Program-made: the position numbers and the translations under genes
The notes under the pieces: model-generated
What the model was told of the DNA's origin: nothing
Databases searched by the model: none
Seen by the model: the letters and a program-made list of their open reading frames with translations, nothing else
Part shown: positions 1 through 64,000 of the stretch, in pieces
Layout of the letters: every line of letters starts with the position of its first letter
Numbering within the stretch: the stretch's first letter is position 1
Assembly: GCA_036570125.1 (NCBI GenBank)
Contig: DATCPK010000112.1
Coordinates: 398 to 64,397 of the forward strand
Direction of reading: 5' to 3'
Origin: Candidatus Limnocylindria bacterium
GTDB lineage: Bacteria > Chloroflexota > Limnocylindria > P2-11E
DNA: 64,000 nucleotides

Positions 1-23
1 AAGGACACCTGGGTGCTCGGTTA

Positions 24-1013
24 ATGCTGTGCCGGGTCGCGGACGACATGTACTGGACCGCGCGGTACGTCGAGCGCGGTATCGCGGTGTCGCGCCTCAT
101 CGACGTGACGCGCCATCTCGAGCTCGACGTCGGGACCGAGGAGAGCGACTTCTGGGGCCCGCTCGTCGGCGCGATCGGTCTCTCGGCCGAGGACGTCTCC
201 TTCTTTCTGCTGTCGGATGAGAAGAACCCGGACTCGCTGATCTCGTGCGTCCGTCAGTCGCGAGAGCTCGCTCGCGGCATCCGCGAGTCGATCTCGAGCG
301 AGATGTGGGAGGAGCTGAACACCCTCCATCAATCGCTCGCGCTCCCCGGCTCGCAACGGCGCGCGCAGGGCGCGAGCCTGTCGTTCCAGCGTCTCGTTCG
401 CGAGCGACTCCAGCACTTTCAGGGACTCGCCGGGTCGACCCTCGCTCACGATGAGCCGTGGCACTTTCTCACGCTGGGCACATATCTCGAGCGCGCCGAC
501 GGCGTGGTCCGGCTCCTCGGTCGTCAGGCCCACCTGCTCGCGCCGCGGGCTGAGGAGGAGACGACCGACGCCGACATGGTCCGCTGGCTGGCGGTCCTGC
601 GCTCGTGCGGTTCGGCCGAGGCGTACGCGCGCTTCTACTCGCTGCGCGTCGACCCGATCCGGATCGTCGAGTTCCTTCTTTTGAACGCGGTGTTCCCGCA
701 GTCCGTCCGGTTCGCTCTCGGCGCTGCGGACGGTGCGCTGAGTGCCGTGGCCGGGCTCCGCAGCGCGGCAGAGAACGAGGCCGGACCGGCAGTGCGCACG
801 CTGGGCCGCGTTCGCGGCGAGGTCGAGCATGCGGCGATCGATGAGGTCTTCGAGGCGGGGCTGGAGGACTTCCTGTTCGGTGTCCAACGCTTGATCGCGC
901 AGGTCAGCGACGAGATCACCGCGACGTATCTCCGCGACGAGCCGCAGCCGAGCCGCCTCGTCGGAGTCGCGCGCGCGGCGATGCTGATGGCCGCGCAGCA
1001 GCAGCAGCAATGA
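24..1013 (+). CDS. alpha-E domain protein (COG2307/DUF403 family)
   Basis: 329-aa ORF. N-terminus MLCRVADDMYWTARYVERG is the conserved opening of alpha-E family proteins. ATGA overlap with the transglutaminase-like gene that usually follows it. Confidence 0.8.
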   Translation: MLCRVADDMYWTARYVERGIAVSRLIDVTRHLELDVGTEESDFWGPLVGAIGLSAEDVSFFLLSDEKNPDSLISCVRQSRELARGIRESISSEMWEELNTLHQSLALPGSQRRAQGASLSFQRLVRERLQHFQGLAGSTLAHDEPWHFLTLGTYLERADGVVRLLGRQAHLLAPRAEEETTDADMVRWLAVLRSCGSAEAYARFYSLRVDPIRIVEFLLLNAVFPQSVRFALGAADGALSAVAGLRSAAENEAGPAVRTLGRVRGEVEHAAIDEVFEAGLEDFLFGVQRLIAQVSDEITATYLRDEPQPSRLVGVARAAMLMAAQQQQQ

Positions 1014-1840
1014 AGGTACGCGTCGAGCACGTCACGCGATTCGACTACGACTCGGACGTCGTCGAGAGCGTCATCGACGTGCGGCTCGGTCCGCGCAGCG
1101 ATCCGCATCAGCGGTGGGGGCGATTCAACATCGTCATCGATCCGGCCGGGGCCGTCCGCCGCTACGGCGACGGATTCGGCAACACCGCATTCCTGGTGAC
1201 GCTGGCGCGAGCGCACCGCCATTTGGAGGTCCGGACGACCGGCGAGATCGAGACGCTTCTTGCCGACCCGTTCGCGATCCCAGCGCAGGCGCCGGATCCG
1301 CTCGGGCCATCGGCTCTCGCGGACTTCCTCGATCCATCGCCGCTCGTTCCGTTGGTCCCCGAGCTCGAGTCCCTCGCCGGGCCGCTTCGTCCTGTATCGC
1401 CGGACGACACGTTCGCCGCGGTGCAGCGCCTCACGCACCTCGTGAACCAGCGACTCGAATACGTCCCCGGCGTCACGACCGTCGAAACGACCGTCGTCGA
1501 GGTTCTCGGCGAGCCGCGCGGCGTGTGCCAGGACTTCGCGCACCTCCTGATCGGTCTTTGCCGGTCGGTCGCGATCCCGGCGCGGTATGTAAGCGGTTAC
1601 ACCGTCGCCGCCGCGAGCGGCCCGGCCCGCGGTGCCGGCGCGTCGCACGCGTGGGTCGAGGCATTCACACCGACGCACGGCTGGCGCGGATTCGACCCCA
1701 CCAACGACCTCGTCGCGAGCGCATATCACGTGAAGGTCGCGACGGGCCGCGACTATGGAGACGTCCCCCCGCACCAGGGGACATTTCGAGGTCAGGCCGA
1801 GGAGATCCTGTCGGTCGAGGTGAACACCGCGATCGCGTGA
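1010..1840 (+). CDS. transglutaminase-like family protein (COG1305)
   Basis: 276-aa ORF. Core motif GVCQDFAHLLIGLCRSVAIPARYVSGY (catalytic Cys) with downstream SHAWVE (His) and GFDPTN (Asp). Confidence 0.85.
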   Translation: MKVRVEHVTRFDYDSDVVESVIDVRLGPRSDPHQRWGRFNIVIDPAGAVRRYGDGFGNTAFLVTLARAHRHLEVRTTGEIETLLADPFAIPAQAPDPLGPSALADFLDPSPLVPLVPELESLAGPLRPVSPDDTFAAVQRLTHLVNQRLEYVPGVTTVETTVVEVLGEPRGVCQDFAHLLIGLCRSVAIPARYVSGYTVAAASGPARGAGASHAWVEAFTPTHGWRGFDPTNDLVASAYHVKVATGRDYGDVPPHQGTFRGQAEEILSVEVNTAIA

Positions 1841-2401
1841 TCAGGACGTCCGGCCGAAGTCGACATCCTTTGTCTCGACCGTGCCGGCAGTCCGGCCCGG
1901 CGCGGTCTGGTACTTCCAGTACAGGTTCGTATGCGCGATGACCTTGTCCGGCGGCGGCGCCCCCCATGAGCTCTGGTCCTCTGTCGTGTGAGCGTCGCCG
2001 ACAAGAGTGGCGTCGTATCCCCTGGCGAACGCGCCGTGGAGCGTCGAGCGGACGCACGCGTCGGTCTGCGCGCCGACGACGACGAGTCTCCCGACACCGA
2101 GGCCTGACAGCACGCTCTCGAGGGTGGTGTCTTCGAAGGAGTCGCCATAGTTCTTCTCGACGAGCGGCTCGGCTTTATCCGGGCTCAGCTCGGGAACGAT
2201 CCGCCAGTTGTCGCTCCCCTTCGCGAGCCCCTCGTCGGAGTGCTGGACCCAGACCACTGGGACCTTTTCACGTCGAGCCTTCTCGACGAGGCTGCCGACG
2301 TTCGCGACGACTGCGTCGCGCTTGTGAGCCCCCGCGACGACGCCGTTCTGGACGTCGATGACGAGGAGTGCGGTGTTCGGCCGGTTCTTGAGCGTGGTCA
2401 T
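1841..2401 (-). CDS. cysteine hydrolase (isochorismatase family)
   Basis: 186 aa. ALLVIDVQNG near the N-terminus and VVVGAQTDACVRST catalytic-Cys motif. Confidence 0.85.
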   Translation of the reverse strand: MTTLKNRPNTALLVIDVQNGVVAGAHKRDAVVANVGSLVEKARREKVPVVWVQHSDEGLAKGSDNWRIVPELSPDKAEPLVEKNYGDSFEDTTLESVLSGLGVGRLVVVGAQTDACVRSTLHGAFARGYDATLVGDAHTTEDQSSWGAPPPDKVIAHTNLYWKYQTAPGRTAGTVETKDVDFGRTS

Positions 2402-2417
2402 GGTTCCCCCCTACTCC

Positions 2418-2663
2418 CTATCGTCCGACGCGAGCCCGTGCGCCTGTGAAGTCCGTCTCCTTCACGACCTTGCCAGTTCGATCAAAGGTTCGCCACACAC
2501 CGATCTGCTTCCCGCGCTCGAAAGAGCCGCTCCGCATCAGGCTGCCGTCACGCCGAAAGAACTTCCACGGTCCGTGCATCTTGCCGTCGAGATTCGCGCC
2601 ACGAAAGCGGACGCTGCCGTTGTCGTAGTGGTCGATCGCGGGAACGCGCTTACTCGTCGTCAT
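2418..2663 (-). CDS. MORN-repeat-variant protein (YwqK-like)
   Basis: 81 aa. Repeated units GKMHGPWKFFRRDG and GKQIGVWRTFDRTG are typical of MORN-variant repeats. Confidence 0.6.
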   Translation of the reverse strand: MTTSKRVPAIDHYDNGSVRFRGANLDGKMHGPWKFFRRDGSLMRSGSFERGKQIGVWRTFDRTGKVVKETDFTGARARVGR

Positions 2664-2758
2664 CGTCCGGCCTCCGGTCTGTCACAAGGAACCGTCATTG
2701 TTGTTGACCAGCTCTTGTCATGCTCTTGGCGGACCGCTCGAAACGCCGCAAGCGACTG

Positions 2759-2831
2759 AGCCGACGGGCAGACTCGAACTGCCGACCGGCGGTTTACGAA
2801 ACCGCTGCTCTACCGGCTGAGCTACGTCGGC
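2759..2831 (-). tRNA. tRNA-Thr (anticodon CGT)
   Basis: 73-nt cloverleaf folded by hand on the minus strand. Acceptor GCCGACG/CGTCGGC, D-arm GCTC/GAGC, anticodon stem GCGGT/ACCGC with loop TTCGTAA, T-arm GGCAG-TTCGAGT-CTGCC. CCA is not encoded. Confidence 0.9.
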
Positions 2832-2883
2832 GAGGAACGCCGGTGGCAAGTTTACCGGCTGCGGACCTCCACGTTGGAGTACC

Positions 2884-2909
2884 GGAATAGGGACGGCGCG
2901 CGTTCCGTT
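2884..2909 (+). promoter_or_regulatory. SigR/SigH-type ECF promoter (GGAAT-N18-GTT) for the deazaflavin oxidoreductase gene
   Basis: GGAAT at 2884-2888, exactly 18 nt, then GTT at 2907-2909. The GTG start codon is at 2918, so the transcript would be leaderless or nearly so. Confidence 0.55.
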
Positions 2910-2917
2910 CAGGGGAT

Positions 2918-3328
2918 GTGGCCGCCGACTGGAACAAACAGACCATCGACGATTTCCGCTCGAAAGGCGGTAAAGGCGTCGGTCCCTTCGGCGACAAGCT
3001 GCTGCTGCTGACAACCAGGGGAGCCAAGAGCGGGCGGGTCCGAACCACGCCGGTCGTATATCACCGCGACGGTGACCGTTACGTCGTCGCCGCCTCGATG
3101 GGTGGCGCCCCGACGCACCCCGCCTGGTACCACAACCTCGTGAAGCATCGTGAGGCCGAGGTCGAGGTCGGCAAAGAGAAGTTCAAGGTCCGCGCAACGC
3201 CCGTCGCGAAGGGACCTGAGCGCGATCGTCTCTACAAAGCGCATGGCGCCAACTTCGCGGCGTTCAAAGATTACCCGGCGAAGACCACTCGCGTCATCCC
3301 GATCGTCGTGTTGGAGCGCGTCTCCTAG
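2918..3328 (+). CDS. deazaflavin (F420H2)-dependent nitroreductase-family oxidoreductase (DDN-like)
   Basis: 136 aa. Family-typical LLLLTTRGAKSGRVRTTPVVY, GGAPTHPAWYHNL and C-terminal RVIPIVVLE. Confidence 0.8.
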   Translation: MAADWNKQTIDDFRSKGGKGVGPFGDKLLLLTTRGAKSGRVRTTPVVYHRDGDRYVVAASMGGAPTHPAWYHNLVKHREAEVEVGKEKFKVRATPVAKGPERDRLYKAHGANFAAFKDYPAKTTRVIPIVVLERVS

Positions 3329-3358
3329 CCCGACCTCAATCCGCGAGACTCCAGCACG

Positions 3359-4591
3359 ATGGCGTCGGCACCCCTCAATAACAACGGCGACTTCATCAAG
3401 CTGTGGGCCGGCTTCACGATCGCGCGCGTCGGGAGCCAGATCACGGTCCTCGCGTTGCCCCTTACCGCAGTGCTCCTCCTCGGCGCGGGCGCCACGGAGA
3501 CGGGTCTGCTCGTGGCGGCGCAGATGCTGCCTTCGATCGTCGCGGGTCTCTTCATCGGCGTGTGGGTCGATCGTCTTCCCAGGCGGCCGATCCTCATCTG
3601 GTCGGACATCGCGAGCGCGATCGTCATCGCAAGCGTCCCACTCGCCGCTGCGCTCGGCGCGCTGAGCCTCGGGCAGCTCTACGTCGTGTCGTTCCTAGGC
3701 GGCTTGTTCGCGGTCTCGACGGACCTCGCGCGCGCCGCGATGGTCCCGTCGCTCGTCGGACGGACTCGACTCGTCGCCGCGAACAGCCGGCTCCAGGCAT
3801 CCAGCGCCGTGGCGCAGGTCGCCGGTCCGTCCCTTGGAGGGATCCTCGTTCAGACGCTCACCGCACCGATCGCCATGTTGTGGGACGCGGTGGGCTTCAT
3901 CGTGTCCGCGCTCTTCATCGCCACCATCCGTTCACCCGAAGCCTCGCGGTCACGCGAGACGGAACGCAGCGTCTGGCATGAGATCACCGCGGGCCTGCGC
4001 TGGGTGCGCGGGCAGCCGATCGTCTTTCGCTGCATAACCGCGATCGCCCTCGCGAACATTGAGTGGTTCGCCGTGCAGGGCGTCCTCGTGGTCTACGCGA
4101 CCCGCGAGCTCGGGTTGTCGCCCGCGCTCCTCGGCATCTCGCTCGCTGCGATCGGTCCGCTCAGTCTTCTCGGCGCCGGCCTCGCAGGACCGCTCACTGC
4201 GCGATGGGGACTCGGGCCGGTGATGATCGCCGCGCTCTTCCTCGAGACGCTCAGCCGGCTGCTCCTTCCCTTCGCGACCGGAACGCCGGCGCAAGCGGCA
4301 ACCGTCCTCGGAATCTCCCAGGCCCTCCTCGGTCTCACCGTGCCCCTCTGGACAGTGAGCTCCGCCAGCCTGATCCAGGCGCTGACTCCGGACCAGCTGC
4401 TTGGGCGCGTGAGCTCCGCGACGCGGTTCATCGGGTTCGTCGTGGCCCCGCCCGCCGCGTTCGGAGCGGGGATCGTCGGCGACCTCATCGGGCTTCGGCC
4501 GACACTCTTCGCCTCGGCGGTCATCGCGGCTCTTGCCTTCCTGTACCTCCTTCTCTCGCCCGTCCGTCGATATCAGCATCCGACGACGTAG
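3359..4591 (+). CDS. MFS transporter
   Basis: 410 aa, about 12 hydrophobic segments. N-terminus is MFS_3/enterobactin-exporter-like (FIKLWAGFTIARVGSQITVLALPL). Confidence 0.75.
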   Translation: MASAPLNNNGDFIKLWAGFTIARVGSQITVLALPLTAVLLLGAGATETGLLVAAQMLPSIVAGLFIGVWVDRLPRRPILIWSDIASAIVIASVPLAAALGALSLGQLYVVSFLGGLFAVSTDLARAAMVPSLVGRTRLVAANSRLQASSAVAQVAGPSLGGILVQTLTAPIAMLWDAVGFIVSALFIATIRSPEASRSRETERSVWHEITAGLRWVRGQPIVFRCITAIALANIEWFAVQGVLVVYATRELGLSPALLGISLAAIGPLSLLGAGLAGPLTARWGLGPVMIAALFLETLSRLLLPFATGTPAQAATVLGISQALLGLTVPLWTVSSASLIQALTPDQLLGRVSSATRFIGFVVAPPAAFGAGIVGDLIGLRPTLFASAVIAALAFLYLLLSPVRRYQHPTT

Positions 4592-4605
4592 CGCAGACTG
4601 TCGTC

Positions 4606-4872
4606 ATGCCGCAAGCGCTGTGCGCTCACCTCCGTCGCGCTCGGGACCACCGCCCGAACACTCCGAACGGCTGCGAAGAATGTCTTGCGACGGGGGATTC
4701 GTGGGTGCACCTTCGGCTCTGCCTGGAGTGCGGCCACGTGGGCTGCTGCGACGACTCGCCGAACAAGCACGCCACGAAGCACTACCGCGCAACGACGCAT
4801 CCGGTGATCCGTTCCTTCGAACCCGGCGAGCGGTGGCGTTTTTGCTACCCGGACGACCTCTTCGTCGAGTAA
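4606..4872 (+). CDS. UBP-type zinc-finger protein
   Basis: Only the last 88 codons of the 269-aa track ORF look real. ATG at 4606; CEECLATGDSWVHLRLCLECGHVGCCDDSPNKHATKHY is a UBP-type Zn-finger signature. The upstream part is Arg/Pro-rich and overlaps the MFS gene. Confidence 0.7.
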   Translation: MPQALCAHLRRARDHRPNTPNGCEECLATGDSWVHLRLCLECGHVGCCDDSPNKHATKHYRATTHPVIRSFEPGERWRFCYPDDLFVE

Positions 4873-4875
4873 CCC

Positions 4876-5541
4876 TTAGCGGGAGCTCGTCACACCGACA
4901 CGCGGGCACAGGTCGCGCAAGACGCACTCCGAGCATCGCGGGCGCTGCGCGAGGCACACCTCTCGCCCATGCCGGATGAGGTTCATATGCAGCGCGTACA
5001 TCTCCTCATCGGGGACGCTCTCCTGGAACGCGGCCTGCGTCGCGACCGCGTCGGAGCGCGGCGGCACGAGACCGAGCCGGATCGCGACGCGATGGACGTG
5101 GGTGTCGACCGGAAAATACGGACGGTCCAGGGAGAAGAGAAGGACGCACGCCGCCGTCTTCGGTCCCACGCCGGGGAGCGCGACGAGCGTGTCCCAAAGA
5201 TCCTGATCGGGCACGGATGTGAACGCGTGCTCGTCGAGCGGCACACCGCTCTCGCGGATCCCCCGAAGCATCGCGCGAATGCGGACGGCCTTCGTCGGTC
5301 CGAGGCCGCCGCGGCGGATCGCTTTAGCGAGCGCGGGCAGCGGCGCGTCGGCGACCTCGTCCCAGACGCCGAACCGCCGCCGTAGATCTGCGTACGCGCG
5401 ATCGCGATTCGTGTCGCTCGTGTGCTGCGAGAGCACCGTGAGAACGAGCTCTTCGAGAGGCGGGAGGTGTCGAGGTGGTGGCGGTATCCCATAGGCGCGA
5501 GCGAGACGACGCGCGATGGCGCGGAGACGCCGCCGGTCCAC
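4876..5541 (-). CDS. endonuclease III-like HhH-GPD base-excision repair protein
   Basis: 221 aa. HhH element LVALPGVGPKTAACVLLF and C-terminal 4-Cys loop CLAQRPRCSECVLRDLC (C-x6-C-x2-C-x5-C). Confidence 0.75.
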   Translation of the reverse strand: MDRRRLRAIARRLARAYGIPPPPRHLPPLEELVLTVLSQHTSDTNRDRAYADLRRRFGVWDEVADAPLPALAKAIRRGGLGPTKAVRIRAMLRGIRESGVPLDEHAFTSVPDQDLWDTLVALPGVGPKTAACVLLFSLDRPYFPVDTHVHRVAIRLGLVPPRSDAVATQAAFQESVPDEEMYALHMNLIRHGREVCLAQRPRCSECVLRDLCPRVGVTSSR

Positions 5542-5557
5542 TCACCGGAGCGTATCG

Positions 5558-5583
5558 GGAATGGCGGGAGCGTCGGGAACGTT
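5558..5583 (+). promoter_or_regulatory. SigR/SigH-type autoregulatory ECF promoter (GGAAT-N18-GTT)
   Basis: GGAAT 5558-5562, 18-nt spacer, GTT 5581-5583, lying 16 nt upstream of the sigma-factor ATG (5600). Confidence 0.6.
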
Positions 5584-5599
5584 GGGATAAAGTGACCGG

Positions 5600-6181
5600 A
5601 TGGCCGAGGACGCGTTCGAGAGCGAGGCTCTCTCTTACATCGACGCGCTGTACCGGACGGCGCTCCGGATGACGCGATCGGAGGCGGACGCAGAGGATCT
5701 CGTGCAGGAAACCTATATCCGGGCGCTCCGCTTTCGCGAGCAGTTCACCCCGGGGACGAACCTCAAGGCCTGGCTCTTCCGCATCCTCACGAACACCTTC
5801 ATCAACGCCTACCGCAAGCGGGCAAGGCAGCCCCAGACGGCTGAGCTCGATGATGTGGACGAGTTCTCGCTTTACCGGAAGATGTCCCAGGACACTCCCG
5901 GATCGAACAACGCCGACCCCGAACAGGAATTTCTGGACGGCATCGTGTCGAGCGAGGTCAAAGAGGCCCTCGCAGCCCTTCCCGAGAAGTTCCGGACCAC
6001 CGTGCTGCTCGACGTCGAGGGGTTCTCCTATAAGGAGATCGCCGAGATGGTCGGCGTGCCCATCGGCACGGTGATGTCGCGGCTCCATCGCGGCCGCAAG
6101 TTCCTACAGCAGAAGCTGTACGACGTCGCCCGAGAGCGCGGGATCGCCGCGCTCCGGACCAGCGGGCCACGACCGGACTAG
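5600..6181 (+). CDS. ECF-type RNA polymerase sigma-70 family factor (SigH/SigR-like)
   Basis: 193 aa. Region 2 [16 protein letters not shown]...[15 protein letters not shown] and region 4 [25 protein letters not shown]. Followed by a ZAS anti-sigma gene. Confidence 0.9.
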
Positions 6182-6191
6182 GGAGGGCGGG

Positions 6192-6434
6192 ATGGACTGC
6201 GACGACTGTCTCGAGAAGCTGTACTCGTTCCTCGATCAGGAGCTTGGGTCAAACGAACGTAAACAAGTCGCGAGCCACCTCGATGGGTGCACCGACTGTG
6301 GCGACAACCTCGCGTTCGAGGAGCGCTTCCTACAGGTGATCCGCGACTGCGGGACCTCCGATGTCGCTCCCGCGGAGCTCCGAAGACGCATCGCGGAGCG
6401 GCTACGGAGTGACGTTCCCCCGCCGACCGCCTGA
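6192..6434 (+). CDS. zinc-binding anti-sigma factor (ZAS, RsrA-like)
   Basis: 80 aa. N-terminal CDDC plus H-x3-C-x2-C motif (HLDGCTDC), 10 nt downstream of the sigma gene. Confidence 0.85.
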   Translation: MDCDDCLEKLYSFLDQELGSNERKQVASHLDGCTDCGDNLAFEERFLQVIRDCGTSDVAPAELRRRIAERLRSDVPPPTA

Positions 6435-6454
6435 GCTCGTTCCGGTCATGTCTG

Positions 6455-6487
6455 TTGACATCTGCAACGTGAGTGTGTCTATATAAC
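6455..6487 (+). promoter_or_regulatory. candidate sigma-70-type promoter of the 15-codon ORF
   Basis: Consensus -35 TTGACA (6455-6460) followed by the AT-rich block TCTATATAAC (6478-6487). The best -10-like hexamers sit 19-21 nt downstream, longer than the 17-nt optimum, so the call is tentative. Confidence 0.4.
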
Positions 6488-6522
6488 CTTGCAATGCGTG
6501 GCCAGAAGGAGGTGATTCCCTA

Positions 6523-6570
6523 ATGCCAGCAAAGAAGAAGGCGAAGAAGTCCTCGAAGAAGAAGCACTAA
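6523..6570 (+). CDS. 15-aa lysine-rich peptide MPAKKKAKKSSKKKH (not in ORF track)
   Basis: ATG preceded by AAGGAGGTGAT (full anti-SD complement; the GGAGG core at 6508-6512 ends 10 nt before the ATG). TAA stop is followed 9 nt later by a strong intrinsic terminator. Confidence 0.55.
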   Translation: MPAKKKAKKSSKKKH

Positions 6571-6579
6571 GAGTGTCTT

Positions 6580-6606
6580 AGCGACGACGAGAGTCGTCGC
6601 TTTTTT
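6580..6606 (+). terminator. rho-independent terminator
   Basis: Perfect 9-bp stem AGCGACGAC / GTCGTCGCT with loop GAGA. The last stem base is the first T of a six-T run (6601-6606). Confidence 0.85.
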
Positions 6607-6754
6607 AGTTTCGTGTCTGGCACCTTTCGCGAACCCGCCGATCCGCGTAGGCCTCGCGGATCGGTTTCTTTTTACCCGGGGTACGCTCCACGACATCGCA
6701 CAGCAGCGCGCTCTTCCACCCATCAACCAGATCGCCGTCGCGGTCGGCGTTCTC

Positions 6755-7102
6755 GTGGCGGCCGCGGTCGCGTCCCTCCTCCGTCTGGCGGCCTCGTCCT
6801 CTGCACCGAACTTTGGTATCGCCGCGCCGCTTTGTGGTATCACCCTCGGCGCCTTCATCGCGGGAAAAGTGGCCAAAAATGGGGGTCTTTTCCACGGAGC
6901 CCTCGTTGGGGTCGGTTATGTCCTCGTCGAGGCAATCGGTCTCGCGCCGGCGCCACTCGACCCCTCGGGCGATGGTCTCGCCGAGGGTCTTTCGATCATC
7001 GCGGGCGACGCTCTCCTGCTCGCACTCGCGGCTCTGGTTGGTTGGCTCGCAGCGCCGCAGGCAACGTCTTCGTCTTCTTCGGGTACGGGCAGAGGTCGAT
7101 GA
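6755..7102 (+). CDS. small polytopic membrane protein (TIGR04086/YrzE-like, tentative)
   Basis: 115 aa. GAFIAGKVAKNGGLFHGALVGVGYVLV resembles that family. The in-frame upstream sequence (INQIAVAVGVL) looks like the start of TM1, so the true start is uncertain. The 3' end overlaps nth convergently. Confidence 0.5.
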   Translation: MAAAVASLLRLAASSSAPNFGIAAPLCGITLGAFIAGKVAKNGGLFHGALVGVGYVLVEAIGLAPAPLDPSGDGLAEGLSIIAGDALLLALAALVGWLAAPQATSSSSSGTGRGR

Positions 7103-7751
7103 TCGGACAGATCGGGCAGAGCGGAGTCGGTCTGCAGATGCGACGACCGTGGAGAACGAAGCACCACGTCGCCTTGATCCAGTCCTTCTTCGGGTAGATC
7201 GCCCGAAGGCTCGCCTCGATGTCCGGACCCGCGCGATCGAGTCGGAGCCGGTCGGCCACGCGCTCCACATGCCGGTCGACGGCCACCGCGGGGACCCCAA
7301 ACGCCGCTCCGAGGACGATCGATGCCGTCTTGCGACCGACTCCATGCAGCCGCGTGAGCCCGTCCATGTCGGACGGAACCTCGCCGCCGAACTCCTCGAG
7401 GAGGCCGCGCGCCATCGCGCGAAGCGATTTCGCCTTCTGGTTGAAGAAGCCGGTCGCCTTGATGTCCCGCTCGAGGACGCCCGCCGGCGCCGCGGCGTAG
7501 TCCGCCGGGCTCCGGTACTTCGCGAACAGGACCCGGGTGACTTCGTTGATCCGCTCGTCCTGCGCCTGCGCGGCGAGGATCGTCGCGACGAGCAGCTCGA
7601 GCGGCGACGAGAAGACAAGGGTGGGTCCCCAGTCGGGGTTGGCCTTCGCGAGGCGGGTCAGGATCTTCCGGGCACGTGATCGGATCGCGGCATCTGGGCG
7701 GGTGACGCGGGGCTTCGGTCGTTTGGGCCGCGCCGGCATCGGCTGAACCAT
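6996..7751 (-). CDS. nth: endonuclease III
   Basis: HhH LTRLHGVGRKTASIVL, catalytic-region AVDRHVERV, 4-Cys cluster loop CRPTPLCPICPIIDLC. Start placed at MVQPMPARPK (ATG 7751); the track ORF extends to 7832. Confidence 0.85.
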   Translation of the reverse strand: MVQPMPARPKRPKPRVTRPDAAIRSRARKILTRLAKANPDWGPTLVFSSPLELLVATILAAQAQDERINEVTRVLFAKYRSPADYAAAPAGVLERDIKATGFFNQKAKSLRAMARGLLEEFGGEVPSDMDGLTRLHGVGRKTASIVLGAAFGVPAVAVDRHVERVADRLRLDRAGPDIEASLRAIYPKKDWIKATWCFVLHGRRICRPTPLCPICPIIDLCPYPKKTKTLPAALRANQPEPRVRAGERRPR

Positions 7752-8166
7752 ACTCGCGGCCGCTCGAGCGAGGTGCTGAGCTGCCCCGCTCGGAGATCCG
7801 CCCAGGTAATGAGAGCGCGGAACGCACGGCACCAGGCCACGACGCTCTGGTAGCTCGCCACGTCGGCGGTCCCGGCAGCTCGTAATAAAAGGAGCCGTTC
7901 GTCGCCAAGCTCGCCTGACCGCAGCAGGCGCATAGGCGCTGACGGCTCCCCCTGGCGAGGCGTCAGGGAACCAGTCGAGCTGGCGGCGGCCGAAGCCACT
8001 GACGGCGGCGCCTCATTCCTATAGGTATGCACGAGGAGCGGCGAGGCCAAATACCCGACGACGGCGGAGAGCGCCGTGAGCGTGAAGAGCGCACCAGCGA
8101 GTCCAGTTGGGTGGGCGGAAAAAGAAGGGCCGACTTCTCACGAGCACATGCGGGCGCGTCCCTTGA

Positions 8167-8195
8167 TTGACGCCCGCTCGGCCGCCTCCTACGCT
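8167..8195 (+). promoter_or_regulatory. candidate promoter of the liv-type ABC operon
   Basis: TTGACG (8167-8172), 17-nt spacer, TACGCT (8190-8195), about 80 nt upstream of the SBP start codon. Confidence 0.3.
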
Positions 8196-8275
8196 CGTCC
8201 GTCAAACGCGGGTCGCTCGATTGCGTGAGGAATACGCGAAGGCCCGAAGACGCAAATCGCATGTGGGAGGAACGA

Positions 8276-9523
8276 ATGCAGCGACGTTGGTACACGGTCG
8301 GTGCGCTCATCGCGGGCTTCGCGATGGTTGCAACGGCGTGCACAGGGGCAACAGGGGGCACCGCCGGCAGTGGTGGCACGTCGAAAGGCGAGATCATCAT
8401 CGCCAGCGACCAGCCGACATCCGGTGGCGACGCATCGGACGGAGTGCCGGCACAGAACGGCATCCAGTTCGCGGTGGAGTCCGCAGGCTCGATCAAGGGC
8501 TTCAAGCTCACCTTCAAGGGCTGGGACGACACCGTGAACGGAAACCACGACCCGCAGAAGGGCGCGCAGAACATCCAGGAGATGATCGCCGACGCGAAGA
8601 TCCTCGGGATGATCGGCCCGAACAACTCCAACGTTGCGTTTGCGCAGATCCCGATCGCGAACCGTTCGAACTTCGTCATGATCAGCGCCGCCAACACGAA
8701 CGAGTGCCTGACGCAGACCTTCACGTACTGCTCGCCGCAGCCGGCCTCGCTCCGGACGGCGGGTCCGAACAACTACTTCAGGATCGCGGCCGCTGACACG
8801 TTCCAGGGCCCCGGCATGGCGGACTTCGCCTATGACACCCTGAAGCTCACCAAGATCGCCGTATGGTCAGACAACGAGACCTTCGGCAAGGGCGTCGCGG
8901 ACAACTTCTCGAAGGAGTTCACCAAGAAGGGCGGCACGGTCGTCGTTCGTCAGGACTTCGACACCAAGACCACCAACGACTGGCGACCGTTCCTGACCGA
9001 CGCGAAGAGCAAGGGCGCGCTCGGCGTGTACGCCGGCGCGACGAGCGGCACGAAGATTTGTATCCCGCGCGCGCAGATGAAGGGCCTGCTCGACGTGCCC
9101 TACATGGTGCCGGACGGTGGCGTGAACGCGCAGTGCATCACAGACGCGGCCGACAACGGCGCCAACATGTACGGAACGGTCGCCGCGGCCGATGCGGCGC
9201 AGAACCCCGACGCCAAGGCGACCATCGACGCGTTCACCAAGCGCTTCCCCAACAAAGCAGACGTCGGGTCGTACACCTTCCCGGCGCTGGACTGCGCGAA
9301 CATCCTCATCGACGCGATCGGCCGGGCCATCGACGCAAACGGCGGCAACATGCCGAGCCGCGAGCAGGTCCGCGCCGCGGTTGCCGCGACAAAGGGCTTC
9401 AAGGGCACGACGGGCACATACACGTTCGACGCTAACGGGGACCCGACCTCGCCCACAATGGCGATCTTCCAGACCAAGGGCACAGACTGGGTATTCATCA
9501 AGCAGTTCGGGGTCGGCGGCTAG
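8276..9523 (+). CDS. branched-chain amino acid ABC transporter substrate-binding lipoprotein
   Basis: Start at ATG 8276 behind GGGAGG. Signal peptide with lipobox MVATAC. Periplasmic-binding type-I (LivJ/K-like) sequence, followed by livHMGF-type genes. Confidence 0.85.
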   Translation: MQRRWYTVGALIAGFAMVATACTGATGGTAGSGGTSKGEIIIASDQPTSGGDASDGVPAQNGIQFAVESAGSIKGFKLTFKGWDDTVNGNHDPQKGAQNIQEMIADAKILGMIGPNNSNVAFAQIPIANRSNFVMISAANTNECLTQTFTYCSPQPASLRTAGPNNYFRIAAADTFQGPGMADFAYDTLKLTKIAVWSDNETFGKGVADNFSKEFTKKGGTVVVRQDFDTKTTNDWRPFLTDAKSKGALGVYAGATSGTKICIPRAQMKGLLDVPYMVPDGGVNAQCITDAADNGANMYGTVAAADAAQNPDAKATIDAFTKRFPNKADVGSYTFPALDCANILIDAIGRAIDANGGNMPSREQVRAAVAATKGFKGTTGTYTFDANGDPTSPTMAIFQTKGTDWVFIKQFGVGG

Positions 9524-9580
9524 CAGACACACGTGAGTGGAGGGGGCGACACTCGCCCCCTCCCCGCTTGAGGGGGGCAT

Positions 9581-10624
9581 GTGGTCGGCTCGCTGAAACA
9601 GGCTAGAGCGACGTTCGTCAAAGCGCCCATCGGACGCGTGATCTCAGCGCTCCTCATCCTGGCGATCGTTTACGCGCTCTTCGTCCTCGGGACGAAGATC
9701 CTCGACCGGGGCCCCAGCTACTTCCTGCAGATCCTGACGTACGGAGTGGCTAACGGCGCGATCTACGCGCTGGTCGCTCTCGGCTACACGATGGTCTACG
9801 GGATCATCGAGCTCATCAATTTCGCTCACGGCGACCTGTTTACGCTCGGCGGGTTCATCTCGGTCTTCTTGCTCCCGATCTTCGGACTCAACGCGACCAA
9901 CGCCGGGACGGCGGGAATCATCCTGCCGCTCATCGCCGTCTTCCTTGTGACGATGCTCCTCTGCGGCGCCATCAACGTGACTATCGAGCGTGTCGCGTAC
10001 CGCCCGCTCCGCCACGCGCCGCGTCTGGCTCCGCTCATCACCGCGGTCGGAATGTCGTTCGTCCTCGAGGGATTGATGTACCTGTGGAAGGGTCCGTTCA
10101 ACGTGCCCTACCCGAACCTGCTGCCCGCAACGAGCTTCGTGATCGGCGGTGCCACGATCGGCGTGAAGGACATCTTCGTCATCGTGGTCGCGGCGGTCCT
10201 CATGATCGTGCTGGCCCTCTTTGTGAGTCGGTCGACGCTCGGGAAGGCCATGCGCGCGACGGCTCAGGATCAGGACGCGACCGAGCTGATGGGGATCGAC
10301 ATCAACCGCACGATCGCGGCGACATTCTTCATCGGGGCGGTGCTCGCTGGCGCCGGCGGAACGATCTTCGGTCTCTACTACAACACGATGGTCTTCGATC
10401 TGGGGTTTTCGGCCGGCCTCTTCGCGTTCACAGCGGCCGTCTTTGGCGGCATCGGGAACATTCAAGGCGCGGCGCTGGGCGGGCTCCTCATTGGTCTGAT
10501 CACCGCACTGTGGGACGGCTACCTGGAGTCCACCTGGACGCAAGTCATCATCTTCGCGATCCTCATCCTCGTCCTCGTTTTCAGGCCCACCGGCCTTCTC
10601 GGGATGCGAGTGCCGGAGAAATGA
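9581..10624 (+). CDS. livH: branched-chain amino acid ABC transporter permease
   Basis: 347 aa polytopic. LivH-type motifs (IELINFAHGDLFTLGGF; AMRATAQDQDATELMGI). Confidence 0.85.
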   Translation: MVGSLKQARATFVKAPIGRVISALLILAIVYALFVLGTKILDRGPSYFLQILTYGVANGAIYALVALGYTMVYGIIELINFAHGDLFTLGGFISVFLLPIFGLNATNAGTAGIILPLIAVFLVTMLLCGAINVTIERVAYRPLRHAPRLAPLITAVGMSFVLEGLMYLWKGPFNVPYPNLLPATSFVIGGATIGVKDIFVIVVAAVLMIVLALFVSRSTLGKAMRATAQDQDATELMGIDINRTIAATFFIGAVLAGAGGTIFGLYYNTMVFDLGFSAGLFAFTAAVFGGIGNIQGAALGGLLIGLITALWDGYLESTWTQVIIFAILILVLVFRPTGLLGMRVPEK

Positions 10625-11841
10625 GAAATCCCCTTTCGCGGCTTGGATCCATCCTGGAGCGCGACCCTCGAAAGGACCCGAACGCGCTCGTATTCCTTCT
10701 CCTCACGTTCGGTGTGATCGCGTTCCCGATCGCTGTTCAGGTCGTCACACGGGGCAGCGGCAGCTTCCTGATCTCGCAGGCCGCGGACGCGGGGGTGTAC
10801 GTGCTGCTCGCCATCGGACTGAACGTGGTCGTGGGGTTCGCGGGTCTGCTCGACCTCGGCTACGCGGCGTTCTTCGCGATCGGCGCGTACACGTACGCGT
10901 TCCTCGCCTCGGACCGTCTCGCCTTCACACCGCTGCACCAGTCGGTGCACCTGCCGTTCTGGATCCTGCTGCTCGTCGGAATGTTCGTCGCGGCGTCGGC
11001 GGGCGCGATCCTTGGCGCGCCGACGCTCCGACTTCGCGGCGACTACCTCGCGATCGTCACCCTCGGGTTCGGCGAGATCGTCCCGAGGGTCTTCCGGAAC
11101 CTCTCGGTGTGGACGAACGGCGTGAACGGGATATCCGCCCTCGATACGCCGGCGCTGCCGATCTGGCTGAACGGGCCGTGGTCCGGCGATGCGTTGGCGG
11201 TCGTTCAGAACTTCAAGATCATCGACCCGCTGGCCTACTACGTGATCATGGCCATCCTCGTCGCGATCTCTGTCGTCCTCGTGAACAATCTGCGGCGGTC
11301 GCGCATGGGTCGCGCGTGGATGGCCGTCCGCGAGGACGAGGTCGCCGCGGCGGCGATGGGTGTCAACACGGTCGGTGTCAAGCTGCTGGCCTTCAGCATC
11401 GGCGCGGCGTTCAGCGGCTTCGCGGGGACCTTCTACGGGGCCAAGCTGTCGCTGGTGTCGCCCGAGAATTTCGGCTTCACCGTCTCGATCACGATCCTGA
11501 TCATGGTGGTGCTCGGGGGGATGGGGAACATCCCGGGCGTCATCGTGGGAGCGCTCCTCATCTATTACGTGATCTTCAACATCCTGCCCGGCCTCCCACA
11601 GCAGGCAGCGGACTTCGCCAACTCGATCGGCGCGACGAGTCTCAACCGCCCGAGTGGCGACTGGCCGGGCCTCAGCGGCGAGGTGCAGCGACTGAAGTAC
11701 CTCATCTTCGGTCTGATCCTGGTCCTCACCATGCTGCTTCGGCCGCAGGGCCTCCTGCCGAGCCGGCAGCGCGCCGAGGAGCTCCAAAAGGGCGTGCACG
11801 AAGACACCACGATCGAAGACGTGAACGCGGAGACGGCATGA
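10621..11841 (+). CDS. livM: branched-chain amino acid ABC transporter permease
   Basis: True start at ATG 10621 (ATGA overlap with livH). LivM-type GLLDLGYAAFFAIGAY and GRAWMAVREDEVAAAAMG. The upstream part of the 585-aa track ORF is out-of-frame noise. Confidence 0.85.
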   Translation: MRNPLSRLGSILERDPRKDPNALVFLLLTFGVIAFPIAVQVVTRGSGSFLISQAADAGVYVLLAIGLNVVVGFAGLLDLGYAAFFAIGAYTYAFLASDRLAFTPLHQSVHLPFWILLLVGMFVAASAGAILGAPTLRLRGDYLAIVTLGFGEIVPRVFRNLSVWTNGVNGISALDTPALPIWLNGPWSGDALAVVQNFKIIDPLAYYVIMAILVAISVVLVNNLRRSRMGRAWMAVREDEVAAAAMGVNTVGVKLLAFSIGAAFSGFAGTFYGAKLSLVSPENFGFTVSITILIMVVLGGMGNIPGVIVGALLIYYVIFNILPGLPQQAADFANSIGATSLNRPSGDWPGLSGEVQRLKYLIFGLILVLTMLLRPQGLLPSRQRAEELQKGVHEDTTIEDVNAETA

Positions 11842-12620
11842 CCGTCGAGCCCTCCACCGAACCGATCCTTCGGGTCGACCACGTGACGAAGCGCTTTGGG
11901 GGCCTCGTCGCGGTCGACGACGTAACGTTCGAGGTCAAACGCGGAGAGATCTTCGCGCTCATCGGACCGAACGGCGCGGGCAAGACGACGCTTTTCAACG
12001 GCATCACCGGCATATTTCCACCCACCGCAGGACGGATCGTTTTCCAGGGTCGCGAGATCACCGGCGCAAAGCCGCACCAGGTCGCGGCGTTCGGCATCGC
12101 GCGGACCTTCCAGAACATCAGGCTCTTCGAGTACATGTCCTCCCTCGACAACGTGCGCCTCGGACAGCACTGCCGAATGCACGCGAAGCTCTGGGACTCG
12201 CTCTTCAAGACACCGGTCGAGCACCGCGAGGAAAAGCGCGTCACCGACCGCGCGATGGAGCTCCTCGAGTTCGTCGGCATCGAGAAATACACCCACACCT
12301 ACGCACGCAACCTGCCCTATGGCTCACAGCGCCGCCTTGAGATAGCGCGCGCGCTGGCTACGAATCCCGCACTTCTGCTCCTGGACGAGCCCGCGGCCGG
12401 TTTCACGCCGCAGGAGAAGGTCGAGCTCATGGGACTTGTGCACAAGATCGTCGACCAGGGGGTCACGGTCTTCCTCATCGAGCACGACATGAAGGTCGTG
12501 ATGGGTGTGTCCCGCCGGATCGTCGTGCTCGACCACGGTGAGAAGATCGCCGAGGGAACGCCCGAGCAGGTGCGCCGCGACCAGCGCGTCATTGAGGCAT
12601 ATCTGGGGACACAGCACTAG
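11838..12620 (+). CDS. livG: ABC transporter ATP-binding protein (LivG-type)
   Basis: ATG 11838 (ATGA overlap). Walker A GPNGAGKTT, signature LPYGSQRRLEIARAL, Walker B LLLLDEPAAG. Confidence 0.9.
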   Translation: MTVEPSTEPILRVDHVTKRFGGLVAVDDVTFEVKRGEIFALIGPNGAGKTTLFNGITGIFPPTAGRIVFQGREITGAKPHQVAAFGIARTFQNIRLFEYMSSLDNVRLGQHCRMHAKLWDSLFKTPVEHREEKRVTDRAMELLEFVGIEKYTHTYARNLPYGSQRRLEIARALATNPALLLLDEPAAGFTPQEKVELMGLVHKIVDQGVTVFLIEHDMKVVMGVSRRIVVLDHGEKIAEGTPEQVRRDQRVIEAYLGTQH

Positions 12621-13331
12621 GTGGGGCTCCTGGATGTCATGGGTATCAACGTGTTCTACGGCCGCGTTCAGGCGCTCCGCGGCGTCTCCCTGAGCATCAA
12701 CGCTGGAGAGATCGTCGCGCTCATCGGATCGAACGGCGCGGGAAAGACGACGACGCTGCGCACGATCTCAGGTCTCAACCACGCTACGACCGGACGGGTG
12801 ATCTTCGATGGACGCGATATCAGTGCCATACCGGCACACGACGTCGTGCGAGCCGGGATCGGTCATGCCCCCGAGGGCCGACGCCTTTTCCCTCGGATGA
12901 TCGTCTTCGACAACCTGATGATGGGGACCTACGCGCGGAAAGATCGCGCCGGTATTCCGGCTGACATCGCGCGCGTGTACGAGCTCTTCCCCCGTCTCAA
13001 GGAGCGAACGAAGCAACTCGCCGGAACGCTCTCCGGTGGCGAGCAGCAGATGCTGGCGATCGGACGCGCGCTCATGGCGCGTCCGAAGCTCCTCATGCTC
13101 GACGAACCCTCGCTCGGGCTCGCCCCCATCCTCTGCGAGACGATCTTCCGCGTACTGACCGAGATCAACGCGCAGGGGACGCCGATCCTCTTGGTCGAGC
13201 AGAACGCGACCAAGGCGCTGGAGGTCGCGCATCGCGCCTACGTTCTGGAGACGGGTTCGATCGTTCAGACCGGGACCGGCAAAGAGCTTCTCTCCTCCCC
13301 CGACGTGCAGCGCGCGTACCTCGGAATGTGA
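12621..13331 (+). CDS. livF: ABC transporter ATP-binding protein (LivF-type)
   Basis: GTG start directly after the livG stop. Walker A GSNGAGKTT, signature LSGGEQQMLAIGRAL, Walker B LLMLDEPS. Confidence 0.9.
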   Translation: MGLLDVMGINVFYGRVQALRGVSLSINAGEIVALIGSNGAGKTTTLRTISGLNHATTGRVIFDGRDISAIPAHDVVRAGIGHAPEGRRLFPRMIVFDNLMMGTYARKDRAGIPADIARVYELFPRLKERTKQLAGTLSGGEQQMLAIGRALMARPKLLMLDEPSLGLAPILCETIFRVLTEINAQGTPILLVEQNATKALEVAHRAYVLETGSIVQTGTGKELLSSPDVQRAYLGM

Positions 13332-13357
13332 CCGCCCGCGCTCTCTAGACTTCGCGG

Positions 13358-14713
13358 GTGGCCCGAACGCTTCCTTCACTGAGAGTTCCCGCCGATGTCG
13401 AACGCGTCCTCGTCCGCCTCGAGCAGGCGGGATTCGAGGCATTCGTCGTGGGCGGCAAGGTCCGCGACGCGGTCCGAGGGATCGACTCGCCCGGGGCATG
13501 GGACCTCACGACGAGCGCGACGCCCGAGGAGATCCAGGGGCTGTTTCGGCGGACGTTCTACCTGAACCACTTCGGTACCGTGACCGTCAGGTCCGGCGAT
13601 GAAGAGGTCGAGGTCACGACGTACCGGACCGAGACCGAGTACACCGATCATCGCCGGCCGGATCACGTGACCTTTACGCGGTCACTTCACGAGGATCTTT
13701 CCCGCCGCGATTTCACCATGAACGCGATGGCGTGGCGTCCGCCGGCGGACGGCAAGTCAGGCGAGCTCGTGGATCCGTTCGGCGGCCAGCGCGACCTCGA
13801 CGCGCGAATCGTTCGCGCCGTCGGCGATCCGCGCGAACGCTTCAAGGAAGACGCGCTGCGGATGCTGCGCGCCGTGCGCTTCGCGACGCTCCTCGGCTTC
13901 ACGATCGACTCCCAGACCGCCGAAGCGATCCGCGAATCGGCCCCGCTCGCCGAGACGCTGTCGGGCGAACGCATCCGGCAGGAAATGGTGAAGATCCTCT
14001 CGGCCCCCAAGCCCTCGGTCGCCTTCCGACTGCTGAGCGACCTCGGCCTGCTCGCTGTGGTCTTTCCGGAGCTGGAGATCGCGAAGACGATCCCGCAGGA
14101 CAAAGCCGTCGCGCAGGACGTCTTCGAGCACTCGATCGTCACCGCGGATGCGACGCCGGCAGACGACCTCGTTCTCCGTCTGGCGGGGCTTCTGCACGAC
14201 ATCGGCAAGCCCGACACGTTCGCCGACGGACATTTCCATCAGCACGAGTTCGTCGGCGAGGCTAAAGCCCGCAACATCTTGCGGCGCTGGCGTTTCGACA
14301 AAGAGACGATCGCGCAGGTGACGCTCCTCATCCGAAATCACATGTTCTGGTACCAGACGGACTGGACGGGCTCTGCGGTCCGTCGCTTCGTTCGGAAGGT
14401 GGGGCTCGAGAACATCCCCGCGCTCTTCGCGCTGCGCAAGGCCGACAACATCGGGAGTGGCGCCCGTTCCCCGCGGATGTACGCCCTCGAATCGCTCTGG
14501 GAGCGCGTGCAGGAGGAGATTCGCGCGGCGTCGGCCTTCTCGCTGAGAGATCTCGCGATCGACGGTACCGATGTGATGAAGGAGCTCGGCGTCCCGCCAA
14601 GCCCGCGCGTCGGTCAGATCCTCAACGAGCTATTCGAACGCGTCACCGAAGACCCGACGCTCAACACCAGAGAACACCTGCTCAAGCTCGCGCACAAGAT
14701 CGGCGCGAATTAG
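13358..14713 (+). CDS. cca: CCA tRNA nucleotidyltransferase / poly(A) polymerase-family enzyme with HD domain
   Basis: 451 aa. FVVGGKVRDAVRG (GG-x-VRD NTase motif), RDFTMNAMA, and an HD domain LLHDIGKP. Confidence 0.8.
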   Translation: MARTLPSLRVPADVERVLVRLEQAGFEAFVVGGKVRDAVRGIDSPGAWDLTTSATPEEIQGLFRRTFYLNHFGTVTVRSGDEEVEVTTYRTETEYTDHRRPDHVTFTRSLHEDLSRRDFTMNAMAWRPPADGKSGELVDPFGGQRDLDARIVRAVGDPRERFKEDALRMLRAVRFATLLGFTIDSQTAEAIRESAPLAETLSGERIRQEMVKILSAPKPSVAFRLLSDLGLLAVVFPELEIAKTIPQDKAVAQDVFEHSIVTADATPADDLVLRLAGLLHDIGKPDTFADGHFHQHEFVGEAKARNILRRWRFDKETIAQVTLLIRNHMFWYQTDWTGSAVRRFVRKVGLENIPALFALRKADNIGSGARSPRMYALESLWERVQEEIRAASAFSLRDLAIDGTDVMKELGVPPSPRVGQILNELFERVTEDPTLNTREHLLKLAHKIGAN

Positions 14714-14755
14714 GCGAATAACGCTCGGCCGGGAGGGCTGACAGCGCAGTGGGGG

Positions 14756-14779
14756 CCGGCGACCCTAAGTGGTCGCCGG
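14756..14779. terminator. hairpin between convergent genes (possible bidirectional terminator)
   Basis: Perfect 9-bp stem CCGGCGACC / GGTCGCCGG with 6-nt loop CTAAGT, between the cca (+) and ytxH-like (-) 3' ends. No clear U-tract. Confidence 0.4.
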
Positions 14780-14843
14780 AGGGACCCACGAGCGTGGCAG
14801 TTCTCTCGGCCGAGTGGGAACGCGCGCTCCGTAGAGCTGGTTA

Positions 14844-15221
14844 CTAGCTCGATGCGTAAGGCGCGCTGCCGACAGATGAGACGGGTCGGGTCGATCCGTT
14901 GCCGGCCTTCGTCGCAGGCTCGGTCGGACGCACCTTGTCGACGCTCTCGCTGAGACGGCGTCGTGCCTCGTCACCGGTGAACGGTGCGAACAACAGGGCG
15001 ATCGCTGCGCCGACGATCGCGCCGAGCACGAGCCCGAGCGCAAGCGTGCCGAAGATCGCTCCGTCTGAATGGCCGCCGACAGCGCGGCGAACCTCGCTCT
15101 TGCCCTCGCCAAACAGATCGTTGGCGCGCTTGCTGCCTTCGCCCAGTAGATCATTCGCGCGTTTGCCCGCTTGACCCTTCAGTTCGTCAACGACGTCCTG
15201 CAGGTCTTTCATGCTGACCAT
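14844..15221 (-). CDS. YtxH domain-containing protein
   Basis: 125 aa. Single TM followed by LLFAPFTGDEARRRL (YtxH signature). N-terminal duplicated KRANDL(L/F)GEG unit. Confidence 0.7.
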   Translation of the reverse strand: MVSMKDLQDVVDELKGQAGKRANDLLGEGSKRANDLFGEGKSEVRRAVGGHSDGAIFGTLALGLVLGAIVGAAIALLFAPFTGDEARRRLSESVDKVRPTEPATKAGNGSTRPVSSVGSAPYASS

Positions 15222-15253
15222 GACAAGCCTCCTCTGAGCGCTCGAAGCGCGGA

Positions 15254-16382
15254 CTAGCTCTGTGCAGGGCCGATGCCATCGTCGCCTGTCGGACCGCTGG
15301 GCGGCCGAGAGAGCGCGGCTTCGATAAAGGGATCGATGTCGCCGCCGAGCACACGGGTAGGGTCGCCGATCTCGATACCAGTCCGGTGGTCCTTCACGAG
15401 CGTGTAGGGGTGAAGGATGTACGAGCGGATCTGACTCCCCCAGTCAGCGGAGCGCATCTCTCCGCGTTCCTTCGCCTGCGCTTCCTCCTGCTCCCGGACC
15501 TGGCGCTCCAGGAGGCGCGCGCGAAGGATCTTCATCGCGGTCTCCTTGTTCTGGAGCTGCGAGCGCTCGTTCTGGCAGGCGACGACGATCCCGGTCGGTA
15601 GATGCGTGATGCGGACCGCCGTCTCGGTCTTGTTGACGTTCTGTCCGCCCGCACCGGTCGCGCGGTAGGTGTCGATCCGGAGGTCCTCCGGACGAACTTC
15701 GACTTCGGCCTCGCTTTCGACCTCCGGCGTGGGATCGACAAGCGCGAACGATGTCTGCCGGCGTTTCTGAAAATCGAACGGCGAGATGCGCACGAGCCGG
15801 TGAGTGCCCCGCTCGGTCTTCAGGTAGCCATACGCGTAGGGACCTTCGACCGTGAGGGTGGCGCTCCGAAAGCCCGCCTCGTCACCAGGGGTTGATTCGA
15901 GGAGCTCGGCTTTGTAGCCGCGCCGCTCTGCCCAGCGCAGGTACATCCGCACGAGCATCTCGGCCCAATCCGCGGCGTCGGTACCTCCGACGCCCGCGGA
16001 GATCGCGAGGACGGCGCTTCGCTCATCGTAGGGGCCGGAGAGCTGCGCCTCGAGACTCGCCTTGGCGACTTCCTCGGTGAGCTCGACCGTGTCGTGAGCG
16101 ATGTCGGCTTCCATCTTGGGATCGCCGTCGACCATCGAGGCGAGCTCGCTCAGATCTTTCGCGCGCGCACGAAAACGTTCCCACCGCTCGAGACGACCGC
16201 GCGCTCTTCCGAGGCGCTTCAGGATCGTTTGTGCTCGCTGCCGGTCCTGCCAGAGGTCCGGTCTTGAGGACTCGGTCTCTAGCTCCGCGATCTCACGCGT
16301 GAGAGCCGGCAGGTCAAAGGAACACCGCCATGCGTTCGATGCGGTCGCGCAGAGTCGAAAGGGCCGCCTGGTCGACGGTCAA
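15254..16382 (-). CDS. prfB: peptide chain release factor 2, two-frame gene with programmed +1 frameshift
   Basis: Frame 0 runs from TTG 16382: [22 protein letters not shown], then in-frame TGA within CTT TGA C (16319-16313). The +1 frame continues [24 protein letters not shown]... into the track ORF ([19 protein letters not shown]..., [16 protein letters not shown] with GGQ). Confidence 0.9.
16313..16330 (-). other. RF2 autoregulatory frameshift site
   Basis: Minus strand reads TGGCGGTG TTC CTT TGA C. The slippery CTT-TGA-C is identical to the E. coli prfB site. An SD-like GGCGGTG sits 3 nt upstream, the same spacing as in E. coli. Confidence 0.85.
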
Positions 16383-16389
16383 GGACGTG

Positions 16390-16587
16390 TTAGCGCTTAC
16401 GCGGACGTTCGAACGTGGTGGTCACGGGCTGGACCACCGGTGCGAGCTTGCCCGCCGCGAACGACACGAAGGTCACGCACGGGCAATAGGTGTTGCGAGG
16501 GCACCGCGGACAATCCCCATCACAGTCCAGGGTGGCTCCATAGGAGCACTTGAGACAGTTGTCCTCGCAGACGATCCATTCCTTCAT
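16390..16587 (-). CDS. cysteine-rich small protein (65 aa), function unknown
   Basis: GC3-rich ORF. It has 8 Cys within residues 7-37, arranged as two C-x3-C-x2-C units plus C-x-C. The stop lies 7 nt upstream of the prfB TTG start. Confidence 0.55.
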   Translation of the reverse strand: MKEWIVCEDNCLKCSYGATLDCDGDCPRCPRNTYCPCVTFVSFAAGKLAPVVQPVTTTFERPRKR

Positions 16588-16756
16588 GGCGCGATGTCCT
16601 CTCTAGGGCGTGCCGGGTAAGGACCCAAACTCTGCAGACCCGCCCACGCTCTCCCCACTGCGATCGTGTGTCGGTTTCCGGTCGAATGTTATCCGCCGAA
16701 ATGCGGCTTGAGAAGAGGGCAAAACGCGAAAAACGGGCCCGAAAATCTGTTCTTTT

Positions 16757-17659
16757 TCAACTGTCGCGCCGCCGCCGCAGGTAGCCGAGAGCACCCTTGA
16801 ATGGGCGCGGATGCACACCAAAAACGGGCTCGAGGGCGTTCTGGCGCGGCGTGTTGTCGACTGCGAGGAGATCCAGCTGCGCCACGGTGACCGGCGGATC
16901 GGGCATGACCAGGCCCATGACCATCGCGGCTGGCTTCATGAGGGGCACCGGAACATGGAGGGTCGGCCGGCGCTTGCCGGTCCCACGCATGGTCTCCTCC
17001 AGCATCTCGTCGTAGGTCACGGGCTCGGCGCCGCCGATCTCGTGGACGCCGGCGGTCTCCGGGCGCTCCACCGCGGCGACGAGAGCCTGGGCGATGTCGT
17101 CGACGTGCAGCGGCTGAAAACGCGCCTTGCCGTCGCCCGGCACCGGCACCACTGGAAACATCAGGCTGAACGCGAGGCGCGGAAAGAAATCGTCACCTTC
17201 GCCGAAAAGGAGCGAGGGCTGTAAAACGACATGCGCGATGCCAGAGCCGGTGACGAGGGCCTCGCCCTCGCCCTTGCTGCGCAGGTATGGATAGGGCGAA
17301 GCGGGATCCGCACCAAGCGCGCCCATGTGCACGATCCGCCTCACTCCCGCGCGCTTGGCCTCGGCCACGACATTCGCGACACCGGCGACGTTGACCTCGT
17401 CGAATCTCTGCTTGCGCTCGGTAGGGATCGCGACGGTGTGGATGATCGCGTCGATGCCGTCGAACGCGCCCCGAAGCGATTCCGCCTTGCGCACGTCGGC
17501 GCGGCGTATGTCCAACTTGTCACCGCCTGATTCGGGGAGCTCCTTCTCGGCGCCGGGGCGTTCGCTGATGAGTGCTCGGACCTCGTGCCCTCCGGAGAGG
17601 AGCCGGGAGACGACGTGCCGCCCCACGAACCCGTTTGCACCGGTTACGGCAACACGCAT
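16757..17659 (-). CDS. NAD(P)H-binding SDR-family protein (NDUFA9/NmrA-like)
   Basis: 300 aa. Rossmann motif VAVTGANGFVGRHVV. Extended/atypical SDR architecture. Confidence 0.75.
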   Translation of the reverse strand: MRVAVTGANGFVGRHVVSRLLSGGHEVRALISERPGAEKELPESGGDKLDIRRADVRKAESLRGAFDGIDAIIHTVAIPTERKQRFDEVNVAGVANVVAEAKRAGVRRIVHMGALGADPASPYPYLRSKGEGEALVTGSGIAHVVLQPSLLFGEGDDFFPRLAFSLMFPVVPVPGDGKARFQPLHVDDIAQALVAAVERPETAGVHEIGGAEPVTYDEMLEETMRGTGKRRPTLHVPVPLMKPAAMVMGLVMPDPPVTVAQLDLLAVDNTPRQNALEPVFGVHPRPFKGALGYLRRRRDS

Positions 17660-17677
17660 GGGCTCACCGCCTTATTA

Positions 17678-18487
17678 CTACGTGGCTGTAGTCGTAGCAC
17701 GCTGGCCTCGCGAGTCAAGACGCCCACGTGCGCTCAGAATTGGAAGCATGATCGCGCCGCCCACCGCATAGATAAGGCCGAGGAGCTGAGCCTCCTGCAG
17801 CCCGTCGACGAAGAGCGGGTCCAGACGAAGGAATGAGGTGAGGAACCGGAAGCCGCCGAACAGAAGGAGATACGCCCAGTACACGCGACTTTCGGGAGGC
17901 CGTCCGCGGATGAGGCGCCAGTACACGACCAGAGCAACGAAGATCACGACCATGATGAGACCGTCGTAGGCCGCGACCGGATGGACGTAGGTCGTCTGGC
18001 CGAGCGTGGCCGGGTTCGTGTACCGCACGCACCAGGGAAGCCCCGAGCACGCGATGGCGTGGTGCTCGCCGTTGATGATGTCACCGATGCGGCCGATCGC
18101 CTCGCCCAGCGCGATGCCGATCACCGAGATGTCGAACATGAAACCCAGCGGCAAGCGGAGCCGTCGCGCCGCAAAAAACCCAGCGATCGTGGAGCCAACA
18201 GGAGCACCGGCCACGGCGATGCCCCCATTCCAAAACGCCACGAGTTCGAATGGCCGGCCGTCATAGACGCCCCAGTTGTCAGCAACGTGACCGATGCGGG
18301 CCGCGATCAATCCGCCCAGCACCACCGCGATGGCGAATGGATAGAGGCGATCGTCGCGGATGAGGTAGCGGGCCGCGCGGAACGATACGAAGCTGCCGAC
18401 GATCATCCCGACCAGTGAGAAGATCGAATGCCAGGCGAAGCTCAGCGATCCGACGTGAAGATTCGGATCGAAGGGGAGGTCGATCAG
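17678..18487 (-). CDS. lgt: prolipoprotein diacylglyceryl transferase, copy 2 (non-canonical CTG start proposed)
   Basis: Lgt motifs FWNGGIAVAG and GRIGDIINGEHH. The 27 codons upstream of the track ORF's ATG (LIDLPFDPNLHVGSLSFAWHSIFSLVG) align residue-for-residue with copy 1's N-terminus. The only possible initiator there is CTG 18487-18485. Confidence 0.8.
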   Translation of the reverse strand: MIDLPFDPNLHVGSLSFAWHSIFSLVGMIVGSFVSFRAARYLIRDDRLYPFAIAVVLGGLIAARIGHVADNWGVYDGRPFELVAFWNGGIAVAGAPVGSTIAGFFAARRLRLPLGFMFDISVIGIALGEAIGRIGDIINGEHHAIACSGLPWCVRYTNPATLGQTTYVHPVAAYDGLIMVVIFVALVVYWRLIRGRPPESRVYWAYLLLFGGFRFLTSFLRLDPLFVDGLQEAQLLGLIYAVGGAIMLPILSARGRLDSRGQRATTTAT

Positions 18488-19281
18488 ACCGCGAAACTAC
18501 GCGCTTGCGCGCGAGGACGAGTGAGCAGGCGGAACAGCATCGTGACGGCCGCGGCAAACACGAGGACGGCGATGGTCTGATCCTGGCGCAGACCGAAGGC
18601 GTACGTCGGATCGCCGATGCGGAGGAAGCCCAGGACGAAGCGGCCGGCCGCGTAGTGCACGGCCCAGATCCAGAAGATCACGCCATCGGGCCAGCGGCCA
18701 ATGAAGCGGCGGAGCCACAACGTGAGCGCGACCGCCGACAGGTCCCAGATCATGTCGTAGGCGACCACGAGGTGGACCGGCCCCGGCTGGCCGAGCGTGT
18801 CGGGATGCGTGAAGCCGACGCAAATGCCCTCGGGTGGCGTACACGCCGTCGCGTGGTGCTCGCCGTTGATGATGTCGCCGATCCGCCCGATCGCGAACCC
18901 GAGTGCGATTCCCGGTGCCGCCGCATCGGCACCGTAGCCGATCGGCACGCCGCGCCGGATCGCGGCGAGCGTCCCGCCGCCCACGCCGCCGATGGCCGCG
19001 CCCCAGATCGCGATCCCGCCGGTCCAGATGAAGAGGACCTGCTCGGGATGGGCGAGGTAGTACGGCAGCTGGTCGATGACGTGAACGAGCCGCGCGCCGA
19101 CGATGCCGCCGACGACACCCCACGTGGCGACCGCCCAGCCGTCGTCCTCACTGATCCTTCCTCTCAGAAGCCGGAGCGCAAGCCAGACACCAAAGAAGAT
19201 GCCGACGGCCGTGAAGATCCCGTGCCATGCGAGCGTGATCGGCCCGAGATGCACGTTGGGGTCGAAAGGGATCTCGATCAC
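18484..19281 (-). CDS. lgt: prolipoprotein diacylglyceryl transferase, copy 1
   Basis: 265 aa, GTG start. MIEIPFDPNVHLGPITLAWHGIF, IWTGGIAIWG, GRIGDIINGEHH. Confidence 0.9.
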   Translation of the reverse strand: MIEIPFDPNVHLGPITLAWHGIFTAVGIFFGVWLALRLLRGRISEDDGWAVATWGVVGGIVGARLVHVIDQLPYYLAHPEQVLFIWTGGIAIWGAAIGGVGGGTLAAIRRGVPIGYGADAAAPGIALGFAIGRIGDIINGEHHATACTPPEGICVGFTHPDTLGQPGPVHLVVAYDMIWDLSAVALTLWLRRFIGRWPDGVIFWIWAVHYAAGRFVLGFLRIGDPTYAFGLRQDQTIAVLVFAAAVTMLFRLLTRPRAQARSFAV

Positions 19282-19452
19282 AGCTCGCGTCTCGCGGGCC
19301 CGGGGGTCCTGTCCCGGGTTCGGGGCTGCGCGCTCGCCTGCCCGTCCGCTTCGTTGGATTGACTTCCGAGTCCTTGTGACGCGGCGGGCCTACGGCTCGC
19401 GCACAACCCGCTCACCCGTGCCACCCCCGGTCCCGCGCCCGATCCTGCCCGA

Positions 19453-22038
<2,586 letters not shown>

Positions 22039-22058
22039 GGGAGTGCGAGTCGCGATCG

Positions 22059-23048
22059 CTAGGTGACCTGCAGCGGCAGCTGCAACCCGGGCGGGTTGAA
22101 GAGCGCGCCGACGGACTCGCCATCGTGGATCCGTCGAATGGCCTCGGCGAAGAGCGGCGCCACGGTGAGGACCTCGATCTTGCCTGTGTTCGCGGCTGAG
22201 GGTCGGAGGGGCACGGTGTCGGTCGTGATCAGCTTTTCGATCCCCGTGTCGATGAGTTTTTCAGCGGCGTTGCCCGAAAGGAGCGCATGTGTGCAACCAA
22301 CATAGATCTCGTTGACGCCGCGCTCCTGCAGGATGCGGACGGTGTTGAAGATCGTCGTGCCGGTGTCGATCTCGTCGTCGATGATGATCGCGCGCTGCTT
22401 GTCGATGTCTCCGATGACGGCGACGACCTCGCTCCTCCCGCTGTTGTCCCGATGCGTCTTCTGCATGAACACGAGCGGGATCTGCAGAGACTCGGCGATA
22501 CGGCGAGCGGCGTTCGCGTAACCAAGGTCGGGGACGACGAGCGCGACACCGTTCGGGTCCTTCTCGACGATCGAGCGGAAGGCTTCGATGAGTAGGTTGC
22601 GCGCCGAGAGCTCGTCGCCGGGGATCGAGAAGAATCCCTGGATCTGCATCTGGTGCATGTCCATCGTCAGGAAGCGGTCCGCACCGGCGACCCCGATCAG
22701 ATCGGCGAGCAGCCGCGCGGTGATCGGCACGCGAGGCTGGTCCTTCTTGTCGCTCCGACCGTACGCGTAGTACGGCATGACCGCGGTGATGCGGCCGGCG
22801 GAAGCGCGCTTGAACGCGTCGAGCATGATCAGAAGCTCCATGATCGCGTCGCTGACCGACGGACCGACGAGCGACTGCACGATGTAGACGTCGTGCTCGC
22901 GCGCGTTCTCGTTGATCTTGACGAAGATGTTGTCGTTCGCAAATTTGGTGACGTCGGCGTCGCCGAGCGGGACCTCCAGATGGGCGGCAATGTCTCTCGC
23001 GAACTTGGGGTGGGCGTTTCCGGTGTAGACGGACAGTCCTCGGAACAC
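22059..23048 (-). CDS. prs: ribose-phosphate pyrophosphokinase
   Basis: 329 aa. PYYAYGRSDKK, HQMQIQGFF and PRPP-binding loop IIIDDEIDTGTT. Confidence 0.95.
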   Translation of the reverse strand: MFRGLSVYTGNAHPKFARDIAAHLEVPLGDADVTKFANDNIFVKINENAREHDVYIVQSLVGPSVSDAIMELLIMLDAFKRASAGRITAVMPYYAYGRSDKKDQPRVPITARLLADLIGVAGADRFLTMDMHQMQIQGFFSIPGDELSARNLLIEAFRSIVEKDPNGVALVVPDLGYANAARRIAESLQIPLVFMQKTHRDNSGRSEVVAVIGDIDKQRAIIIDDEIDTGTTIFNTVRILQERGVNEIYVGCTHALLSGNAAEKLIDTGIEKLITTDTVPLRPSAANTGKIEVLTVAPLFAEAIRRIHDGESVGALFNPPGLQLPLQVT

Positions 23049-23084
23049 GGCTCCCCTCCTGCCGCGGATCGCAGGTCGTCCTGC

Positions 23085-23291
23085 ATGAAAAGTATACGGG
23101 CGCTAGCCTCCGATTTCGTGACCATCGCGACGGGCCATCGGCTGCGCTGGACGGTGGTCTGGGTGCTCGTCATCGCGTGGTTCGTGGCGCAGGCGGCCAA
23201 CTTCGGGGGCAACGCCATTCACCTGGTATTGCTGGTCGCGATCGGCCTCCTGGTGTACGAACTGCTCGCGGAGGACGCCCCCGCCACCTGA
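23085..23291 (+). CDS. small membrane protein (lmo0937-like, tentative)
   Basis: C-terminal part of a longer track ORF. Two hydrophobic helices with GGNAIHLVLLVAIGLLVY resembling the GG-x-LIHLLLV motif of that family. Start is ATG 23085 or GTG 23118. Confidence 0.45.
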   Translation: MKSIRALASDFVTIATGHRLRWTVVWVLVIAWFVAQAANFGGNAIHLVLLVAIGLLVYELLAEDAPAT

Positions 23292-23297
23292 CACCGG

Positions 23298-24056
23298 CTA
23301 TCTCGGCGCGAGACGTCTCCCGGCCATGAATCGCTCCCGGTCGAGCGCGGCGCCGGCGATCATTGCGTCGGTCTTGTCCAGCGGTTTGATTTCGAAGTGC
23401 GTGTCGGTACCCACCGAGAAGAGCGCGCCGGCGCGCGCGGCGCGCATCAAGAATTCCCGGTGCGGAACGCCGTAGCTCTCGTTGATCTCGATCGCGATCC
23501 GACCCTTGACGCACAGGTCGATGAGCCGCTCCTGCCATTCCTCCGGATAGACGCGCTCGGGATCGCCGAGCGCCTGAAGCGCCGAGAAGGTGGGGTGCCC
23601 GAGGATGTCGATGCGATCGCGGTCGATGCCCTCGGCGACGACCTCGAGGGTGCGCTCGAGTATTCGCTTCTGCAGCTCGGGATCGGAGAAGCGCTCGCGT
23701 TCCTTCCAGCTCTTGATGCGGCCCTTCACGAACGCACCTGCGTCGTCGTATCTGATGAATGTGCCATCGAGGTCGATCTGATGGATCGCTCCGATCATGT
23801 AGTGCAGCGACTCGCGTGTCTCAGCGCCGAGAGGCGGCGCTACACCGAGGTCGTACTCGAGCCCGACCCGCAGTCCGAGGCGTGACGCTTCATCGATGTA
23901 GCGCTTGACGGCATCTTCGTTCGGCAGCTTGTCGCGCCAGGGGTAGTGGTCCGACACGCCGTGTGGCCGCACCGCGACGCTCTTCGCCCGGTCCGCGAGA
24001 GAGACCGTTCCGTCGGAGCGGTCGCTGTGGACGTGGTGATCGAAAAGCGCGCTCAC
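23298..24056 (-). CDS. PHP-domain metal-dependent phosphoesterase
   Basis: FDHHVHSDRSDG N-terminal PHP motif, further His/Asp motifs (GAIHQID, ILGHP, GTDTH). GTG 24056 gives a GTGA overlap with the upstream gene. Confidence 0.75.
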   Translation of the reverse strand: MSALFDHHVHSDRSDGTVSLADRAKSVAVRPHGVSDHYPWRDKLPNEDAVKRYIDEASRLGLRVGLEYDLGVAPPLGAETRESLHYMIGAIHQIDLDGTFIRYDDAGAFVKGRIKSWKERERFSDPELQKRILERTLEVVAEGIDRDRIDILGHPTFSALQALGDPERVYPEEWQERLIDLCVKGRIAIEINESYGVPHREFLMRAARAGALFSVGTDTHFEIKPLDKTDAMIAGAALDRERFMAGRRLAPR

Positions 24057-25156
24057 GTCTCGGGGTGCCCGGCCCAGGCGGCCTCGACCATGGTCCACAG
24101 CACGCCGGAGACGAGGGTGTGACCGCCTAACAAAAGCGGGAACGGCGCCTCGCGCGCAGCCTCGGTGAACTCACGCAGCGGCTTCGACTGGATCCGCTCG
24201 GCCATGAAGAGATACGACGCGAAGCGCTCCGCCGCGCCGGGGCGCCAGCCCAGGTGCGCGAAGAGGACGAGGGTGTCGAAGAGCATGCCGTCGCACAGCT
24301 CCCGCATCCGCGCGAAGAACTCGCGCGGACCGATCTTCTCGTAGAGGAAGCCCAGCGCGCTGCGCGCCTCGCCGGACGTGTCGCGGCCCGCGGCCTGCAT
24401 CCCGCGCTCTTCCGCCAGCATCCGCACGCGACACGCGGTCTGCGTCTCGATGAACGTCCACACCGGGGCGCCGACACGACCCGCGACGAGCAGCTCCTTG
24501 TCGGGCGTCGTCACCAGGCGCATGAGCGCCTCGATGCGCTCGGCGAGGATCTCCTGCCACGCTGGGAGCGAGCGGAGCTCGGGCGGGCACTTGGGGTGAC
24601 GCGCGAGAAGCGCGGCGTCGGTCGGCGTGTCGACATCGAGCAGCGTCGCCGCCGACTTCGCGAGCTGCCGCGATGAGAGGCCAGCCTGCTGATGCAGGCG
24701 GCGCGGCAGCGGGTTGTCGGTCGCCGGCAGATCGATCGCGTCGAGCGCCGACGCCGGCGTGAACGCGATGAGGTCCGCGGAGTAGGCGTTGTTCGAGAGG
24801 ACGACGGCCTCGCTGGATTCAAGATCTTCGCGCAGTGCGCGCAGCTCGCTCGTCTCGAGCAGAGCGCCAGCCCCGGCGCCGATGGTGCAGACGCGATCGA
24901 GCTTCTTCTCGTGGACGATCCGCGAAAGCTCCTGACCGAAATGGAATGGCTCGGTACGCACGGGAAGGATCGCCGCGCCCTTGCCGCGGAAGACCGCCGC
25001 CGCCTCGTCGTCGTTCGTGACCGCGTAGAGGCGATTGAAACCGGCGTCCGCGGCACGGCCCAGCACGACACCGCCGATTGCGAGCTTCACCGTGTCCAGC
25101 TGTCGCTCGAGGTCGCTCGAGCCACCGCGCCCGAAGAAGATCAGAAACGCGCTCAC
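24053..25156 (-). CDS. hypothetical protein; N-terminal half weakly CofC/MobA-like nucleotidyltransferase fold
   Basis: 367 aa with coding-like codon usage. LLDVDTPTDAALL resembles the DvDtpeDL motif that closes MobA/CofC-type NTase domains. C-terminal 160 aa not recognised. 4-nt overlaps on both sides. Confidence 0.6.
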   Translation of the reverse strand: MSAFLIFFGRGGSSDLERQLDTVKLAIGGVVLGRAADAGFNRLYAVTNDDEAAAVFRGKGAAILPVRTEPFHFGQELSRIVHEKKLDRVCTIGAGAGALLETSELRALREDLESSEAVVLSNNAYSADLIAFTPASALDAIDLPATDNPLPRRLHQQAGLSSRQLAKSAATLLDVDTPTDAALLARHPKCPPELRSLPAWQEILAERIEALMRLVTTPDKELLVAGRVGAPVWTFIETQTACRVRMLAEERGMQAAGRDTSGEARSALGFLYEKIGPREFFARMRELCDGMLFDTLVLFAHLGWRPGAAERFASYLFMAERIQSKPLREFTEAAREAPFPLLLGGHTLVSGVLWTMVEAAWAGHPET

Positions 25157-26616
25157 ACCTGCGACGCTAGCTCACTCCCGCGATAGGCACGCAGCTCGAG
25201 CCGCACCAGCAAGACAAGCACGAGGGCGCTCAGAGCGGCCCCGGCGATGGCGCGCTCGTCCGCGGTCGGCACGAGCCGCAGGACCGCGAGCCACTGCGGA
25301 TCGCTCCAGTTGAAGAGCTTCGACGGGTCGTCGTTGACGTTGACCGGGAACGTGTCCCAGGACTTGTCGTAGAGGAAGGCGGCGGCCTGAAAGAGCACGA
25401 ACGACCACGCCGCCATCAGGAAGAAGACCACGCGCGCGAGGCGCGATCCCAACATGCCAACGGACGTTCCCCACGCGAGTGCAGCGAAAAGGACGGGCGC
25501 GAAATCGTCAAGGAAACGCGAGCCGAACACGCGGCCGCCCCACCACTCCGAGTACATCGCGTACAGCACGAGCGCCGCTATCCACGCGAGGGACAGCCCG
25601 CGCAGCCGACCAGCGACCTCGCCCGGCCATCGCCACGCGCGGAGAAGGGCGACGAACGCGAAGATCAGGTACGGCGTGTAGACGAAAAGGCCGCGCGACG
25701 GAGAGGCCAGGAGGCCATAGAGGCCGGTCTGGATCGGGGTGGCGAACATCTTGACCCCGTACCCCTGCTCGAACGGCGAGCCGAAGGCGAGATCGTTGTA
25801 GGCGAGGAGCGGGGCGATCCCGATGGCCGCACCGAGGAGCATGGCGAAGATCCTCGTCGGACGGAAGCCATGGAGGCCGACCGCGACGAGCCCCGTCGTC
25901 TGGCGCACCACGGAACCGAGACCGAGCACCAGGCCAGCGGCAAGATCGCGCGACAGCGGGACGGCCTCCTCGCGGAGGACGAGCCAGAGCGCCGACGCCA
26001 CCGCCAGGTGCACTCCCGAGTGCTGCCAGAGCGCCTGGCTCGCGACGGTCCGGACGCTCGTCGCGAGGAAGTAGAGAAGGATCAGCGCGAGAGACCAGCG
26101 CGGCGTCGCAAAGCGACGCAGCACCGACCAGAGAACGAGGGTCGCGAGTATTTCGACGATCGCCGCGACGACGTGACCACCGTGCACGAGCAGCCCGAGG
26201 TCGAGCGGGTCCCAGCCTGTGAGGACGAACGGCGCGAAGAACGGCAGCGCGAGGATCCCCATCCCCGGCGGGAACACGGAGCACACGTGATCGTTCGGAC
26301 CGGGCGCCGGTGGACCGCCGAGGCTTCGCTTCGCCGTCGGCGGCGCCGTCGCGGTCGACACGCCGCACGCCCGGAAGAAATAGGCCTCGCGGTCGAGCTT
26401 GGCCGTGGTCCCCGCGCCGGCCACGGTGAACTCGTCGTAGTCGACGTCGTGCTCGTTGATCACGGTCCACGCGAAGAGCGCGTTCGGAAGCACGTCCGGC
26501 GACCAGAGACCAGGTGCTTCCCCGCCCGGCGTTTGCTCCGGACGGATGTCGTTCAGATTGGCGAACGCGAGGACGAACAGCAGAAGGCCACGCACCAACC
26601 AGCGCGAGCGCGTCAT
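25153..26616 (-). CDS. polytopic membrane protein, GT-C-like glycosyltransferase architecture (tentative)
   Basis: 487 aa. TM1, then a ~110-aa loop with an acidic cluster (NEHDVDYDEF), then about 10 more TM helices. Architecture is like ArnT/PMT/DUF2029-type GT-C enzymes. No family assignment is possible by eye. Confidence 0.6.
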   Translation of the reverse strand: MTRSRWLVRGLLLFVLAFANLNDIRPEQTPGGEAPGLWSPDVLPNALFAWTVINEHDVDYDEFTVAGAGTTAKLDREAYFFRACGVSTATAPPTAKRSLGGPPAPGPNDHVCSVFPPGMGILALPFFAPFVLTGWDPLDLGLLVHGGHVVAAIVEILATLVLWSVLRRFATPRWSLALILLYFLATSVRTVASQALWQHSGVHLAVASALWLVLREEAVPLSRDLAAGLVLGLGSVVRQTTGLVAVGLHGFRPTRIFAMLLGAAIGIAPLLAYNDLAFGSPFEQGYGVKMFATPIQTGLYGLLASPSRGLFVYTPYLIFAFVALLRAWRWPGEVAGRLRGLSLAWIAALVLYAMYSEWWGGRVFGSRFLDDFAPVLFAALAWGTSVGMLGSRLARVVFFLMAAWSFVLFQAAAFLYDKSWDTFPVNVNDDPSKLFNWSDPQWLAVLRLVPTADERAIAGAALSALVLVLLVRLELRAYRGSELASQV

Positions 26617-27236
26617 TCCTCGGCCGCCACGACATATGCACGCACCGCGCGCGCTCCGGCCGCACGTGCCGCGGCGGCCGCGTCGAAGAGCGTCGCGCCG
26701 GTCGTGGCCACGTCGTCCACGAGCGCGACGCGCAGCCCGCGGAGCGAGCCGACCTCCGCGACGAACGCTCCCCGGACGTTCGCCGCACGCGCCACCCGAT
26801 CGAGCTCGACCTGCGGGCGGCCGCCGCGTATGCGGTGCAGCGCCGGCCGGAGGGGCAGCCCGGTGTGCGCCGCGACGGCGTCAGCGAGCAGTGCCGCCTG
26901 GTCGTACCCACGCGCGGAGGCGCGTGACTTGTGAAGGGGGACCGGGACGATCGCGTCCAGGGTCGTGCCGCGCGCCAGGTCGCGCGCAAGCTCGAGCGCG
27001 ACGAGCCCTCCGAGGTCCTGGGCCAGGCCCGGCTCGGCGCCGTACTTGAGCCGGTGGACCGCCGCGCGGAGCGGGCCGGCGTGCGCGCCCGCCGCGCGGA
27101 TCGCAAGGCGGCCGTCGTGCGCGACGGGCTCGCATTGAACTCGGCAGGGAACGCAGAACCAGCTCCCGGGCTCGCCGCAGCCCGCGCAGCGCGGCGCCAG
27201 CAGGACGTCGCGGACCCCGAGCGCGAGCTCCATCAC
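26613..27236 (-). CDS. comFC: ComF family protein (phosphoribosyltransferase-like, ComFC)
   Basis: 207 aa. N-terminal 4-Cys zinc ribbon CAGCGEPGSWFCVPC, RGYDQAALLA, and PRTase loop VALVDDVATTGATL. Confidence 0.85.
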   Translation of the reverse strand: MMELALGVRDVLLAPRCAGCGEPGSWFCVPCRVQCEPVAHDGRLAIRAAGAHAGPLRAAVHRLKYGAEPGLAQDLGGLVALELARDLARGTTLDAIVPVPLHKSRASARGYDQAALLADAVAAHTGLPLRPALHRIRGGRPQVELDRVARAANVRGAFVAEVGSLRGLRVALVDDVATTGATLFDAAAAARAAGARAVRAYVVAAEE

Positions 27237-27562
27237 CTGGCGGCCGCCTCCGACGAGATGAGTTCGTCACCGGCTTGCGTGCCGGTCCGCGCCGCCGTTC
27301 CGGCCGGCAGCTCGAGCACGCTATCGGTGCCACGGGGCGCGCCGATGGCCGGCACCCACGGACGGAGGTTCGGGGAGACCCGCAGGACGCGCATCGACCG
27401 GTCCAGGAAGACCGCGTCGATGGCGAAGCGCATGAAGAACATCGTGATCGATCCGGTCTTCGTGATGAGCAGGCCCTCACCGTCAGCGAGTCCGGATCGG
27501 GGAATCAGGCCGAAGCCTCGGGTCAGGAAGCTGTTGGCGACGTCACAGCGCGTGGCGACCAC
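27233..27562 (-). CDS. DUF192 (COG1430) domain protein
   Basis: 109 aa. FLTRGFGL...GLLI...SITMFFMRFAIDAVFLD...VLELPAG matches the DUF192 pattern. Confidence 0.75.
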   Translation of the reverse strand: MVATRCDVANSFLTRGFGLIPRSGLADGEGLLITKTGSITMFFMRFAIDAVFLDRSMRVLRVSPNLRPWVPAIGAPRGTDSVLELPAGTAARTGTQAGDELISSEAAAR

Positions 27563-27608
27563 AGTCCCGCGTGTGCGGTTCGTGATCGTGAGTGGGCCGC
27601 GGAGCGTT

Positions 27609-28523
27609 CTAGACCGAGCCGCAGGACTTCATCGCGGACAGCGCGGCGGGTGCCAGGATGACGATGAAGAGCGAGGGGAAGATACAGCCGACGGTCGGGA
27701 GCATGATCAGGATCGGGGCGCGCGCGGCCTTCTCCTCGGCGCGCTGGCGGCGGTCGGTGCGCATCTGCTCGGACTGGATCCGCAAAACCTTCGACATCGA
27801 AACACCGAGCTGGTCGGCCTGGATGATCGCCGAGATGAGATTCTGCAGCTCTTTGACCTCGACCCGCTCGTTGATGCCGCGCAGCGCTTCCTGCCGCGAC
27901 TTGCCGACACGCTGCTCGGCCGCGGATCGCTTGAGCTCGTCGGTGAGCGGCCCTTTCATCTTCTCCGTGACCTTGATGATCGCAGCGTCGAAGCCAAGAC
28001 CTGCCTCGACCGAGATCGTGAGCAGGTCGAGCGCGTCCGGGAGCTGGTCGAGGATCGCGTTGGCCCGGCCGCCGGCGCGGCTATTGAGGTAGAAGTCCGG
28101 GATGAGGAAGCCGAGGACGAGGCCACCGAACAGACCACCGATCGTGAACAGCGTGTCGCCGGTGATGAGGTTCAGCAGGGAAGACGCCGCGATGGCGCCG
28201 ACGATCCCCACGAACGCCTTGACCCCAAGGAAGAACTCGACGCTCGTCGTCTCCATCGCGGCGCGCTTGAGCCGGATCTGGAGAGACCGCGCCGTGTTCG
28301 CCGGGTAGAAGCGAGAGATGACGGCCGCGAGCCCCTGCACGATCGGCTTCAGGGTCCGCTCGGCGATGGGGCGCTGCAGCTCGAGCTCTTCGAGAGTCCT
28401 CGGTCGGACGGAGATCTGCTGGAGTCGTGCCTGCACCGGGTCGAGCTGCTGCCCGACGAGGAACGACGCGAACACGAGGAAGACTCCGAACGCTACGACG
28501 CCGGCGAGAATCAGAATTTCCAC
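27609..28523 (-). CDS. tadC: type II secretion system F-family protein (TadC)
   Basis: Start at GTG 28523, 2 nt after the tadB stop (VEILILAGVVAF...). T2SSF domain (LPDALDLLTISVEAGLGFDAAI) and C-terminal TM pair. Confidence 0.85.
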   Translation of the reverse strand: MEILILAGVVAFGVFLVFASFLVGQQLDPVQARLQQISVRPRTLEELELQRPIAERTLKPIVQGLAAVISRFYPANTARSLQIRLKRAAMETTSVEFFLGVKAFVGIVGAIAASSLLNLITGDTLFTIGGLFGGLVLGFLIPDFYLNSRAGGRANAILDQLPDALDLLTISVEAGLGFDAAIIKVTEKMKGPLTDELKRSAAEQRVGKSRQEALRGINERVEVKELQNLISAIIQADQLGVSMSKVLRIQSEQMRTDRRQRAEEKAARAPILIMLPTVGCIFPSLFIVILAPAALSAMKSCGSV

Positions 28524-28525
28524 TC

Positions 28526-29500
28526 TTAAACCTTGATGTTCGTGATCTTCTGGATCGCGAAGAACCCGATGAGCATCATGATCCCGCCGCACACGAGCAG
28601 GATCTGTCCGATCGTCTCCGTGAAGAGCGGCTGCATGAACTCAGGGTTGATGAAGTTCAGCGTGACCATGATCGCGATCGGCAGGAACGCGACGAGGTAA
28701 CCCGAGTAGCGGCCCTGGGCGGTCAGCGTGCGGATCTCGCCTTTGATCCGGACGCGCTCGCGGATCGTGAACGCGATCGTGTCGAGGATTTCCGCAAGGT
28801 TTCCACCGACCTGCTGCTGCACGCCGATGGCGGTCACCATGAGGTCGAGGTCGTCGCTCTTGATGCGCCGGACGAGGTTGGAGAGTGCCTCCTCCATGCT
28901 CAGACCGAGGTTCACCTCGCGAACGACGCGGCCCATCTCAGGTCCCATCGGCGCCGGCGATTCGCGCGACACGAGCTCGATCGACTGGAGGAAGCTCGAG
29001 CCCGCGCGAAGGGAGTTCGACAAAAGTGTGATCGTGTCGGGAAGCTGCTTGTTAAAAGCATTGAGGCGGCTGCCGATGCGCCGGCCGACCCAGATGCGCG
29101 GGAGGAAGTAGCCGAGGATCGCGCCGACCACCGCGGAGAGCGGGTCGCGAAGCAGCAGAAGCACCGCGGCGAGGCCGAGCGAGAGGCCGACGCGGATGTA
29201 GTAGTACTCGGCGACTCGCAGGCGCAGGTCCGCGCGTGCGAGGTCACGCTGGACTTTCGAGCTGAAGCGCTTGTCCTGTACGTCGCCGGAAAGCGTCGCG
29301 AATGGATCGATCTCCCGGCGCCCCTTCTTCCGCTCTTTCTTCGCCTCGGGCGTAGCGGTCTGGGTGCCGCCGGCGTAGCGCTGCATGCGCGCGCCGAGCG
29401 ATTCGGGCGACCCGCCGCCGAGCATCGAGGAGATGCCCCAGAAAAAGAGCAACACGCCGATGAAGGCGGTCGCCGGGATGATGTACTCGAGACCGATCAA
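28526..29500 (-). CDS. tadB: type II secretion system F-family protein (TadB)
   Basis: Start at TTG 29500 (TTGA overlap with the cpaF stop). T2SSF domain (LPDTITLLSNSLRAGSSFLQSI). The upstream part of the 430-aa track ORF is out-of-frame overlap with cpaF. Confidence 0.85.
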   Translation of the reverse strand: MIGLEYIIPATAFIGVLLFFWGISSMLGGGSPESLGARMQRYAGGTQTATPEAKKERKKGRREIDPFATLSGDVQDKRFSSKVQRDLARADLRLRVAEYYYIRVGLSLGLAAVLLLLRDPLSAVVGAILGYFLPRIWVGRRIGSRLNAFNKQLPDTITLLSNSLRAGSSFLQSIELVSRESPAPMGPEMGRVVREVNLGLSMEEALSNLVRRIKSDDLDLMVTAIGVQQQVGGNLAEILDTIAFTIRERVRIKGEIRTLTAQGRYSGYLVAFLPIAIMVTLNFINPEFMQPLFTETIGQILLVCGGIMMLIGFFAIQKITNIKV

Positions 29501-30903
29501 CGAAGACCCGCGGACATATCGCCGAACACGTTCTGCGGGAGCTTGATGCCTGCCGCGTCGAACTTCTCCGAGAACTTCGGACGGATGCCGGTCGGCCGCA
29601 GGCGGCCCTGGACCTTGCCGTCGACGAACCCGGTCTGCTCGAAGACGAACACGTCCTGAAGGACGATGGTGTCGCCCTCCATCCCCTGGACCTCGGTGAT
29701 GTTCGTGATCTTGCGCGACCCGTCCTTCAGTCGCGAGATCTGGATGATGAGGTCGAGGGCGCTTGCGATCTGCTCGCGGATGGCGCGTGCCGGCAGCTCG
29801 ACGCCGGCCATGAGGCACATCGTTTCGAGACGGGCGAGGATGTCTCGCGGGGAGTTCGCGTGGCCCGTCGAGAGCGAACCGTCGTGGCCTGTGTTCATGG
29901 CTTGGAGCATCGAGAGGGCCTCGCCACCACGCGTCTCACCGACGACGATGCGCTCAGGGCGCATACGTAGAGCGTTCCGGACGAGGTCCATGATCGTGAC
30001 CGCGCCCTTTCCTTCGATGTTGGCGGCGCGTGACTCCAGACGAACGACGTGGTCCTGCACGAGCTTCAGCTCGGCAGCGTCCTCGATGGTGATGATCCGC
30101 TCGTCCTCCGGGATGAAGCCCGAGAGGATGTTGAGCAGCGTCGTCTTTCCTGAGCCGGTGCCACCGGAGATGAACATGTTGAGGCGCGCTTCGACGCACG
30201 CGCGCAGGAATTCCATCATCTCGGCCGTCGCGGTGCCGAACTTGATGTAGTCCTCGACGGTGATGCGGTACTTGGGGAACTTTCGGATCGTGACGACGGG
30301 CCCGTTGAGCGCGAGCGGCGGGATGATGATGTTCACGCGCGAGCCGTCCGGAAGACGCGCGTCCTCGAAGGGCTTCGCTTCGTCGACGCGCCGGCCGATC
30401 GGCGCGATGATCCGCTCGATCACGCGGGACACATGCTCGTCGCTGACGAACGTGACGTCGGAGAGCTGCAGCTTGCCCTTGCGCTCCACGTACGTGCGAA
30501 AGGGCCCGTTGACCATGATCTCTGTGATGGTGTCGTCGTTCAGCAGCGGCTGGATCGGACCGAAGCCGAGGATCTCGTCCATGATCTGCTCGAGCATTCG
30601 CTGACGCTCGACGCGCGTGACGACGATCCCTTCCTCATCGATGAACTTGTTGAACATTTCCTCGATGGACGACTTCACGGCTTTCGCGTCGGACAGATCG
30701 AGTCGTGGGTCGAGGTTGTTGATGATCCGGCTCTGCAGGCGCGAACGAACGTCACGCTGCGCGTCGCGCGCCGGGGCGGCGGACTGCGAGAGCGGTCCTT
30801 CGGCGGGCGGCTTCGGGGGCTGTTGTCCGGCAGGTGCGCCGGGCTGCTGTGGCTGTTCCGGCTGACCGGGGCGGGCGCCTTCGATGCGTCTTAGAAGCGA
30901 CAT
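29497..30903 (-). CDS. cpaF: Tad pilus ATPase CpaF/TadA (motor 1)
   Basis: 468 aa. Pro/Gln-rich N-terminus, Walker A GGTGSGKTT, Asp box IITIEDAAEL, Walker B RMRPERIVVGETRGGEA, His box AMNTGHDGSLSTGHAN. Confidence 0.92.
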   Translation of the reverse strand: MSLLRRIEGARPGQPEQPQQPGAPAGQQPPKPPAEGPLSQSAAPARDAQRDVRSRLQSRIINNLDPRLDLSDAKAVKSSIEEMFNKFIDEEGIVVTRVERQRMLEQIMDEILGFGPIQPLLNDDTITEIMVNGPFRTYVERKGKLQLSDVTFVSDEHVSRVIERIIAPIGRRVDEAKPFEDARLPDGSRVNIIIPPLALNGPVVTIRKFPKYRITVEDYIKFGTATAEMMEFLRACVEARLNMFISGGTGSGKTTLLNILSGFIPEDERIITIEDAAELKLVQDHVVRLESRAANIEGKGAVTIMDLVRNALRMRPERIVVGETRGGEALSMLQAMNTGHDGSLSTGHANSPRDILARLETMCLMAGVELPARAIREQIASALDLIIQISRLKDGSRKITNITEVQGMEGDTIVLQDVFVFEQTGFVDGKVQGRLRPTGIRPKFSEKFDAAGIKLPQNVFGDMSAGLR

Positions 30904-31023
30904 CTGTGCGTGTTTAACCCTGCCTTCCGGCGCCCGTTATCCAGGCGCCTGCTCCCTCGGGACAGAAATGTATTGCCGGAAAACGCTTGTAAAGGGTTCA
31001 GACGGGGATCAGCGCGAGGGGGA

Positions 31024-32295
31024 CTATCGAGCGAAGAGCCGCATGCCCCCGGTTCGAGCTGCCGCTTTCGGAGCGCCGGCCGCTGCGGCCTCGGGCGCCT
31101 CCTGCGTGATGCGCTGCGCGAGGGTAAAGATGTCCTTTGCAACCTGACTCTCACGATGACTGATAACGAACGGCACCCCCCGGTTCACGGCGAGGACCAG
31201 TGTCCGCCCGTCGGAAACGATCGTGTGCGGGATCTTGCGACCGAGACTCGCTTCCACATCTGATGCCTTGATGCCACCGGAGCTGTCATTGCGGTTCGCG
31301 ACGAGCTGCACTTTGTCGCTGCCGTACCCGAGCTTCTCGGCGATCTCCATGAACACGCGCACGTTCTTGAGGCTCGTGATCTCGAGCGTCATGAGCGTGA
31401 GGATCACGTCGGCAACGTCGAGCATCGTGATGACCTGCTCCTGGAATGACGGCCAGGTGTCCACGACGATGTACGCGTAGCGCTCGCGCAGGAGCTCGAG
31501 GATGTGTTTCATATTCGCGCCGGTGATGAGCTCGGCCGACTCCGGCGTCGGCGGAGCGAGAAGGACCTTGATGCCGGTGGAGTGCGACACCAGCACCGAC
31601 TCGAGCACGTCGGAGTCGGTGTTCTCGAAGGACCCGATGAGGTCGGCGATCGTCTTGGCCTTTGGGCTCATGTTCAGGATCACGGCGATATCGCCGAACG
31701 GCAGGCTTCCGTCGACGAGGCAGACGGGCTTCTGCGTGAGCTGATGCAGCGCCACGGCCAGGTTGGTCGCGATGGTCGTACGGCCGACCCCGCCCTTTGG
31801 CGAGAAGAACGTGATGATCTGCCCGGTCTGGCGTGCGCCCGCGGCCGGAGCGAGTGGGTTGACCGGTGCGGCCGCGGCGGGCGCGGCCGCGGCGTAGCGG
31901 GCGCGCTTCACCTTCTCGAGCTCGTGGACGTGGCGGATCGCGTTGATGAGCTCGTCGGCCGAGAACGGCTTCACCAGGAACTCGCGCGCGCCGGCGAGCA
32001 TCGAACGGCGCAGGTAATCCTGCTCGCCCTGGACGCTCATCATGATGATCGGCGACTCGGGGACCGTGTTGGAGATGATCTCCGTGGCCGTGATCCCGTC
32101 CATGTCGGGCATGTTGATGTCCATGAGGATCACGTGAGGCCGCTCTTTCTTCGCGAGATTTACGGCAGCCTGACCACCGTCGGCGGTACCGGCAACTTCC
32201 ATATCCGGCTCAAAGCCGATCAGCTTCGCGAGGTTATCGCGAGTGTCGGCGATGTCGTCGACGATCAGGATGCGTATCTTCTCGGCTTCGGCCAT
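31024..32295 (-). CDS. cpaE: response-regulator receiver fused to CpaE/TadZ ParA-MinD-type ATPase
   Basis: 423 aa. Canonical REC (ILIVDD, ILMDINMPDMDG, LVKPF), Ala/Pro linker, deviant Walker A SPKGGVGRTT. Confidence 0.88.
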   Translation of the reverse strand: MAEAEKIRILIVDDIADTRDNLAKLIGFEPDMEVAGTADGGQAAVNLAKKERPHVILMDINMPDMDGITATEIISNTVPESPIIMMSVQGEQDYLRRSMLAGAREFLVKPFSADELINAIRHVHELEKVKRARYAAAAPAAAAPVNPLAPAAGARQTGQIITFFSPKGGVGRTTIATNLAVALHQLTQKPVCLVDGSLPFGDIAVILNMSPKAKTIADLIGSFENTDSDVLESVLVSHSTGIKVLLAPPTPESAELITGANMKHILELLRERYAYIVVDTWPSFQEQVITMLDVADVILTLMTLEITSLKNVRVFMEIAEKLGYGSDKVQLVANRNDSSGGIKASDVEASLGRKIPHTIVSDGRTLVLAVNRGVPFVISHRESQVAKDIFTLAQRITQEAPEAAAAGAPKAAARTGGMRLFAR

Positions 32296-32404
32296 AACTC
32301 CCCTGACTATCCTTGGCTCGCCGTGGCACGTCGTTCGCGCGTATCGCCCGGTCGGGAATATACATGCACGGCGTCACCGTCCGAGATGGCTGTCGCGGTG
32401 TCGA

Positions 32405-32920
32405 TCACGTCGTTGCTCCCGGGAAGCGACCGGAGAGCTCGAGCGCGAGCGCGACGAGGGTGCCGAGCCCGAGCGCCACGCCGTACGGAATCCACGTCTT
32501 CATCACGGGGACCATCGGCACCGTGGCTGCAGTCGCAGGTCGGAGGCGACGCACAGCGATGAAGCCCAGGGCGATGACACCCCCGAGCAGCGCGCCGTAG
32601 ACCGCCCCAGCGAGAAGAAGCCCGAGTCCGCGCATCGCGCCGACGGCCATGAGGTATTTGCCATCGCCCGCCTTCAGCCCGCCCATCGCGTAGAACGGGT
32701 ACGCGACGAGGAAACCGACGACGAGACCCGCGACGTGATCAATGAGGCCGTTCGCCATCACCTCGCCGGGCAGCCCTTCGAGCGCGCCCAGCACGAGGCC
32801 GGCGGCCATGACGGGATAGGTGAAAGCGTTGGGGATCCGCCGATAACGCCAGTCCGTGTAGACAACGGCAACAACGAACGAGACAAGGATGACGTCCTCG
32901 ACTGCTCGTACCGCGTCTAT
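32405..32920 (-). CDS. cpaA: A24-family prepilin peptidase CpaA/TadV (ATA start proposed)
   Basis: The track ORF (ATG 32809) has only the second catalytic motif (GLKAGDGKYL). The in-frame upstream 37 codons encode TM1 plus the first Asp motif (VVYTDWRYRRIPN). There is no ATG/GTG/TTG between the upstream TAA (32935-32933) and 32809. ATA 32920-32918 sits 7 nt after AAGGGGA. Confidence 0.75.
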   Translation of the reverse strand: MDAVRAVEDVILVSFVVAVVYTDWRYRRIPNAFTYPVMAAGLVLGALEGLPGEVMANGLIDHVAGLVVGFLVAYPFYAMGGLKAGDGKYLMAVGAMRGLGLLLAGAVYGALLGGVIALGFIAVRRLRPATAATVPMVPVMKTWIPYGVALGLGTLVALALELSGRFPGATT

Positions 32921-32942
32921 TTCGAAGTCCCCTTAGAAGACG

Positions 32943-32974
32943 GACCGGGCGGCGTTTTGAGGCGCCGCCCGGTC
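32943..32974 (-). terminator. strong hairpin between flp and cpaA (attenuator/partial terminator candidate)
   Basis: Perfect 12-bp GC-rich stem GACCGGGCGGCG / CGCCGCCCGGTC with an 8-nt loop, starting 24 nt after the flp stop. Followed by a weak CGTCTTCT tract rather than a U-run. Confidence 0.5.
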
Positions 32975-32998
32975 GTCGTATTCAGCAGCTTCGTGTGT

Positions 32999-33151
32999 CT
33001 AGGTGAGGTTGTTGCCGATGTTGCTGAAGATGTTCGTAATCTGGCCGCGAAGGAAGATCATCGCGACGATAACGGCAATGGCGATGACGGCGATGATGAG
33101 TGCGTATTCGACCAGACCCTGGCCTTCGTCGTCGCGCAGGAATGCGAGCAT
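32999..33151 (-). CDS. flp: Flp family type IVb pilin (50 aa; not in ORF track)
   Basis: MLAFLRDDEG/QGLVEYALIIAVIAIAVIVAMIFLRGQITNIFSNIGNNLT. Flp signature G/xxxxEY followed by a hydrophobic helix. ATG 33151 is preceded by AAAGGGGGA. Confidence 0.9.
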   Translation of the reverse strand: MLAFLRDDEGQGLVEYALIIAVIAIAVIVAMIFLRGQITNIFSNIGNNLT

Positions 33152-33324
33152 TATTCGGTCCCCCTTTCCTGTGATCTTGGTGCAAGCCTGCCCGCCTGGC
33201 GGGAGTCCGACAACTAGGAAGGTCGTACCTCCGCCGTTTGGGCTAGGCCCAATTCTGCCTTCCGAAACAAGCGTCCGACCGCAAATTGGTTAGTTGTCTC
33301 CCGTTTTGACACCGGTCAGACGAA

Positions 33325-34401
33325 CTAGGCCAACAAAGAGAGGAGCGGAGGTCCGAGAAAAACACAAAGCAGAGCGGGGAGGACGCACACCGCCAGCGGA
33401 AAAAGCATTAGTACTGGGAGCCGACGCGCCTGCGCTTCCGCGCGCCGGCGATCGCTGGTGCGAAGCGCATCGGCCTGGGTCACGAGGAGACTTGCGAGAG
33501 GCGAGCCGAACCGCGTCGCGGCGCGCACCAAGGCAGCGACACGAGCTTCGGTTGGTCCGGCGCTGCCGAAGGCGCCGAACGCTTCGCTGGCGCCACGACC
33601 CAGAGCGAGGTCCGCGAGAAGGCGCCGGGCCTCGGGGAGCCGGGCCACCATGGGCGCCCGGGTGACGAGGGCCGCGAGCGCCAGCTCGAACGTGAGTCCG
33701 GCTTCGAGACCGACGATGACCGCGTCGAGAAGGGTCGCGAGATCGGCCGCCGGTGACGAGAGTCGGAGGATCCTCCAGAGCCACAGTCCGCCGATGATCT
33801 CGAGCGCGATCGCGACGACGAGAAGCCAACGACCGCGATCGAACATCACCGCAAGGTATTCAGGCGTCATGACCGCGAAGAACATCCCGCCGAGCGGCGC
33901 GAGCGCAACGAGCACGATCGCCGACATGCGGCCTTGCGCGGTGAGCGCCTTGCGCTCGTCCTCGAGTGCGATGCGTCCACGCAGCAACGTCGCGACGCGC
34001 GCGAGGCTTCGCCCGATCCTGCCGCCGCTCCGCGCGAACGCACCAAGCACGATCGCGAACGGCGCGAGGTCTTCCCCGGCGACGACGCCCGCATAGGCAC
34101 CGACGGCTTCATCGACCGACGCACCAAGGGCCATCGACGCCGCCGCGCGCTCGGTGGGGAGCGCGAGGGCGCGGGGCAGAGTCGGCGCCACCTCGCTGAG
34201 CGCGAGCTGAACGGAGAGGCCGCTCGCCAGTGCCGCGGCGACGGCGTCGACAAGCCCCGGCAGCGCGAGGCGGCATTCCCTCATGCCCGAGCGTGCGCGC
34301 GGGTCGAGCCGTGCCGCGGCCGCGAGCAACGCGCCTGCGCGCCGTTCGTCGAGAAGAACAAGGAGCGTCACCCCGGCGACGGCGAGAAGCAACGCGATCA
34401 C
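33325..34401 (-). CDS. fused TadB-TadC-like protein (two T2SS-F domains)
   Basis: 358 aa. Two repeats of the T2SSF pattern (LPGLVDAVAAALASGLSVQLAL ... and LATLLDAVIVGLEAGLTFELAL ...), each followed by TM segments. GTGA overlap with ATPase 2. Confidence 0.75.
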   Translation of the reverse strand: MIALLLAVAGVTLLVLLDERRAGALLAAAARLDPRARSGMRECRLALPGLVDAVAAALASGLSVQLALSEVAPTLPRALALPTERAAASMALGASVDEAVGAYAGVVAGEDLAPFAIVLGAFARSGGRIGRSLARVATLLRGRIALEDERKALTAQGRMSAIVLVALAPLGGMFFAVMTPEYLAVMFDRGRWLLVVAIALEIIGGLWLWRILRLSSPAADLATLLDAVIVGLEAGLTFELALAALVTRAPMVARLPEARRLLADLALGRGASEAFGAFGSAGPTEARVAALVRAATRFGSPLASLLVTQADALRTSDRRRAEAQARRLPVLMLFPLAVCVLPALLCVFLGPPLLSLLA

Positions 34402-35510
34402 GGATAGATCCGCGTGAGCGTGTACGGATCGCCACGCTCCGGCGAGAGCTCCGCGATCTCAACGACCCTGCGAACACCCGTTGGATCGCGCTCCTGGTGT
34501 ACGACGACGTCGATGCCGCGACGGATCTGCTCGCGGATGGCTTCGAGCGGCAGATCGATGCCACCCATCAGAGCCATCGTCTCGACCCGCATGAGCGCGT
34601 GGGGCGCGCCATTCGCGTGCGCGGTGGTCAGCGACCCGCGGTGTCCGGTGTTCATCGCCTGGAGCATGTCGAGAGCCTCACCGCCGCGCACCTCGCCGAC
34701 GACGATCCGGTCGGGACGCATGCGAAGCGCGGCGCGCAGAAGTGCCCGCACGTCGACCGCGCCCGACCCCTCGACGCTTGGAGCGCGCGTCTCGAGCGCG
34801 ACGACGTTCAGCTGAGGAAGGCGCAGTTCGGCCGCGTCCTCGATGGTGACGATGCGCTCGCGCTCGCCAACGGCGAAGGCGAGCGCGTTGAGCGTCGTCG
34901 TCTTGCCGCTGGACGTGCCGCCCGAAACGAGCACGCTCCGGCGCTCGCGCACGGCGCGCACGAGAAACGCCATCGCATCCGGCGGCAGGGTCCCGTTCCG
35001 GACCAGGTCGTCCGGGCTCAGGGCACGCTGCCCGAATCGACGGATCGTGAGAACGGGCCCGACGAGCGAGATCGGCGGGATGACCGCGTGCACCCGCGAG
35101 CCGTCCGGGAGGCGACCGTCCACGAGGGGACTCGCGAGATCGATCCGCCGGCCAAGCGGCGCAACGAGCCGCTCGATCAGCACGAGGATCTCCTCCGGAT
35201 CGGAGAAACGGATGGCCGTCTCCTCGAGCCGGCCATCGCGTTCGATCCAGACTCCGCGCGTGCCGTTGACCATGACCTCGGTCACCCGATCGTCGCGCAG
35301 CAGTGGCGCGAGCTCGCCGAGCCCGAACAAACGGTCTTCGAGCCAGCGCTCGAGCAGCCGCAGCTCCCCCGCCGGGATGACAAGGCGTTGGTCCACGAGC
35401 GTTTCGCGAAGCGCCGCCGGTAGCTGCTCGCGGCGGGGCCTGCCGTCGGGCGCTTCACGAAGACGTGCAACGACCCCGCGCTCGATGCGTGCTCGCGCCG
35501 CGACCGTCAT
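34398..35510 (-). CDS. Tad-type secretion ATPase (CpaF/TadA-like, motor 2)
   Basis: 370 aa. Walker A GGTSSGKTT, Asp box IVTIEDAAEL, Walker B RMRPDRIVVGEVRGGEA, His box AMNTGHRGSLTTAHAN. Confidence 0.9.
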   Translation of the reverse strand: MTVAARARIERGVVARLREAPDGRPRREQLPAALRETLVDQRLVIPAGELRLLERWLEDRLFGLGELAPLLRDDRVTEVMVNGTRGVWIERDGRLEETAIRFSDPEEILVLIERLVAPLGRRIDLASPLVDGRLPDGSRVHAVIPPISLVGPVLTIRRFGQRALSPDDLVRNGTLPPDAMAFLVRAVRERRSVLVSGGTSSGKTTTLNALAFAVGERERIVTIEDAAELRLPQLNVVALETRAPSVEGSGAVDVRALLRAALRMRPDRIVVGEVRGGEALDMLQAMNTGHRGSLTTAHANGAPHALMRVETMALMGGIDLPLEAIREQIRRGIDVVVHQERDPTGVRRVVEIAELSPERGDPYTLTRIYP

Positions 35511-36448
35511 GTCGCGTCGATCGCGATGATCTCCGTCAACCCGTCGTACGCCTTGCCGAGGGCACCTCCGAGCGCGTTCGGACGAGACGTCGCGGCGGCG
35601 ATCGCGCCCTCCGCGCGCGGTAATGCGCGAAAGACGTCACGCCCGCCCAGCGACGTGGCGACCGACTGCGACGCGATCAGCCATGCACCGTCGGGGATAT
35701 CCGCGGACGCCAGGGCCGCAATCGAGATCGGGTCCTCGTAGCTCATCACGATCACGCGGTCGACGGAACCGGAGAGGCGCCGGGTACGCTCGTCGGCGAG
35801 AGTCGGCGCATCGATGAGGACGATCTCCGAGAGCTCGAGCGCGGCGCGGAACGCGGACTGCGTGAGTCGCAGGCTCGGGCCGAACGGCGGACCGCCGACG
35901 AGACGAAGGCCGGGCGCAGCCTCAGTCGCCACCACCCCGAGGTGCTCCGCGGTGAGTTCATCTGTCAGATCCTCGAGATCGGACCAGCCTCCGCCTGTTA
36001 CGCCGAGCCACCAGCAGAGCGTCCCGTCTGCGGTGAGATCGAGACAGAGCGTCGCGCGAAGCGGCGCCAGACGGCGCGCGAGGTTGGCCACGAGAAGTGA
36101 CCGGCCCGCTCCTCCGCGGGCAGAGGTGACCATGATCGATCGCGTAGAGCTGCGCTTGGCCGGAGGAAGAGTCGCGGCAATCAGCGGACCGAGCACGGCC
36201 GGCTCGCACGATCTCGCGACCGACCGATTCGGAATCCCGAGAGCTCCGGCGAGAGCGACGTGTTCGTCGGCGAGGACGACGACACGCGGAAGCTCCGGCG
36301 GCAGGATCGCCGCGCGCGATAGCGCCTCGGCATGGCGGAGGTCGACCACCGCCAGGTCGGCCCGCGATGCCTCGACGGCGATCAGTCCGAGGACCTCGGC
36401 TGCGGCGACGAGGTCCGCTCCCCCATACAGCGCGGCGCGCACCGTCAA
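35507..36448 (-). CDS. CpaE/TadZ-like protein with degenerate Walker A
   Basis: 313 aa. ParA/MinD-like core, but the P-loop reads TSARGGAGRS (both Lys of KGGxGK[ST] replaced). TTG start with TTGA overlap upstream, ATGA overlap downstream. Confidence 0.7.
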   Translation of the reverse strand: MTVRAALYGGADLVAAAEVLGLIAVEASRADLAVVDLRHAEALSRAAILPPELPRVVVLADEHVALAGALGIPNRSVARSCEPAVLGPLIAATLPPAKRSSTRSIMVTSARGGAGRSLLVANLARRLAPLRATLCLDLTADGTLCWWLGVTGGGWSDLEDLTDELTAEHLGVVATEAAPGLRLVGGPPFGPSLRLTQSAFRAALELSEIVLIDAPTLADERTRRLSGSVDRVIVMSYEDPISIAALASADIPDGAWLIASQSVATSLGGRDVFRALPRAEGAIAAATSRPNALGGALGKAYDGLTEIIAIDAT

Positions 36449-36879
36449 TGCGTTGATCGAAGAAGCGGGACGATCAACATTCCCGAGGCGCGCGCTGACG
36501 CGATCGCCGTAGCGCTGTCCTCGTCGACCTCGAAGACGATCGAACGCTCGTCCGAGGTCATGACACGAAGGTCGGCGGCGATCGCGACCGCGAGAGGACG
36601 GTCACCGGTGCGAACGGCGAGCAGGTCGACGCTGTCGCCGCTACGAACCTCGGCCAGCGGCGCCGCGAGCCACGCCGTCGGAACCGCGAGCGCCCACGTT
36701 GACATCGAAAGACGCTGTGCCAGAGACGTGCTCGCCGCCTCCTCGTCCGTCGAATGCGGCGACGCCAGGAACGTCGAGAGGATCGACGCAACGAGCAACA
36801 TCGACCCGCCGGTCGCGAGAAGAAGGCGGCGCCGACGGATCGCGAACCGCTTTGGCGTGAAGGTCAGGGCAGGGAGCAT
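36445..36879 (-). CDS. CpaB/RcpC-like pilus assembly protein (short)
   Basis: N-terminal TM (LLLATGGSMLLVASILSTFL). VRSGDSVDLLAV and RVMTSDERSIVFEVDEDSATAIASARASGMLIVPLLR resemble the CpaB C-terminal region. Start is ATG 36879 (or 36954). Confidence 0.55.
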   Translation of the reverse strand: MLPALTFTPKRFAIRRRRLLLATGGSMLLVASILSTFLASPHSTDEEAASTSLAQRLSMSTWALAVPTAWLAAPLAEVRSGDSVDLLAVRTGDRPLAVAIAADLRVMTSDERSIVFEVDEDSATAIASARASGMLIVPLLRSTH

Positions 36880-37253
36880 TCGGAAGCCCTGAAGCCAGCG
36901 TGTTGGGCGTAACCGCCGAGCACGAGTCGCGCTTCGATCCGATCGCCGACGCACGCGAGCTCTAGGCGCTCAACGCCGCTGGCTCCGTTCTCGCGTGCGA
37001 GCTCTTCGGCCGCGACGCGTGCCGTTTCGAGAATGCGTGGATCCAGCACGAGCTCCTTCGCGCCGGCTGGTCGCGTCGCGTAGACGTCTGCCACAGCTTG
37101 CGCTGCCGCCTCGACGGCCGCCTCGCCCGCACGCTGCGCATGGGCACCGGCGACGATTCGCTCCTGGGCGGCGCGGAGACCGACGATCGCGGTGGCCGCG
37201 ATGCCGAGCGCGACGACAACGGCCAGGATCGCCTGGCCACGCTCGTCGGTCAC
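36864..37253 (-). CDS. TadE/TadG-like pseudopilin-type protein
   Basis: 129 aa from GTG 37253 (GTGA overlap with tadE). N-terminus VTDERGQAILAVVVALGIAATAIVGL is typical of TadG-N/TadE-like proteins. Buried in a 382-aa track ORF whose remainder is noise. Confidence 0.65.
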   Translation of the reverse strand: MTDERGQAILAVVVALGIAATAIVGLRAAQERIVAGAHAQRAGEAAVEAAAQAVADVYATRPAGAKELVLDPRILETARVAAEELARENGASGVERLELACVGDRIEARLVLGGYAQHAGFRASECSLP

Positions 37254-37645
37254 GGCGTCCACTCGATCCGCCGGGCAGCCGCTCCCTCGACGATCAACCG
37301 CGGAAGCCCGACGAATCCGAGTGGGACCGGAATCGCGTAGCGCAGCCGAACGCGAAGGAGCGATCCGCGTGGCGCCGAGGACCGCGGACTTTCGCTCGAC
37401 GTCGGTTCGATGACCACCTTCACCAACGACGCATCGAGCGGTGCGACTGCGGCGGCCACGGTGCCGCGGACGAGATCGTCGTCGTTTGTCAAGGATCCGG
37501 TGCGCGCCGCTTCGGCCGCGGCATGCTCGAGCGCAAGACGCGCCACGCCGATCTCGGCGACGAGCACGACTCCCAGGATCACGACGAGCAGGAGAGGCAC
37601 GACGAGAGCGAACTCGACGATCGCCTGCCCGCGCTCGCCCTTCAT
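37250..37645 (-). CDS. tadE: TadE-like protein
   Basis: 131 aa from ATG 37645 (ATGA overlap with the hydrolase gene). MKGERGQAIVEFALVVPLLLVVILGVV is the TadE signature (G/QAIVEF). Confidence 0.8.
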   Translation of the reverse strand: MKGERGQAIVEFALVVPLLLVVILGVVLVAEIGVARLALEHAAAEAARTGSLTNDDDLVRGTVAAAVAPLDASLVKVVIEPTSSESPRSSAPRGSLLRVRLRYAIPVPLGFVGLPRLIVEGAAARRIEWTP

Positions 37646-38757
37646 CGACCGAGCGAACGCACGATCCGACCGCACCAGGCGTTGAACCCGTCGATCGCTT
37701 TGCGGCAGAACGGCACCCAGCGGGCGAGATACAGACAGACCGCAGCGAGCGATGCGACGAGCAGAAAGCGCCGCCACAACCGGGTCTCCTGATCCCAGAG
37801 GATCGGCGCGACGAGGCGCGTGAACGGATCGCGGCGGTCTGGCGGAACCTCGTGCCTCCGAACGGTCTCCGCGACGAGATCGGCGATCTGATGGTTGACC
37901 AGGCTGCCTCCGTGTCCGTCGACGAGCTCGCGCAGGCTGGCCGGGAGGAAGATCCGCTGCGGGACCCCAGGATCGCGAGCGTCGAACTGGTTGACCAGTC
38001 CATCCGTCGCAAGGCTCACGTCGACCCTGGCGACGCCGGCCGGCGCGGGGATGGGCCGCGCCGCGGCGATGTCACGGATCGCGTCGCTCACCGGATCGCG
38101 CGCGGCCACGACCCCGACCGTTCGGACGATGTTCTCGACGGGTCCGATGATCGGAAGCAGGAACGCCGGTGCGCGGGCGTAATCAGCGCCGCTGTGTGGG
38201 CCGGCGATGGCGACGAACGTCCGCACTCCGTCGCCAGCGGAGAGGCCGCTCGCGAACGCTCGGTCCGTGACAACGCCGCCCATCGAATGGGAGACGATGT
38301 TCACCGCCGAGTAGTCGCCGCCAATGCTCCGTATCTCGTTCGTCAGGATCTGGGCGTTCGCATCGACGCTCCCATAGGTGTCGTACGGAAAGCGTGGATC
38401 GTCGCCGAGTCTTCGCACCACGTACTGGTCGGCCGGGAAGCGCGCAGCGAGATCGTCGAAGGCGCCGTCGTTCGGCCGCGAGCCGTAGCCGCCCACGAAA
38501 AGGACGAGCTCCTTCTTGTGCGCCGGCGCGCCCAAGATCTCGGTCTGCGGAACGATCTCGGACGTCGTCGTCGGAACAGGCGCGGTTTGGATCTGCGTCG
38601 GACGCAGCTCGGTGAGAGGGACGGAGCTGGAGGTCGGAGGATGACCGGCGCCGCTCGGCACCGGCGGCCGGCCATCGTCCGCGCTCGCTGTGATTGCCCC
38701 AGCCGAAAGGAGGGCCAACGCGATGAGGGACCCGCGAGCGATCACGCGACGGAACAC
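37642..38757 (-). CDS. secreted, C-terminally anchored alpha/beta hydrolase (class-2 lipase-like)
   Basis: 371 aa, GTG start. Signal peptide MFRRVIARGSLIALALLSAGAITASA, Pro/Thr-rich linker, nucleophile elbow NIVSHSMGG (compare Bacillus LipA AHSMG), C-terminal hydrophobic helix LLVASLAAVCLYLARWV. Confidence 0.7.
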   Translation of the reverse strand: MFRRVIARGSLIALALLSAGAITASADDGRPPVPSGAGHPPTSSSVPLTELRPTQIQTAPVPTTTSEIVPQTEILGAPAHKKELVLFVGGYGSRPNDGAFDDLAARFPADQYVVRRLGDDPRFPYDTYGSVDANAQILTNEIRSIGGDYSAVNIVSHSMGGVVTDRAFASGLSAGDGVRTFVAIAGPHSGADYARAPAFLLPIIGPVENIVRTVGVVAARDPVSDAIRDIAAARPIPAPAGVARVDVSLATDGLVNQFDARDPGVPQRIFLPASLRELVDGHGGSLVNHQIADLVAETVRRHEVPPDRRDPFTRLVAPILWDQETRLWRRFLLVASLAAVCLYLARWVPFCRKAIDGFNAWCGRIVRSLGR

Positions 38758-38824
38758 GCCGCGGAGTCAACAGAAGATCGCGCTCAGGTCGGATAGGACG
38801 AGCGGCCGGTACCGCAGTACCGAT

Positions 38825-39550
38825 CTACGTCCTGGTGCGAGCCACCTCGCTGGCCTGGACCCGCGCGGCCGCCTCGTCGGCGTCGTCGAGCGGATCGAGC
38901 TTGGTGTCCTTATGTCGCCGATCGAGCGCCCATACGAGGAGCCGATCCGCAAGCCACGGATTCTTCGGGAGACATGAGCCGTGCAAATAGCAGCCGATCA
39001 CTTTTCCCTGCACCGCTCCCTCGGTCTTGTCCTCGCCGTTGTTCCCGTTTCCCGCGATCACGGTGCCGAGCGGCTTCGCGCCCGATCCGAGATACGTCCG
39101 ACCGGAATGATTCTCGAAACCGATGAGCTGTCCGTCCGGCGAGTCCACCAGCAAATTGCCCACGAAGCGCCGTTTGCCGGCGCGAGTCCTGACATCGAGG
39201 ATGCCGACGCCCGGGATCGATGGCCCGGTCTCCGGGATGTACTCATGACCAAGAAGCTGGTAGCCCCCGCACACCGACAGGATCGCTGCGCCGCCTTCGA
39301 CAGACCTGCGCAGCGCCTCGCCATTCTTTCCGGCGAGGTCGGCACCGACGATGTCTTGGCCTTGGTCCTGGCCTCCTCCGAAAAACCAGACGTCCGGCCA
39401 TTCCGGGTCGGCCCACTCGCCGATCGAGTAGGGCCGCACCTCGACGTCGATCCCGCGCCACTTCGCGCGTTGCCCCAGGGCGATCACGTTGCCGCGGTCG
39501 CCGTAGATGTTCATGAGATCCGGGTAGAGGTGGGCGATGTGGAGATCCAT
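38825..39550 (-). CDS. gatD: lipid II isoglutaminyl synthase, glutaminase subunit GatD
   Basis: Start at ATG 39550 (MDLHIAHLYPDLMNIYGDRGN). Catalytic SVCGGYQLLG and CYLHG. Directly follows murT. Confidence 0.9.
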   Translation of the reverse strand: MDLHIAHLYPDLMNIYGDRGNVIALGQRAKWRGIDVEVRPYSIGEWADPEWPDVWFFGGGQDQGQDIVGADLAGKNGEALRRSVEGGAAILSVCGGYQLLGHEYIPETGPSIPGVGILDVRTRAGKRRFVGNLLVDSPDGQLIGFENHSGRTYLGSGAKPLGTVIAGNGNNGEDKTEGAVQGKVIGCYLHGSCLPKNPWLADRLLVWALDRRHKDTKLDPLDDADEAAARVQASEVARTRT

Positions 39551-39554
39551 CAGC

Positions 39555-40946
39555 TCAATCGTCCCAGAACGGCACGGCCGCGCCGGCCCGCGCGAGCACG
39601 GCGCGCAGCGCCTGCATCGCCGTATAGGTGGCCAGGACCACGACTTCGCCGCCCTCCGGCGCGAGCGTCGTCGCGCGCTCGATCGCGGCCGTCCACTCGT
39701 CGACCACTTCCATCCGCTCCTTCGCAAGCCCGGCATATTTGAAGCGCAGGGCCAGATCGCGCCCGCGCAGCCCCGTGATGACGGCGTGTTCGACGGATGG
39801 GGTCAGCGCCTCGAAGTCGGCGTCCCAGATCCACGAGACGTCGCGGCCGTCCGCGTCGCGATCGCTGAGCGCGGCCAGAAGACGCGGGCTACGCCCGGTC
39901 TCAAGGAGTGCGCCGATGGCCGCGTTGAAGCCGGCCGGGTTCTTCACCAGGATGAGCCGAAGCGTCCGGCCCTTGTGCGTGATCGTCTCGAGACGACCGA
40001 ACGCGGGCCGGAAATTCGCGAGCGCGCGGATCGCCTCGGCAAGCCCGAGATCGAGAGCGCGCGCGGCTCCGAGCGCCGCGAGCGCGTTGTACGCGTTGTA
40101 GAGGCCCGGGATCGGAATGCGCACGGACTCGAAAATGCTTCCGACCGTCCCCGCGAGCGCGAACTCGCTCCCATCCGCGCCGAGCTGGATCTTCGTCGCC
40201 GACACATCGCGTGGCGGACGAGTGAGACCGCACGACGGGCACGACCACTCCCCGACATGGGCGAGGACGACCCGCGTGTACTTGAGCGGCGCCTTGCAGC
40301 GCGGACAACGCGTCGCATCGCTGATCGCCTGGGGAACGACGCCTCCGACGTTCGGATCGTCCACGCCGAAAAAGACCGTCTTCGCGTCGCGGCGCACCGC
40401 GAGGTTCGCGACGAGCGGATCGTCGGCGTTCAGCACGAGCGTGGTGGTCGCCGGAAGCGCGGCGAGCGCGTCGCCGATCTTCTTTGCGAGAGTGTCGAGC
40501 TCGAAGTAGCGATCCATCTGATCGCGAAAGAGGTTCGTGATGACGACCACGCGCGGCTGCAGTCGTCCGACCGCGTTGGGAAGCGTTGCCTCGTCGATCT
40601 CGAAGAGACCGAAGTTCCCGCGCGGCTCCCCCGACCAGGACGTGTGTTCGAGGAGCGTTGCGGCGACACCCCGATCGAGGTTCGAGCCGGATCGGTTGTG
40701 GATCGGATTCCACCCCGCGGTGCGCGAGATGTCCGCGAGCATCCGCGCGGTCGTGGTCTTCCCGTTCGTGCCGGAAACGCACGCGACGCCGTACTCGAGC
40801 TCCGCGGCGAGAGCGCCGATGAAGTTGGGATCCACGGTGAGCGCGACGAGGCCCGGGAGTGCGGTCGCGCCGCGACCGGTCGCGCGGAGACCTTCTCGGG
40901 TGAGCTTGCCGGCGGCGTTGGCGAGGAGCGCGAGCGCGTCAGGCAC
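39555..40946 (-). CDS. murT: lipid II isoglutaminyl synthase, Mur-ligase-type subunit MurT
   Basis: 463 aa. P-loop SGTNGKTTT, 4-Cys ribbon CPRCKAPLKY...WSCPSCG, C-terminal DUF1727-like region. Confidence 0.9.
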   Translation of the reverse strand: MPDALALLANAAGKLTREGLRATGRGATALPGLVALTVDPNFIGALAAELEYGVACVSGTNGKTTTARMLADISRTAGWNPIHNRSGSNLDRGVAATLLEHTSWSGEPRGNFGLFEIDEATLPNAVGRLQPRVVVITNLFRDQMDRYFELDTLAKKIGDALAALPATTTLVLNADDPLVANLAVRRDAKTVFFGVDDPNVGGVVPQAISDATRCPRCKAPLKYTRVVLAHVGEWSCPSCGLTRPPRDVSATKIQLGADGSEFALAGTVGSIFESVRIPIPGLYNAYNALAALGAARALDLGLAEAIRALANFRPAFGRLETITHKGRTLRLILVKNPAGFNAAIGALLETGRSPRLLAALSDRDADGRDVSWIWDADFEALTPSVEHAVITGLRGRDLALRFKYAGLAKERMEVVDEWTAAIERATTLAPEGGEVVVLATYTAMQALRAVLARAGAAVPFWDD

Positions 40947-40966
40947 GAACGAAGCGTACCGGCGAG

Positions 40967-41611
40967 CTATGCGACGACGGGCTGTACCTCGCGTAGGAGT
41001 AGCTCGAGCTCGTCGATCGCCCGGCCGAGCCTGAGTGCGACGGCCTTCGCGGAATCCCCGTTGGCGTGGGAATTCTCGAGGGCGCCCTGCGCGTCAAGGC
41101 GGGCGAGCACCGCGACGGCCTTGCGCAGACGCGAGATCGTGAGAGAGGCGGGAAGGGAGCGCCGGAGCTCGTTGATCCGCGATTCGAGCCGCTCGAGACG
41201 AGCGCGGAGCTCGTCTTCAAGGGCATCCGGGGCCATCTCCTCGAGCCGCTTGGCCTCGGCCTGCAGGGTCCCGATCTCGCGCTGCACGAGCTGCGCGGCC
41301 TTCTCGAGGGAGTGCCCCTTCTCGAGCGCTTGCCGGATGCGAATGACCTTCTCCATCGCGAAGACGTCGTAGTCGTGGTCGCCATCGGTCGACGGCTTCA
41401 CGAGACCTTTCTTCGTCCAATAGATCAGCTGGCGCGGTGTGACATTGCAAACGCGCGCGGCCTCCGCCGCGGAAAGACGCAGACGTGCGAGGACCTCGCC
41501 ATCGTTGGCGATCAAGACCTGCGTGAGCGCGTCGTGCGTTTGAGCCTCCGCCACCGGGTTGTTGCTCCCCTGACGTATTCCGATGGCGAGTGTTGTTGGC
41601 GCACAAATCAC
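40967..41611 (-). CDS. MerR-family transcriptional regulator with C-terminal coiled coil
   Basis: HTH LSAAEAARVCNVTPRQLIYWTKKGLV, followed by a long heptad-like Leu/Glu/Arg-rich tail. N-terminal boundary uncertain. Confidence 0.7.
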   Translation of the reverse strand: MICAPTTLAIGIRQGSNNPVAEAQTHDALTQVLIANDGEVLARLRLSAAEAARVCNVTPRQLIYWTKKGLVKPSTDGDHDYDVFAMEKVIRIRQALEKGHSLEKAAQLVQREIGTLQAEAKRLEEMAPDALEDELRARLERLESRINELRRSLPASLTISRLRKAVAVLARLDAQGALENSHANGDSAKAVALRLGRAIDELELLLREVQPVVA

Positions 41612-41647
41612 GTGTCAATGAGATGGACAGATATCGAGACTTGGCTG

Positions 41648-41905
41648 TTAGCGGGAAGGTCGGACGGGCGAGCGCTGGACCTCCCGGTACGCCACCTTGA
41701 CCGCGGCGTGATACCTGGAGAGCTTTTGACCCTCTAGCTCGGCCCAAAGACGGCCGACTTCGACGCCGACCGGGGTCTTCACTTTCGCCGCCTTTACCGC
41801 CGCGAGAACCGCGGCGTCCCAACTCTTGGTGGAGCTTCCCGTCGCTTCGACGAGGCGTACGACGATGGGTCCGACGACGCTCTTCCTAGGACGACGAGCG
41901 GGCAT
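41648..41905 (-). CDS. dodecin-family protein
   Basis: IVVRLVEATGSSTKSWDAAVLAAVKAA...VEVGRLWAELEGQKLSRYHAAVKVAY matches the dodecin pattern. Start set at ATG 41905; the upstream track ORF is Arg/Ser noise. Confidence 0.6.
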   Translation of the reverse strand: MPARRPRKSVVGPIVVRLVEATGSSTKSWDAAVLAAVKAAKVKTPVGVEVGRLWAELEGQKLSRYHAAVKVAYREVQRSPVRPSR

Positions 41906-42134
41906 TCGTACCGCGCGCGCCGGTCCGCCGCGCGCGACCTTCGGCGCCATCCCTCGCCGCGGTGCGCGGTTCGATCGGCGGCAAGGCCGCGAGCTCGAGG
42001 ATCTGGTTGACGATGACCGCGAGCTTCTCGCTGAGCATCTGACGCGTCTCCGCGCCCGAGCGCGGAGCGAAGAGGGTGCCCACGACAAAACCGACGACGA
42101 AGAAACGAAGCGATGTGCGAAGCAGCGCGAACAT
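41886..42134 (-). CDS. YtxH domain-containing small membrane protein
   Basis: 82 aa. FFVVGFVVGTLFAPRSGAETRQML (YtxH signature). ATG 42134 overlaps the stop of the upstream activator gene by 1 nt (TGATG). Confidence 0.65.
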   Translation of the reverse strand: MFALLRTSLRFFVVGFVVGTLFAPRSGAETRQMLSEKLAVIVNQILELAALPPIEPRTAARDGAEGRARRTGARGTNARSSS

Positions 42135-43534
42135 CAGGCCGCCCTGCCCTTCGGAGGGTATCCCTCGAGGCCGTATTCCTTGATCTTCGCGTAGAGCAGC
42201 CTGCGGTAAATACCCAGCATTTCCGCGGCTTTTGAGCGATTGCCGTTGGCGTCGCGGAGCGCCTTCATGATGAGGTCCTTCTCGAACTGGGCAACCGATT
42301 TCTTGAAGAAGGACTTCTCCACCGAGACCTCGTCGCCGCCCTCTTCCTCGTGTCCGTCGGCCTCGTGATCGCCGAATGGCAGCTCGCGGCTCGTGATGAT
42401 CTGACCGCGAGAGAGGACGACCGCGCGCTCGACGACGTTCTCCAGTTCGCGGACATTTCCGGGCCATTCGTATTCCATGAGACGTTTGAGCGCCTCCTCG
42501 CTGATCGCGGCCGGCTGCGCCGTCGCGCTGTAGCGATGTTTGGCCAGGAAGTGCTCGACGAGCGCCGGGATGTCCTCCTTGCGATCGCGGAGCGGCGGCA
42601 TATGGATGTTGATGACGTTGAGACGGTAGAAAAGATCGTCGCGGAACTTCAGCTGCTCGACCTGCCTTTGGAGGTCTTTGTTGGTCGCGCAGATGATGCG
42701 GATGTCGACCTTTATCGGGAGCGACGAGCCGACGCGCTCGATCTTCCGCTCCTGGAGCACACGAAGCAGCTTTGTCTGCATCGGAAGGCTCATCTCGCCG
42801 ATTTCGTCGAGGAAGATCGTGCCTTTGTCGGCCATCTCGAAGCGGCCGCGGCGCTGCGTCATGGCGCCGGTGAACGAGCCCTTTTCGTGGCCGAAGAGCT
42901 CTGCCTCGAGAAGGGTCTCGGGAAGCGCCGCGCAGGAGACCTTCACGATCGGCCCGGAGCGGCGGTTGGAGTTGTAGTGAAGAGCCTCCGCTACGAGCTC
43001 CTTGCCGGTGCCTGATTCGCCGGTGATGAGGACCGTCGCGTCCGCCTTCGCGACCTTTCCGACCGTCTTGTAAACCTCTTGCATCGCGGGCGAGTTGCCG
43101 ACGATCCGCTCGGTCTGAACGAGCGAGCTGATCTCGTCGCGGAGTACCTGGACCTCGCTCGTGAGATCGCGGTACTCGATGACCCGCTTGACCGTGTGAC
43201 TGATCTTGTCGAGCTCGAAAGGCTTGGTGATGTAGTCGAACGCGCCGAGCTCCATCGCGCGGATGGCGTTATTGGACGAACCGAACGCGGTCATGATGAG
43301 AACGCTGGTCTTCGGGGAGCTCACCTTGAGCTTGGAGAGCGCCTCGATGCCGTCGAGCTCCGGCATCCGGACATCCATGATCACAAGGTCCGGATTGGTG
43401 TCCTTGACCTTCTCGACGACCTCGGTGCCGGTCGTCGCCTCGACGACGCTGTACCCCTCATCGGACAGCAGTTGCTTGAGAAGCGAGCGAATTGAGGCAT
43501 CGTCATCCGCGACGAGAATCGTTCTTTGCGCCAC
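42134..43534 (-). CDS. sigma-54-dependent response regulator (NtrC family bEBP)
   Basis: 466 aa. REC ([23 protein letters not shown]), AAA+ (GESGTGKE, sigma-54 contact loop [18 protein letters not shown]), C-terminal Fis-type HTH. Confidence 0.92.
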
Positions 43535-43670
43535 TTTCCGTACGCTTCCTTCCTACGAGAGCTAAAGATTGGCTCCTGGATGACCTTCCTCGTGCGGCCA
43601 GACCATTTTGTGTGCCGATGACCGTACATGTCAAACCGGAAGGCCATCAGGGCACTCGTACGGTCGGCGC

Positions 43671-44900
43671 TCAGGCCACCTGGCGAACTATCGGAATGAA
43701 GGCCCCAACAACCGCGCATGCGAGCGTGACGGCCCCAGCGAGCGCGATTAGAACCGGGACGCTAACCAGGTCAGCCAAGGCGCCACTCGCGACTATCACT
43801 GGGAGCCAGCTCAGATTTAGCAGAGCGATTCGTGCCCCGAACACGCGCGCTCGAAGATCCGGCGGTGTCAGTTCCTGCGAGATCGTGACATTGGACACGT
43901 AGAAGAGGACGTTCACCACGCCACCAAGGGCGAAGAGGACAACGGCGACTTCGAACGTGGGCGCGACCGCAAGGGCGATTAACACCACTCCGTAGGTCGC
44001 AAAACCCATAAGAAGAAGGCGACCCTTAGGTATGCGAGCGAGCGCTGGAGCGATTAGAAGACCACTCGCGACCGCGCCGGCCGCGATCGCACCCTCCGCG
44101 ATTCCGAACTCGGATGCCGCCAGCTCCGCATTTCCGGCGGCGAAACGTTGAAAGATGAGCGATGGAGCGAGGCTAGCGACCACTGGTAGCGACAGTTGGC
44201 AAGCCAACGAAAACAGCGTGTTCGCCCGGAGAACGGTGTGACGCCACAAGAATCGCAGGCCTCCAAGGGCCTCATGCCCCATGGCACGAAAAGCAAGACG
44301 TCGCCGATCTTCGTTGGCCTCGACACGCAAGAGAAGCGCAGCCGAGATCAGAAACGTCAAGGCGTCGACGTAGAAGGCGCGTTCTCCCATTGACGCCACC
44401 AGGATTCCGGCAGCCAGGGCGCCGAGCACCTCGACCGCCCGATCACTGGAGTAGGTGAGCGCGTTCGCGCTCGGGAGCTCGTGCGCAGTGACCACTCGCG
44501 GAAGGAGAGCCAGCCGAGCGGGATTGAAGATTGCACCACACGCCGCAGCCGCGAACACCAATGCGTACGGAGCGATCAAGGGGAAACCCAGAACCAAGGT
44601 GATAGGAACAGTGCCGACCAGGGCGAACCGTGCTAAATCGCAGATGATCATCGACCGTCGGTGGCCGACCGCATCAGCGAGGACGCCTCCGAATACGCCG
44701 AAGAGAGCGTTCGGAATCGTCGCCATGACGACCGCAAGCGCAGTAATGAGTGCGGAGTGGGTCCGGACGTAGCTGACATAGGTGAGACCAATAAGGGTGA
44801 TCGGGTCACCGAACTTGCTGGCAACCTGCGCTAGCCAGAGAGCACCGAAGTTCGGCGATCGAATCAGCTCGAGGGCAGAGACCCGTGTCCCTGTGCTCAT
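43671..44900 (-). CDS. MFS transporter
   Basis: 409 aa, about 12 TM. Same MFS_3-like N-terminal pattern as 3359-4591 (FGALWLAQVASKFGDPITLIGL). ATGA overlap with the upstream gene. Confidence 0.75.
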   Translation of the reverse strand: MSTGTRVSALELIRSPNFGALWLAQVASKFGDPITLIGLTYVSYVRTHSALITALAVVMATIPNALFGVFGGVLADAVGHRRSMIICDLARFALVGTVPITLVLGFPLIAPYALVFAAAACGAIFNPARLALLPRVVTAHELPSANALTYSSDRAVEVLGALAAGILVASMGERAFYVDALTFLISAALLLRVEANEDRRRLAFRAMGHEALGGLRFLWRHTVLRANTLFSLACQLSLPVVASLAPSLIFQRFAAGNAELAASEFGIAEGAIAAGAVASGLLIAPALARIPKGRLLLMGFATYGVVLIALAVAPTFEVAVVLFALGGVVNVLFYVSNVTISQELTPPDLRARVFGARIALLNLSWLPVIVASGALADLVSVPVLIALAGAVTLACAVVGAFIPIVRQVA

Positions 44901-45391
44901 CGTTGCTTCAGGACGCGGAATGCCATCCAGAAACCGCCGATCGCAAGTAGAACGTCTCCAACGCTGTAGATGTTGTTCACGACAGGAGCCAGCAGAACGT
45001 CGGCCAGGAACGGGAGCCGGGTGTCAGGTCCGAGAAGTACATGCAAGCCATCCGAAGGCGCCGGCTTGCCCGCCGCGACCAGCGCAATGGGATCTACCGG
45101 CATGCCCGCGTTAGCGAATGTGACAATCGCGTTGAGCAGGGAGCCGAGCCCAATGAGCCACGCACCCGCCAGACCTCGATTAACGAACGCCACGAGGGCG
45201 ACGAGCGTCAGACCAGCGAGCGACGTAGCGAGAGCCAATCCACCGACGAAAGGGGCTGCAACTCTTGCGGTGACGCCAGCAAGGAGCCCTGGCCAAAGTT
45301 TGAGGTCGAAGTTCTGAAAGTTGCGCCAGTTCCCGCCCGTCGCTAAACCGAGGACGAAGCCTGCTACGAGCCCACTAACCAGCATGGGCAT
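44897..45391 (-). CDS. DUF5317-like membrane protein
   Basis: Small polytopic protein immediately downstream of, and overlapping, an HD-GYP gene (the usual DUF5317 context). C-terminal YSVGDVLLAIGGFWMAF. Start at ATG 45391 or 45385. Confidence 0.55.
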   Translation of the reverse strand: MPMLVSGLVAGFVLGLATGGNWRNFQNFDLKLWPGLLAGVTARVAAPFVGGLALATSLAGLTLVALVAFVNRGLAGAWLIGLGSLLNAIVTFANAGMPVDPIALVAAGKPAPSDGLHVLLGPDTRLPFLADVLLAPVVNNIYSVGDVLLAIGGFWMAFRVLKQR

Positions 45392-46736
45392 CGCGAGCCA
45401 TGGGCTCGCGCGCCAGTCGTTTGCGCAGCTCGGCAAGCGTCTCGTAGTTGATGGGAGGCAGCGCGCTTAACTCGAAAGCTCCGGCGCCTCGCTTCTCGAT
45501 GAGGGTGTCGAGCGCCCGCACAACCTGTGGATCGAACTGAATTCCCTTGTAGCGATTCAGTTGCTCCATCGCCCGTTCGTGACCGATCGCTTTCCGATAT
45601 ATGCGGTCGGAAGTCATTGCCTCATAAGCATCGGCGACGATGATGATGCGAGACCCCAAGGGAATGTCCTCGCCCTTTCTTCCTTCCGGATAGCCACTGC
45701 CGTCAAAGTTTTCGTGGTGGTGCAAGACCAGGGGTACCAGCGGCCGGAGCGATTCGGACGGTTCGAGAATTGATGCACCGTAAATCGGATGGCGCCGCAT
45801 CAATTCCTGCTCGTGCGGATCGAGGCGTGCAGGCTTCATCAATATTTGGTCCTCAACGCCGATCTTGCCGATGTCGTGGAGCATTCCGGCGAGCTCGATT
45901 TCTTCGATGAGTCGCTCGGACAACCCCATTTCCCGCGCGATGGCCCCGGCGATTCGAGATACACGGTCCGCGTGACCACGAGTAAATCCATCCTTGGCGT
46001 CGATCGCTTGCGAGAGGGCGCTCACTGTGCCGAGGAACATTGCCCGGGTCTCGGCATATTTCGTGAATGAGTAGCGCGCCAGCAGCAGAGGAACCATGAA
46101 GAGGACGGTTGCCCAAAGTCCCACTTTGATAGCCACCTCTGCCATGAGCCAACCCAAGAAGACCAGCGCGATCGTTCCAAAGAGAGTGTTGCTTACGCTC
46201 AAGGCCCAAATTCGGGCCATGGGCGATTTCGTTCGCAGACTGGCGGCCGTCACCGCGAGGAACATGTTTGTGACGCTGAATGCGAATCCGACAAAGACGA
46301 TTAGGGCGACGGTACTGAAAGGTTCGCCTGTCTGAAGTAACGGTTGGACGAGATTGAAGACGACCCATCCGGCGAAAGCTGCCAAGACATAAGCGAACCG
46401 GTTGTACAGCGTTCCGTACCAAGCGATCTGGCGGCGGAGGTCGCGAAGTTCTGTGGTCCCGATAAGGGCGATCCAGCACACTGCCAGGGGGTTGGCCAAC
46501 TGAGTGTCGAAAATCGCGGCGATGATCGGAGCGGTCGTGATTCCGGCTACGACCCCGCCGGGAAGTCGCACTGGGAACGCTGCCGTCGTGAGCGCTATGA
46601 GCGTCCAAAACACAACCCGGCTGAGATCTACGTCGGAGGGAATCGGGACAGTGGCGCGAAAGAGAACGATTACCCCTGCGCTAATGACCCCGATGACGAG
46701 AGTTCTGAGGTTCGGAGGTATTGGTTCAGGCCGCAC
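45375..46736 (-). CDS. membrane-anchored HD-GYP domain protein (putative c-di-GMP phosphodiesterase)
   Basis: 453 aa. About 7 N-terminal TM helices, then GHADRVSRIAG, LAGMLHDIGK, HHENFDGSGYP (HD...GYP signature). Confidence 0.85.
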   Translation of the reverse strand: MRPEPIPPNLRTLVIGVISAGVIVLFRATVPIPSDVDLSRVVFWTLIALTTAAFPVRLPGGVVAGITTAPIIAAIFDTQLANPLAVCWIALIGTTELRDLRRQIAWYGTLYNRFAYVLAAFAGWVVFNLVQPLLQTGEPFSTVALIVFVGFAFSVTNMFLAVTAASLRTKSPMARIWALSVSNTLFGTIALVFLGWLMAEVAIKVGLWATVLFMVPLLLARYSFTKYAETRAMFLGTVSALSQAIDAKDGFTRGHADRVSRIAGAIAREMGLSERLIEEIELAGMLHDIGKIGVEDQILMKPARLDPHEQELMRRHPIYGASILEPSESLRPLVPLVLHHHENFDGSGYPEGRKGEDIPLGSRIIIVADAYEAMTSDRIYRKAIGHERAMEQLNRYKGIQFDPQVVRALDTLIEKRGAGAFELSALPPINYETLAELRKRLAREPMARDAHAG

Positions 46737-46863
46737 GGGGTGGAGGATAAGTGAGGGAGTTAGTGAGTTAGTTCGCTAAGTCCGGTCAAATACAGCTAAG
46801 AGAGGACCAGATAGGCCCTCTCTCCGCACGCAACGTCTCGATGAAGTTCGTTCTGGCGGGCTG

Positions 46864-46941
46864 CTAGAAGCCGGAGTAGCCAGCGCCACCGCCAAGGACC
46901 AACGCAGCCAGGGCAACGATCGCGGCAATCAAACGACGCAT
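46864..46941 (-). CDS. 25-aa hydrophobic peptide MRRLIAAIVALAALVLGGGAGYSGF (not in ORF track)
   Basis: ATG 46941 preceded by AAAGGGAGG (6-nt spacing). Signal-peptide/TM-like sequence. Lies 127 nt upstream of the HD-GYP gene on the same strand. Confidence 0.4.
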   Translation of the reverse strand: MRRLIAAIVALAALVLGGGAGYSGF

Positions 46942-46959
46942 GGTCAGCCTCCCTTTGCC

Positions 46960-46981
46960 TCGTGTGCCTTTCGTGTGCCTT
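46960..46981 (-). repeat. perfect tandem direct repeat, 2 x 11 nt (AAGGCACACGA on the minus strand)
   Basis: Plus strand reads tcgtgtgcctt tcgtgtgcctt (46960-46970 and 46971-46981). It ends 18 nt upstream of the 25-codon ORF's ATG. Confidence 0.95.
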
Positions 46982-47250
46982 CTAAGTCGGCTGGTCAGAC
47001 CAACCCCTTAAGGCCGCGACCGGAATCGATACTCCGCCGAAACGGCGACTCGACGGCTTGACGGTCCGACCGGCCTGCGGGGCACTCGCTGGGCGCGGCC
47101 GCCTACCATGCCGTCTCGTGGGGAGCGCGGCAGGCGCCTTCGCGACTGTCGATTTGGGTCCGTCAGTCGGAGATCGGGACCTATCTGGCCCTGCCTCTGG
47201 GCGCGCCCACATCGCCATCGGGGCTCTCGAACTCCGAGGCTTGGCTTAGG

Positions 47251-48945
47251 TTGCCTGCAGTCGCGACGCAGCCAGCCGGCTATGTCGATCTCTGGGCTCC
47301 CGTCGCGCGTGATGCTCTTCCGAAGGCGCTCGTCGACGCCATGGACCAATGCGATTGGCCGACAGTTCGCGCGCAGCTCGGCAGCGTCATGGATGGCATC
47401 ACCACCGACGGCGTGTATGGACGTGCTTTGTTGCAGCTCGTCATGGACCTTCCGGTGGGCACCGATGCGCTCTTCGACAGCTACCGCGCCGCTGCGTCGA
47501 TCGACCACGGCGACTGGGACGGGCTTCGGCGATGTCTAGCCGGCAGCCCCATCGAGCCGATCCAGCTCTTCGGCATGCGAGATGTGCTTTTGGCTCCCCT
47601 CAATCAAGTCGCGCCGGAAGATCCTGCGTCCCCGTACGCGATGCTCTTCGCGCCTTACGAGTACCAATTGAGCCAGATGGTCGGTGGCTATCGGCGGTGG
47701 GCGCGCGCGATGTTGAGCTTTCAGGCCATCGAGCGGGTGTGGGCGCGACTTGACGTGCCCGCTGGACGTCATATCCGCCAACGTCGACTGCAAGATGCCG
47801 TGAGCATGGCGTTCGCGGAGGTACAGGCGGGGCGATTGCCCACGGCCATGGCGTTCGCCCTGGAGGCACCGCGTCTCGGCGACGTGAACGAGCCGCTTCG
47901 ATTCTGCGCACTTGATCTGGAGGAGTTAATCGCGGTCGCTCTCGGCGACGAACGCGCGGCGAATCTTCGACTTCTCTCGGATCTTGCGAAGCCGACCGGC
48001 CTGTCTCCACTCGGCGCGTGGCAAGCCCTCCTTCACCTAATGCCCCTGCTTGCGGTCGTCAGTGGAGACACCTTCTTAACGTCCGCCAGGATCGCCGAGC
48101 GAATAGCCGCCGGGCTCGGATCGGCCCGCGCGCAGCTCGCATCGCACGCGTGGCGCGTGGCCGCCGAATCGATGAAGAGATCCGGAGATAAACACCCCGA
48201 GCTACCCGGGCTCCGCGCGCAGGCGGACCGTGCTGGGGTCGGCCTTCGTGTGTTGCCGCAACTACTCGCGGGGATCGCCTCGAGGAAACCTGCTGACCTG
48301 GCGGCCGCCGAAGCGCTCGCGCGCAGGGCCGGCAATCGCTGGGCCCAAGTCGCCGCTCTCACGTGGATGGCCGCGGTTAATCCGAACGCTCGAGTCGCGC
48401 GCTGGCTGGCGCTCCTCCTTGAGGCGACGGGGTGGCGTCGGCCGCCCCTCGTGCCCGCCGAAGTCGCTGCCGACGCGGCGCTTGGGGTGGCGTCTCTGGG
48501 CGTGCGTAGTCAGGCGATCGTCGAGCTTGCTTCGGCGGCCGGCCGTCCGAACATCCTGCTCGAAGTCTCGGTGCGTCATGTCGACGACACCGCTGCGCCG
48601 CTTCCGGCGCGCCTTGCGGCCGTCGAAGCGCTCGGAACACTCGGCACGACCCGGGCTGACGAGTTACTCGCTCGTCTCGCTAGGCGTAACGACGATCTTG
48701 GCAGGCGCGCACGCCTCGTGTCGCAACGTCGCAGACGGACCGGCCTTAGTGAAAGGGAAATCGAGGTCTTACAAATCGCAGCCACAGGTGCGACAAACCG
48801 CGAGATCGCGGAGCGGCTCAGCCTGAGTCAGCACACAATCGCCCGCCACCTTGCGAACGCCCGGGTGAAGCTGGGCGCGGCGAATCGCACGGAAGCGGCG
48901 ATGAAGCTCGAAGATCTCGAGGGATCTAGCCCGAAACTGAGCTGA
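47251..48945 (+). CDS. LuxR-family transcriptional regulator with large helical-repeat N-terminal domain
   Basis: 564 aa. C-terminal HTH LSEREIEVLQIAATGATNREIAERLSLSQHTIARHLANARVKLG. Upstream HEAT-like stretch (RLAAVEALGTLGTTRADELLARLAR). TTG start uncertain. Confidence 0.75.
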   Translation: MPAVATQPAGYVDLWAPVARDALPKALVDAMDQCDWPTVRAQLGSVMDGITTDGVYGRALLQLVMDLPVGTDALFDSYRAAASIDHGDWDGLRRCLAGSPIEPIQLFGMRDVLLAPLNQVAPEDPASPYAMLFAPYEYQLSQMVGGYRRWARAMLSFQAIERVWARLDVPAGRHIRQRRLQDAVSMAFAEVQAGRLPTAMAFALEAPRLGDVNEPLRFCALDLEELIAVALGDERAANLRLLSDLAKPTGLSPLGAWQALLHLMPLLAVVSGDTFLTSARIAERIAAGLGSARAQLASHAWRVAAESMKRSGDKHPELPGLRAQADRAGVGLRVLPQLLAGIASRKPADLAAAEALARRAGNRWAQVAALTWMAAVNPNARVARWLALLLEATGWRRPPLVPAEVAADAALGVASLGVRSQAIVELASAAGRPNILLEVSVRHVDDTAAPLPARLAAVEALGTLGTTRADELLARLARRNDDLGRRARLVSQRRRRTGLSEREIEVLQIAATGATNREIAERLSLSQHTIARHLANARVKLGAANRTEAAMKLEDLEGSSPKLS

Positions 48946-49077
48946 TCACGCCGAAGGCGATGAAGATGCGCACGGACAGCCAAGATCGTCAGGGTCCGCT
49001 GTCGGTGCATCGCCAGGATTCGCCAAATCGTTTGAATCATTAGCGAGGCGCGTTATCGACGATGACGGTGGTCGGAA

Positions 49078-49407
49078 CTAGATCCTCTCGTACCTAGCCA
49101 CGTCCATAACAAACACAGTCGCACCACCGAAGGTCACCTCGACGGGATACGGCATGTAGAACTCACCTGGTTCCATGATCGGTGGCATGGGATTGATGAA
49201 TTGACTGCGCGCGTGACAGGTCTCGCGGATCGTGGCGATCACGTCGTCGACCTGGGCCTCCTCGACGCCGGCGAGGATCGTCGCATGGGACTGCTTGAGG
49301 AAGCCGCCCTGGGAATGCAGCCGCGTCACGCGGAAGTCCTTGTCGGTGAGCGCATCGACAAGCGCGCCCGCGTCCTCCGGATGCACGATCGCGACCACCA
49401 GCTTCAT
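49078..49407 (-). CDS. darA: cyclic-di-AMP receptor, PII-like (DarA/PstA family)
   Basis: 109 aa. MKLVVAIVHPEDAGALVDALTDKDFRVTRLHSQGGFLK ... YPVEVTFGGATVFV is closely parallel to B. subtilis DarA (YaaQ). Sits next to tmk, as in Bacillus. Confidence 0.85.
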   Translation of the reverse strand: MKLVVAIVHPEDAGALVDALTDKDFRVTRLHSQGGFLKQSHATILAGVEEAQVDDVIATIRETCHARSQFINPMPPIMEPGEFYMPYPVEVTFGGATVFVMDVARYERI

Positions 49408-49539
49408 CGGGCGGCGACTATACCCCGCGCCAATTCCGACCCCATTTGGATGGTCAACCCAGATTGGTCATTTCTGGCGATGCGCGCACAGCTCGCCTCC
49501 AGCAAAGTTGCCTCACCCTTCGCCACGCGGCATCCGTCG

Positions 49540-50178
49540 CTAGGCCGGTAGGCCCAGAAGCTGATCGACCTGGCGGCGGATGTCCGCGGCCACCACCTCT
49601 TCGGGACGGTCACCGTCGACCACCACAAAGCGGCCCGGTTCGGCTGCCGCGAGCCGGAGGTAGCCTTCGCGGACGCGCTCGTAGAACGGGCGATCGTCAC
49701 CGTGGAAACGGTCCCATCGGGCGCCGCCCGATCGCGACCCAAGGCGCGCAAGGGTCACCCCGACGGGTACGTCGATGAGGAACGTACGTTCTGGCGCGAG
49801 CGAGCCGACCGCGAAACGCGTCATCGCGCGCAGCCCTTCGAGGTCAGCACCGAGGCCGTAACCCTGATACGCAAGGGTCGAGTCGAAGTATCGGTCAGCG
49901 ACGACGACCTTCCCGGCGGCGAGCGCCGGGCGGATGACATCACGGGTGTGCTGCGCGCGGGCCGCCGAGAAGAGCAGTGCTTGGGCCTCGGGTGTGAGGT
50001 CAACATCACGCGCGTGGAGGAGTACGTCGCGGACCCGCTCTGCAAACGGCGTCCCACCGGGCTCCCGCGTGAGAAGCACGTCGCGACCCGCGGCGCCGAG
50101 GCTCTCAGCAAGTCGAGCGGCCTGAACGGATTTTCCGGCCGCCTCTCCGCCCTCGAACGAGAGGAAGACGCCGCTCAC
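49540..50178 (-). CDS. tmk: dTMP kinase
   Basis: 212 aa. P-loop FLSFEGGEAAGKS, TREPGGT, DRYFDSTLAYQG. GTGA overlap with the upstream gene. Confidence 0.92.
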   Translation of the reverse strand: MSGVFLSFEGGEAAGKSVQAARLAESLGAAGRDVLLTREPGGTPFAERVRDVLLHARDVDLTPEAQALLFSAARAQHTRDVIRPALAAGKVVVADRYFDSTLAYQGYGLGADLEGLRAMTRFAVGSLAPERTFLIDVPVGVTLARLGSRSGGARWDRFHGDDRPFYERVREGYLRLAAAEPGRFVVVDGDRPEEVVAADIRRQVDQLLGLPA

Positions 50179-51701
50179 CGATATATCTGAACGCGCCGGA
50201 AGGGCTCGTGCCCGCTGCTGCGTGAGCTGAGATTCGCGCGCTCGACGAGCTCGTGCTGAAGCTTGCGGACGTACGCGCTTTGTGGCGCGAGCTCGACCTC
50301 GTCGGACTGACCGCCGACGACCTGCTCGATCCCGTCGCGGGCCTCCTCGAGCGCTTTGTCCTCGGGGCCCCGGCGGAGCTCGATCACCGATGCGAGAGCG
50401 CTCGCGATTTGCGTGGATGAGTTCGAGCGCGCGATGTAGATGGGAACGCCCGACGACTCGGCGTTGCGAAGACGCGGGGTCTTGCGGCGGTAGTAATTCT
50501 TGAGCGTGATCACAACGTCGGCGTCCTCGGGCTCGCGAACGATCGCCACGGGAAGGCCGAGCCCGCGCGAGGCTTCCTCGACGCGCGACCAGGAGAGCCC
50601 GAAGGGATAGACCTTCACGGTCTCGCGTCCACCGTTCGTCGCGAGGCGTGGCGTGGTTCGCCGCTCCATCACGTCTGCGGGCATCCGCGAGGGCGTCGAC
50701 GTGACGACGGAGAGCTCGCCCGACGAGTCCCGCGACCGGATCTCCGGTGCGACCGGCTGTCCGAGCAGGATGGCGTCGACCGTTTGCGCGACGTCCTGAT
50801 AAAGCGCGACGCGCTGATAGGCCTGGATCTCGACGAGCGTCTGGAACGTTGGCGGCGCCTTGCGCTCGAGCACGCTCTTCTGAGTCCCGCGGCGGCGAGC
50901 CTCCTCGTCACCGAGCGTGACCGTCTGCACGCCGCCGACGAGATCGGAGAGTGTCGGGTTCAGCATCAGGTTCTCGAGGGTGTTCCCATGAGCGGTGGCG
51001 ATGAGTTGGACACCACGCTCGGCGATGGTCCGGGCGGCGCCGGCTTCCTGCTCCGTGCCGATCTCGTCGATGACGACGACCTCGGGCATGTGGTTCTCGA
51101 CGGCCTCGATCATCACGGCGTGCTGCAGCGATGGCGCGGCGACCTGCATGCGACGCGCGCGGCCAATGCCCGGATGCGGGATGTCGCCGTCGCCCGCGAT
51201 CTCGTTCGAGGTGTCCACGATGACGACGCGCTTTCCCATCTCGTCCGCGAGCACTCGCGCGACCTCTCGAAGCAGGGTCGTCTTGCCGACGCCGGGACGA
51301 CCGAGGAGCAGGATGCTGCGCCCAGCCTCGACGACGTCGCGGATGATCTCCATCGTTCCGTAGACCGCGCGTCCGACTCGCAGCGTGAGCCCGACGACCT
51401 TACCGGCACGGTTGCGAAGCGCGCTGATGCGGTGAAGGGTCCGCTCGATGCCAGCGCGGTTGTCCCCGCCGAACTGTCCGATGCGGGAGATCACGAAGGC
51501 GATGTCCTCGGCGGTCACCTCGTGCTCGGAAAGGGTCTCCTCGCGGCCGGCGAAGCGAGCCTCTGGCAAGCGCCCCAGGTCCATCACGATCTCGAGAAGG
51601 CCGTCCAATGCGTCGAGGCCGCGGACCCGCTGGACCAGCTCCGGAGGGAGGGCATGAAGGATGGCGTCGAGCTCGTCTGTCGCGAGCAACTCTCTGGTCA
51701 T
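50175..51701 (-). CDS. AAA ATPase with C-terminal R3H-type nucleic-acid-binding region (SpoIIIAA/ycf45-like)
   Basis: 508 aa. Walker A GRPGVGKTT, Walker B VVVIDEIGT. Family-typical GIERTLHRISALRNR. Confidence 0.75.
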   Translation of the reverse strand: MTRELLATDELDAILHALPPELVQRVRGLDALDGLLEIVMDLGRLPEARFAGREETLSEHEVTAEDIAFVISRIGQFGGDNRAGIERTLHRISALRNRAGKVVGLTLRVGRAVYGTMEIIRDVVEAGRSILLLGRPGVGKTTLLREVARVLADEMGKRVVIVDTSNEIAGDGDIPHPGIGRARRMQVAAPSLQHAVMIEAVENHMPEVVVIDEIGTEQEAGAARTIAERGVQLIATAHGNTLENLMLNPTLSDLVGGVQTVTLGDEEARRRGTQKSVLERKAPPTFQTLVEIQAYQRVALYQDVAQTVDAILLGQPVAPEIRSRDSSGELSVVTSTPSRMPADVMERRTTPRLATNGGRETVKVYPFGLSWSRVEEASRGLGLPVAIVREPEDADVVITLKNYYRRKTPRLRNAESSGVPIYIARSNSSTQIASALASVIELRRGPEDKALEEARDGIEQVVGGQSDEVELAPQSAYVRKLQHELVERANLSSRSSGHEPFRRVQIYR

Positions 51702-51784
51702 TGCATCGACCGTCGAAGCGGGCGGTCACGCATGAAACTCGTAACTCCAAAGAGCATACCCGCGCGACCGGGGCCGAAAAGTGT

Positions 51785-52471
51785 CTAGCGAGGAGCGCGC
51801 CGCAGCGTCATCACAAAGAGCGCGGGCCAGCCCAGCCACTTACGCGAGCGCTCGTTTCGCGCCGCCAGCCCTTCGTTCACGGAGCGCTCGGCGAGGCTGG
51901 CGATGACGAGGCCGGCCCGAAGAGCTCCCATGACGTAATCCGAGAGCGCGGCGACGTACGACCGCGGGCGAACTTCGCCGTTTTCGTCGCGAAAGTTCGC
52001 GCTCACACCTTTGAGGAACATAGCCGGATGCATGGCCGTGACGACGATTACGCCGTCATCCCGCACGACCCGGCCGAGGTCGCGAAAAAAGGACGCCAGA
52101 TCATCGACGGGGATGTGCTCGAGGACGAGGGCTGAGAGAACCCGATCGAACGAACTCGCTTCGAAAGGCAGTGGCCCCGCGACATCGTGGACGAGCCAGC
52201 GCACGCGATCCGCACCAGATTTCTGACGCGCCTTCGCGAGCATCTCCTTCGAGAAGTCCACCGCAGTGACACGTGCGCCGCTCTCGGCGATGCGAAGCGC
52301 GTGCCGTCCCGTGCCCGCGCCGACGTCGAGGACGTCGAGGTCCTTCACCGCACCGAGCGCGCGGTCGACCTCGGGCTCCTCAAGATCAAGAAGCCAGTTG
52401 CCCATCGTGTCGTACGTCGCGGCCCAGCGGTCGTATCCCTCGCGAGTCGGCAGGACGTTCGGCTCGCTCAA
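51785..52471 (-). CDS. class I SAM-dependent methyltransferase
   Basis: Motif I VLDVGAGTGRHAL, post-I VTAVDFSKEML. Start at TTG 52471 (TTGA overlap with the upstream gene). The rest of the 306-aa track ORF is overlap noise. Confidence 0.8.
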   Translation of the reverse strand: MSEPNVLPTREGYDRWAATYDTMGNWLLDLEEPEVDRALGAVKDLDVLDVGAGTGRHALRIAESGARVTAVDFSKEMLAKARQKSGADRVRWLVHDVAGPLPFEASSFDRVLSALVLEHIPVDDLASFFRDLGRVVRDDGVIVVTAMHPAMFLKGVSANFRDENGEVRPRSYVAALSDYVMGALRAGLVIASLAERSVNEGLAARNERSRKWLGWPALFVMTLRRAPR

Positions 52472-53454
52472 CGCACGACCGCTGGGGCGAAGACACGCTC
52501 CTCGACCCGTTCGGCGAGCTCCTTCGTGAACAGCATCGAGGTGGCGAACTCGCGAAACCCCTCGGCGAGGAGCGCCCGCGCGACATGCTCCTCGTACGAC
52601 CGCACCGGCGAGGTCACCGGCTTCCCGGCGGGAAGCGCGCGCGCCGTCGCGCGCAGGAGCTCGCGCGCGAGGTCGACATTGCCGTCGGCCGTCCGGACTT
52701 TGCAAACATGCGGGTGGCGTTCCAGACCGCTGAACGAAAGGGCGAACGCGCGCAGGCGCGACTCCTCACCCTCGATCAGCGCCGACTGCCAGCGCATCGC
52801 GAGCGGGTTCCCGCCGACGAGATGCGGCGGGTCGTAGGCACCGCCCCGGCGGCTCACGTCGAAGTCAGAGAACGAAAGCTGCTCCGCGCGTTGCACCGCA
52901 TGCGGTGTGGTCATCGCGTAGAAACGGTAGAGATCGTGCGCGTCACGTCCGGTGGCTTCGCGAGCGGCGAGCCGCGGGACCGGCGCCATGACTGCCGTTC
53001 GCGCGGCGACGTACCAGGTCTCGCGCGTGTACGAGTAGAAGCCCGCCTGAAAGAACGTCTCTCGCGCGAGCGCTTCGTCCGGCACCGCGGCGAAAATGCG
53101 ATGCATCCCGGCGCGCGCGGCAGCCCCGCTGATCCCCGACAAGAGGCGGAACGCGCTGTCGGCTCCGCCCGGTTGCTGGAGCGCGGCAAGGATCAAGACG
53201 ACCCACTCGGGGCGGCTCCCGTCGTAGACGAGCGCGCTCGAGCGCAGCTGTCCGCGGTATTCCTCGAGGAAGACGCGAAGGCGGCCGCGCAGACCGACGA
53301 GGCCGGGAAGAAGGCGCGTCCAGCTCGACACCGCGCCCGCCGCCAGCGGAACCGGGAGCGCCGACGCCATGATCCCGCTCGGCTCGCGCAGCGAGCTTGC
53401 GAGAAGCGCGGAGACGCGCCGCAGGTCGAGCGGTGTCGCCGCTCTCGCCGGCAT
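52468..53454 (-). CDS. hypothetical protein (possible tandem GNAT-like fold, weak)
   Basis: 328 aa from ATG 53454 (1-nt TAATG overlap with the pdxT stop). Two segments ending in ...FFQAGFYSYTRE and ...LLAEGFREFATS resemble GNAT beta4-alpha3 regions. No firm family call. Confidence 0.5.
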   Translation of the reverse strand: MPARAATPLDLRRVSALLASSLREPSGIMASALPVPLAAGAVSSWTRLLPGLVGLRGRLRVFLEEYRGQLRSSALVYDGSRPEWVVLILAALQQPGGADSAFRLLSGISGAAARAGMHRIFAAVPDEALARETFFQAGFYSYTRETWYVAARTAVMAPVPRLAAREATGRDAHDLYRFYAMTTPHAVQRAEQLSFSDFDVSRRGGAYDPPHLVGGNPLAMRWQSALIEGEESRLRAFALSFSGLERHPHVCKVRTADGNVDLARELLRATARALPAGKPVTSPVRSYEEHVARALLAEGFREFATSMLFTKELAERVEERVFAPAVVR

Positions 53455-54113
53455 TAGCTCTTTCCGAGCGAGAGAAAGTACCGATGAAAGCGGTCGTCGT
53501 GCGTGAGCTCCGGGTGAAAGCTCGTTGCCAGGAGCCGGCCCTGCCGCGCGGCAACGACGGTGCCGTCGGCCAGGCGCGCAAGAACATCGACGCCGGGCCC
53601 GACGCGGCTGATCCGCGGCGCGCGAATGAACACAGCGTGGAACGGTTCCTCGCCGAGCTGCTTCACGTCGAGGTCCGCTTCGAACGAGTCGAGCTGACGG
53701 CCGAAGGCGTTCCGTTCCACCGTCATGTCCATCAGCGAGGCGAGCGGGTGCGGATGGCCGGGGACGTCCTTTGCGATGAAGATCGCGCCGGCGCAGGTGC
53801 CCCACACCGGCATGCCCTCGGCGACGCGGTCCTTGAGCTTGTCGATGATCCCGTACTGGCTTGCGAGCTTCCCGATCGTGGTGCTCTCGCCGCCGGGGAT
53901 GATCAATGCGTCGATGTCATCGAGTTGCTCGGGTCGCCGGACGTCGACGCCTTCCGCACCGAGTCGATCGAGGGTCGCGAGATGCTCCGCGAAGTCGCCC
54001 TGAAGACCGAGAACACCGACGCGCGCGGTCAGCGGGCGGCGATCACCAACCGCGGACTGCAAGTCGTTCTGGGGCCGGGATCGAATCGAGCGAAAGGCCG
54101 CGCATCGCCTCAC
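53454..54113 (-). CDS. pdxT: pyridoxal 5'-phosphate synthase glutaminase subunit PdxT (start uncertain: ATG 54113 or CTG 54032)
   Basis: [27 protein letters not shown] (catalytic Cys), SFHPELT. The canonical ATG adds 27 aa and a 71-nt overlap with pdxS. CTG 54032 aligns with Met1 of typical PdxT and lies 10 nt after the pdxS stop. Confidence 0.9.
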
Positions 54114-54954
54114 CGAGACCGCGCGACACCTCGGCGACGAGCTTCGCGTCGCGGAAGTGCGTAGTCGCTTCGACGATCGCCTTCGCGCGGCGCGCCGGAT
54201 CCGCGGACTTGAAGATGCCGGAGCCGACGAAGTTTCCTTCGGCGCCGAGCTGCATCATCAGTGCGGCGTCGGCGGGCGTCGCGATACCGCCGGCGCAGAA
54301 CAAGACGACCGGAAGCTTCCCGTCCTTGGCAACCTGTTGGACGAGCTCGAGGGGCACTCGGTACTCGTCGGCCTTCTTTTCAAGCGCGTCCGGACCAAGC
54401 TCGGTGAGCTGCATGATCCCTTCGGTGATCGCGCGGATGTGAGTCACGGCCTCGACGATGTTCCCGGTGCCGGCCTCGCCTTTGCTCCGGATCATCGCCG
54501 CGCCCTCGTGGATCCGGCGCAGCGCCTCACCGAGCTCGCGCGCGCCGCAGACGAAGGGCACTTTGAAGGCGTGCTTGTCGATGTGAAATTTCAGATCGGC
54601 CGGCGTCAGGACCTCGCTCTCGTCGACGTAATCGACGCCGATAGCCTCCAGGACCTGGGCCTCGACGAAGTGGCCGATGCGCGCCTTGGCCATCACCGGG
54701 ATGGTGACCGCCTCCATGATCGCGTGGATCATCTCGGGGTCGCTCATCCGGGCGACACCACCGGCTGCGCGGATGTCGGCCGGAACCCGCTCGAGCGCCA
54801 TGACCGCAACGGCTCCCGCGTCCTCGGCGATCTTGGCGTGCTCGACGGTGACGACGTCCATGATCACACCGCCCTTGAGCATCTGGGCGAGCCCTGTTTT
54901 CAGGGTCCAAGTGCTCTTGGAGCCGTTCTTGTCGGGTGTGGACTGAGAGGCCAT
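54043..54954 (-). CDS. pdxS: pyridoxal 5'-phosphate synthase lyase subunit PdxS
   Basis: 303 aa. [44 protein letters not shown]. Confidence 0.97.
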
Positions 54955-54994
54955 CGGAACGCCAATCGTACCGCGCTGACCCTAGAATCGGAAC

Positions 54995-55528
54995 ATGGGC
55001 GTAGTAGACGCGAACGTCCTTGTACTAAACCTCGACTTTCAGCCGCTCAACGTGTGCAACGTGCGCCGAGCGGTGGTCCTCCTCGCCAAAGAGAAGGCGA
55101 GCGTCGTGGAGCAGAACGGCCACCTCGTTACCAGCGAGCGCCTCTCGTTCCCATCGCCGTCGGTCATCCGCCTCGCCTATCACGTGAAGCGTCCGCGCCC
55201 GGTCGTGAAGATGACGCGCAAGGAAGTTCTCGTACGTGACGACCACACCTGTCAGTACTGCGGGCGGCGCGGGCATGACCTCACGCTGGATCACGTGATC
55301 CCTCGTCATCGTGGCGGTCAGCATGTCTGGGAGAACGTCGTGGCTGCCTGCAAGTCGTGCAACCACCGAAAGGGCGGGCGCACGCTCGCCGAAGCACGCA
55401 TGACGCTGCGCCGTCTGCCGGTGCGGCCTCCGGCCACTCCGCAGTACCTCTATTCGTCATATGTGCGCGCCGGCGAGCGCACCTGGTCCAAGTTCATCGG
55501 TCTGGACGAAAGCGCCGTCGCGTCCTAG
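54995..55528 (+). CDS. HNH endonuclease-family protein
   Basis: 177 aa. CQYCGRRGHDLTLDHVIPRHRGGQHVWENVVAACKSCNHRKG (HNH with a CxxC...CxxC zinc site). Confidence 0.85.
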   Translation: MGVVDANVLVLNLDFQPLNVCNVRRAVVLLAKEKASVVEQNGHLVTSERLSFPSPSVIRLAYHVKRPRPVVKMTRKEVLVRDDHTCQYCGRRGHDLTLDHVIPRHRGGQHVWENVVAACKSCNHRKGGRTLAEARMTLRRLPVRPPATPQYLYSSYVRAGERTWSKFIGLDESAVAS

Positions 55529-55556
55529 CACGCGACTTGCGTCTCACCCTTCCGCA

Positions 55557-56702
55557 ATGAAGCTCCTCTTTACAAAGCGTGCGTATGCGCGCGTCGGCGG
55601 ATCCGAAAGCCTCGCGTACCAGTTCGCCACGCGCCTCGCCGCTCGCGGGCACGACGTCCGCGTCGTCTGCGCGCAGGCCTTCGACGACCGCCGCGTCTTC
55701 ACGAACGAAGGCGTCGAGGTCGTGCAGGTCAAACCGCGCGGTGGGTTCCTTGGAAGCGTGGCCGACGCGTCGACGCTCGTCGACCTTATGCGCACCGACG
55801 TGCTCGAGTGGTACGCGGAGGACCGCGAGATCATCCACAACATCGGCCGCGAGTACCTCGACAGCTCACTCGAGGTGGCCGAGGCGCTCGGAACTCCGAT
55901 CGTCCTGACGCCGCTCGCGCATCCCGGCCAATTCCACGGCGGCGATACGCCGAGCGACTTCGCGCGCTACCGCCGCGCCGATGCGATTACGACGATGACC
56001 GACTGGGAAAAAGGCTGGTTCGCGAGCGAAGGCGTCGACGCCGCGCAGATCGTCACGACCGGCATGGGACCGAACGCGGTCCGGTCGCGCGACGGTCTCG
56101 CGTTCCGCGCCGCGCACGGCATTCCCGCCGACGCTCCGCTCGTCCTCTACATCGGACGCAAGGAGCGCTACAAGGGATATATCCACCTGCTCGACGCAGC
56201 GGAGCTCGTGTGGCGGCGGCATCCGGATACGCGCTTCGTATTCATCGGTATCCCGGGGTTTTACTCGAGCTTCTTCGACGAGTTCGCCCGATACGCAGAC
56301 GAGCGCATTGTCGACATCGAGCGCGCCAGCGGCACCGAGAAATCCGCCGCACTCGACGCGTGCGACGTCTTCGCGATGCCGTCTCTGCACGAGACCTTCG
56401 GAATCGGCTATCTCGAGGCCTGGCTGCACGAGCGGCCGGTCGTGGGCGGCGACATCCCTCCGCTGCGCGAGGTGATCGCGCACGGCGTCGACGGCTTCTG
56501 CGTCCGACAGCGCGCCGACGACGTCGCGGGCGCCATCCAGCGGCTCCTCGACGACCCGGAGCTCCGATCCGCGATGGGGCGAGCGGGCTCGGCCAAGCTG
56601 CGCGAAAAGTGGGACTGGGACCTCGTGATCGACCGCGTCGAGGAGGCGTACGCCCGAGCGCTTGCTCACGCCCACGCTGACGTCGGCGAGGCGCTCGCCT
56701 AG
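55557..56702 (+). CDS. glycosyltransferase family 4 (GT-B), paralog A
   Basis: Start ATG 55557 (MKLLFTKRAYARVGGSESLAYQ). GRKERYKGY and C-terminal PSLHETFGIGYLEAW (E-x7-E region). Confidence 0.8.
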   Translation: MKLLFTKRAYARVGGSESLAYQFATRLAARGHDVRVVCAQAFDDRRVFTNEGVEVVQVKPRGGFLGSVADASTLVDLMRTDVLEWYAEDREIIHNIGREYLDSSLEVAEALGTPIVLTPLAHPGQFHGGDTPSDFARYRRADAITTMTDWEKGWFASEGVDAAQIVTTGMGPNAVRSRDGLAFRAAHGIPADAPLVLYIGRKERYKGYIHLLDAAELVWRRHPDTRFVFIGIPGFYSSFFDEFARYADERIVDIERASGTEKSAALDACDVFAMPSLHETFGIGYLEAWLHERPVVGGDIPPLREVIAHGVDGFCVRQRADDVAGAIQRLLDDPELRSAMGRAGSAKLREKWDWDLVIDRVEEAYARALAHAHADVGEALA

Positions 56703-56715
56703 ATTTCGCGACGCC

Positions 56716-57843
56716 ATGCGCGTCGTTATCGCGAAGAAGCTCCTGTCGACGGTCGGAGGCTCCGAGGCGCAGGCGCGCGCCCTGGCCCGGGCTTTGGCAA
56801 AGCGCCACCACGACGTGACACTCGTTGGTCTCCGACCGGCGTGGCGCCGGCCAGGCATACCGCTCGACGTATACAGCGCCCCGCCCGGCCCCGTCGAGCT
56901 GCGACACGAGGGCGTCCGCTTTCTTTTCCTCCCCGTTCGCGGCGGGCGCGCGGGCGCCGCGCTCGATGGGATTCTTCCGACGTCGCTCGTGGCCGGCGCG
57001 GACCTCGAGCACGCCGTCGCGGGGGCCCATGTCGTCCACTCGATCGCGCGCGAGTGGTCCGCGCCGCTCGAGCGCGCCGCGCGCGCGGCCGGCGCCGCCT
57101 TCGTCGAGACGCCTCTCGTGCATCCAGGTCAGCGCTTCTCCGGCACATCGACCGCCGACATCGCGCGCTACCGCCGCGATGACGCGGTCATCGCTCTGAC
57201 GAAGTGGGAGTCGGAGTGGTACGCGTCACGGCGCGTGCGCCATGCGCACGTCACCGGAGTGGGGCCGATCATCGATTGGCTACCCGAAGTGCCGATGGAC
57301 CCGGCGACGGTGCTGTTCGTCGGCCGCAAGGAGCGTTACAAGGGTTATCACGCGCTCCGCGACGCCGCGAAGATCGTGTGGCGATCTCGACCCGAGGCGC
57401 GGTTCGTAGCGATCGGCCAGAACGCGTGGACCGCGCGGTTCGAGCGACGCTTCAAGGACGAACGTTGGATCGATCGCGGCATCGTGAGCGAGGCCGAGAA
57501 GGCTGAGGCGTACGCGCGCGCGACGATCTTCGCGATGCCGTCGATCCACGAGACGTTCGGGCACACCTACCTCGAGGCCTGGTACGCCTGGCGGCCCGTG
57601 ATCGCCGGCGACATCCCTGCGCTTCGCGAGGTGGTCCGCGACGGCGTCGACGGCCTCGTCGTGGCTCAGGAGCCCGACGCGATCGCGCGCGCGATCCTGA
57701 CCCTCCTCGGCGACACGACCCGCGCGCGACGGATGGGCGAATCGGGGCGCTTCCGGCTTCAGGAAAAGTGGACCTGGGATCTCGTGGCCGAGCGGACCGA
57801 GCGCGCCTACGAAGCGGCGCGGGAGCGAGCCGCGAGCCGATAG
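56716..57843 (+). CDS. glycosyltransferase family 4 (GT-B), paralog B
   Basis: Start ATG 56716 (MRVVIAKKLLSTVGGSEAQARA). The same GRKERYKGY and PSIHETFGHTYLEAW motifs as paralog A. Confidence 0.8.
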   Translation: MRVVIAKKLLSTVGGSEAQARALARALAKRHHDVTLVGLRPAWRRPGIPLDVYSAPPGPVELRHEGVRFLFLPVRGGRAGAALDGILPTSLVAGADLEHAVAGAHVVHSIAREWSAPLERAARAAGAAFVETPLVHPGQRFSGTSTADIARYRRDDAVIALTKWESEWYASRRVRHAHVTGVGPIIDWLPEVPMDPATVLFVGRKERYKGYHALRDAAKIVWRSRPEARFVAIGQNAWTARFERRFKDERWIDRGIVSEAEKAEAYARATIFAMPSIHETFGHTYLEAWYAWRPVIAGDIPALREVVRDGVDGLVVAQEPDAIARAILTLLGDTTRARRMGESGRFRLQEKWTWDLVAERTERAYEAARERAASR

Positions 57844-57858
57844 AATCGTCCGACCCGA

Positions 57859-58896
57859 GTGCGTGATGTGATCGGGCAGCGTCGCCTCCTCGCTCGTCTG
57901 GGCGAGAAAGCTCTCGACGGTGACGTGGCCCATGCGTACGAGCTCAGCGGCCCGCGGTCGATCGGCAAGCGAACGGTGGCGATCCGGCTGGCGCAGACGC
58001 TTCTCTGCACCGCCGAGCCACGAAGCGCCGGCGGCTGCGGGATCTGTCTTGCGTGCCGCAAAGTCGAGCACTTCACCCATCCCGACGTTCGCCTCGTCAC
58101 CAGGCTCGTCGATCTCGACAAGGATTCCGACAAGAAGTTCATCGCGATCGAGCAGATCCGCGAGATGCAGCAGGACCTTGCGCTCCGACCCCTCGAGGGA
58201 AGGTGGCGGGTCGTCATCATCGACGACGCGGCCGATCTCTCCGAGCACGCGGAGGTCGCGCTCTTAAAGACGCTCGAGGAGCCGCCGATCCACGCCGTCC
58301 TGCTCCTCCTCACGCCGACTCCGGCACGGCTGCTCGAGACGATCCGCTCGCGCCTGGTGCCGCTGCCCCTGCGGCTCGTCCCGACGGCGGAGATTGCCGA
58401 AGGACTGGGCAAGCGGTTCGGGGCCGATGGCCGCCGTCACGCGGCTGCGGGCGCCGGCCGTCCCGGGCTCGCGATCGCGCTCGCGGGGGACGAGGCCGCA
58501 CGAAAGGCGCGCCGGACCCTCGAGGCGGAGTTCTACAAGCTCGTCGGCAGCGGTCTCACCGACCGCTTCGGGTGGGCCGTGAACCTCGCCGAATCCGAGC
58601 GCGACCCGCAGAAGCGCAACGACGCCATCGAGACACGCCTCGTCGGATGGAGCGAGCTCGCGCGCGATGCCGCCGTCGCCGCGCACGGCACCGAGCGCGC
58701 GCTGCGGCCGGAACGGGCACGCGAGTCGGCCGTGCTCGCGCACGCGGTCGGCCAGCGCGAGCTCGTCGACCTCGCGCTGTCGCTCGATCGGTGGCGGCGA
58801 GATGTCGTCGAGTCGAACGTGAACGCGCGCATGCTCCTCGAGCTGCTGGCGCTGAAGCTCCCCTACGCCGCGGCATTCGCCGGAGCGTCCGCATGA
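57859..58896 (+). CDS. holB: DNA polymerase III delta' subunit
   Basis: 345 aa, GTG start. HAYELSGPRSIGKRT, zinc module CGICLACRKVEHFTHPD, VVIIDDAADL, SRLVPLPL. Confidence 0.88.
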   Translation: MRDVIGQRRLLARLGEKALDGDVAHAYELSGPRSIGKRTVAIRLAQTLLCTAEPRSAGGCGICLACRKVEHFTHPDVRLVTRLVDLDKDSDKKFIAIEQIREMQQDLALRPLEGRWRVVIIDDAADLSEHAEVALLKTLEEPPIHAVLLLLTPTPARLLETIRSRLVPLPLRLVPTAEIAEGLGKRFGADGRRHAAAGAGRPGLAIALAGDEAARKARRTLEAEFYKLVGSGLTDRFGWAVNLAESERDPQKRNDAIETRLVGWSELARDAAVAAHGTERALRPERARESAVLAHAVGQRELVDLALSLDRWRRDVVESNVNARMLLELLALKLPYAAAFAGASA

Positions 58897-59888
58897 TCAC
58901 GCCTCGCACGGTGATCGGCGCGCGCTTCATGAAAGCCGGCCGCATGTATTTCTTCGAAACGGGCGGCGTCAACGACGTCGACGTCAACGAGATGGTGATC
59001 GTGCGCACCGAGCTCGGGGAGGATGCCGCGCGCGTCGCGATCCTGCCCACCGACTCGCCGCTTGTGATGGTGGACCCGCCGCTCGGGACGGTCGTACGCA
59101 AGGCGAATGGCGCCGACCTCTTCGCCATGAACAAGCACAAGCGCATGGAAGAAGACGCAACGAGAGCGGCCGCCGAGATGGTCCACGCGCGCAACCTGCC
59201 GGTGAAAATCCTCGGAGCCGACTGGCAGTTCGACGGCTCGAGCCTCGTCTTCTTCTTCGCGAGCGACGAGCGCCCCGACCTGAGCGAGCTGAACGCCGCG
59301 CTCGCAGCGCACTTCGGCACGCGCATCGAGTTCCGCCGGATGGGCGCGCGCGACGAGACGAAGGTCATGACCGGAGTGGGCACGTGCGGCCGCGAGCTCT
59401 GCTGCTCGTCGTGGCTCGACAAGTTCTCGAACATCTCGATACGCATGGCGAAGGAGCAGGACCTTCCCCTGAATCAGTCGAAGCTCACCGGCGTGTGCGG
59501 CCGCCTCAAGTGCTGCCTCATCTACGAGCTCGAGACGTATCAAGAGGTGAAGGGCAAGCTGCCAAAGCTTGGCGAGACGTTCCACATCCCGTCGTGCGTG
59601 AGCGGCTCGTGCGGCACATCCGGTTGCGCGACGACCCAGGGCGTCAACGTGGTGAAGGAGTCGATCGTCGTCGGGATGGTCGACGGGAGCCGCAAAGTCC
59701 TGACCGCGGAGGAGCTCGGCGTCTCGTTCGCGCGGGTCCCCGCGCACACCAAGGGCGTCGGCAGCTACGGCAGCGACGAGGTGCCACGGCAGGAGCGCCC
59801 GACGCCCGTATCGGAGACCGGCGAGGGGCAACGCAAGCGTCGCCGGCGTCGCGGCAAGAGACGCGGGCCGAGGGCGCCGGGACCTTAG
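58893..59888 (+). CDS. ricT: PSP1 domain protein (RicT/YaaT-like)
   Basis: ATG 58893 (ATGA overlap with holB). PSP1 core GTCGRELCCSSWL...LTGVCGRLKCCLIYE. The holB-yaaT order is as in Bacillus. C-terminal basic tail. Confidence 0.85.
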   Translation: MITPRTVIGARFMKAGRMYFFETGGVNDVDVNEMVIVRTELGEDAARVAILPTDSPLVMVDPPLGTVVRKANGADLFAMNKHKRMEEDATRAAAEMVHARNLPVKILGADWQFDGSSLVFFFASDERPDLSELNAALAAHFGTRIEFRRMGARDETKVMTGVGTCGRELCCSSWLDKFSNISIRMAKEQDLPLNQSKLTGVCGRLKCCLIYELETYQEVKGKLPKLGETFHIPSCVSGSCGTSGCATTQGVNVVKESIVVGMVDGSRKVLTAEELGVSFARVPAHTKGVGSYGSDEVPRQERPTPVSETGEGQRKRRRRRGKRRGPRAPGP

Positions 59889-60301
59889 ATCGCGCGCATC
59901 CGATTGTTCTTCGGGTTGTGCTCGACCTCGGCGAGGCCGAGCGCTTCCAGGAGCGAGGGCATGTACATCCCGAAGCGCCCCCGCAGCCCCTTCTTCAAGC
60001 CGTACCAGCCTTTTGCCGGGTTCTTCGGCGACCGTCCCCACGCCTCGACGGTGCCTTCGGCCGCCGGCTTCTGCTCGTCCGCGCTGCCGACAAGCATCCA
60101 GTCACCGTGTTTCCGGAGCATCGCCTGCAGATCCTCGATCGCGCTGAGGCGGTAGCGGAGCTCCGTCTTCCCGACGACGCACACGATGGCAGGCGGATCG
60201 GCGTCCTCGGCACGGTACATCTCGTACTCGGACGAGCCACTCGGGGTTTTGAGCTTCCATGGCTTCGCCTTCGTTCCTTCGCCCGCGACCTTCGCCGTCA
60301 T
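59885..60301 (-). CDS. conserved hypothetical protein
   Basis: 138 aa from ATG 60301 (ATGA overlap with the DinB gene). Coding-like composition (KPWKLKTPSGSSEYEMYR...). No family recognised by eye. Confidence 0.55.
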   Translation of the reverse strand: MTAKVAGEGTKAKPWKLKTPSGSSEYEMYRAEDADPPAIVCVVGKTELRYRLSAIEDLQAMLRKHGDWMLVGSADEQKPAAEGTVEAWGRSPKNPAKGWYGLKKGLRGRFGMYMPSLLEALGLAEVEHNPKNNRMRAI

Positions 60302-60771
60302 GTGCTCCCCCTCTGCGCGACGTAGAGATCCCGCGTGAGCTGCGCGTGACCGACGTGTTCGGCGGTGTGCGAGACACTGTGGATCAGCCGGTCGCGGACG
60401 GTCCCGCGAGAGCTGGGCCACTTGCCGACGGGAGGGTCACGCTCCTCGTCGAGCCGGCCCTCGAGTCCCGTGAGCGCCTCGTCGATCCTGCGGCGCACGT
60501 CGGCGGCTCGCGCGGCCAGGTGACCCGAACCGCCCGTGACGACGAACTCCGCATCGCGGTTGCGCACGACCGTCTTTCCCGCGCCTTTCCCGACCACGTG
60601 CTCCTCCGCCGACGCGAGAGCGTGGGTCACGAGCACGAGCACGGAGTTCGCGCCAGGAACCGGTGGTTTCCAGTTGACACCCGCGTCATCCAGATCGGCG
60701 ATCGTCTCGAGGAGACGATCGAACTCGTACGCGAAGCGCATGCGGAAGGATTCGATCTCGGAAGAGGCCAT
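60298..60771 (-). CDS. DinB-family (four-helix-bundle, metal-binding) protein
   Basis: 157 aa. His triad context LVLVTHALASAEEH ... HTAEHVGHAQL typical of DinB_2/mycothiol-transferase-like proteins. Confidence 0.7.
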   Translation of the reverse strand: MASSEIESFRMRFAYEFDRLLETIADLDDAGVNWKPPVPGANSVLVLVTHALASAEEHVVGKGAGKTVVRNRDAEFVVTGGSGHLAARAADVRRRIDEALTGLEGRLDEERDPPVGKWPSSRGTVRDRLIHSVSHTAEHVGHAQLTRDLYVAQRGST

Positions 60772-61751
60772 CAGCGCACCCGACTCACGACGAAGTCCGC
60801 GGCATCGCGCAGCGCGTCCCGCTCGGGTCGGTCCGGAAGGCGATCGAGCGCGCGCAGCGCGGCATCGTGGAAGGCGAGCGCGCGCTGCCGTGCGCGTTCC
60901 GGGCCGCTCGACGAGCGAATCTCGGCGAGCAGCGCCCGCATGTCGCTCTCGCTCTTGGCCGGCGCGAGGATGCGCGCCTCGAGCTCGCCCGCGCTGCCGT
61001 CGCGCTCCTCCACCGCGTAGATCATGGGCAGGGTCGGCATCCCTTCAAGGAGATCGCGGCCAACGGTCTTCCCGAATTCGGCTTCGTCGCCGACCAAGTC
61101 GAGGACATCATCGGTGATCTGGAACGCCATGCCGAGGTTCGTTCCGAACGCGCCGAGAGCCGCGACGTGATCGGGCTCCGCATCGGCGAGCAGCGCGGCG
61201 CCCTGACTGCATGCCGCGTAGAGAGACGCCGTCTTCAGCTCGATGCGATCCAGATAGGCGGACTCGCTGGGAAGCGACGGCGTCGCCGTGATCTCGCCGA
61301 GCTCGCCGTCGCACAGAGCGAACACGGTCTGCGCGACGATGGCGATCACCTCGGGCTTCGGGAGCACGGCAGCAAGCGCATATGCCTTCGCGAAAAGGTA
61401 GTCGCCGACGATCAGTGCGACATCGTCACTCCACTTCGCATTCACCGTCTGCACATTCCGCCGCATCGCGGCGCGGTCCACGACGTCGTCGTGAACCAGC
61501 GAAGCGGTGTGCACGAGTTCCAGGGATTCAGCGAGATTCAGCACGACCTCGCGGTCCTGGCCTGGGCCGAATCGCGACGAAAGGAACACCAGCGTTGGGC
61601 GAAGGAGCTTTCCCGGCGTCGTGAAGAGGTGCGTTACAGCGTCGCGAAAGACCGGATGGCCTCCGCGGCCCACGTCGAGAAGGCGTCTTTCGAGCTCTCG
61701 AAGCTCGCTCTCGACGGGTGCATAGAACGATGCGCCGGTGACCGCCCTCAC
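60771..61751 (-). CDS. polyprenyl diphosphate synthase (trans-IPPS family)
   Basis: 326 aa. First Asp-rich motif LVHDDVVDRAAMRR, second FQITDDVLD. Confidence 0.88.
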   Translation of the reverse strand: MRAVTGASFYAPVESELRELERRLLDVGRGGHPVFRDAVTHLFTTPGKLLRPTLVFLSSRFGPGQDREVVLNLAESLELVHTASLVHDDVVDRAAMRRNVQTVNAKWSDDVALIVGDYLFAKAYALAAVLPKPEVIAIVAQTVFALCDGELGEITATPSLPSESAYLDRIELKTASLYAACSQGAALLADAEPDHVAALGAFGTNLGMAFQITDDVLDLVGDEAEFGKTVGRDLLEGMPTLPMIYAVEERDGSAGELEARILAPAKSESDMRALLAEIRSSSGPERARQRALAFHDAALRALDRLPDRPERDALRDAADFVVSRVR

Positions 61752-61784
61752 GCGAGCGAGTCTAGGGACGAATTCCCGTTTTGC

Positions 61785-64000
61785 TCAGGGCTTCTTCGTC
61801 GGTTTGGGCGTGGGTTGCGGCGGGTTCGTACGACCCGGCGGCTGTGTCGCATTCGGCGGTCCGCTCGACCCCGGCGAAGGCGATGGCGCCTCGCTCGGCT
61901 TCGGCGCGAATCCGCAGATCCGCCAGCTGAACCGTCCGTAGTTGTATGCCCCCGAAACTGCGCCCGAGGCCCACCTGTTGTAGTCGGCCTGCCAGTCCGC
62001 GAACGGCGCACGAAGGTTGATCCCGCACGACGTGTAGAAGTTCCGGTCGTCGGTCGTCGGCTCGGTGCCCTGCACGTACTGCTCGGTCCATCGGAAGCCC
62101 GCGGGGCAGTTGGGGCCAGGCAGCAAGCCTGAGCCGTTGCCGCCGTACTTCGAGGGGTTCACGCAGACGGTCCTGTCGACGATCCCCTCCGGACGTGGGT
62201 ACCAAATGGGCGGGAGCGAATCGACGACCGTCTTCATGTAGTCGCGCCAGAGGATGCCCGGGCCGAGAGCCGAAGAGATGCCGTGCATCTCCGAGTTGTC
62301 CGAATTCCCCATCCAGATCGCCGTGAGGCGCTGGGGGACGAACCCGATCGCGAGGACATCCTGGAGGTTGTCCGTGGTGCCGGTCTTGAGGGCCGCCGTC
62401 CGGCCGATCGAAGTGAACGACGAGAAGACGAAGGAGCCGTTCGGGCCCGTGTCGGTGTTGTCTTTGAGGATGTTGGCCATGATCCACGCGTAGCGCTGGT
62501 CGATCACCTGGCGGCCCTCGGGCTTCGAGTAGTCCTTCACGACCTTGCCCGACGGGTCGACGATCTTGAGGATGTAGGTGGGTTCGACGCGCATGCCCAT
62601 GTTCGCGATGACCTGGTACGCGCTCGCCATGTCGATGAGGCGCATCTCACCCGCGCCGATCCCGAACGAGAGTCCGAGACGCGAGCGGTCCCAGTCGCGG
62701 TTGATGCCGAGCTGGTGGATCGTGTCGATGATCGCGTCGACGCCCACGGTCCGCGTGACCTGGAGCGCCGGCAGGTTCAGCGACTCGCGCAGCGCCTGAC
62801 GGATCGTGACCGGTCCATGCTGCTCCTTGGTCGCGTCCATCGGGCTGTAGTTCTTGCCGCTTCCATCCGGCATGGTGAAGGGGATGTCGTAGAGCTGCGT
62901 CGACGCCGTCATGCCGGCCTTGAGCATTCCGGTGAGATACGTGAACAGCTTGAACGTCGAGCCCGGTTGACGGTAGGCGATGCCGGCGTGGTCGTAGTCG
63001 CCCTGCACCTGCGGCGTGTGCATGTAGTAGTCGTAGCTCCCGACGTACGCGAGGATCTCGCCGGTCGTCGGATCCATGGTGATGAGCGCCGCGTTGTTGA
63101 CGTTGTTGCCCTTGAGCGCGTCGACGTGCTGGCGCACTTCCTTCTCGGCGAGCTGCTGCATGTTCCAGTCGAGCGACGTGTAGACGTCATAGCCCCCGCG
63201 GTACGCCGCCTTCTCACCGAGGACCTGCACGAGCTGCTCGCGAACGCGGAACGTGAACCACGGCGCGTACAGAGAGGTCGTCACCGGCTTCACGACGATC
63301 GGCTCGACCTTTGCGGCCTCCGCTTCGGCCGCCGTCGCGTAACCGTTCTCGACCATCGCGTCGAGGACGAGGGCGCGGCGCGCCGTCGCGCCCTCGAGGT
63401 TCTGGCTCGGGTCGTAGTCGGAGGGCGCCTGGGGCAGACCGGCGAGAAGCGCCATCTGCGCGAGGGTCAGCTGGTTCAGGTCGGTCACGCCAAAGTAGGT
63501 GGCCGCCGCCGCTTTGAGTCCGTACGCCTGATTCCCGTAGTAGATCTGGTTGAAGTACATCTCGAGGATCTGCGACTTGCTGAAAGTCCGCGCCGCTTCG
63601 ACGGCGAGGATCGCTTCCTTGATCTTCCGTGTGAACGTCGGGTCATCGCCGAGGAGGCGGGTCTTGATCAGCTGCTGCGTGATGGTCGAGCCTCCCTGAC
63701 TGATGCGGCCGCTCGCGCTGTTGACCTGGACCGCGCGGATGATGCCGGCGAGGTCGATGCCGGGATTCGTCCAGAAGGTCTTGTCCTCGATCGCCACGGT
63801 CGCGTCCTGCATCCGCTTCGGAACGTTGTCGATCGAGATGAGGTCGCGCCTTTCGTCGGAGAGCGTGTAGAGAAGGTGCTCGCCGCTCCGGTCGTAGATA
63901 TGCGTCGTGAGGGGGACCGGCACCGTGGCGAGGTCGCTGGCCGAGGGAAGGTCCGAGGCGAAGTAGCCGAAGGTCGCAGCTGCGGCGACGCCGACGAAGG
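61785..64000 (-). CDS. class A penicillin-binding protein (transglycosylase/transpeptidase), 5'-partial at window edge
   Basis: GT51 motifs AIEDKTFWTNPGID, GGSTITQQL. Transpeptidase QPGSTFK (SxxK), SLN, KTGTT. Pro-rich C-terminal tail. The reading frame stays open through 64000, so the N-terminus lies outside the window. Confidence 0.92.
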   Translation of the reverse strand, partial: FVGVAAAATFGYFASDLPSASDLATVPVPLTTHIYDRSGEHLLYTLSDERRDLISIDNVPKRMQDATVAIEDKTFWTNPGIDLAGIIRAVQVNSASGRISQGGSTITQQLIKTRLLGDDPTFTRKIKEAILAVEAARTFSKSQILEMYFNQIYYGNQAYGLKAAAATYFGVTDLNQLTLAQMALLAGLPQAPSDYDPSQNLEGATARRALVLDAMVENGYATAAEAEAAKVEPIVVKPVTTSLYAPWFTFRVREQLVQVLGEKAAYRGGYDVYTSLDWNMQQLAEKEVRQHVDALKGNNVNNAALITMDPTTGEILAYVGSYDYYMHTPQVQGDYDHAGIAYRQPGSTFKLFTYLTGMLKAGMTASTQLYDIPFTMPDGSGKNYSPMDATKEQHGPVTIRQALRESLNLPALQVTRTVGVDAIIDTIHQLGINRDWDRSRLGLSFGIGAGEMRLIDMASAYQVIANMGMRVEPTYILKIVDPSGKVVKDYSKPEGRQVIDQRYAWIMANILKDNTDTGPNGSFVFSSFTSIGRTAALKTGTTDNLQDVLAIGFVPQRLTAIWMGNSDNSEMHGISSALGPGILWRDYMKTVVDSLPPIWYPRPEGIVDRTVCVNPSKYGGNGSGLLPGPNCPAGFRWTEQYVQGTEPTTDDRNFYTSCGINLRAPFADWQADYNRWASGAVSGAYNYGRFSWRICGFAPKPSEAPSPSPGSSGPPNATQPPGRTNPPQPTPKPTKKP

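Follow-up and report, generated by a model that had tools for sequence, protein, structure and literature searches.

Between an anti-sigma factor gene and an open reading frame for a membrane protein, a Candidatus Limnocylindria genome carries a short stretch of DNA that an earlier note had described as a self-contained and strongly expressed mini-gene for a tiny basic peptide. The questions raised by this locus are whether such a gene exists and, if so, whether it acts through its peptide, its RNA, or both. Members of Limnocylindria (formerly Ellin6529) abound in soils and lakes, and no isolate has, to our knowledge, been described. Our analysis of the window, that is, the whole 64-kb stretch of DNA, and of homologous loci elsewhere supports a self-contained, strongly expressed mini-gene, as shown by conserved expression signals and a deep, discrete RNA. 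In addition, the complementarity of the RNA tail to the end of the L7/L12 messenger suggests, at the level of sequence, an unannotated ribosome-linked regulator.

Composition and conservation of the locus

The mini-gene follows a glycosylase gene of the HhH-GPD family (4876-5541, minus strand), an ECF sigma factor gene (5600-6181, plus strand) and a zf-HC2 anti-sigma factor gene (6192-6434, plus strand), and it precedes a DUF3792 membrane-protein ORF (6755-7102, plus strand) and a convergent endonuclease-III-like gene, nth (6996-7832, minus strand). By composition count, GC content is 66% in the window, 47% in the span first singled out and 51% in the full unit. The cassette is therefore AT-richer than its surroundings, as had been claimed, although the figure of about 70% GC given for the genome has to be replaced by 66% for the window. 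Every signal that had been read in this span (TTGACA, an AT-rich block, a Shine-Dalgarno (SD) sequence, a 15-codon ORF, and a hairpin with six T) is present where it had been placed. The end of the unit had been set at 6606 and needs correction, as the unit continues to 6673. Two minus-strand ORFs in the region (6520-6876 and 6605-7618) were rejected by frame and GC3 analysis and have junk-like translations.

When species-representative genomes were scanned with the sigma factor, the loci returned were 94-97% identical, came from metagenome-assembled genomes (MAGs) labelled Chloroflexota/Candidatus Limnocylindria and had an identical gene order. The mini-ORF occupies the equivalent position in all 32 Limnocylindria genome loci with enough downstream sequence. 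A separate metagenome scan, for which the 3' element described below served as the query, returned 120 stretches, including 36 loci where the element is followed by the second hairpin of the unit; in all 36, an SD sequence and a mini-ORF lie upstream of the element. Pattern matches such as L144 were discarded as chance occurrences within coding regions. Overall, the complete cassette is conserved in 69 of the 69 loci examined.

Promoter and translation signals

At the 5' end of the unit, a -35-like hexamer, TTGACA (6455-6460, plus strand), is invariant in the 33 aligned loci, where its distance to the -10 block is fixed across a spacer of variable sequence. The -10 region is a nearly invariant block, TGTGTCTATATAAC (6474-6487, plus strand), containing both TATATA (6480-6485) and TATAAC (6482-6487). 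The resulting -35 to -10 spacing of 19-21 nt is non-canonical, which explains why a standard promoter scan, with a spacing of 16-18 nt, detected no promoter at the locus. The 5' end of the RNA, at 6495, lies 7-8 nt downstream of TATAAC.

The 5' UTR (6495-6522, plus strand) is conserved in all loci and contains an invariant GTGGCCAG (6498-6505) followed by the SD sequence AAGGAGGTGAT (6506-6516). The latter is complementary to the canonical 3' tail of 16S rRNA, AUCACCUCCUU. The start motif ATGCCNGCNAAGAAGAAG, expected 0.03 times per window, was observed once in the 64 kb. A possible 5' hairpin (6495-6531) encloses the SD sequence and the start codon by pairing (U/C)GC.GUGGC with codons 2-3. Its closing pair joins position 6495 (U/C) to the third base of the Ala codon (A/G) and, across 58 loci, was found as U-A in 19, C-G in 14, U.G in 14 and G-C in 1, with a mismatch in the other 10. 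This pairing with codons 2-3 may be the reason for the preference for purine-ending Pro and Ala codons.

Coding signature of the mini-ORF

The mini-ORF, MPAKKKAKKSSKKKH, comprises 15 codons and a TAA stop at 6523-6570 on the plus strand (ATG at 6523, TAA at 6568-6570) and has homologues in 69 loci. Its peptide contains eight Lys residues, one fewer than the nine first counted, and has a charge of about +8 and an unmodified mass of 1725 Da (approximately 1.7 kDa). Across the 69 loci, we identified 43 distinct ORF nucleotide sequences encoding 26 peptides of 13-21 aa, which are built solely from eight residue types (M, P, A, K, S, T, H and G) and never contain Arg. All peptides start with MPAKKK except one, which starts with MAAKKK. 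Among the 43 versions, the start codon is ATG in 39 and GTG in 4, and the stop codon is TAA in 23 and TAG in 20.

The pattern of substitution is that of a coding sequence. Codons 2 and 3 vary at the third position only in all loci but L159, which has Ala at codon 2. Synonymous variation affects the Pro, Ala and Ser codons, with all four codons in use for Ala and five for Ser, both TCN and AGC. The Lys blocks remain in phase with the ATG across at least eight length variants. Because start, stop and SD are kept while synonymous codons vary freely, this comparative signature makes translation of the mini-ORF very likely. The reading of the ORF as a coding sequence is thus supported across the 43 nucleotide versions. 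The note had also proposed a comparison with relatives, in which a conserved hairpin without a conserved frame would count against a coding role; we found the reverse, as frame, start, stop and SD are kept and the hairpin sequence drifts.

The composition of the peptides is also uncommon for their surroundings. Lys:Arg is 243:0 in the mini-peptides, compared with 53:130 in six neighbouring genes, and this difference points to selection for Lys or for AAG, which accounts for 393 of the 397 Lys codons. Three properties limit how the coding signal is to be read. The +1 frame is likewise open over the ORF in all 43 versions, triplet-repeat DNA favours insertions and deletions in multiples of three regardless of coding, and RNA-level selection on the (AAG)n tract could mimic part of the signal. 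Moreover, the peptide is of low complexity and variable length, features that would be uncommon in a protein fitting a defined binding pocket.

A discrete transcript of about 175 nt

A 250-nt stretch covering this locus is present in many soil and rhizosphere metatranscriptomes. In run X23, a 214-nt contig with a depth of 39 covers 6472-6669 and is followed directly by Illumina adapter sequence after 6669, while the flanks have depths of 0-3.5. In run X28, a contig with a depth of 14.7 covers 6495-6689, with the reverse complement of an adapter directly before 6495, and run X27 contains the 5' part of a sister variant at a depth of 55. Together, these metatranscriptome contigs define a discrete RNA that spans about 6495 to about 6669 and is over 10 times deeper than its neighbours, which bears out the prediction of an abundant small transcript. 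Coverage of the region was flat in runs X34-X37, which we read as DNA (their library type is not on record). The contigs are strandless, and the strand cannot be read from the adapter types at either end, so that the RNA is assigned to the plus strand on account of its promoter, SD sequence and terminators.

Terminator-like sites are frequent in this region, with 7 found between 5400 and 7800 compared with 1.2 expected. The fold and terminator scan identified hairpin 1 (6580-6601, plus strand) as a 9-bp stem with a 4-nt GAGA loop, followed by TTTTTT in a T run that extends to approximately 6607. In other lineages, the stem is kept with altered sequences, and in many of them the U-run is absent. 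RNA contigs pass through hairpin 1, and some end at 6606, for which reason it may terminate part of the transcripts and act, at most, as a partial terminator. The strong terminator that had been proposed as the end of the cassette is therefore present as a structure, a 9-bp hairpin with six T, while the RNA continues beyond it.

The terminator of the unit is hairpin 2, a stem of 11 pairs followed by TTTCTTTTT (6637-6673, plus strand; hairpin at 6637-6665). Hairpin 2 and its U-run occur in all loci, with compensated stem variants such as GCG...CGC, GCT...AGC and GGT...ACC. Given a 5' end that follows TATAAC and a 3' end inside the U-run of hairpin 2, the RNA is approximately 175 nt long and runs through hairpin 1.

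In RNAalifold, the SD sequence (GGAGGUG) pairs with CACCUUU of the 3' element, with all columns invariant and no covariation. Single-sequence folding places this intramolecular helix a median of 6.7 kcal/mol above the minimum free energy (MFE) structure, and we carry the predicted helix forward as a hypothesis only. Neither RNAalifold nor the MFE folds contained a conserved alternative (antiterminator) pairing. In run X24, an RNA contig of depth 3.4 has 6516 fused to 6617, with both the ORF and hairpin 1 skipped; this joint could be a reverse-transcriptase skip over the SD:element helix, or it could come from a divergent locus without the ORF.

Complementarity between the 3' element and the rplL messenger

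The most conserved stretch of the unit lies outside the ORF. It is a 29-nt element, GTCTGGCACCTTTCGCGAACCCGCCGATC (6615-6643, plus strand), which is nearly invariant, runs into hairpin 2 and has a single copy in the window. The element contains an anti-SD-like CACCTTTC / CACCUUUC and a palindrome, TTCGCGAA (6626-6633). Within the 64-kb window, a search for sequences able to pair with the element returned scattered 8-10-mers only, none of them at a ribosome-binding site. This part of the unit lies beyond the first terminator-like hairpin, and it illustrates how a "terminator" read from sequence alone can conceal the most constrained part of a transcription unit.

A partner was found in another operon. 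When reverse-complemented, the 3' element corresponds to a conserved stretch in the 3' UTR of rplL, the gene for L7/L12, in Limnocylindria. The metagenome contig L086 carries the element after rplL and has no mini-ORF, and its L7/L12 protein groups with Limnocylindria proteins. In the rplL loci of several lineages, the stretch reads ..GAUCGG(C/U)GGGCUCGCGAAAGGUG(C/U)CGGAC in the rplL sense, lies 95-215 nt past the rplL stop codon, and directly precedes a GC-rich hairpin and UUUGGUUUU. The complement was present in every rplL locus with enough downstream sequence. At least five different genes follow rplL, depending on the lineage (ApbE, GGDEF, guanylate cyclase, beta-eliminating lyase, RibD_C, or a membrane protein), and the element therefore travels with rplL. 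RNA contigs also connect the rplL coding region to the element. As the most conserved part of the mini-gene is antisense to the rplL 3' UTR, its RNA probably has a role of its own, with a link to the ribosome at the RNA level.

Both partners could be compared within the same genome in two cases only, VBDV (L004 and L205) and DATDNP (L019 and L221). In the VBDV pair, which extends over 29 nt, there are one G.U pair and one A.C mismatch. DATDNP differs from VBDV at both loci in a matched manner: the mini-gene has CCCACC in place of CCCGCC and the rplL side has GGUGGG in place of GGCGGG, which amounts to a change from a G-C to an A-U pair. The predicted energies of the core duplexes are -60.0 and -58.1 kcal/mol for the cognate combinations, -57.7 and -54.6 kcal/mol for the swapped ones, and -22.2 +/- 3.8 kcal/mol for shuffled sequences, so that cognate duplexes are better than swapped ones by 2-3.5 kcal/mol. 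Cofolding of the two 3' regions yields a net gain of about -19 kcal/mol; full-length duplexfold energies were uninformative. Elsewhere, the few variable positions coincide at both loci and have complementary alleles, such as GACACC with GGUGUC, although these comparisons are not paired by genome. An internal A.C mismatch persists in most pairs.

The Limnocylindria rplL 3' UTR (L201-L237 and the reverse complement of L086, from the stop codon to approximately +215 nt) is itself long (95-215 nt), conserved and rich in hairpins, and may represent a 3'-UTR RNA or a regulatory element in its own right. One of its hairpins, GCUGCCA-GGAU-UGGUAGC, contains G.U pairs that are valid in the rplL sense only.

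Relation to known families

By sequence and by model, the mini-gene belongs to no described family. Variants of 20-24 aa searched against NCBIfam and Pfam at E <= 10 matched no small ribosomal protein model, including bS22, bL37 and Thx, and the same variants matched no PDB chain at E <= 10; the only weak match, Rv3852_fam with E = 1.5, is not significant and was set aside as noise. An exact look-up of four variants (20-24 aa) in a collection of 15 billion predicted proteins returned none of them; ORFs as short as 13-21 codons are not called by gene-prediction programs. Rfam covariance models gave no match at E <= 1 in 6455-6673, and a search of five rplL loci at permissive thresholds returned nothing relevant. 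Our literature search found nothing relevant on small proteins of Limnocylindria or on MPAKKK.

Several known systems share features with the mini-gene. The small ribosomal proteins bS22/eL41/mS38, bL37 and Thx resemble it as very short, highly basic ORFs that are missed by annotation and abundantly transcribed. Members of the bS22/eL41/mS38 class have about 24-33 aa and are rich in both Arg and Lys, whereas the mini-peptide has 13-21 aa, uses Lys only and varies in length; a conserved length such as that of bL37 and Thx is not seen in these Arg-free peptides. bL37 is a well-conserved protein. So is bS22 of Borrelia, an unannotated protein with 61% Lys/Arg that forms a defined bent helix and changes at a single residue across species, and unannotated basic ribosomal proteins of about 25-33 aa have thus been described before (PMC10618245).

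The architecture of the transcript is closer to that of dual-function RNAs. Like SgrS/SgrT, RNAIII/delta-haemolysin and SR1/SR1P, it is a small transcript with its own promoter and terminator, and its ends, at 6495 and 6669 in strandless contigs, are those of a discrete RNA; a peptide that is very likely translated and a separate candidate base-pairing region would complete the likeness. These known coding small RNAs have no sequence relation to it. In addition, its candidate target is the 3' end of the mRNA of a ribosomal-protein operon, which is unusual, instead of a 5' UTR or ribosome-binding site, and the predicted pairing is long (about 29 nt).

Lys- and Ala-rich tails offer another parallel. 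The tail of mycobacterial HupB and the histone-H1-like chlamydial Hc1 have the same composition of K, A, P and S and prefer Lys over Arg even in high-GC genomes. Those tails belong to folded proteins of at least 100 aa, whereas the mini-peptide is free-standing, has 13-21 aa and is expressed from its own promoter. Finally, rnTrpL/peTrpL of Sinorhizobium is reported to be a leader-peptide attenuator of which both RNA and peptide act in trans (10.1101/606483). The likeness consists of a short ORF enriched in the codons of one amino acid, a terminator-like hairpin close behind and a small RNA with the potential to act in trans; the mini-gene departs from it in that neither a cognate biosynthetic operon downstream nor a conserved antiterminator is present and hairpin 1 often lacks the U-run.

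Alternative interpretations

The explanation that we prefer is a dual-function RNA, which combines a translated polycationic micro-peptide with a 3' UTR that would pair with the 3' end of the rplKAJL mRNA; we hold the chances of this reading to be about evenly balanced. It has to be weighed against simpler explanations that retain only the peptide or only the RNA. If the locus were a plain gene for a ribosomal mini-protein of the bS22/eL41, bL37 or Thx type, the peptide would be a stoichiometric component of the ribosome, and the complementarity to rplL would only co-regulate the two or be irrelevant. The strong expression signals, the abundant RNA and the extremely basic peptide agree with this explanation, as do the class-wide distribution of the gene, its single copy in the window and the RNA-level link to a ribosomal-protein operon, and the small basic ribosomal proteins that had escaped annotation provide a precedent (PMC10618245). 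We nevertheless regard it as rather improbable, as there is no NCBIfam, Pfam or PDB match, the peptide has neither Arg nor a hydrophobic or aromatic anchor, and its range of 13-21 aa and loose internal sequence differ from the nearly invariant bS22 of Borrelia (PMC10618245). The opposite simplification, a non-coding small RNA with an incidental ORF, would assign the (AAG)n tract and the SD-like sequence to RNA-level roles such as ribosome or protein binding and pairing. It could draw on the non-coding nature of the most conserved part, the open +1 frame and the ability of the U-tail to pair with the AAG tract in MFE folds. The substitution pattern argues against it: codons 2 and 3 vary at the third position only (except in L159), Ser switches between TCN and AGC, the non-Lys codons specify small residues only, ATG or GTG stands at a conserved distance from the SD sequence, and TAA or TAG lies right behind the last Lys block. 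This explanation consequently appears highly unlikely.

Two further explanations concern the purpose of the ORF and the nature of the element. The ORF could be a translation-sensing attenuator, with Lys codons that sense the supply of ribosomes or Lys-tRNA and a functionless peptide; a ribosome finishing the ORF, which ends 4-17 nt before hairpin 1, would hinder that hairpin and decide whether transcription stops there or continues into the element. As in leader peptides, only the composition is conserved and the length varies, AAG dominates the Lys codons, hairpin 1 is near the stop codon, and the contigs include short ones that end at 6606 as well as others that read through; rnTrpL/peTrpL, as reported, also offers a precedent for an attenuator RNA acting in trans (10.1101/606483). 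An attenuator would, however, be expected to have an antiterminator exclusive with the terminator and a downstream operon for the amino acid of the leader. The mini-gene has no conserved antiterminator pairing, hairpin 1 lacks the U-run in many lineages, and what follows is a second terminator and then the DUF3792 gene, which is not related to lysine and seems to have its own -10-like box, all of which leads us to consider attenuation unlikely. The 29-nt element shared with rplL could also be a feature of the DNA, whether as an inverted repeat or as a protein-binding operator around the palindrome TTCGCGAA, with the mini-gene simply a peptide gene. Such an inverted repeat or shared protein site would give the same pattern, and this rival therefore stays in contention: the core is palindromic, a DNA motif present in two copies would be just as likely to show matched changes, and the A.C mismatch is tolerated. 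We find it doubtful all the same. Both copies lie inside transcribed 3' UTRs adjoining intrinsic terminators and not near a shared promoter, which is why we favour the RNA-level reading; moreover, the genes downstream of rplL differ between lineages, and the G.U pairs in the nearby rplL 3' UTR hairpin are valid only in the rplL sense.

Proposed mechanism and significance

Under the preferred interpretation of a dual-function RNA, the locus is an independent transcription unit specific to Candidatus Limnocylindria, whose RNA of about 175 nt (approximately 6495-6669) would have two functions. A housekeeping-type promoter and the 11-nt SD sequence would drive translation of a peptide of 13-21 residues, made of Lys and small residues. 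In the cell, this peptide would most likely bind RNA as a polycation. The ribosome is its leading candidate target, and a role there is plausible. We know of no Limnocylindria ribosome structure.

The second function would reside in the invariant element, presumably single-stranded, ahead of the terminator. Its predicted partner is the mRNA of rplKAJL (L11-L1-L10-L7/L12), at the 3' end and directly before the operon terminator, and the pairing would extend over about 29 nt, as 14-18 bp, an internal mismatch of 1-3 nt and a further 8-10 bp. If formed in vivo, this pairing would couple the mini-gene to the ribosomal-protein operon. Its consequence might be mutual stabilisation of both RNAs or RNase cleavage of the 29-bp duplex. 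Another option is that the anti-SD-like element would be titrated off the SD sequence of the mini-ORF, in which case peptide synthesis would follow the level of the ribosomal-protein mRNA.

A more elaborate proposal would join these parts into a gauge of ribosome capacity, in which the poly-Lys ORF behind its exceptionally strong SD sequence reports free ribosomes or Lys-tRNA, the amount of antisense element that is made or exposed depends on its translation, the element in turn targets the rplKAJL mRNA at its 3' end, and the peptide joins the ribosome. We offer it as speculative and improbable as a whole. Should it prove true, it would represent a previously unknown feedback loop on ribosome synthesis together with a new lineage-specific ribosomal micro-protein. 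If confirmed, the dual-function reading would by itself provide a class-wide micro-protein of extreme composition, a rare example of a coding small RNA partnered with a core ribosomal-protein operon at its 3' end, and a concrete RNA-RNA pair for studying the coordination of ribosomal proteins outside the model phyla.

Neighbouring genes and related loci

The surroundings of the mini-gene also offer several observations. Two glycosylase genes of the HhH-GPD/endonuclease-III family (4876-5541 and 6996-7832, both on the minus strand) bracket the ECF sigma and zf-HC2 pair, within a DNA-repair and redox-stress neighbourhood whose synteny around the sigma/anti-sigma pair is class-wide. Downstream, the conserved DUF3792-like ORF (6755-7102, plus strand) shares about 107 nt with the 3' end of the endonuclease-III-like gene, which is convergent to it. 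Some 10-45 nt past hairpin 2 lies a conserved TACGCT/TACTCT box, which may be the -10 element of the DUF3792 gene. Elsewhere, within positions 1-20000 of the window, one part occurs mainly in human-derived sequencing runs and may correspond to a strongly conserved gene or to a contaminant-like segment.

Among public MAGs, the sigma locus also occurs on L006, L024, L053, L055 and L063, which are labelled as Bathyarchaeia, Acidiferrales, Cytophagia, Calditrichota or Methanobacteriota and look mis-binned. The sigma factor identity is 94% for L006 and 77% for L024, and the mini-gene is present on both.

Follow-up and report, generated by a model that had tools for sequence, protein, structure and literature searches.

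Organization of the locus

The window, i.e. the whole stretch of 64,000 nucleotides that was analysed, comes from a Candidatus Limnocylindria bacterium. Its minus strand carries a Tad/Flp pilus operon that reaches tadC and, after a gap of 46 nucleotides, a chain of five genes in the order DUF192-ComF-M487-X367-PHP, where M487 (a 487-aa membrane protein) and X367 (a 367-aa protein) are our labels for the third and fourth genes. The features are listed below.

32999-33151, minus strand: flp pilin, 50 aa, G/LVEYA processing motif (open reading frame; PF04964 Flp_Fap on an identical contig)
32405-32809, minus strand: prepilin peptidase, TadV type (partial match to PF01478)
31024-32295, minus strand: CpaE/TadZ-like ParA ATPase, N-terminal receiver domain of the response-regulator type (Response_reg 8.9e-29; AAA_31/ParA)
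29497-30903, minus strand: CpaF/TadA secretion ATPase (T2SSE 2.9e-64)
28526-29500, minus strand: tadB (T2SSF 1.9e-19; limits from an identical contig)
27609-28523, minus strand: tadC (T2SSF 2.1e-18; 304 aa on an identical contig)
27233-27562, minus strand: DUF192 protein (PF02643, 6.5e-18)
26613-27236, minus strand: ComF-family protein, 4-Cys zinc finger and PRPP-binding phosphoribosyltransferase (PRT) domain (TIGR00201 and PRK11595, both below cutoff)
25153-26616, minus strand: M487, polytopic membrane protein, remote GT-C-like putative glycosyltransferase (remote profile matches)
24053-25156, minus strand: X367, predicted N-terminal CofC/FbiD/MobA-like nucleotidyltransferase fold and C-terminal alpha/beta domain of ~170 aa (AF2 model, Foldseek)
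23298-24056, minus strand: PHP-family phosphoesterase, which ends the unit (PF02811, 31.2 bits; cutoff 26.4)
23086-23291, plus strand: convergent small DUF5670 membrane protein, 68 aa (translation; weak PF18919 on an identical contig)
22059-23048, minus strand: prs, PRPP synthetase (Pribosyltran_N and Pribosyl_synth on an identical contig)
19453-22038, minus strand: secA (SecA domains; anchor of the conserved ComF...X367...secA...prfB neighbourhood)
15254-16135, minus strand: prfB, release factor 2 (PCRF and RF-1 domains on an identical contig)

The longest open reading frames of tadC and PHP extend to 28592 and 24098, respectively.

DUF192 starts with a GTG codon 46 nt past the stop codon of tadC, and each of the remaining junctions of the chain can be read from the sequence as a 4-nt overlap: GTGA at 27236-27233, ATGA at 26616-26613, GTGA at 25156-25153 and GTGA at 24056-24053. 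These coordinates and junctions agree with an earlier sequence-only reading of this DNA, whose identification of the five genes (DUF192, ComF-type, GT-C-like, MobA/CofC-like and PHP) also holds. At the DUF192/ComF junction, gene callers take for identical contigs the ATG at 27233 in its place, which gives a 1-nt overlap (TGATG); with either start codon the coupling is tight. Four consecutive 4-nt overlaps are a mark of an operon, yet they are unexceptional here, because such an overlap is possible in 9 of the 33 same-strand neighbour pairs of the window and the second tad cluster has three consecutively. A scan of the gap between tadC and DUF192 gave no terminator-like or sigma-70-like site, its scores being at or below the shuffle expectation. 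Considering the overlaps and this 46-nt gap, co-transcription of the chain with tad is plausible, in line with the sequence-only reading, which proposed co-translation with the Tad array as one unit. PHP is the final gene; the convergent DUF5670 gene stands between it and prs/secA, and closes the transcription unit.

The Tad operon and DUF192

The operon encodes a Flp pilin with the G/xxxxEY motif, CpaF, TadB, TadC and a dedicated prepilin peptidase. The start codon of the peptidase is uncertain: the stretch with the first catalytic Asp precedes the first canonical start codon in the same frame, and the true start is probably located near 32919. The mature part of Flp is near-invariant across Limnocylindria, and its C-terminus reads NNLT. 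A second tad cluster adjoins this one in the window; its TadB and TadC are fused into one protein that comprises two T2SSF stretches.

The DUF192 protein (PF02643/COG1430; 65.1 bits against a cutoff of 27, profile positions 3-94 of 96) has neither a signal peptide nor a transmembrane segment. Its gene directly follows tadC on a Moraxella bovis plasmid, terminates a cpaF-tadB-tadC-flp-tadE-tadE-tadG-LysM array on Streptomyces plasmids and follows a prepilin peptidase gene on Alkaliphilus plasmids. The DUF192-Tad link is based on four plasmid lineages, with Halomonas as the one counter-example. Linkage to tad in other genomes thus exists for DUF192 and is missing for ComF and X367 (0 of 36 loci, described below). 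We propose that DUF192 would be the tail gene of the operon flp-tadV-RR-cpaE-cpaF-tadB-tadC-DUF192, and that its product may be a small cytoplasmic accessory recurring in Tad loci of other phyla.

The remaining proteins of the chain

ComFC proteins are defined by a 4-Cys finger and a PRT domain with a PRPP loop, both of which are essential in Helicobacter pylori ComFC, and a crystal structure with PRPP has been described (PMC9005727). The ComF protein of the window aligns over its full length with TIGR00201 (1e-21, 77.8 bits, curated cutoff 233.55) and with GntX (PRK11595; 1e-24, 87.2 bits, curated cutoff 304), and scores slightly below the cutoff of Pfam Pribosyltran (24.1 bits against 26.3); no PDB chain was matched by sequence at E 0.01. 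Its translation contains the zinc finger C17-x2-C20-x8-C29-x2-C32 and, at residues ~162-172, the loop VDDVATTGATL, which fits the canonical DDxxTTGxTL. It is a zinc-finger protein with an intact PRPP-binding loop.

X367 belongs to a family of 627 clusters at 50% identity for which Pfam and NCBIfam hold no model. The window protein has no Pfam, NCBIfam or PDB sequence match, and does not match Pfam CofC or NTP_transf_3 even at E 10, while CofC is matched marginally by 8 of 105 family members. The AlphaFold (AF2) model is confident (pLDDT 93.8, pTM 0.92), and its best PDB matches in Foldseek are CofC/FbiD structures (7p97, 6bwg, 2i5e; E 4.9e-7 to 3.5e-6, probability 1.00; target-normalised TM 0.64-0.68 over ~200 residues). 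In this model the N-terminal domain adopts a MobA-like alpha/beta fold, which bears out the MobA/CofC-like guess of the sequence-only reading. No match to the C-terminal alpha/beta domain is found among the Foldseek matches listed. Across 44 diverse members, N122, N123, S126, D128, D147, N148, D174, D176, G226, R227, E249, R251, D294 and R311 are invariant. FbiD relies on three Asp residues, D116, D188 and D190, to bind the phosphate of its substrate together with two Mg2+ ions (PMC6450877); the invariant D128, D174 and D176 of X367 may be their counterparts. Judging from the fold, the invariant Asp residues and the GGxGxS..ER loop, X367 most likely uses an NTP to nucleotidylate a small phosphorylated acceptor, in the manner of CofC and FbiD. 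The C-terminal domain is rich in Arg and His, and its probable partner is a second anionic ligand.

M487 contains at least 9 hydrophobic segments and, after TM1, a first loop of 86 aa with the invariant residues D41, D61 and E62 (DVDYDEF). The window protein has no Pfam match and no PDB sequence match. The NCBIfam model NF047440 (LA_3751/LA_3752 putative glycosyltransferase) is matched by all 25 orthologues examined, at best with 1.2e-13 and far below the cutoff (the window protein scores 38.5 bits where 200 are required), and PMT_2 is marginal in 9 of the 25 (best E 0.0011). M487 is thus a putative GT-C-like membrane transferase, and its most likely task would be to modify an extracytoplasmic acceptor, e.g. 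an envelope polymer or the pilin. The PHP protein gives no PDB match at E 0.1; its candidate metal ligands H8, H10, D15, H37, E67, H92, H154, D218 and H220 do not vary among 20 orthologues, and it most likely would remove phosphate from an intermediate. Outside Limnocylindria, M487 and PHP do not accompany ComF and X367.

Conservation of the gene neighbourhood

The order of the chain is kept in ~30 genomes of Limnocylindria, a class of soil Chloroflexota, down to ~55-65% protein identity; relative to the window proteins, identity falls to 66-72% for X367 and 53-63% for M487. The arrangement flp...tadC-DUF192-ComF-M487-X367-PHP-prs-secA is found in all Limnocylindria loci with enough flanking sequence except L033, which keeps ComF and lacks cpaF-tadB-tadC upstream. 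In L040 the chain is kept with ComF reduced to a 59-aa remnant without the PRT domain, and L020 lacks PHP. These three are metagenome-assembled genomes, in which such exceptions may be assembly errors; as observed, the parts of the chain are separable inside the class and do not form an obligate unit. In two Limnocylindria genomes the chain includes an additional ORF with a kinase-like HxDxxxxN motif, inserted with 4-nt overlaps, for which Pfam, NCBIfam and PDB provide no support.

Outside the class we compared 36 X367 loci from Dehalococcoidia, Anaerolineae and Bacillota, in which the gene order is ComF-hpf-pfkB-X367-(glyA or secA-prfB). Upstream of X367, ComF occurs in 12, hpf in 16 and pfkB in 11 of these loci; downstream lies secA or glyA, with secA in the Bacillota loci, where the ORF right after it looks like prfB by eye. 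Pfam and NCBIfam identify the neighbours as a ComFA-like helicase, S30AE/hpf and a 1-phosphofructokinase equivalog, and ComF of the window is the positional counterpart of the Bacillota ComF gene that comes after the ComFA-like helicase. In the Dehalococcoidia locus L051, ComF (9285-9995) and X367 (9992-11092) overlap by 4 nt. On the other hand, tad, DUF192, M487, PHP and prs are found in none of the 36 loci: M487 and PHP beside X367, and prs adjoining the block, are features of Limnocylindria only, whereas hpf is missing from the ComF-X367 block in that class. The description of M487 and PHP as "lineage-specific" rests on their absence beside X367 elsewhere, because the best-scoring matches listed for them are from Limnocylindria.

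Origin and possible function of the chain

We regard the chain as a probable lineage-specific fusion, into one operon, of three parts that each have a history of their own, rather than as one dedicated machine. DUF192 would belong with Tad. ComF and X367 would be the ancestral pair of an old housekeeping neighbourhood of Terrabacteria, with the putative order ComF-hpf-(1-phosphofructokinase)-X367-(secA-prfB or glyA-rpsF-ssb-rpsR). M487 and PHP would be the part confined to Limnocylindria, the only class compared in which M487 lies between ComF and X367 and PHP follows. The data show the anatomy of the chain, its conservation across the class, the divided comparative context, the fold of X367 and the intact motifs of ComF and PHP, whereas co-transcription with tad, all substrates and any functional tie of the pilus to ComF, M487, X367 and PHP are inferred; the kept order and the 4-nt overlaps may reflect selection for co-expression with the pilus, which would mean that such a tie is real.

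The sequence-only reading took the linkage to suggest Tad-driven DNA uptake. Spelt out, this would be one system: DNA would be captured by the Flp pilus, as it is in Micrococcus luteus, and ComF would act at the membrane with ComEC, where ssDNA is handed into the cytoplasm. The precedent cited there is real: transformation of M. luteus needs Flp pili, and the tad clusters of that species form a pair, with TadB and TadC fused in one of them (PMC4322843), a layout paralleled in the window. The presence in ComF of both features essential in H. pylori, its position equivalent to that of the gene after the ComFA-like helicase in Bacillota, and the ComF/DUF192 overlap, which favours co-transcription with tad in an order kept class-wide, speak for the same idea. 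However, linkage carries little weight as an argument: ComF occupies its ancestral site by X367 and secA and is Tad-linked in 0 of the 36 loci of other classes, DUF192 being the only gene of the chain seen to accompany Tad elsewhere. Moreover, L040 keeps the chain with a mere remnant of ComF, L033 keeps ComF without the tad genes upstream, M487, X367 and PHP are left without a role, and the ComF family is, to our knowledge, near-universal, including bacteria not known to transform. The search for comEA, comEC and dprA that the sequence-only reading advised revealed no such domains, nor any of ComFA, within the ~13-62 kb stretch of the window that carries annotation. The five-gene chain offers no good support for DNA uptake driven by the pilus, and we consider such a machine quite unlikely. 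A pure juxtaposition, in which the overlaps reflect genome compaction and expression of five unrelated functions from the tad promoter is meaningless, would agree with the frequency of 4-nt overlaps in the window (9/33), with the separate histories of the parts and with the single losses in L033, L040 and L020. Nonetheless, it is highly improbable: the ComF-X367 pair is very unlikely to be random, because the two genes are neighbours again in other classes and overlap by 4 nt in Dehalococcoidia, and the full order is kept across the class although M487 orthologues have diverged to ~55% identity.

The "sugar-phosphate activation and transfer" idea of the sequence-only reading is compatible with the predicted folds. 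In its extended form, ComF, X367, PHP and M487, supplied by the neighbouring prs, would make a sugar or phospho-head group from PRPP or a nucleotide and attach it to the Flp pilin or the envelope, by a logic resembling the route from PRPP to decaprenyl-phospho-arabinose, which serves GT-C arabinosyltransferases including the Pseudomonas aeruginosa pilin arabinosyltransferase TfpW, and the Lic-type decoration pathways, composed of a kinase, a cytidylyltransferase and a transferase. The predicted set of a PRPP-binding protein, a CofC-like nucleotidyltransferase, a PHP phosphoesterase and a GT-C-like membrane protein fits this scheme, as do the PRPP synthetase gene that adjoins in Limnocylindria only, the sugar-phosphate kinase that often precedes X367 elsewhere, the kinase-like ORF inserted in two genomes, and the invariant, exposed C-terminus of the pilin, which ends with an N-L-T sequon. 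We nevertheless find it unlikely. The chain contains no epimerase, flippase or polyprenyl-phosphate glycosyltransferase; the inserted ORF is without database support; prs is an essential housekeeping gene located beyond the convergent gene; L020 and L040 dispense with PHP and the PRT domain of ComF, respectively; and the core job of ComF and X367 must be independent of the GT-C-like protein and PHP, because the pair occurs without either in other classes. In addition, the arabinose pathway employs a UbiA-type membrane enzyme, whereas ComF is a soluble type-I PRT protein. ComF proteins have no known catalytic activity (PMC9005727).

It is tempting to consider ComF and X367 as a conserved system of two enzymes, so far overlooked, in Chloroflexota and some Bacillota, although as a prediction this is rather improbable. 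The PRPP domain of ComF would then have a genuine small-molecule role, with X367, in which a CofC-like nucleotidyltransferase is joined to a new C-terminal domain, as its partner; in Limnocylindria the system would be wired to the Tad operon via the GT-C-like transferase and the PHP phosphatase, and the PRPP- or nucleotide-derived compound would modify the pilus or envelope, or regulate DNA uptake. If this were true, it would place the PRT domain of the competence protein ComFC, long a puzzle, in a biochemical setting.

Comparison with known systems

With Tad/Flp (type IVc) pilus loci the window shares the standard set of Flp, TadV, CpaE/TadZ-like ATPase, CpaF, TadB and TadC, and with M. luteus the presence of two clusters (tad-1, and tad-2 with the fused TadB/C). 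It differs in the receiver domain on CpaE, in that none of the TadE/F/G pseudopilin genes was identified between tadC and the chain, and in the continuation of the operon into DUF192 and four non-pilus genes, for which we know of no described Tad locus.

ComF resembles Bacillus subtilis and H. pylori ComFC in the two-domain build of a 4-Cys finger and a PRT domain whose PRPP loop is canonical, as well as in the ComF-gene neighbourhood of Bacillota loci (...hpf...secA-prfB); however, it scores far below the curated ComF/GntX cutoffs and lacks an adjoining ComFA helicase gene. X367 shares with CofC/FbiD, the 2-phospho-L-lactate/PEP/3-phosphoglycerate guanylyltransferases of F420 biosynthesis, the predicted fold of its N-terminal ~200 residues, the DxD(TP) motif and, in addition to the two Asp of that motif, a third that is invariant. 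On the other hand, it is only 12-18% identical to them, the window protein is not matched by Pfam CofC, the conserved ~170-aa C-terminal domain is extra, and its neighbours are ComF, hpf, pfkB, secA and glyA in place of F420 or molybdopterin genes. M487 resembles the GT-C membrane glycosyltransferases (PMT_2/ArnT-like, GT87, Leptospira LA_3751/LA_3752 and the pilin-linked TfpW) in its polytopic character, the long first extracytoplasmic loop with conserved acidic residues and the remote profile matches, but it scores far below the family cutoffs and lacks a large C-terminal soluble domain.

For the neighbourhood as a whole, the closest parallel is the ComF-hpf-secA(-prfB) arrangement of Firmicutes and Actinobacteria, of which we take Rv3242c-Rv3241c-Rv3240c of Mycobacterium tuberculosis to be an example. 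Rv3242c has been named a phosphoribosyltransferase (PMC8350138). The window conforms to this arrangement in that ComF lies upstream of secA and prfB, and departs from it, like other Limnocylindria, in that hpf is gone, M487, PHP and prs have been added, and a Tad operon abuts the block.

Organization of the gene array

The minus strand carries an unbroken array from flp through tadC into five genes: DUF192, ComF, M487 (a 487-aa GT-C-like membrane protein), X367 (a 367-aa CofC/MobA-like protein) and PHP (a PHP-family phosphoesterase). The unit closes at PHP, whose stop lies at 23298. The features are as follows.

32999-33151, minus: flp
32405-32809, minus: TadV-type prepilin peptidase
31024-32295, minus: receiver-domain CpaE
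29497-30903, minus: cpaF
28526-29500, minus: tadB
27609-28523, minus: tadC
27233-27562, minus: DUF192
24053-25156, minus: X367
23086-23291, plus: DUF5670 membrane-protein gene (68 aa), convergent, between PHP and prs
22059-23048: prs, followed by secA
19453-22038: secA

Base-by-base reading of the sequence bears out the spacing described in the sequence-only reading: 46 nt separate the tadC stop from the DUF192 GTG at 27562, and the following junctions are 4-nt overlaps (GTGA at 27236-27233, ATGA at 26616-26613, GTGA at 25156-25153 and GTGA at 24056-24053). Public contigs of 100% identity are annotated differently at the DUF192/ComF junction: there the gene callers start from the ATG at 27233, so that the overlap is 1 nt. 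The run of four overlaps indicates an operon, yet it is ordinary for this genome, because, of the window's 33 pairs of neighbouring same-strand genes, 9 allow a 4-nt overlap and the second tad cluster contains three in succession. A scan for promoter and terminator consensus sequences yielded nothing informative. The parts of the chain are probably fused into one transcript that ends at PHP.

Downstream, a DUF5670-like gene such as that at 23086-23291 (plus strand) occurs in many, though not all, Limnocylindria loci. Two tandem paralogues of lgt (prolipoprotein diacylglyceryl transferase; 17678-19281) and then an NAD-dependent epimerase lie directly downstream of secA, and this group is kept in relatives.

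Conservation within Limnocylindria

Close homologues of the chain belong to the Chloroflexota class Limnocylindria, sampled here by 44 loci from a species-level genome collection (L007-L050) and by metagenome contigs. The order flp-tadV-cpaE-cpaF-tadB-tadC-DUF192-ComF-M487-X367-PHP-prs-secA is kept in all sufficiently flanked loci but L033, which reads tadV-DUF192-ComF-M487-X367-PHP, with cpaF-tadB-tadC absent upstream. The lowest identities to the window proteins are 66-72% for X367, 53-63% for M487 and 56-69% for DUF192; the 4-nt overlaps are also present in L001, where X367 is 70% identical.

Single parts of the chain vary. The chain in L020 has no PHP, and in L040 (8404-8583) ComF is a 59-aa in-frame remnant that comprises the zinc finger and the last ~20 residues, the PRT domain being deleted; the other genes of the chain are intact. 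The remnant may reflect a genuine deletion or a faulty assembly. Two loci, L030 (7179-8285) and L031 (8732-9826), contain an additional 368-aa ORF between M487 and X367 with a 4-nt overlap at each end. By eye, its HxDxxxxN…IDW motif resembles small-molecule kinases; this identity found no support in Pfam, NCBIfam or PDB. Neither the window nor the Limnocylindria loci contain hpf, pfkB, glyA or rsmI.

The ComF-X367 neighbourhood in other classes

Scanning one genome per species with a 12-sequence subset as the query alignment (the 44-sequence alignment being too diverse) returned 535 relatives of X367. The 36 loci retrieved from outside Limnocylindria (L051-L086) belong to Dehalococcoidia, Anaerolineae, other Chloroflexota and Bacillota (among them Natronincola and Limnochordaceae). 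Within 10 kb, none of these 36 loci has detectable tad genes, DUF192, M487, PHP or prs. Instead, clustering of their ORFs gives the composite order ComF - hpf - pfkB - X367 - (glyA-rpsF-ssb-rpsR / rsmI-metG / secA), with the neighbours identified by Pfam as DEAD/Helicase_C, S30AE and PfkB. ComF lies upstream in 12 of the 36, is the immediate neighbour of X367 in five and overlaps it by 4 nt in L051; hpf is found in 16 and a PfkB kinase, scoring over the NCBIfam equivalog cutoff for 1-phosphofructokinase, in 11. In Bacillota the order is ComFA-like helicase - ComF - flgM…fliS - hpf - X367 - secA, followed by an ORF that looks prfB-like by eye. Actinobacteria presumably also have ComF-hpf-secA, as M. 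tuberculosis Rv3242c-Rv3241c-Rv3240c. Rv3242c has been named as a phosphoribosyltransferase (PMC8350138). Since the window retains the order ComF…X367…secA…prfB, ComF and X367 stand at their inherited position.

The X367 family

X367 has no match in Pfam, NCBIfam or PDB sequences and represents a family without a Pfam or NCBIfam model, which comprises 627 clusters at 50% identity with full-length members of ~370 aa. The motifs GGxGxS..ER, FHFG, NN..S.D, DN.L, D.DTP.D, GRVG, R.R..(S/A)EERGM, D.RVLFAH, DRF.SDL and LGGHSLVSGG are sharply conserved. Among the longer relatives scanned for fusions, only one has an extra domain, a C-terminal TrkA-C.

An AlphaFold model from a 105-sequence alignment reached pLDDT 93.8 and pTM 0.92 (the single-sequence model, with pLDDT 42, was unusable). 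Its top Foldseek matches in the PDB are 3-phosphoglycerate guanylyltransferase (7p97), M. tuberculosis FbiD (6bwg/6bwh) and CofC (2i5e), with E from 4.9e-7 to ~1e-5 and target-normalised TM of 0.64-0.68; cytidylyltransferases rank after these F420-pathway guanylyltransferases. The earlier guess of a CofC-like protein thus agrees with the predicted fold, in which only ~190-215 residues are aligned by the top matches. In FbiD three Asp residues bind the substrate phosphate together with a pair of Mg2+ ions (PMC6450877); the invariant D128, D174 and D176 of X367 are candidate equivalents. The C-terminal ~170 residues are predicted to form a four-stranded alpha/beta domain with many invariant Arg and His residues. 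Among the matches listed by Foldseek for PDB and viral structures, none is a match for this domain, and all are of the GT-A/nucleotidyltransferase fold or are low-TM multi-domain alignments.

ComF, M487 and PHP

ComF can be aligned from end to end with TIGR00201 and GntX, though at scores far under their cutoffs. It has both features that define ComFC and on which ComFC depends (PMC9005727), a 4-Cys finger (C17-x2-C20-x8-C29-x2-C32) and a PRPP loop (VDDVATTGATL). We also considered and rejected a defence-system reading: the PADLOC matches of ComF are only weak PRT-domain ones (PsyrT, ShosT), and PADLOC found nothing besides these.

M487 has no Pfam match of its own. All 25 tested orthologues match NF047440 ('LA_3751/LA_3752 family putative glycosyltransferase'; best 1.2e-13), the window protein itself at 38.5 bits against a cutoff of 200; nine of the 25 give a marginal match to PMT_2 and one to GT87. 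At least nine hydrophobic segments, and an 86-aa loop after TM1 with invariant D41, D61 and E62 (DVDYDEF), make up what is, judging from the sequence, a GT-C pattern. PHP scores over its Pfam cutoff, and the His/Asp/Glu positions expected of the metal site are invariant. PDB sequence and profile searches with M487, X367, ComF and PHP returned no match. Some ~30 kb from the chain are a pair of neighbouring GT4 glycosyltransferase genes and one gene for a polyprenyl synthase (55461-57843 and 60771-61751), possible candidates for lipid-linked sugar sources.

DUF192 and the pilus genes

The DUF192 protein (PF02643, 6.5e-18) has no hydrophobic segment and is therefore predicted to be cytoplasmic. 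A profile search that included plasmid sequences retrieved almost only Limnocylindria proteins, and the distant context was drawn from the plasmid collection, in which the nearest homologues lie within type IV pilus loci. The Moraxella bovis plasmid reads cpaB - secretin-like - ATPase - tadB - tadC - DUF192 - tadE; Streptomyces plasmids, in two groups ~60% identical to each other, read cpaF-tadB-tadC-(62-aa ORF)-tadE-tadE-tadG-LysM-DUF192; and an Alkaliphilus plasmid has a prepilin peptidase followed by DUF192. The tadV-DUF192 pairing is also retained in L033. No pilus context surrounds a remote homologue from Halomonas (29% identity). The DUF192 genes in Tad or prepilin-peptidase loci are:

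27233-27562, window
7944-8267, homologous locus L091
8932-9288, homologous locus L089
8983-9342, homologous locus L090
8962-9288, homologous locus L088

DUF192 thus occurs inside or at the end of such loci in Chloroflexota, Pseudomonadota (Moraxella), Actinomycetota (Streptomyces plasmids) and Bacillota (Alkaliphilus), and this recurrence in four phyla provides a first functional context for a domain of unknown function. Among the 20 papers listed, out of 22 with a mention of DUF192, no title or abstract concerned Tad pili.

Several features of the pilus genes themselves deserve mention. In the prepilin peptidase region (32405-32940), the start ATG of the ORF would exclude the N-terminal portion with the first catalytic Asp (…VVYTDWRYRRIPN…), which is in frame upstream with only ATA or ATC as start codons; the gene may either use a rare start codon or encode a truncated peptidase. 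At its N-terminus the CpaE/TadZ-like ParA ATPase (31024-32295) has a receiver domain of the response-regulator type (8.9e-29), which suggests that pilus assembly may be under phosphorylation control. The mature Flp pilin (32999-33151) is near-invariant across the class, while adjoining genes fall to 55-70% identity, and its C-terminus (…SNIGNNLT) places an N-x-T sequon at the extreme end. Adjacent on the same strand lies a second Tad-like cluster (33325-36954), whose genes, joined by 4-nt overlaps, code for a 358-aa fused TadB/C containing two T2SSF stretches, a CpaF-like ATPase that is short at 370 aa, and proteins of 313 and 169 aa without a Pfam match; its layout is similar to that of tad-2 in Micrococcus luteus.

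A proposed composite origin of the chain

We propose, with moderate confidence, that the chain is a lineage-specific fusion of three parts with different histories: the Tad operon up to tadC-DUF192, the ancestral pair ComF … X367, and M487 and PHP, which stand beside this pair only in Limnocylindria. X367 would use NTPs to transfer a nucleotidyl group to a small phosphorylated molecule (presumed substrates), its C-terminal domain might bind a second anionic ligand, and the PRPP-binding ComF would be its partner in the cytoplasm or would at least take part in the same process. An envelope-directed branch would have been added by M487 and PHP in Limnocylindria, and DUF192 would serve the Tad machine. 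Our confidence in this specific chemistry is much lower than in the composite model itself.

The sequence-only reading took the adjacency of ComF and tad as a sign of Tad-driven DNA uptake. This argument is weakened by the comparison with the 36 loci from outside Limnocylindria, in which no tad gene was detected within 10 kb: ComF has stayed in place and it is the Tad operon that arrived beside it, so their adjacency carries little weight. Flp-dependent transformation may nonetheless occur in Limnocylindria, as it has a real precedent in M. luteus (PMC4322843), whose two-cluster layout with a fused TadB/C (tad-2) is resembled by the two clusters of the window; however, no ComEA, ComEC or DprA domains occur in the annotated part of the window (~13-62 kb). 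A literature search on pili or competence in Limnocylindria found nothing. The sugar-phosphate module about which the same reading speculated both gains and loses some support. The predicted CofC-like fold of X367, the GT-C-like M487, the conserved candidate metal site of PHP and the sugar-phosphate kinase that recurrently precedes X367 in other classes are consistent with it, but it is weakened because ComF-X367 is widespread without M487 or PHP and some Limnocylindria genomes lack single parts.

It must be stressed that close gene overlaps next to a pilus operon can mimic a functional unit; according to the cross-class comparison, the chain consists for the most part of a housekeeping neighbourhood that was inherited and to which a Tad operon has been juxtaposed. 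Two modest, directly testable leads can be transferred to other systems, namely the linkage of the X367 family to ComF, hpf and secA and the reading of DUF192 as an accessory of Tad; neither has yet changed the current understanding of pili or competence. The large conserved family, the confident two-domain structure predicted for it and the persistent ComF/hpf/secA link therefore make X367 a candidate entry point to the PRPP-binding domain of ComF proteins, which has so far gone unexplained. Compared with known systems, the X367 family combines one half of known fold with another half that is a domain without a match, while the remaining genes of the chain are of kinds already known. Their fused arrangement is a new variant of the Tad locus, in which DUF192 occupies the same position, directly after tadC, as in the locus of Moraxella bovis.
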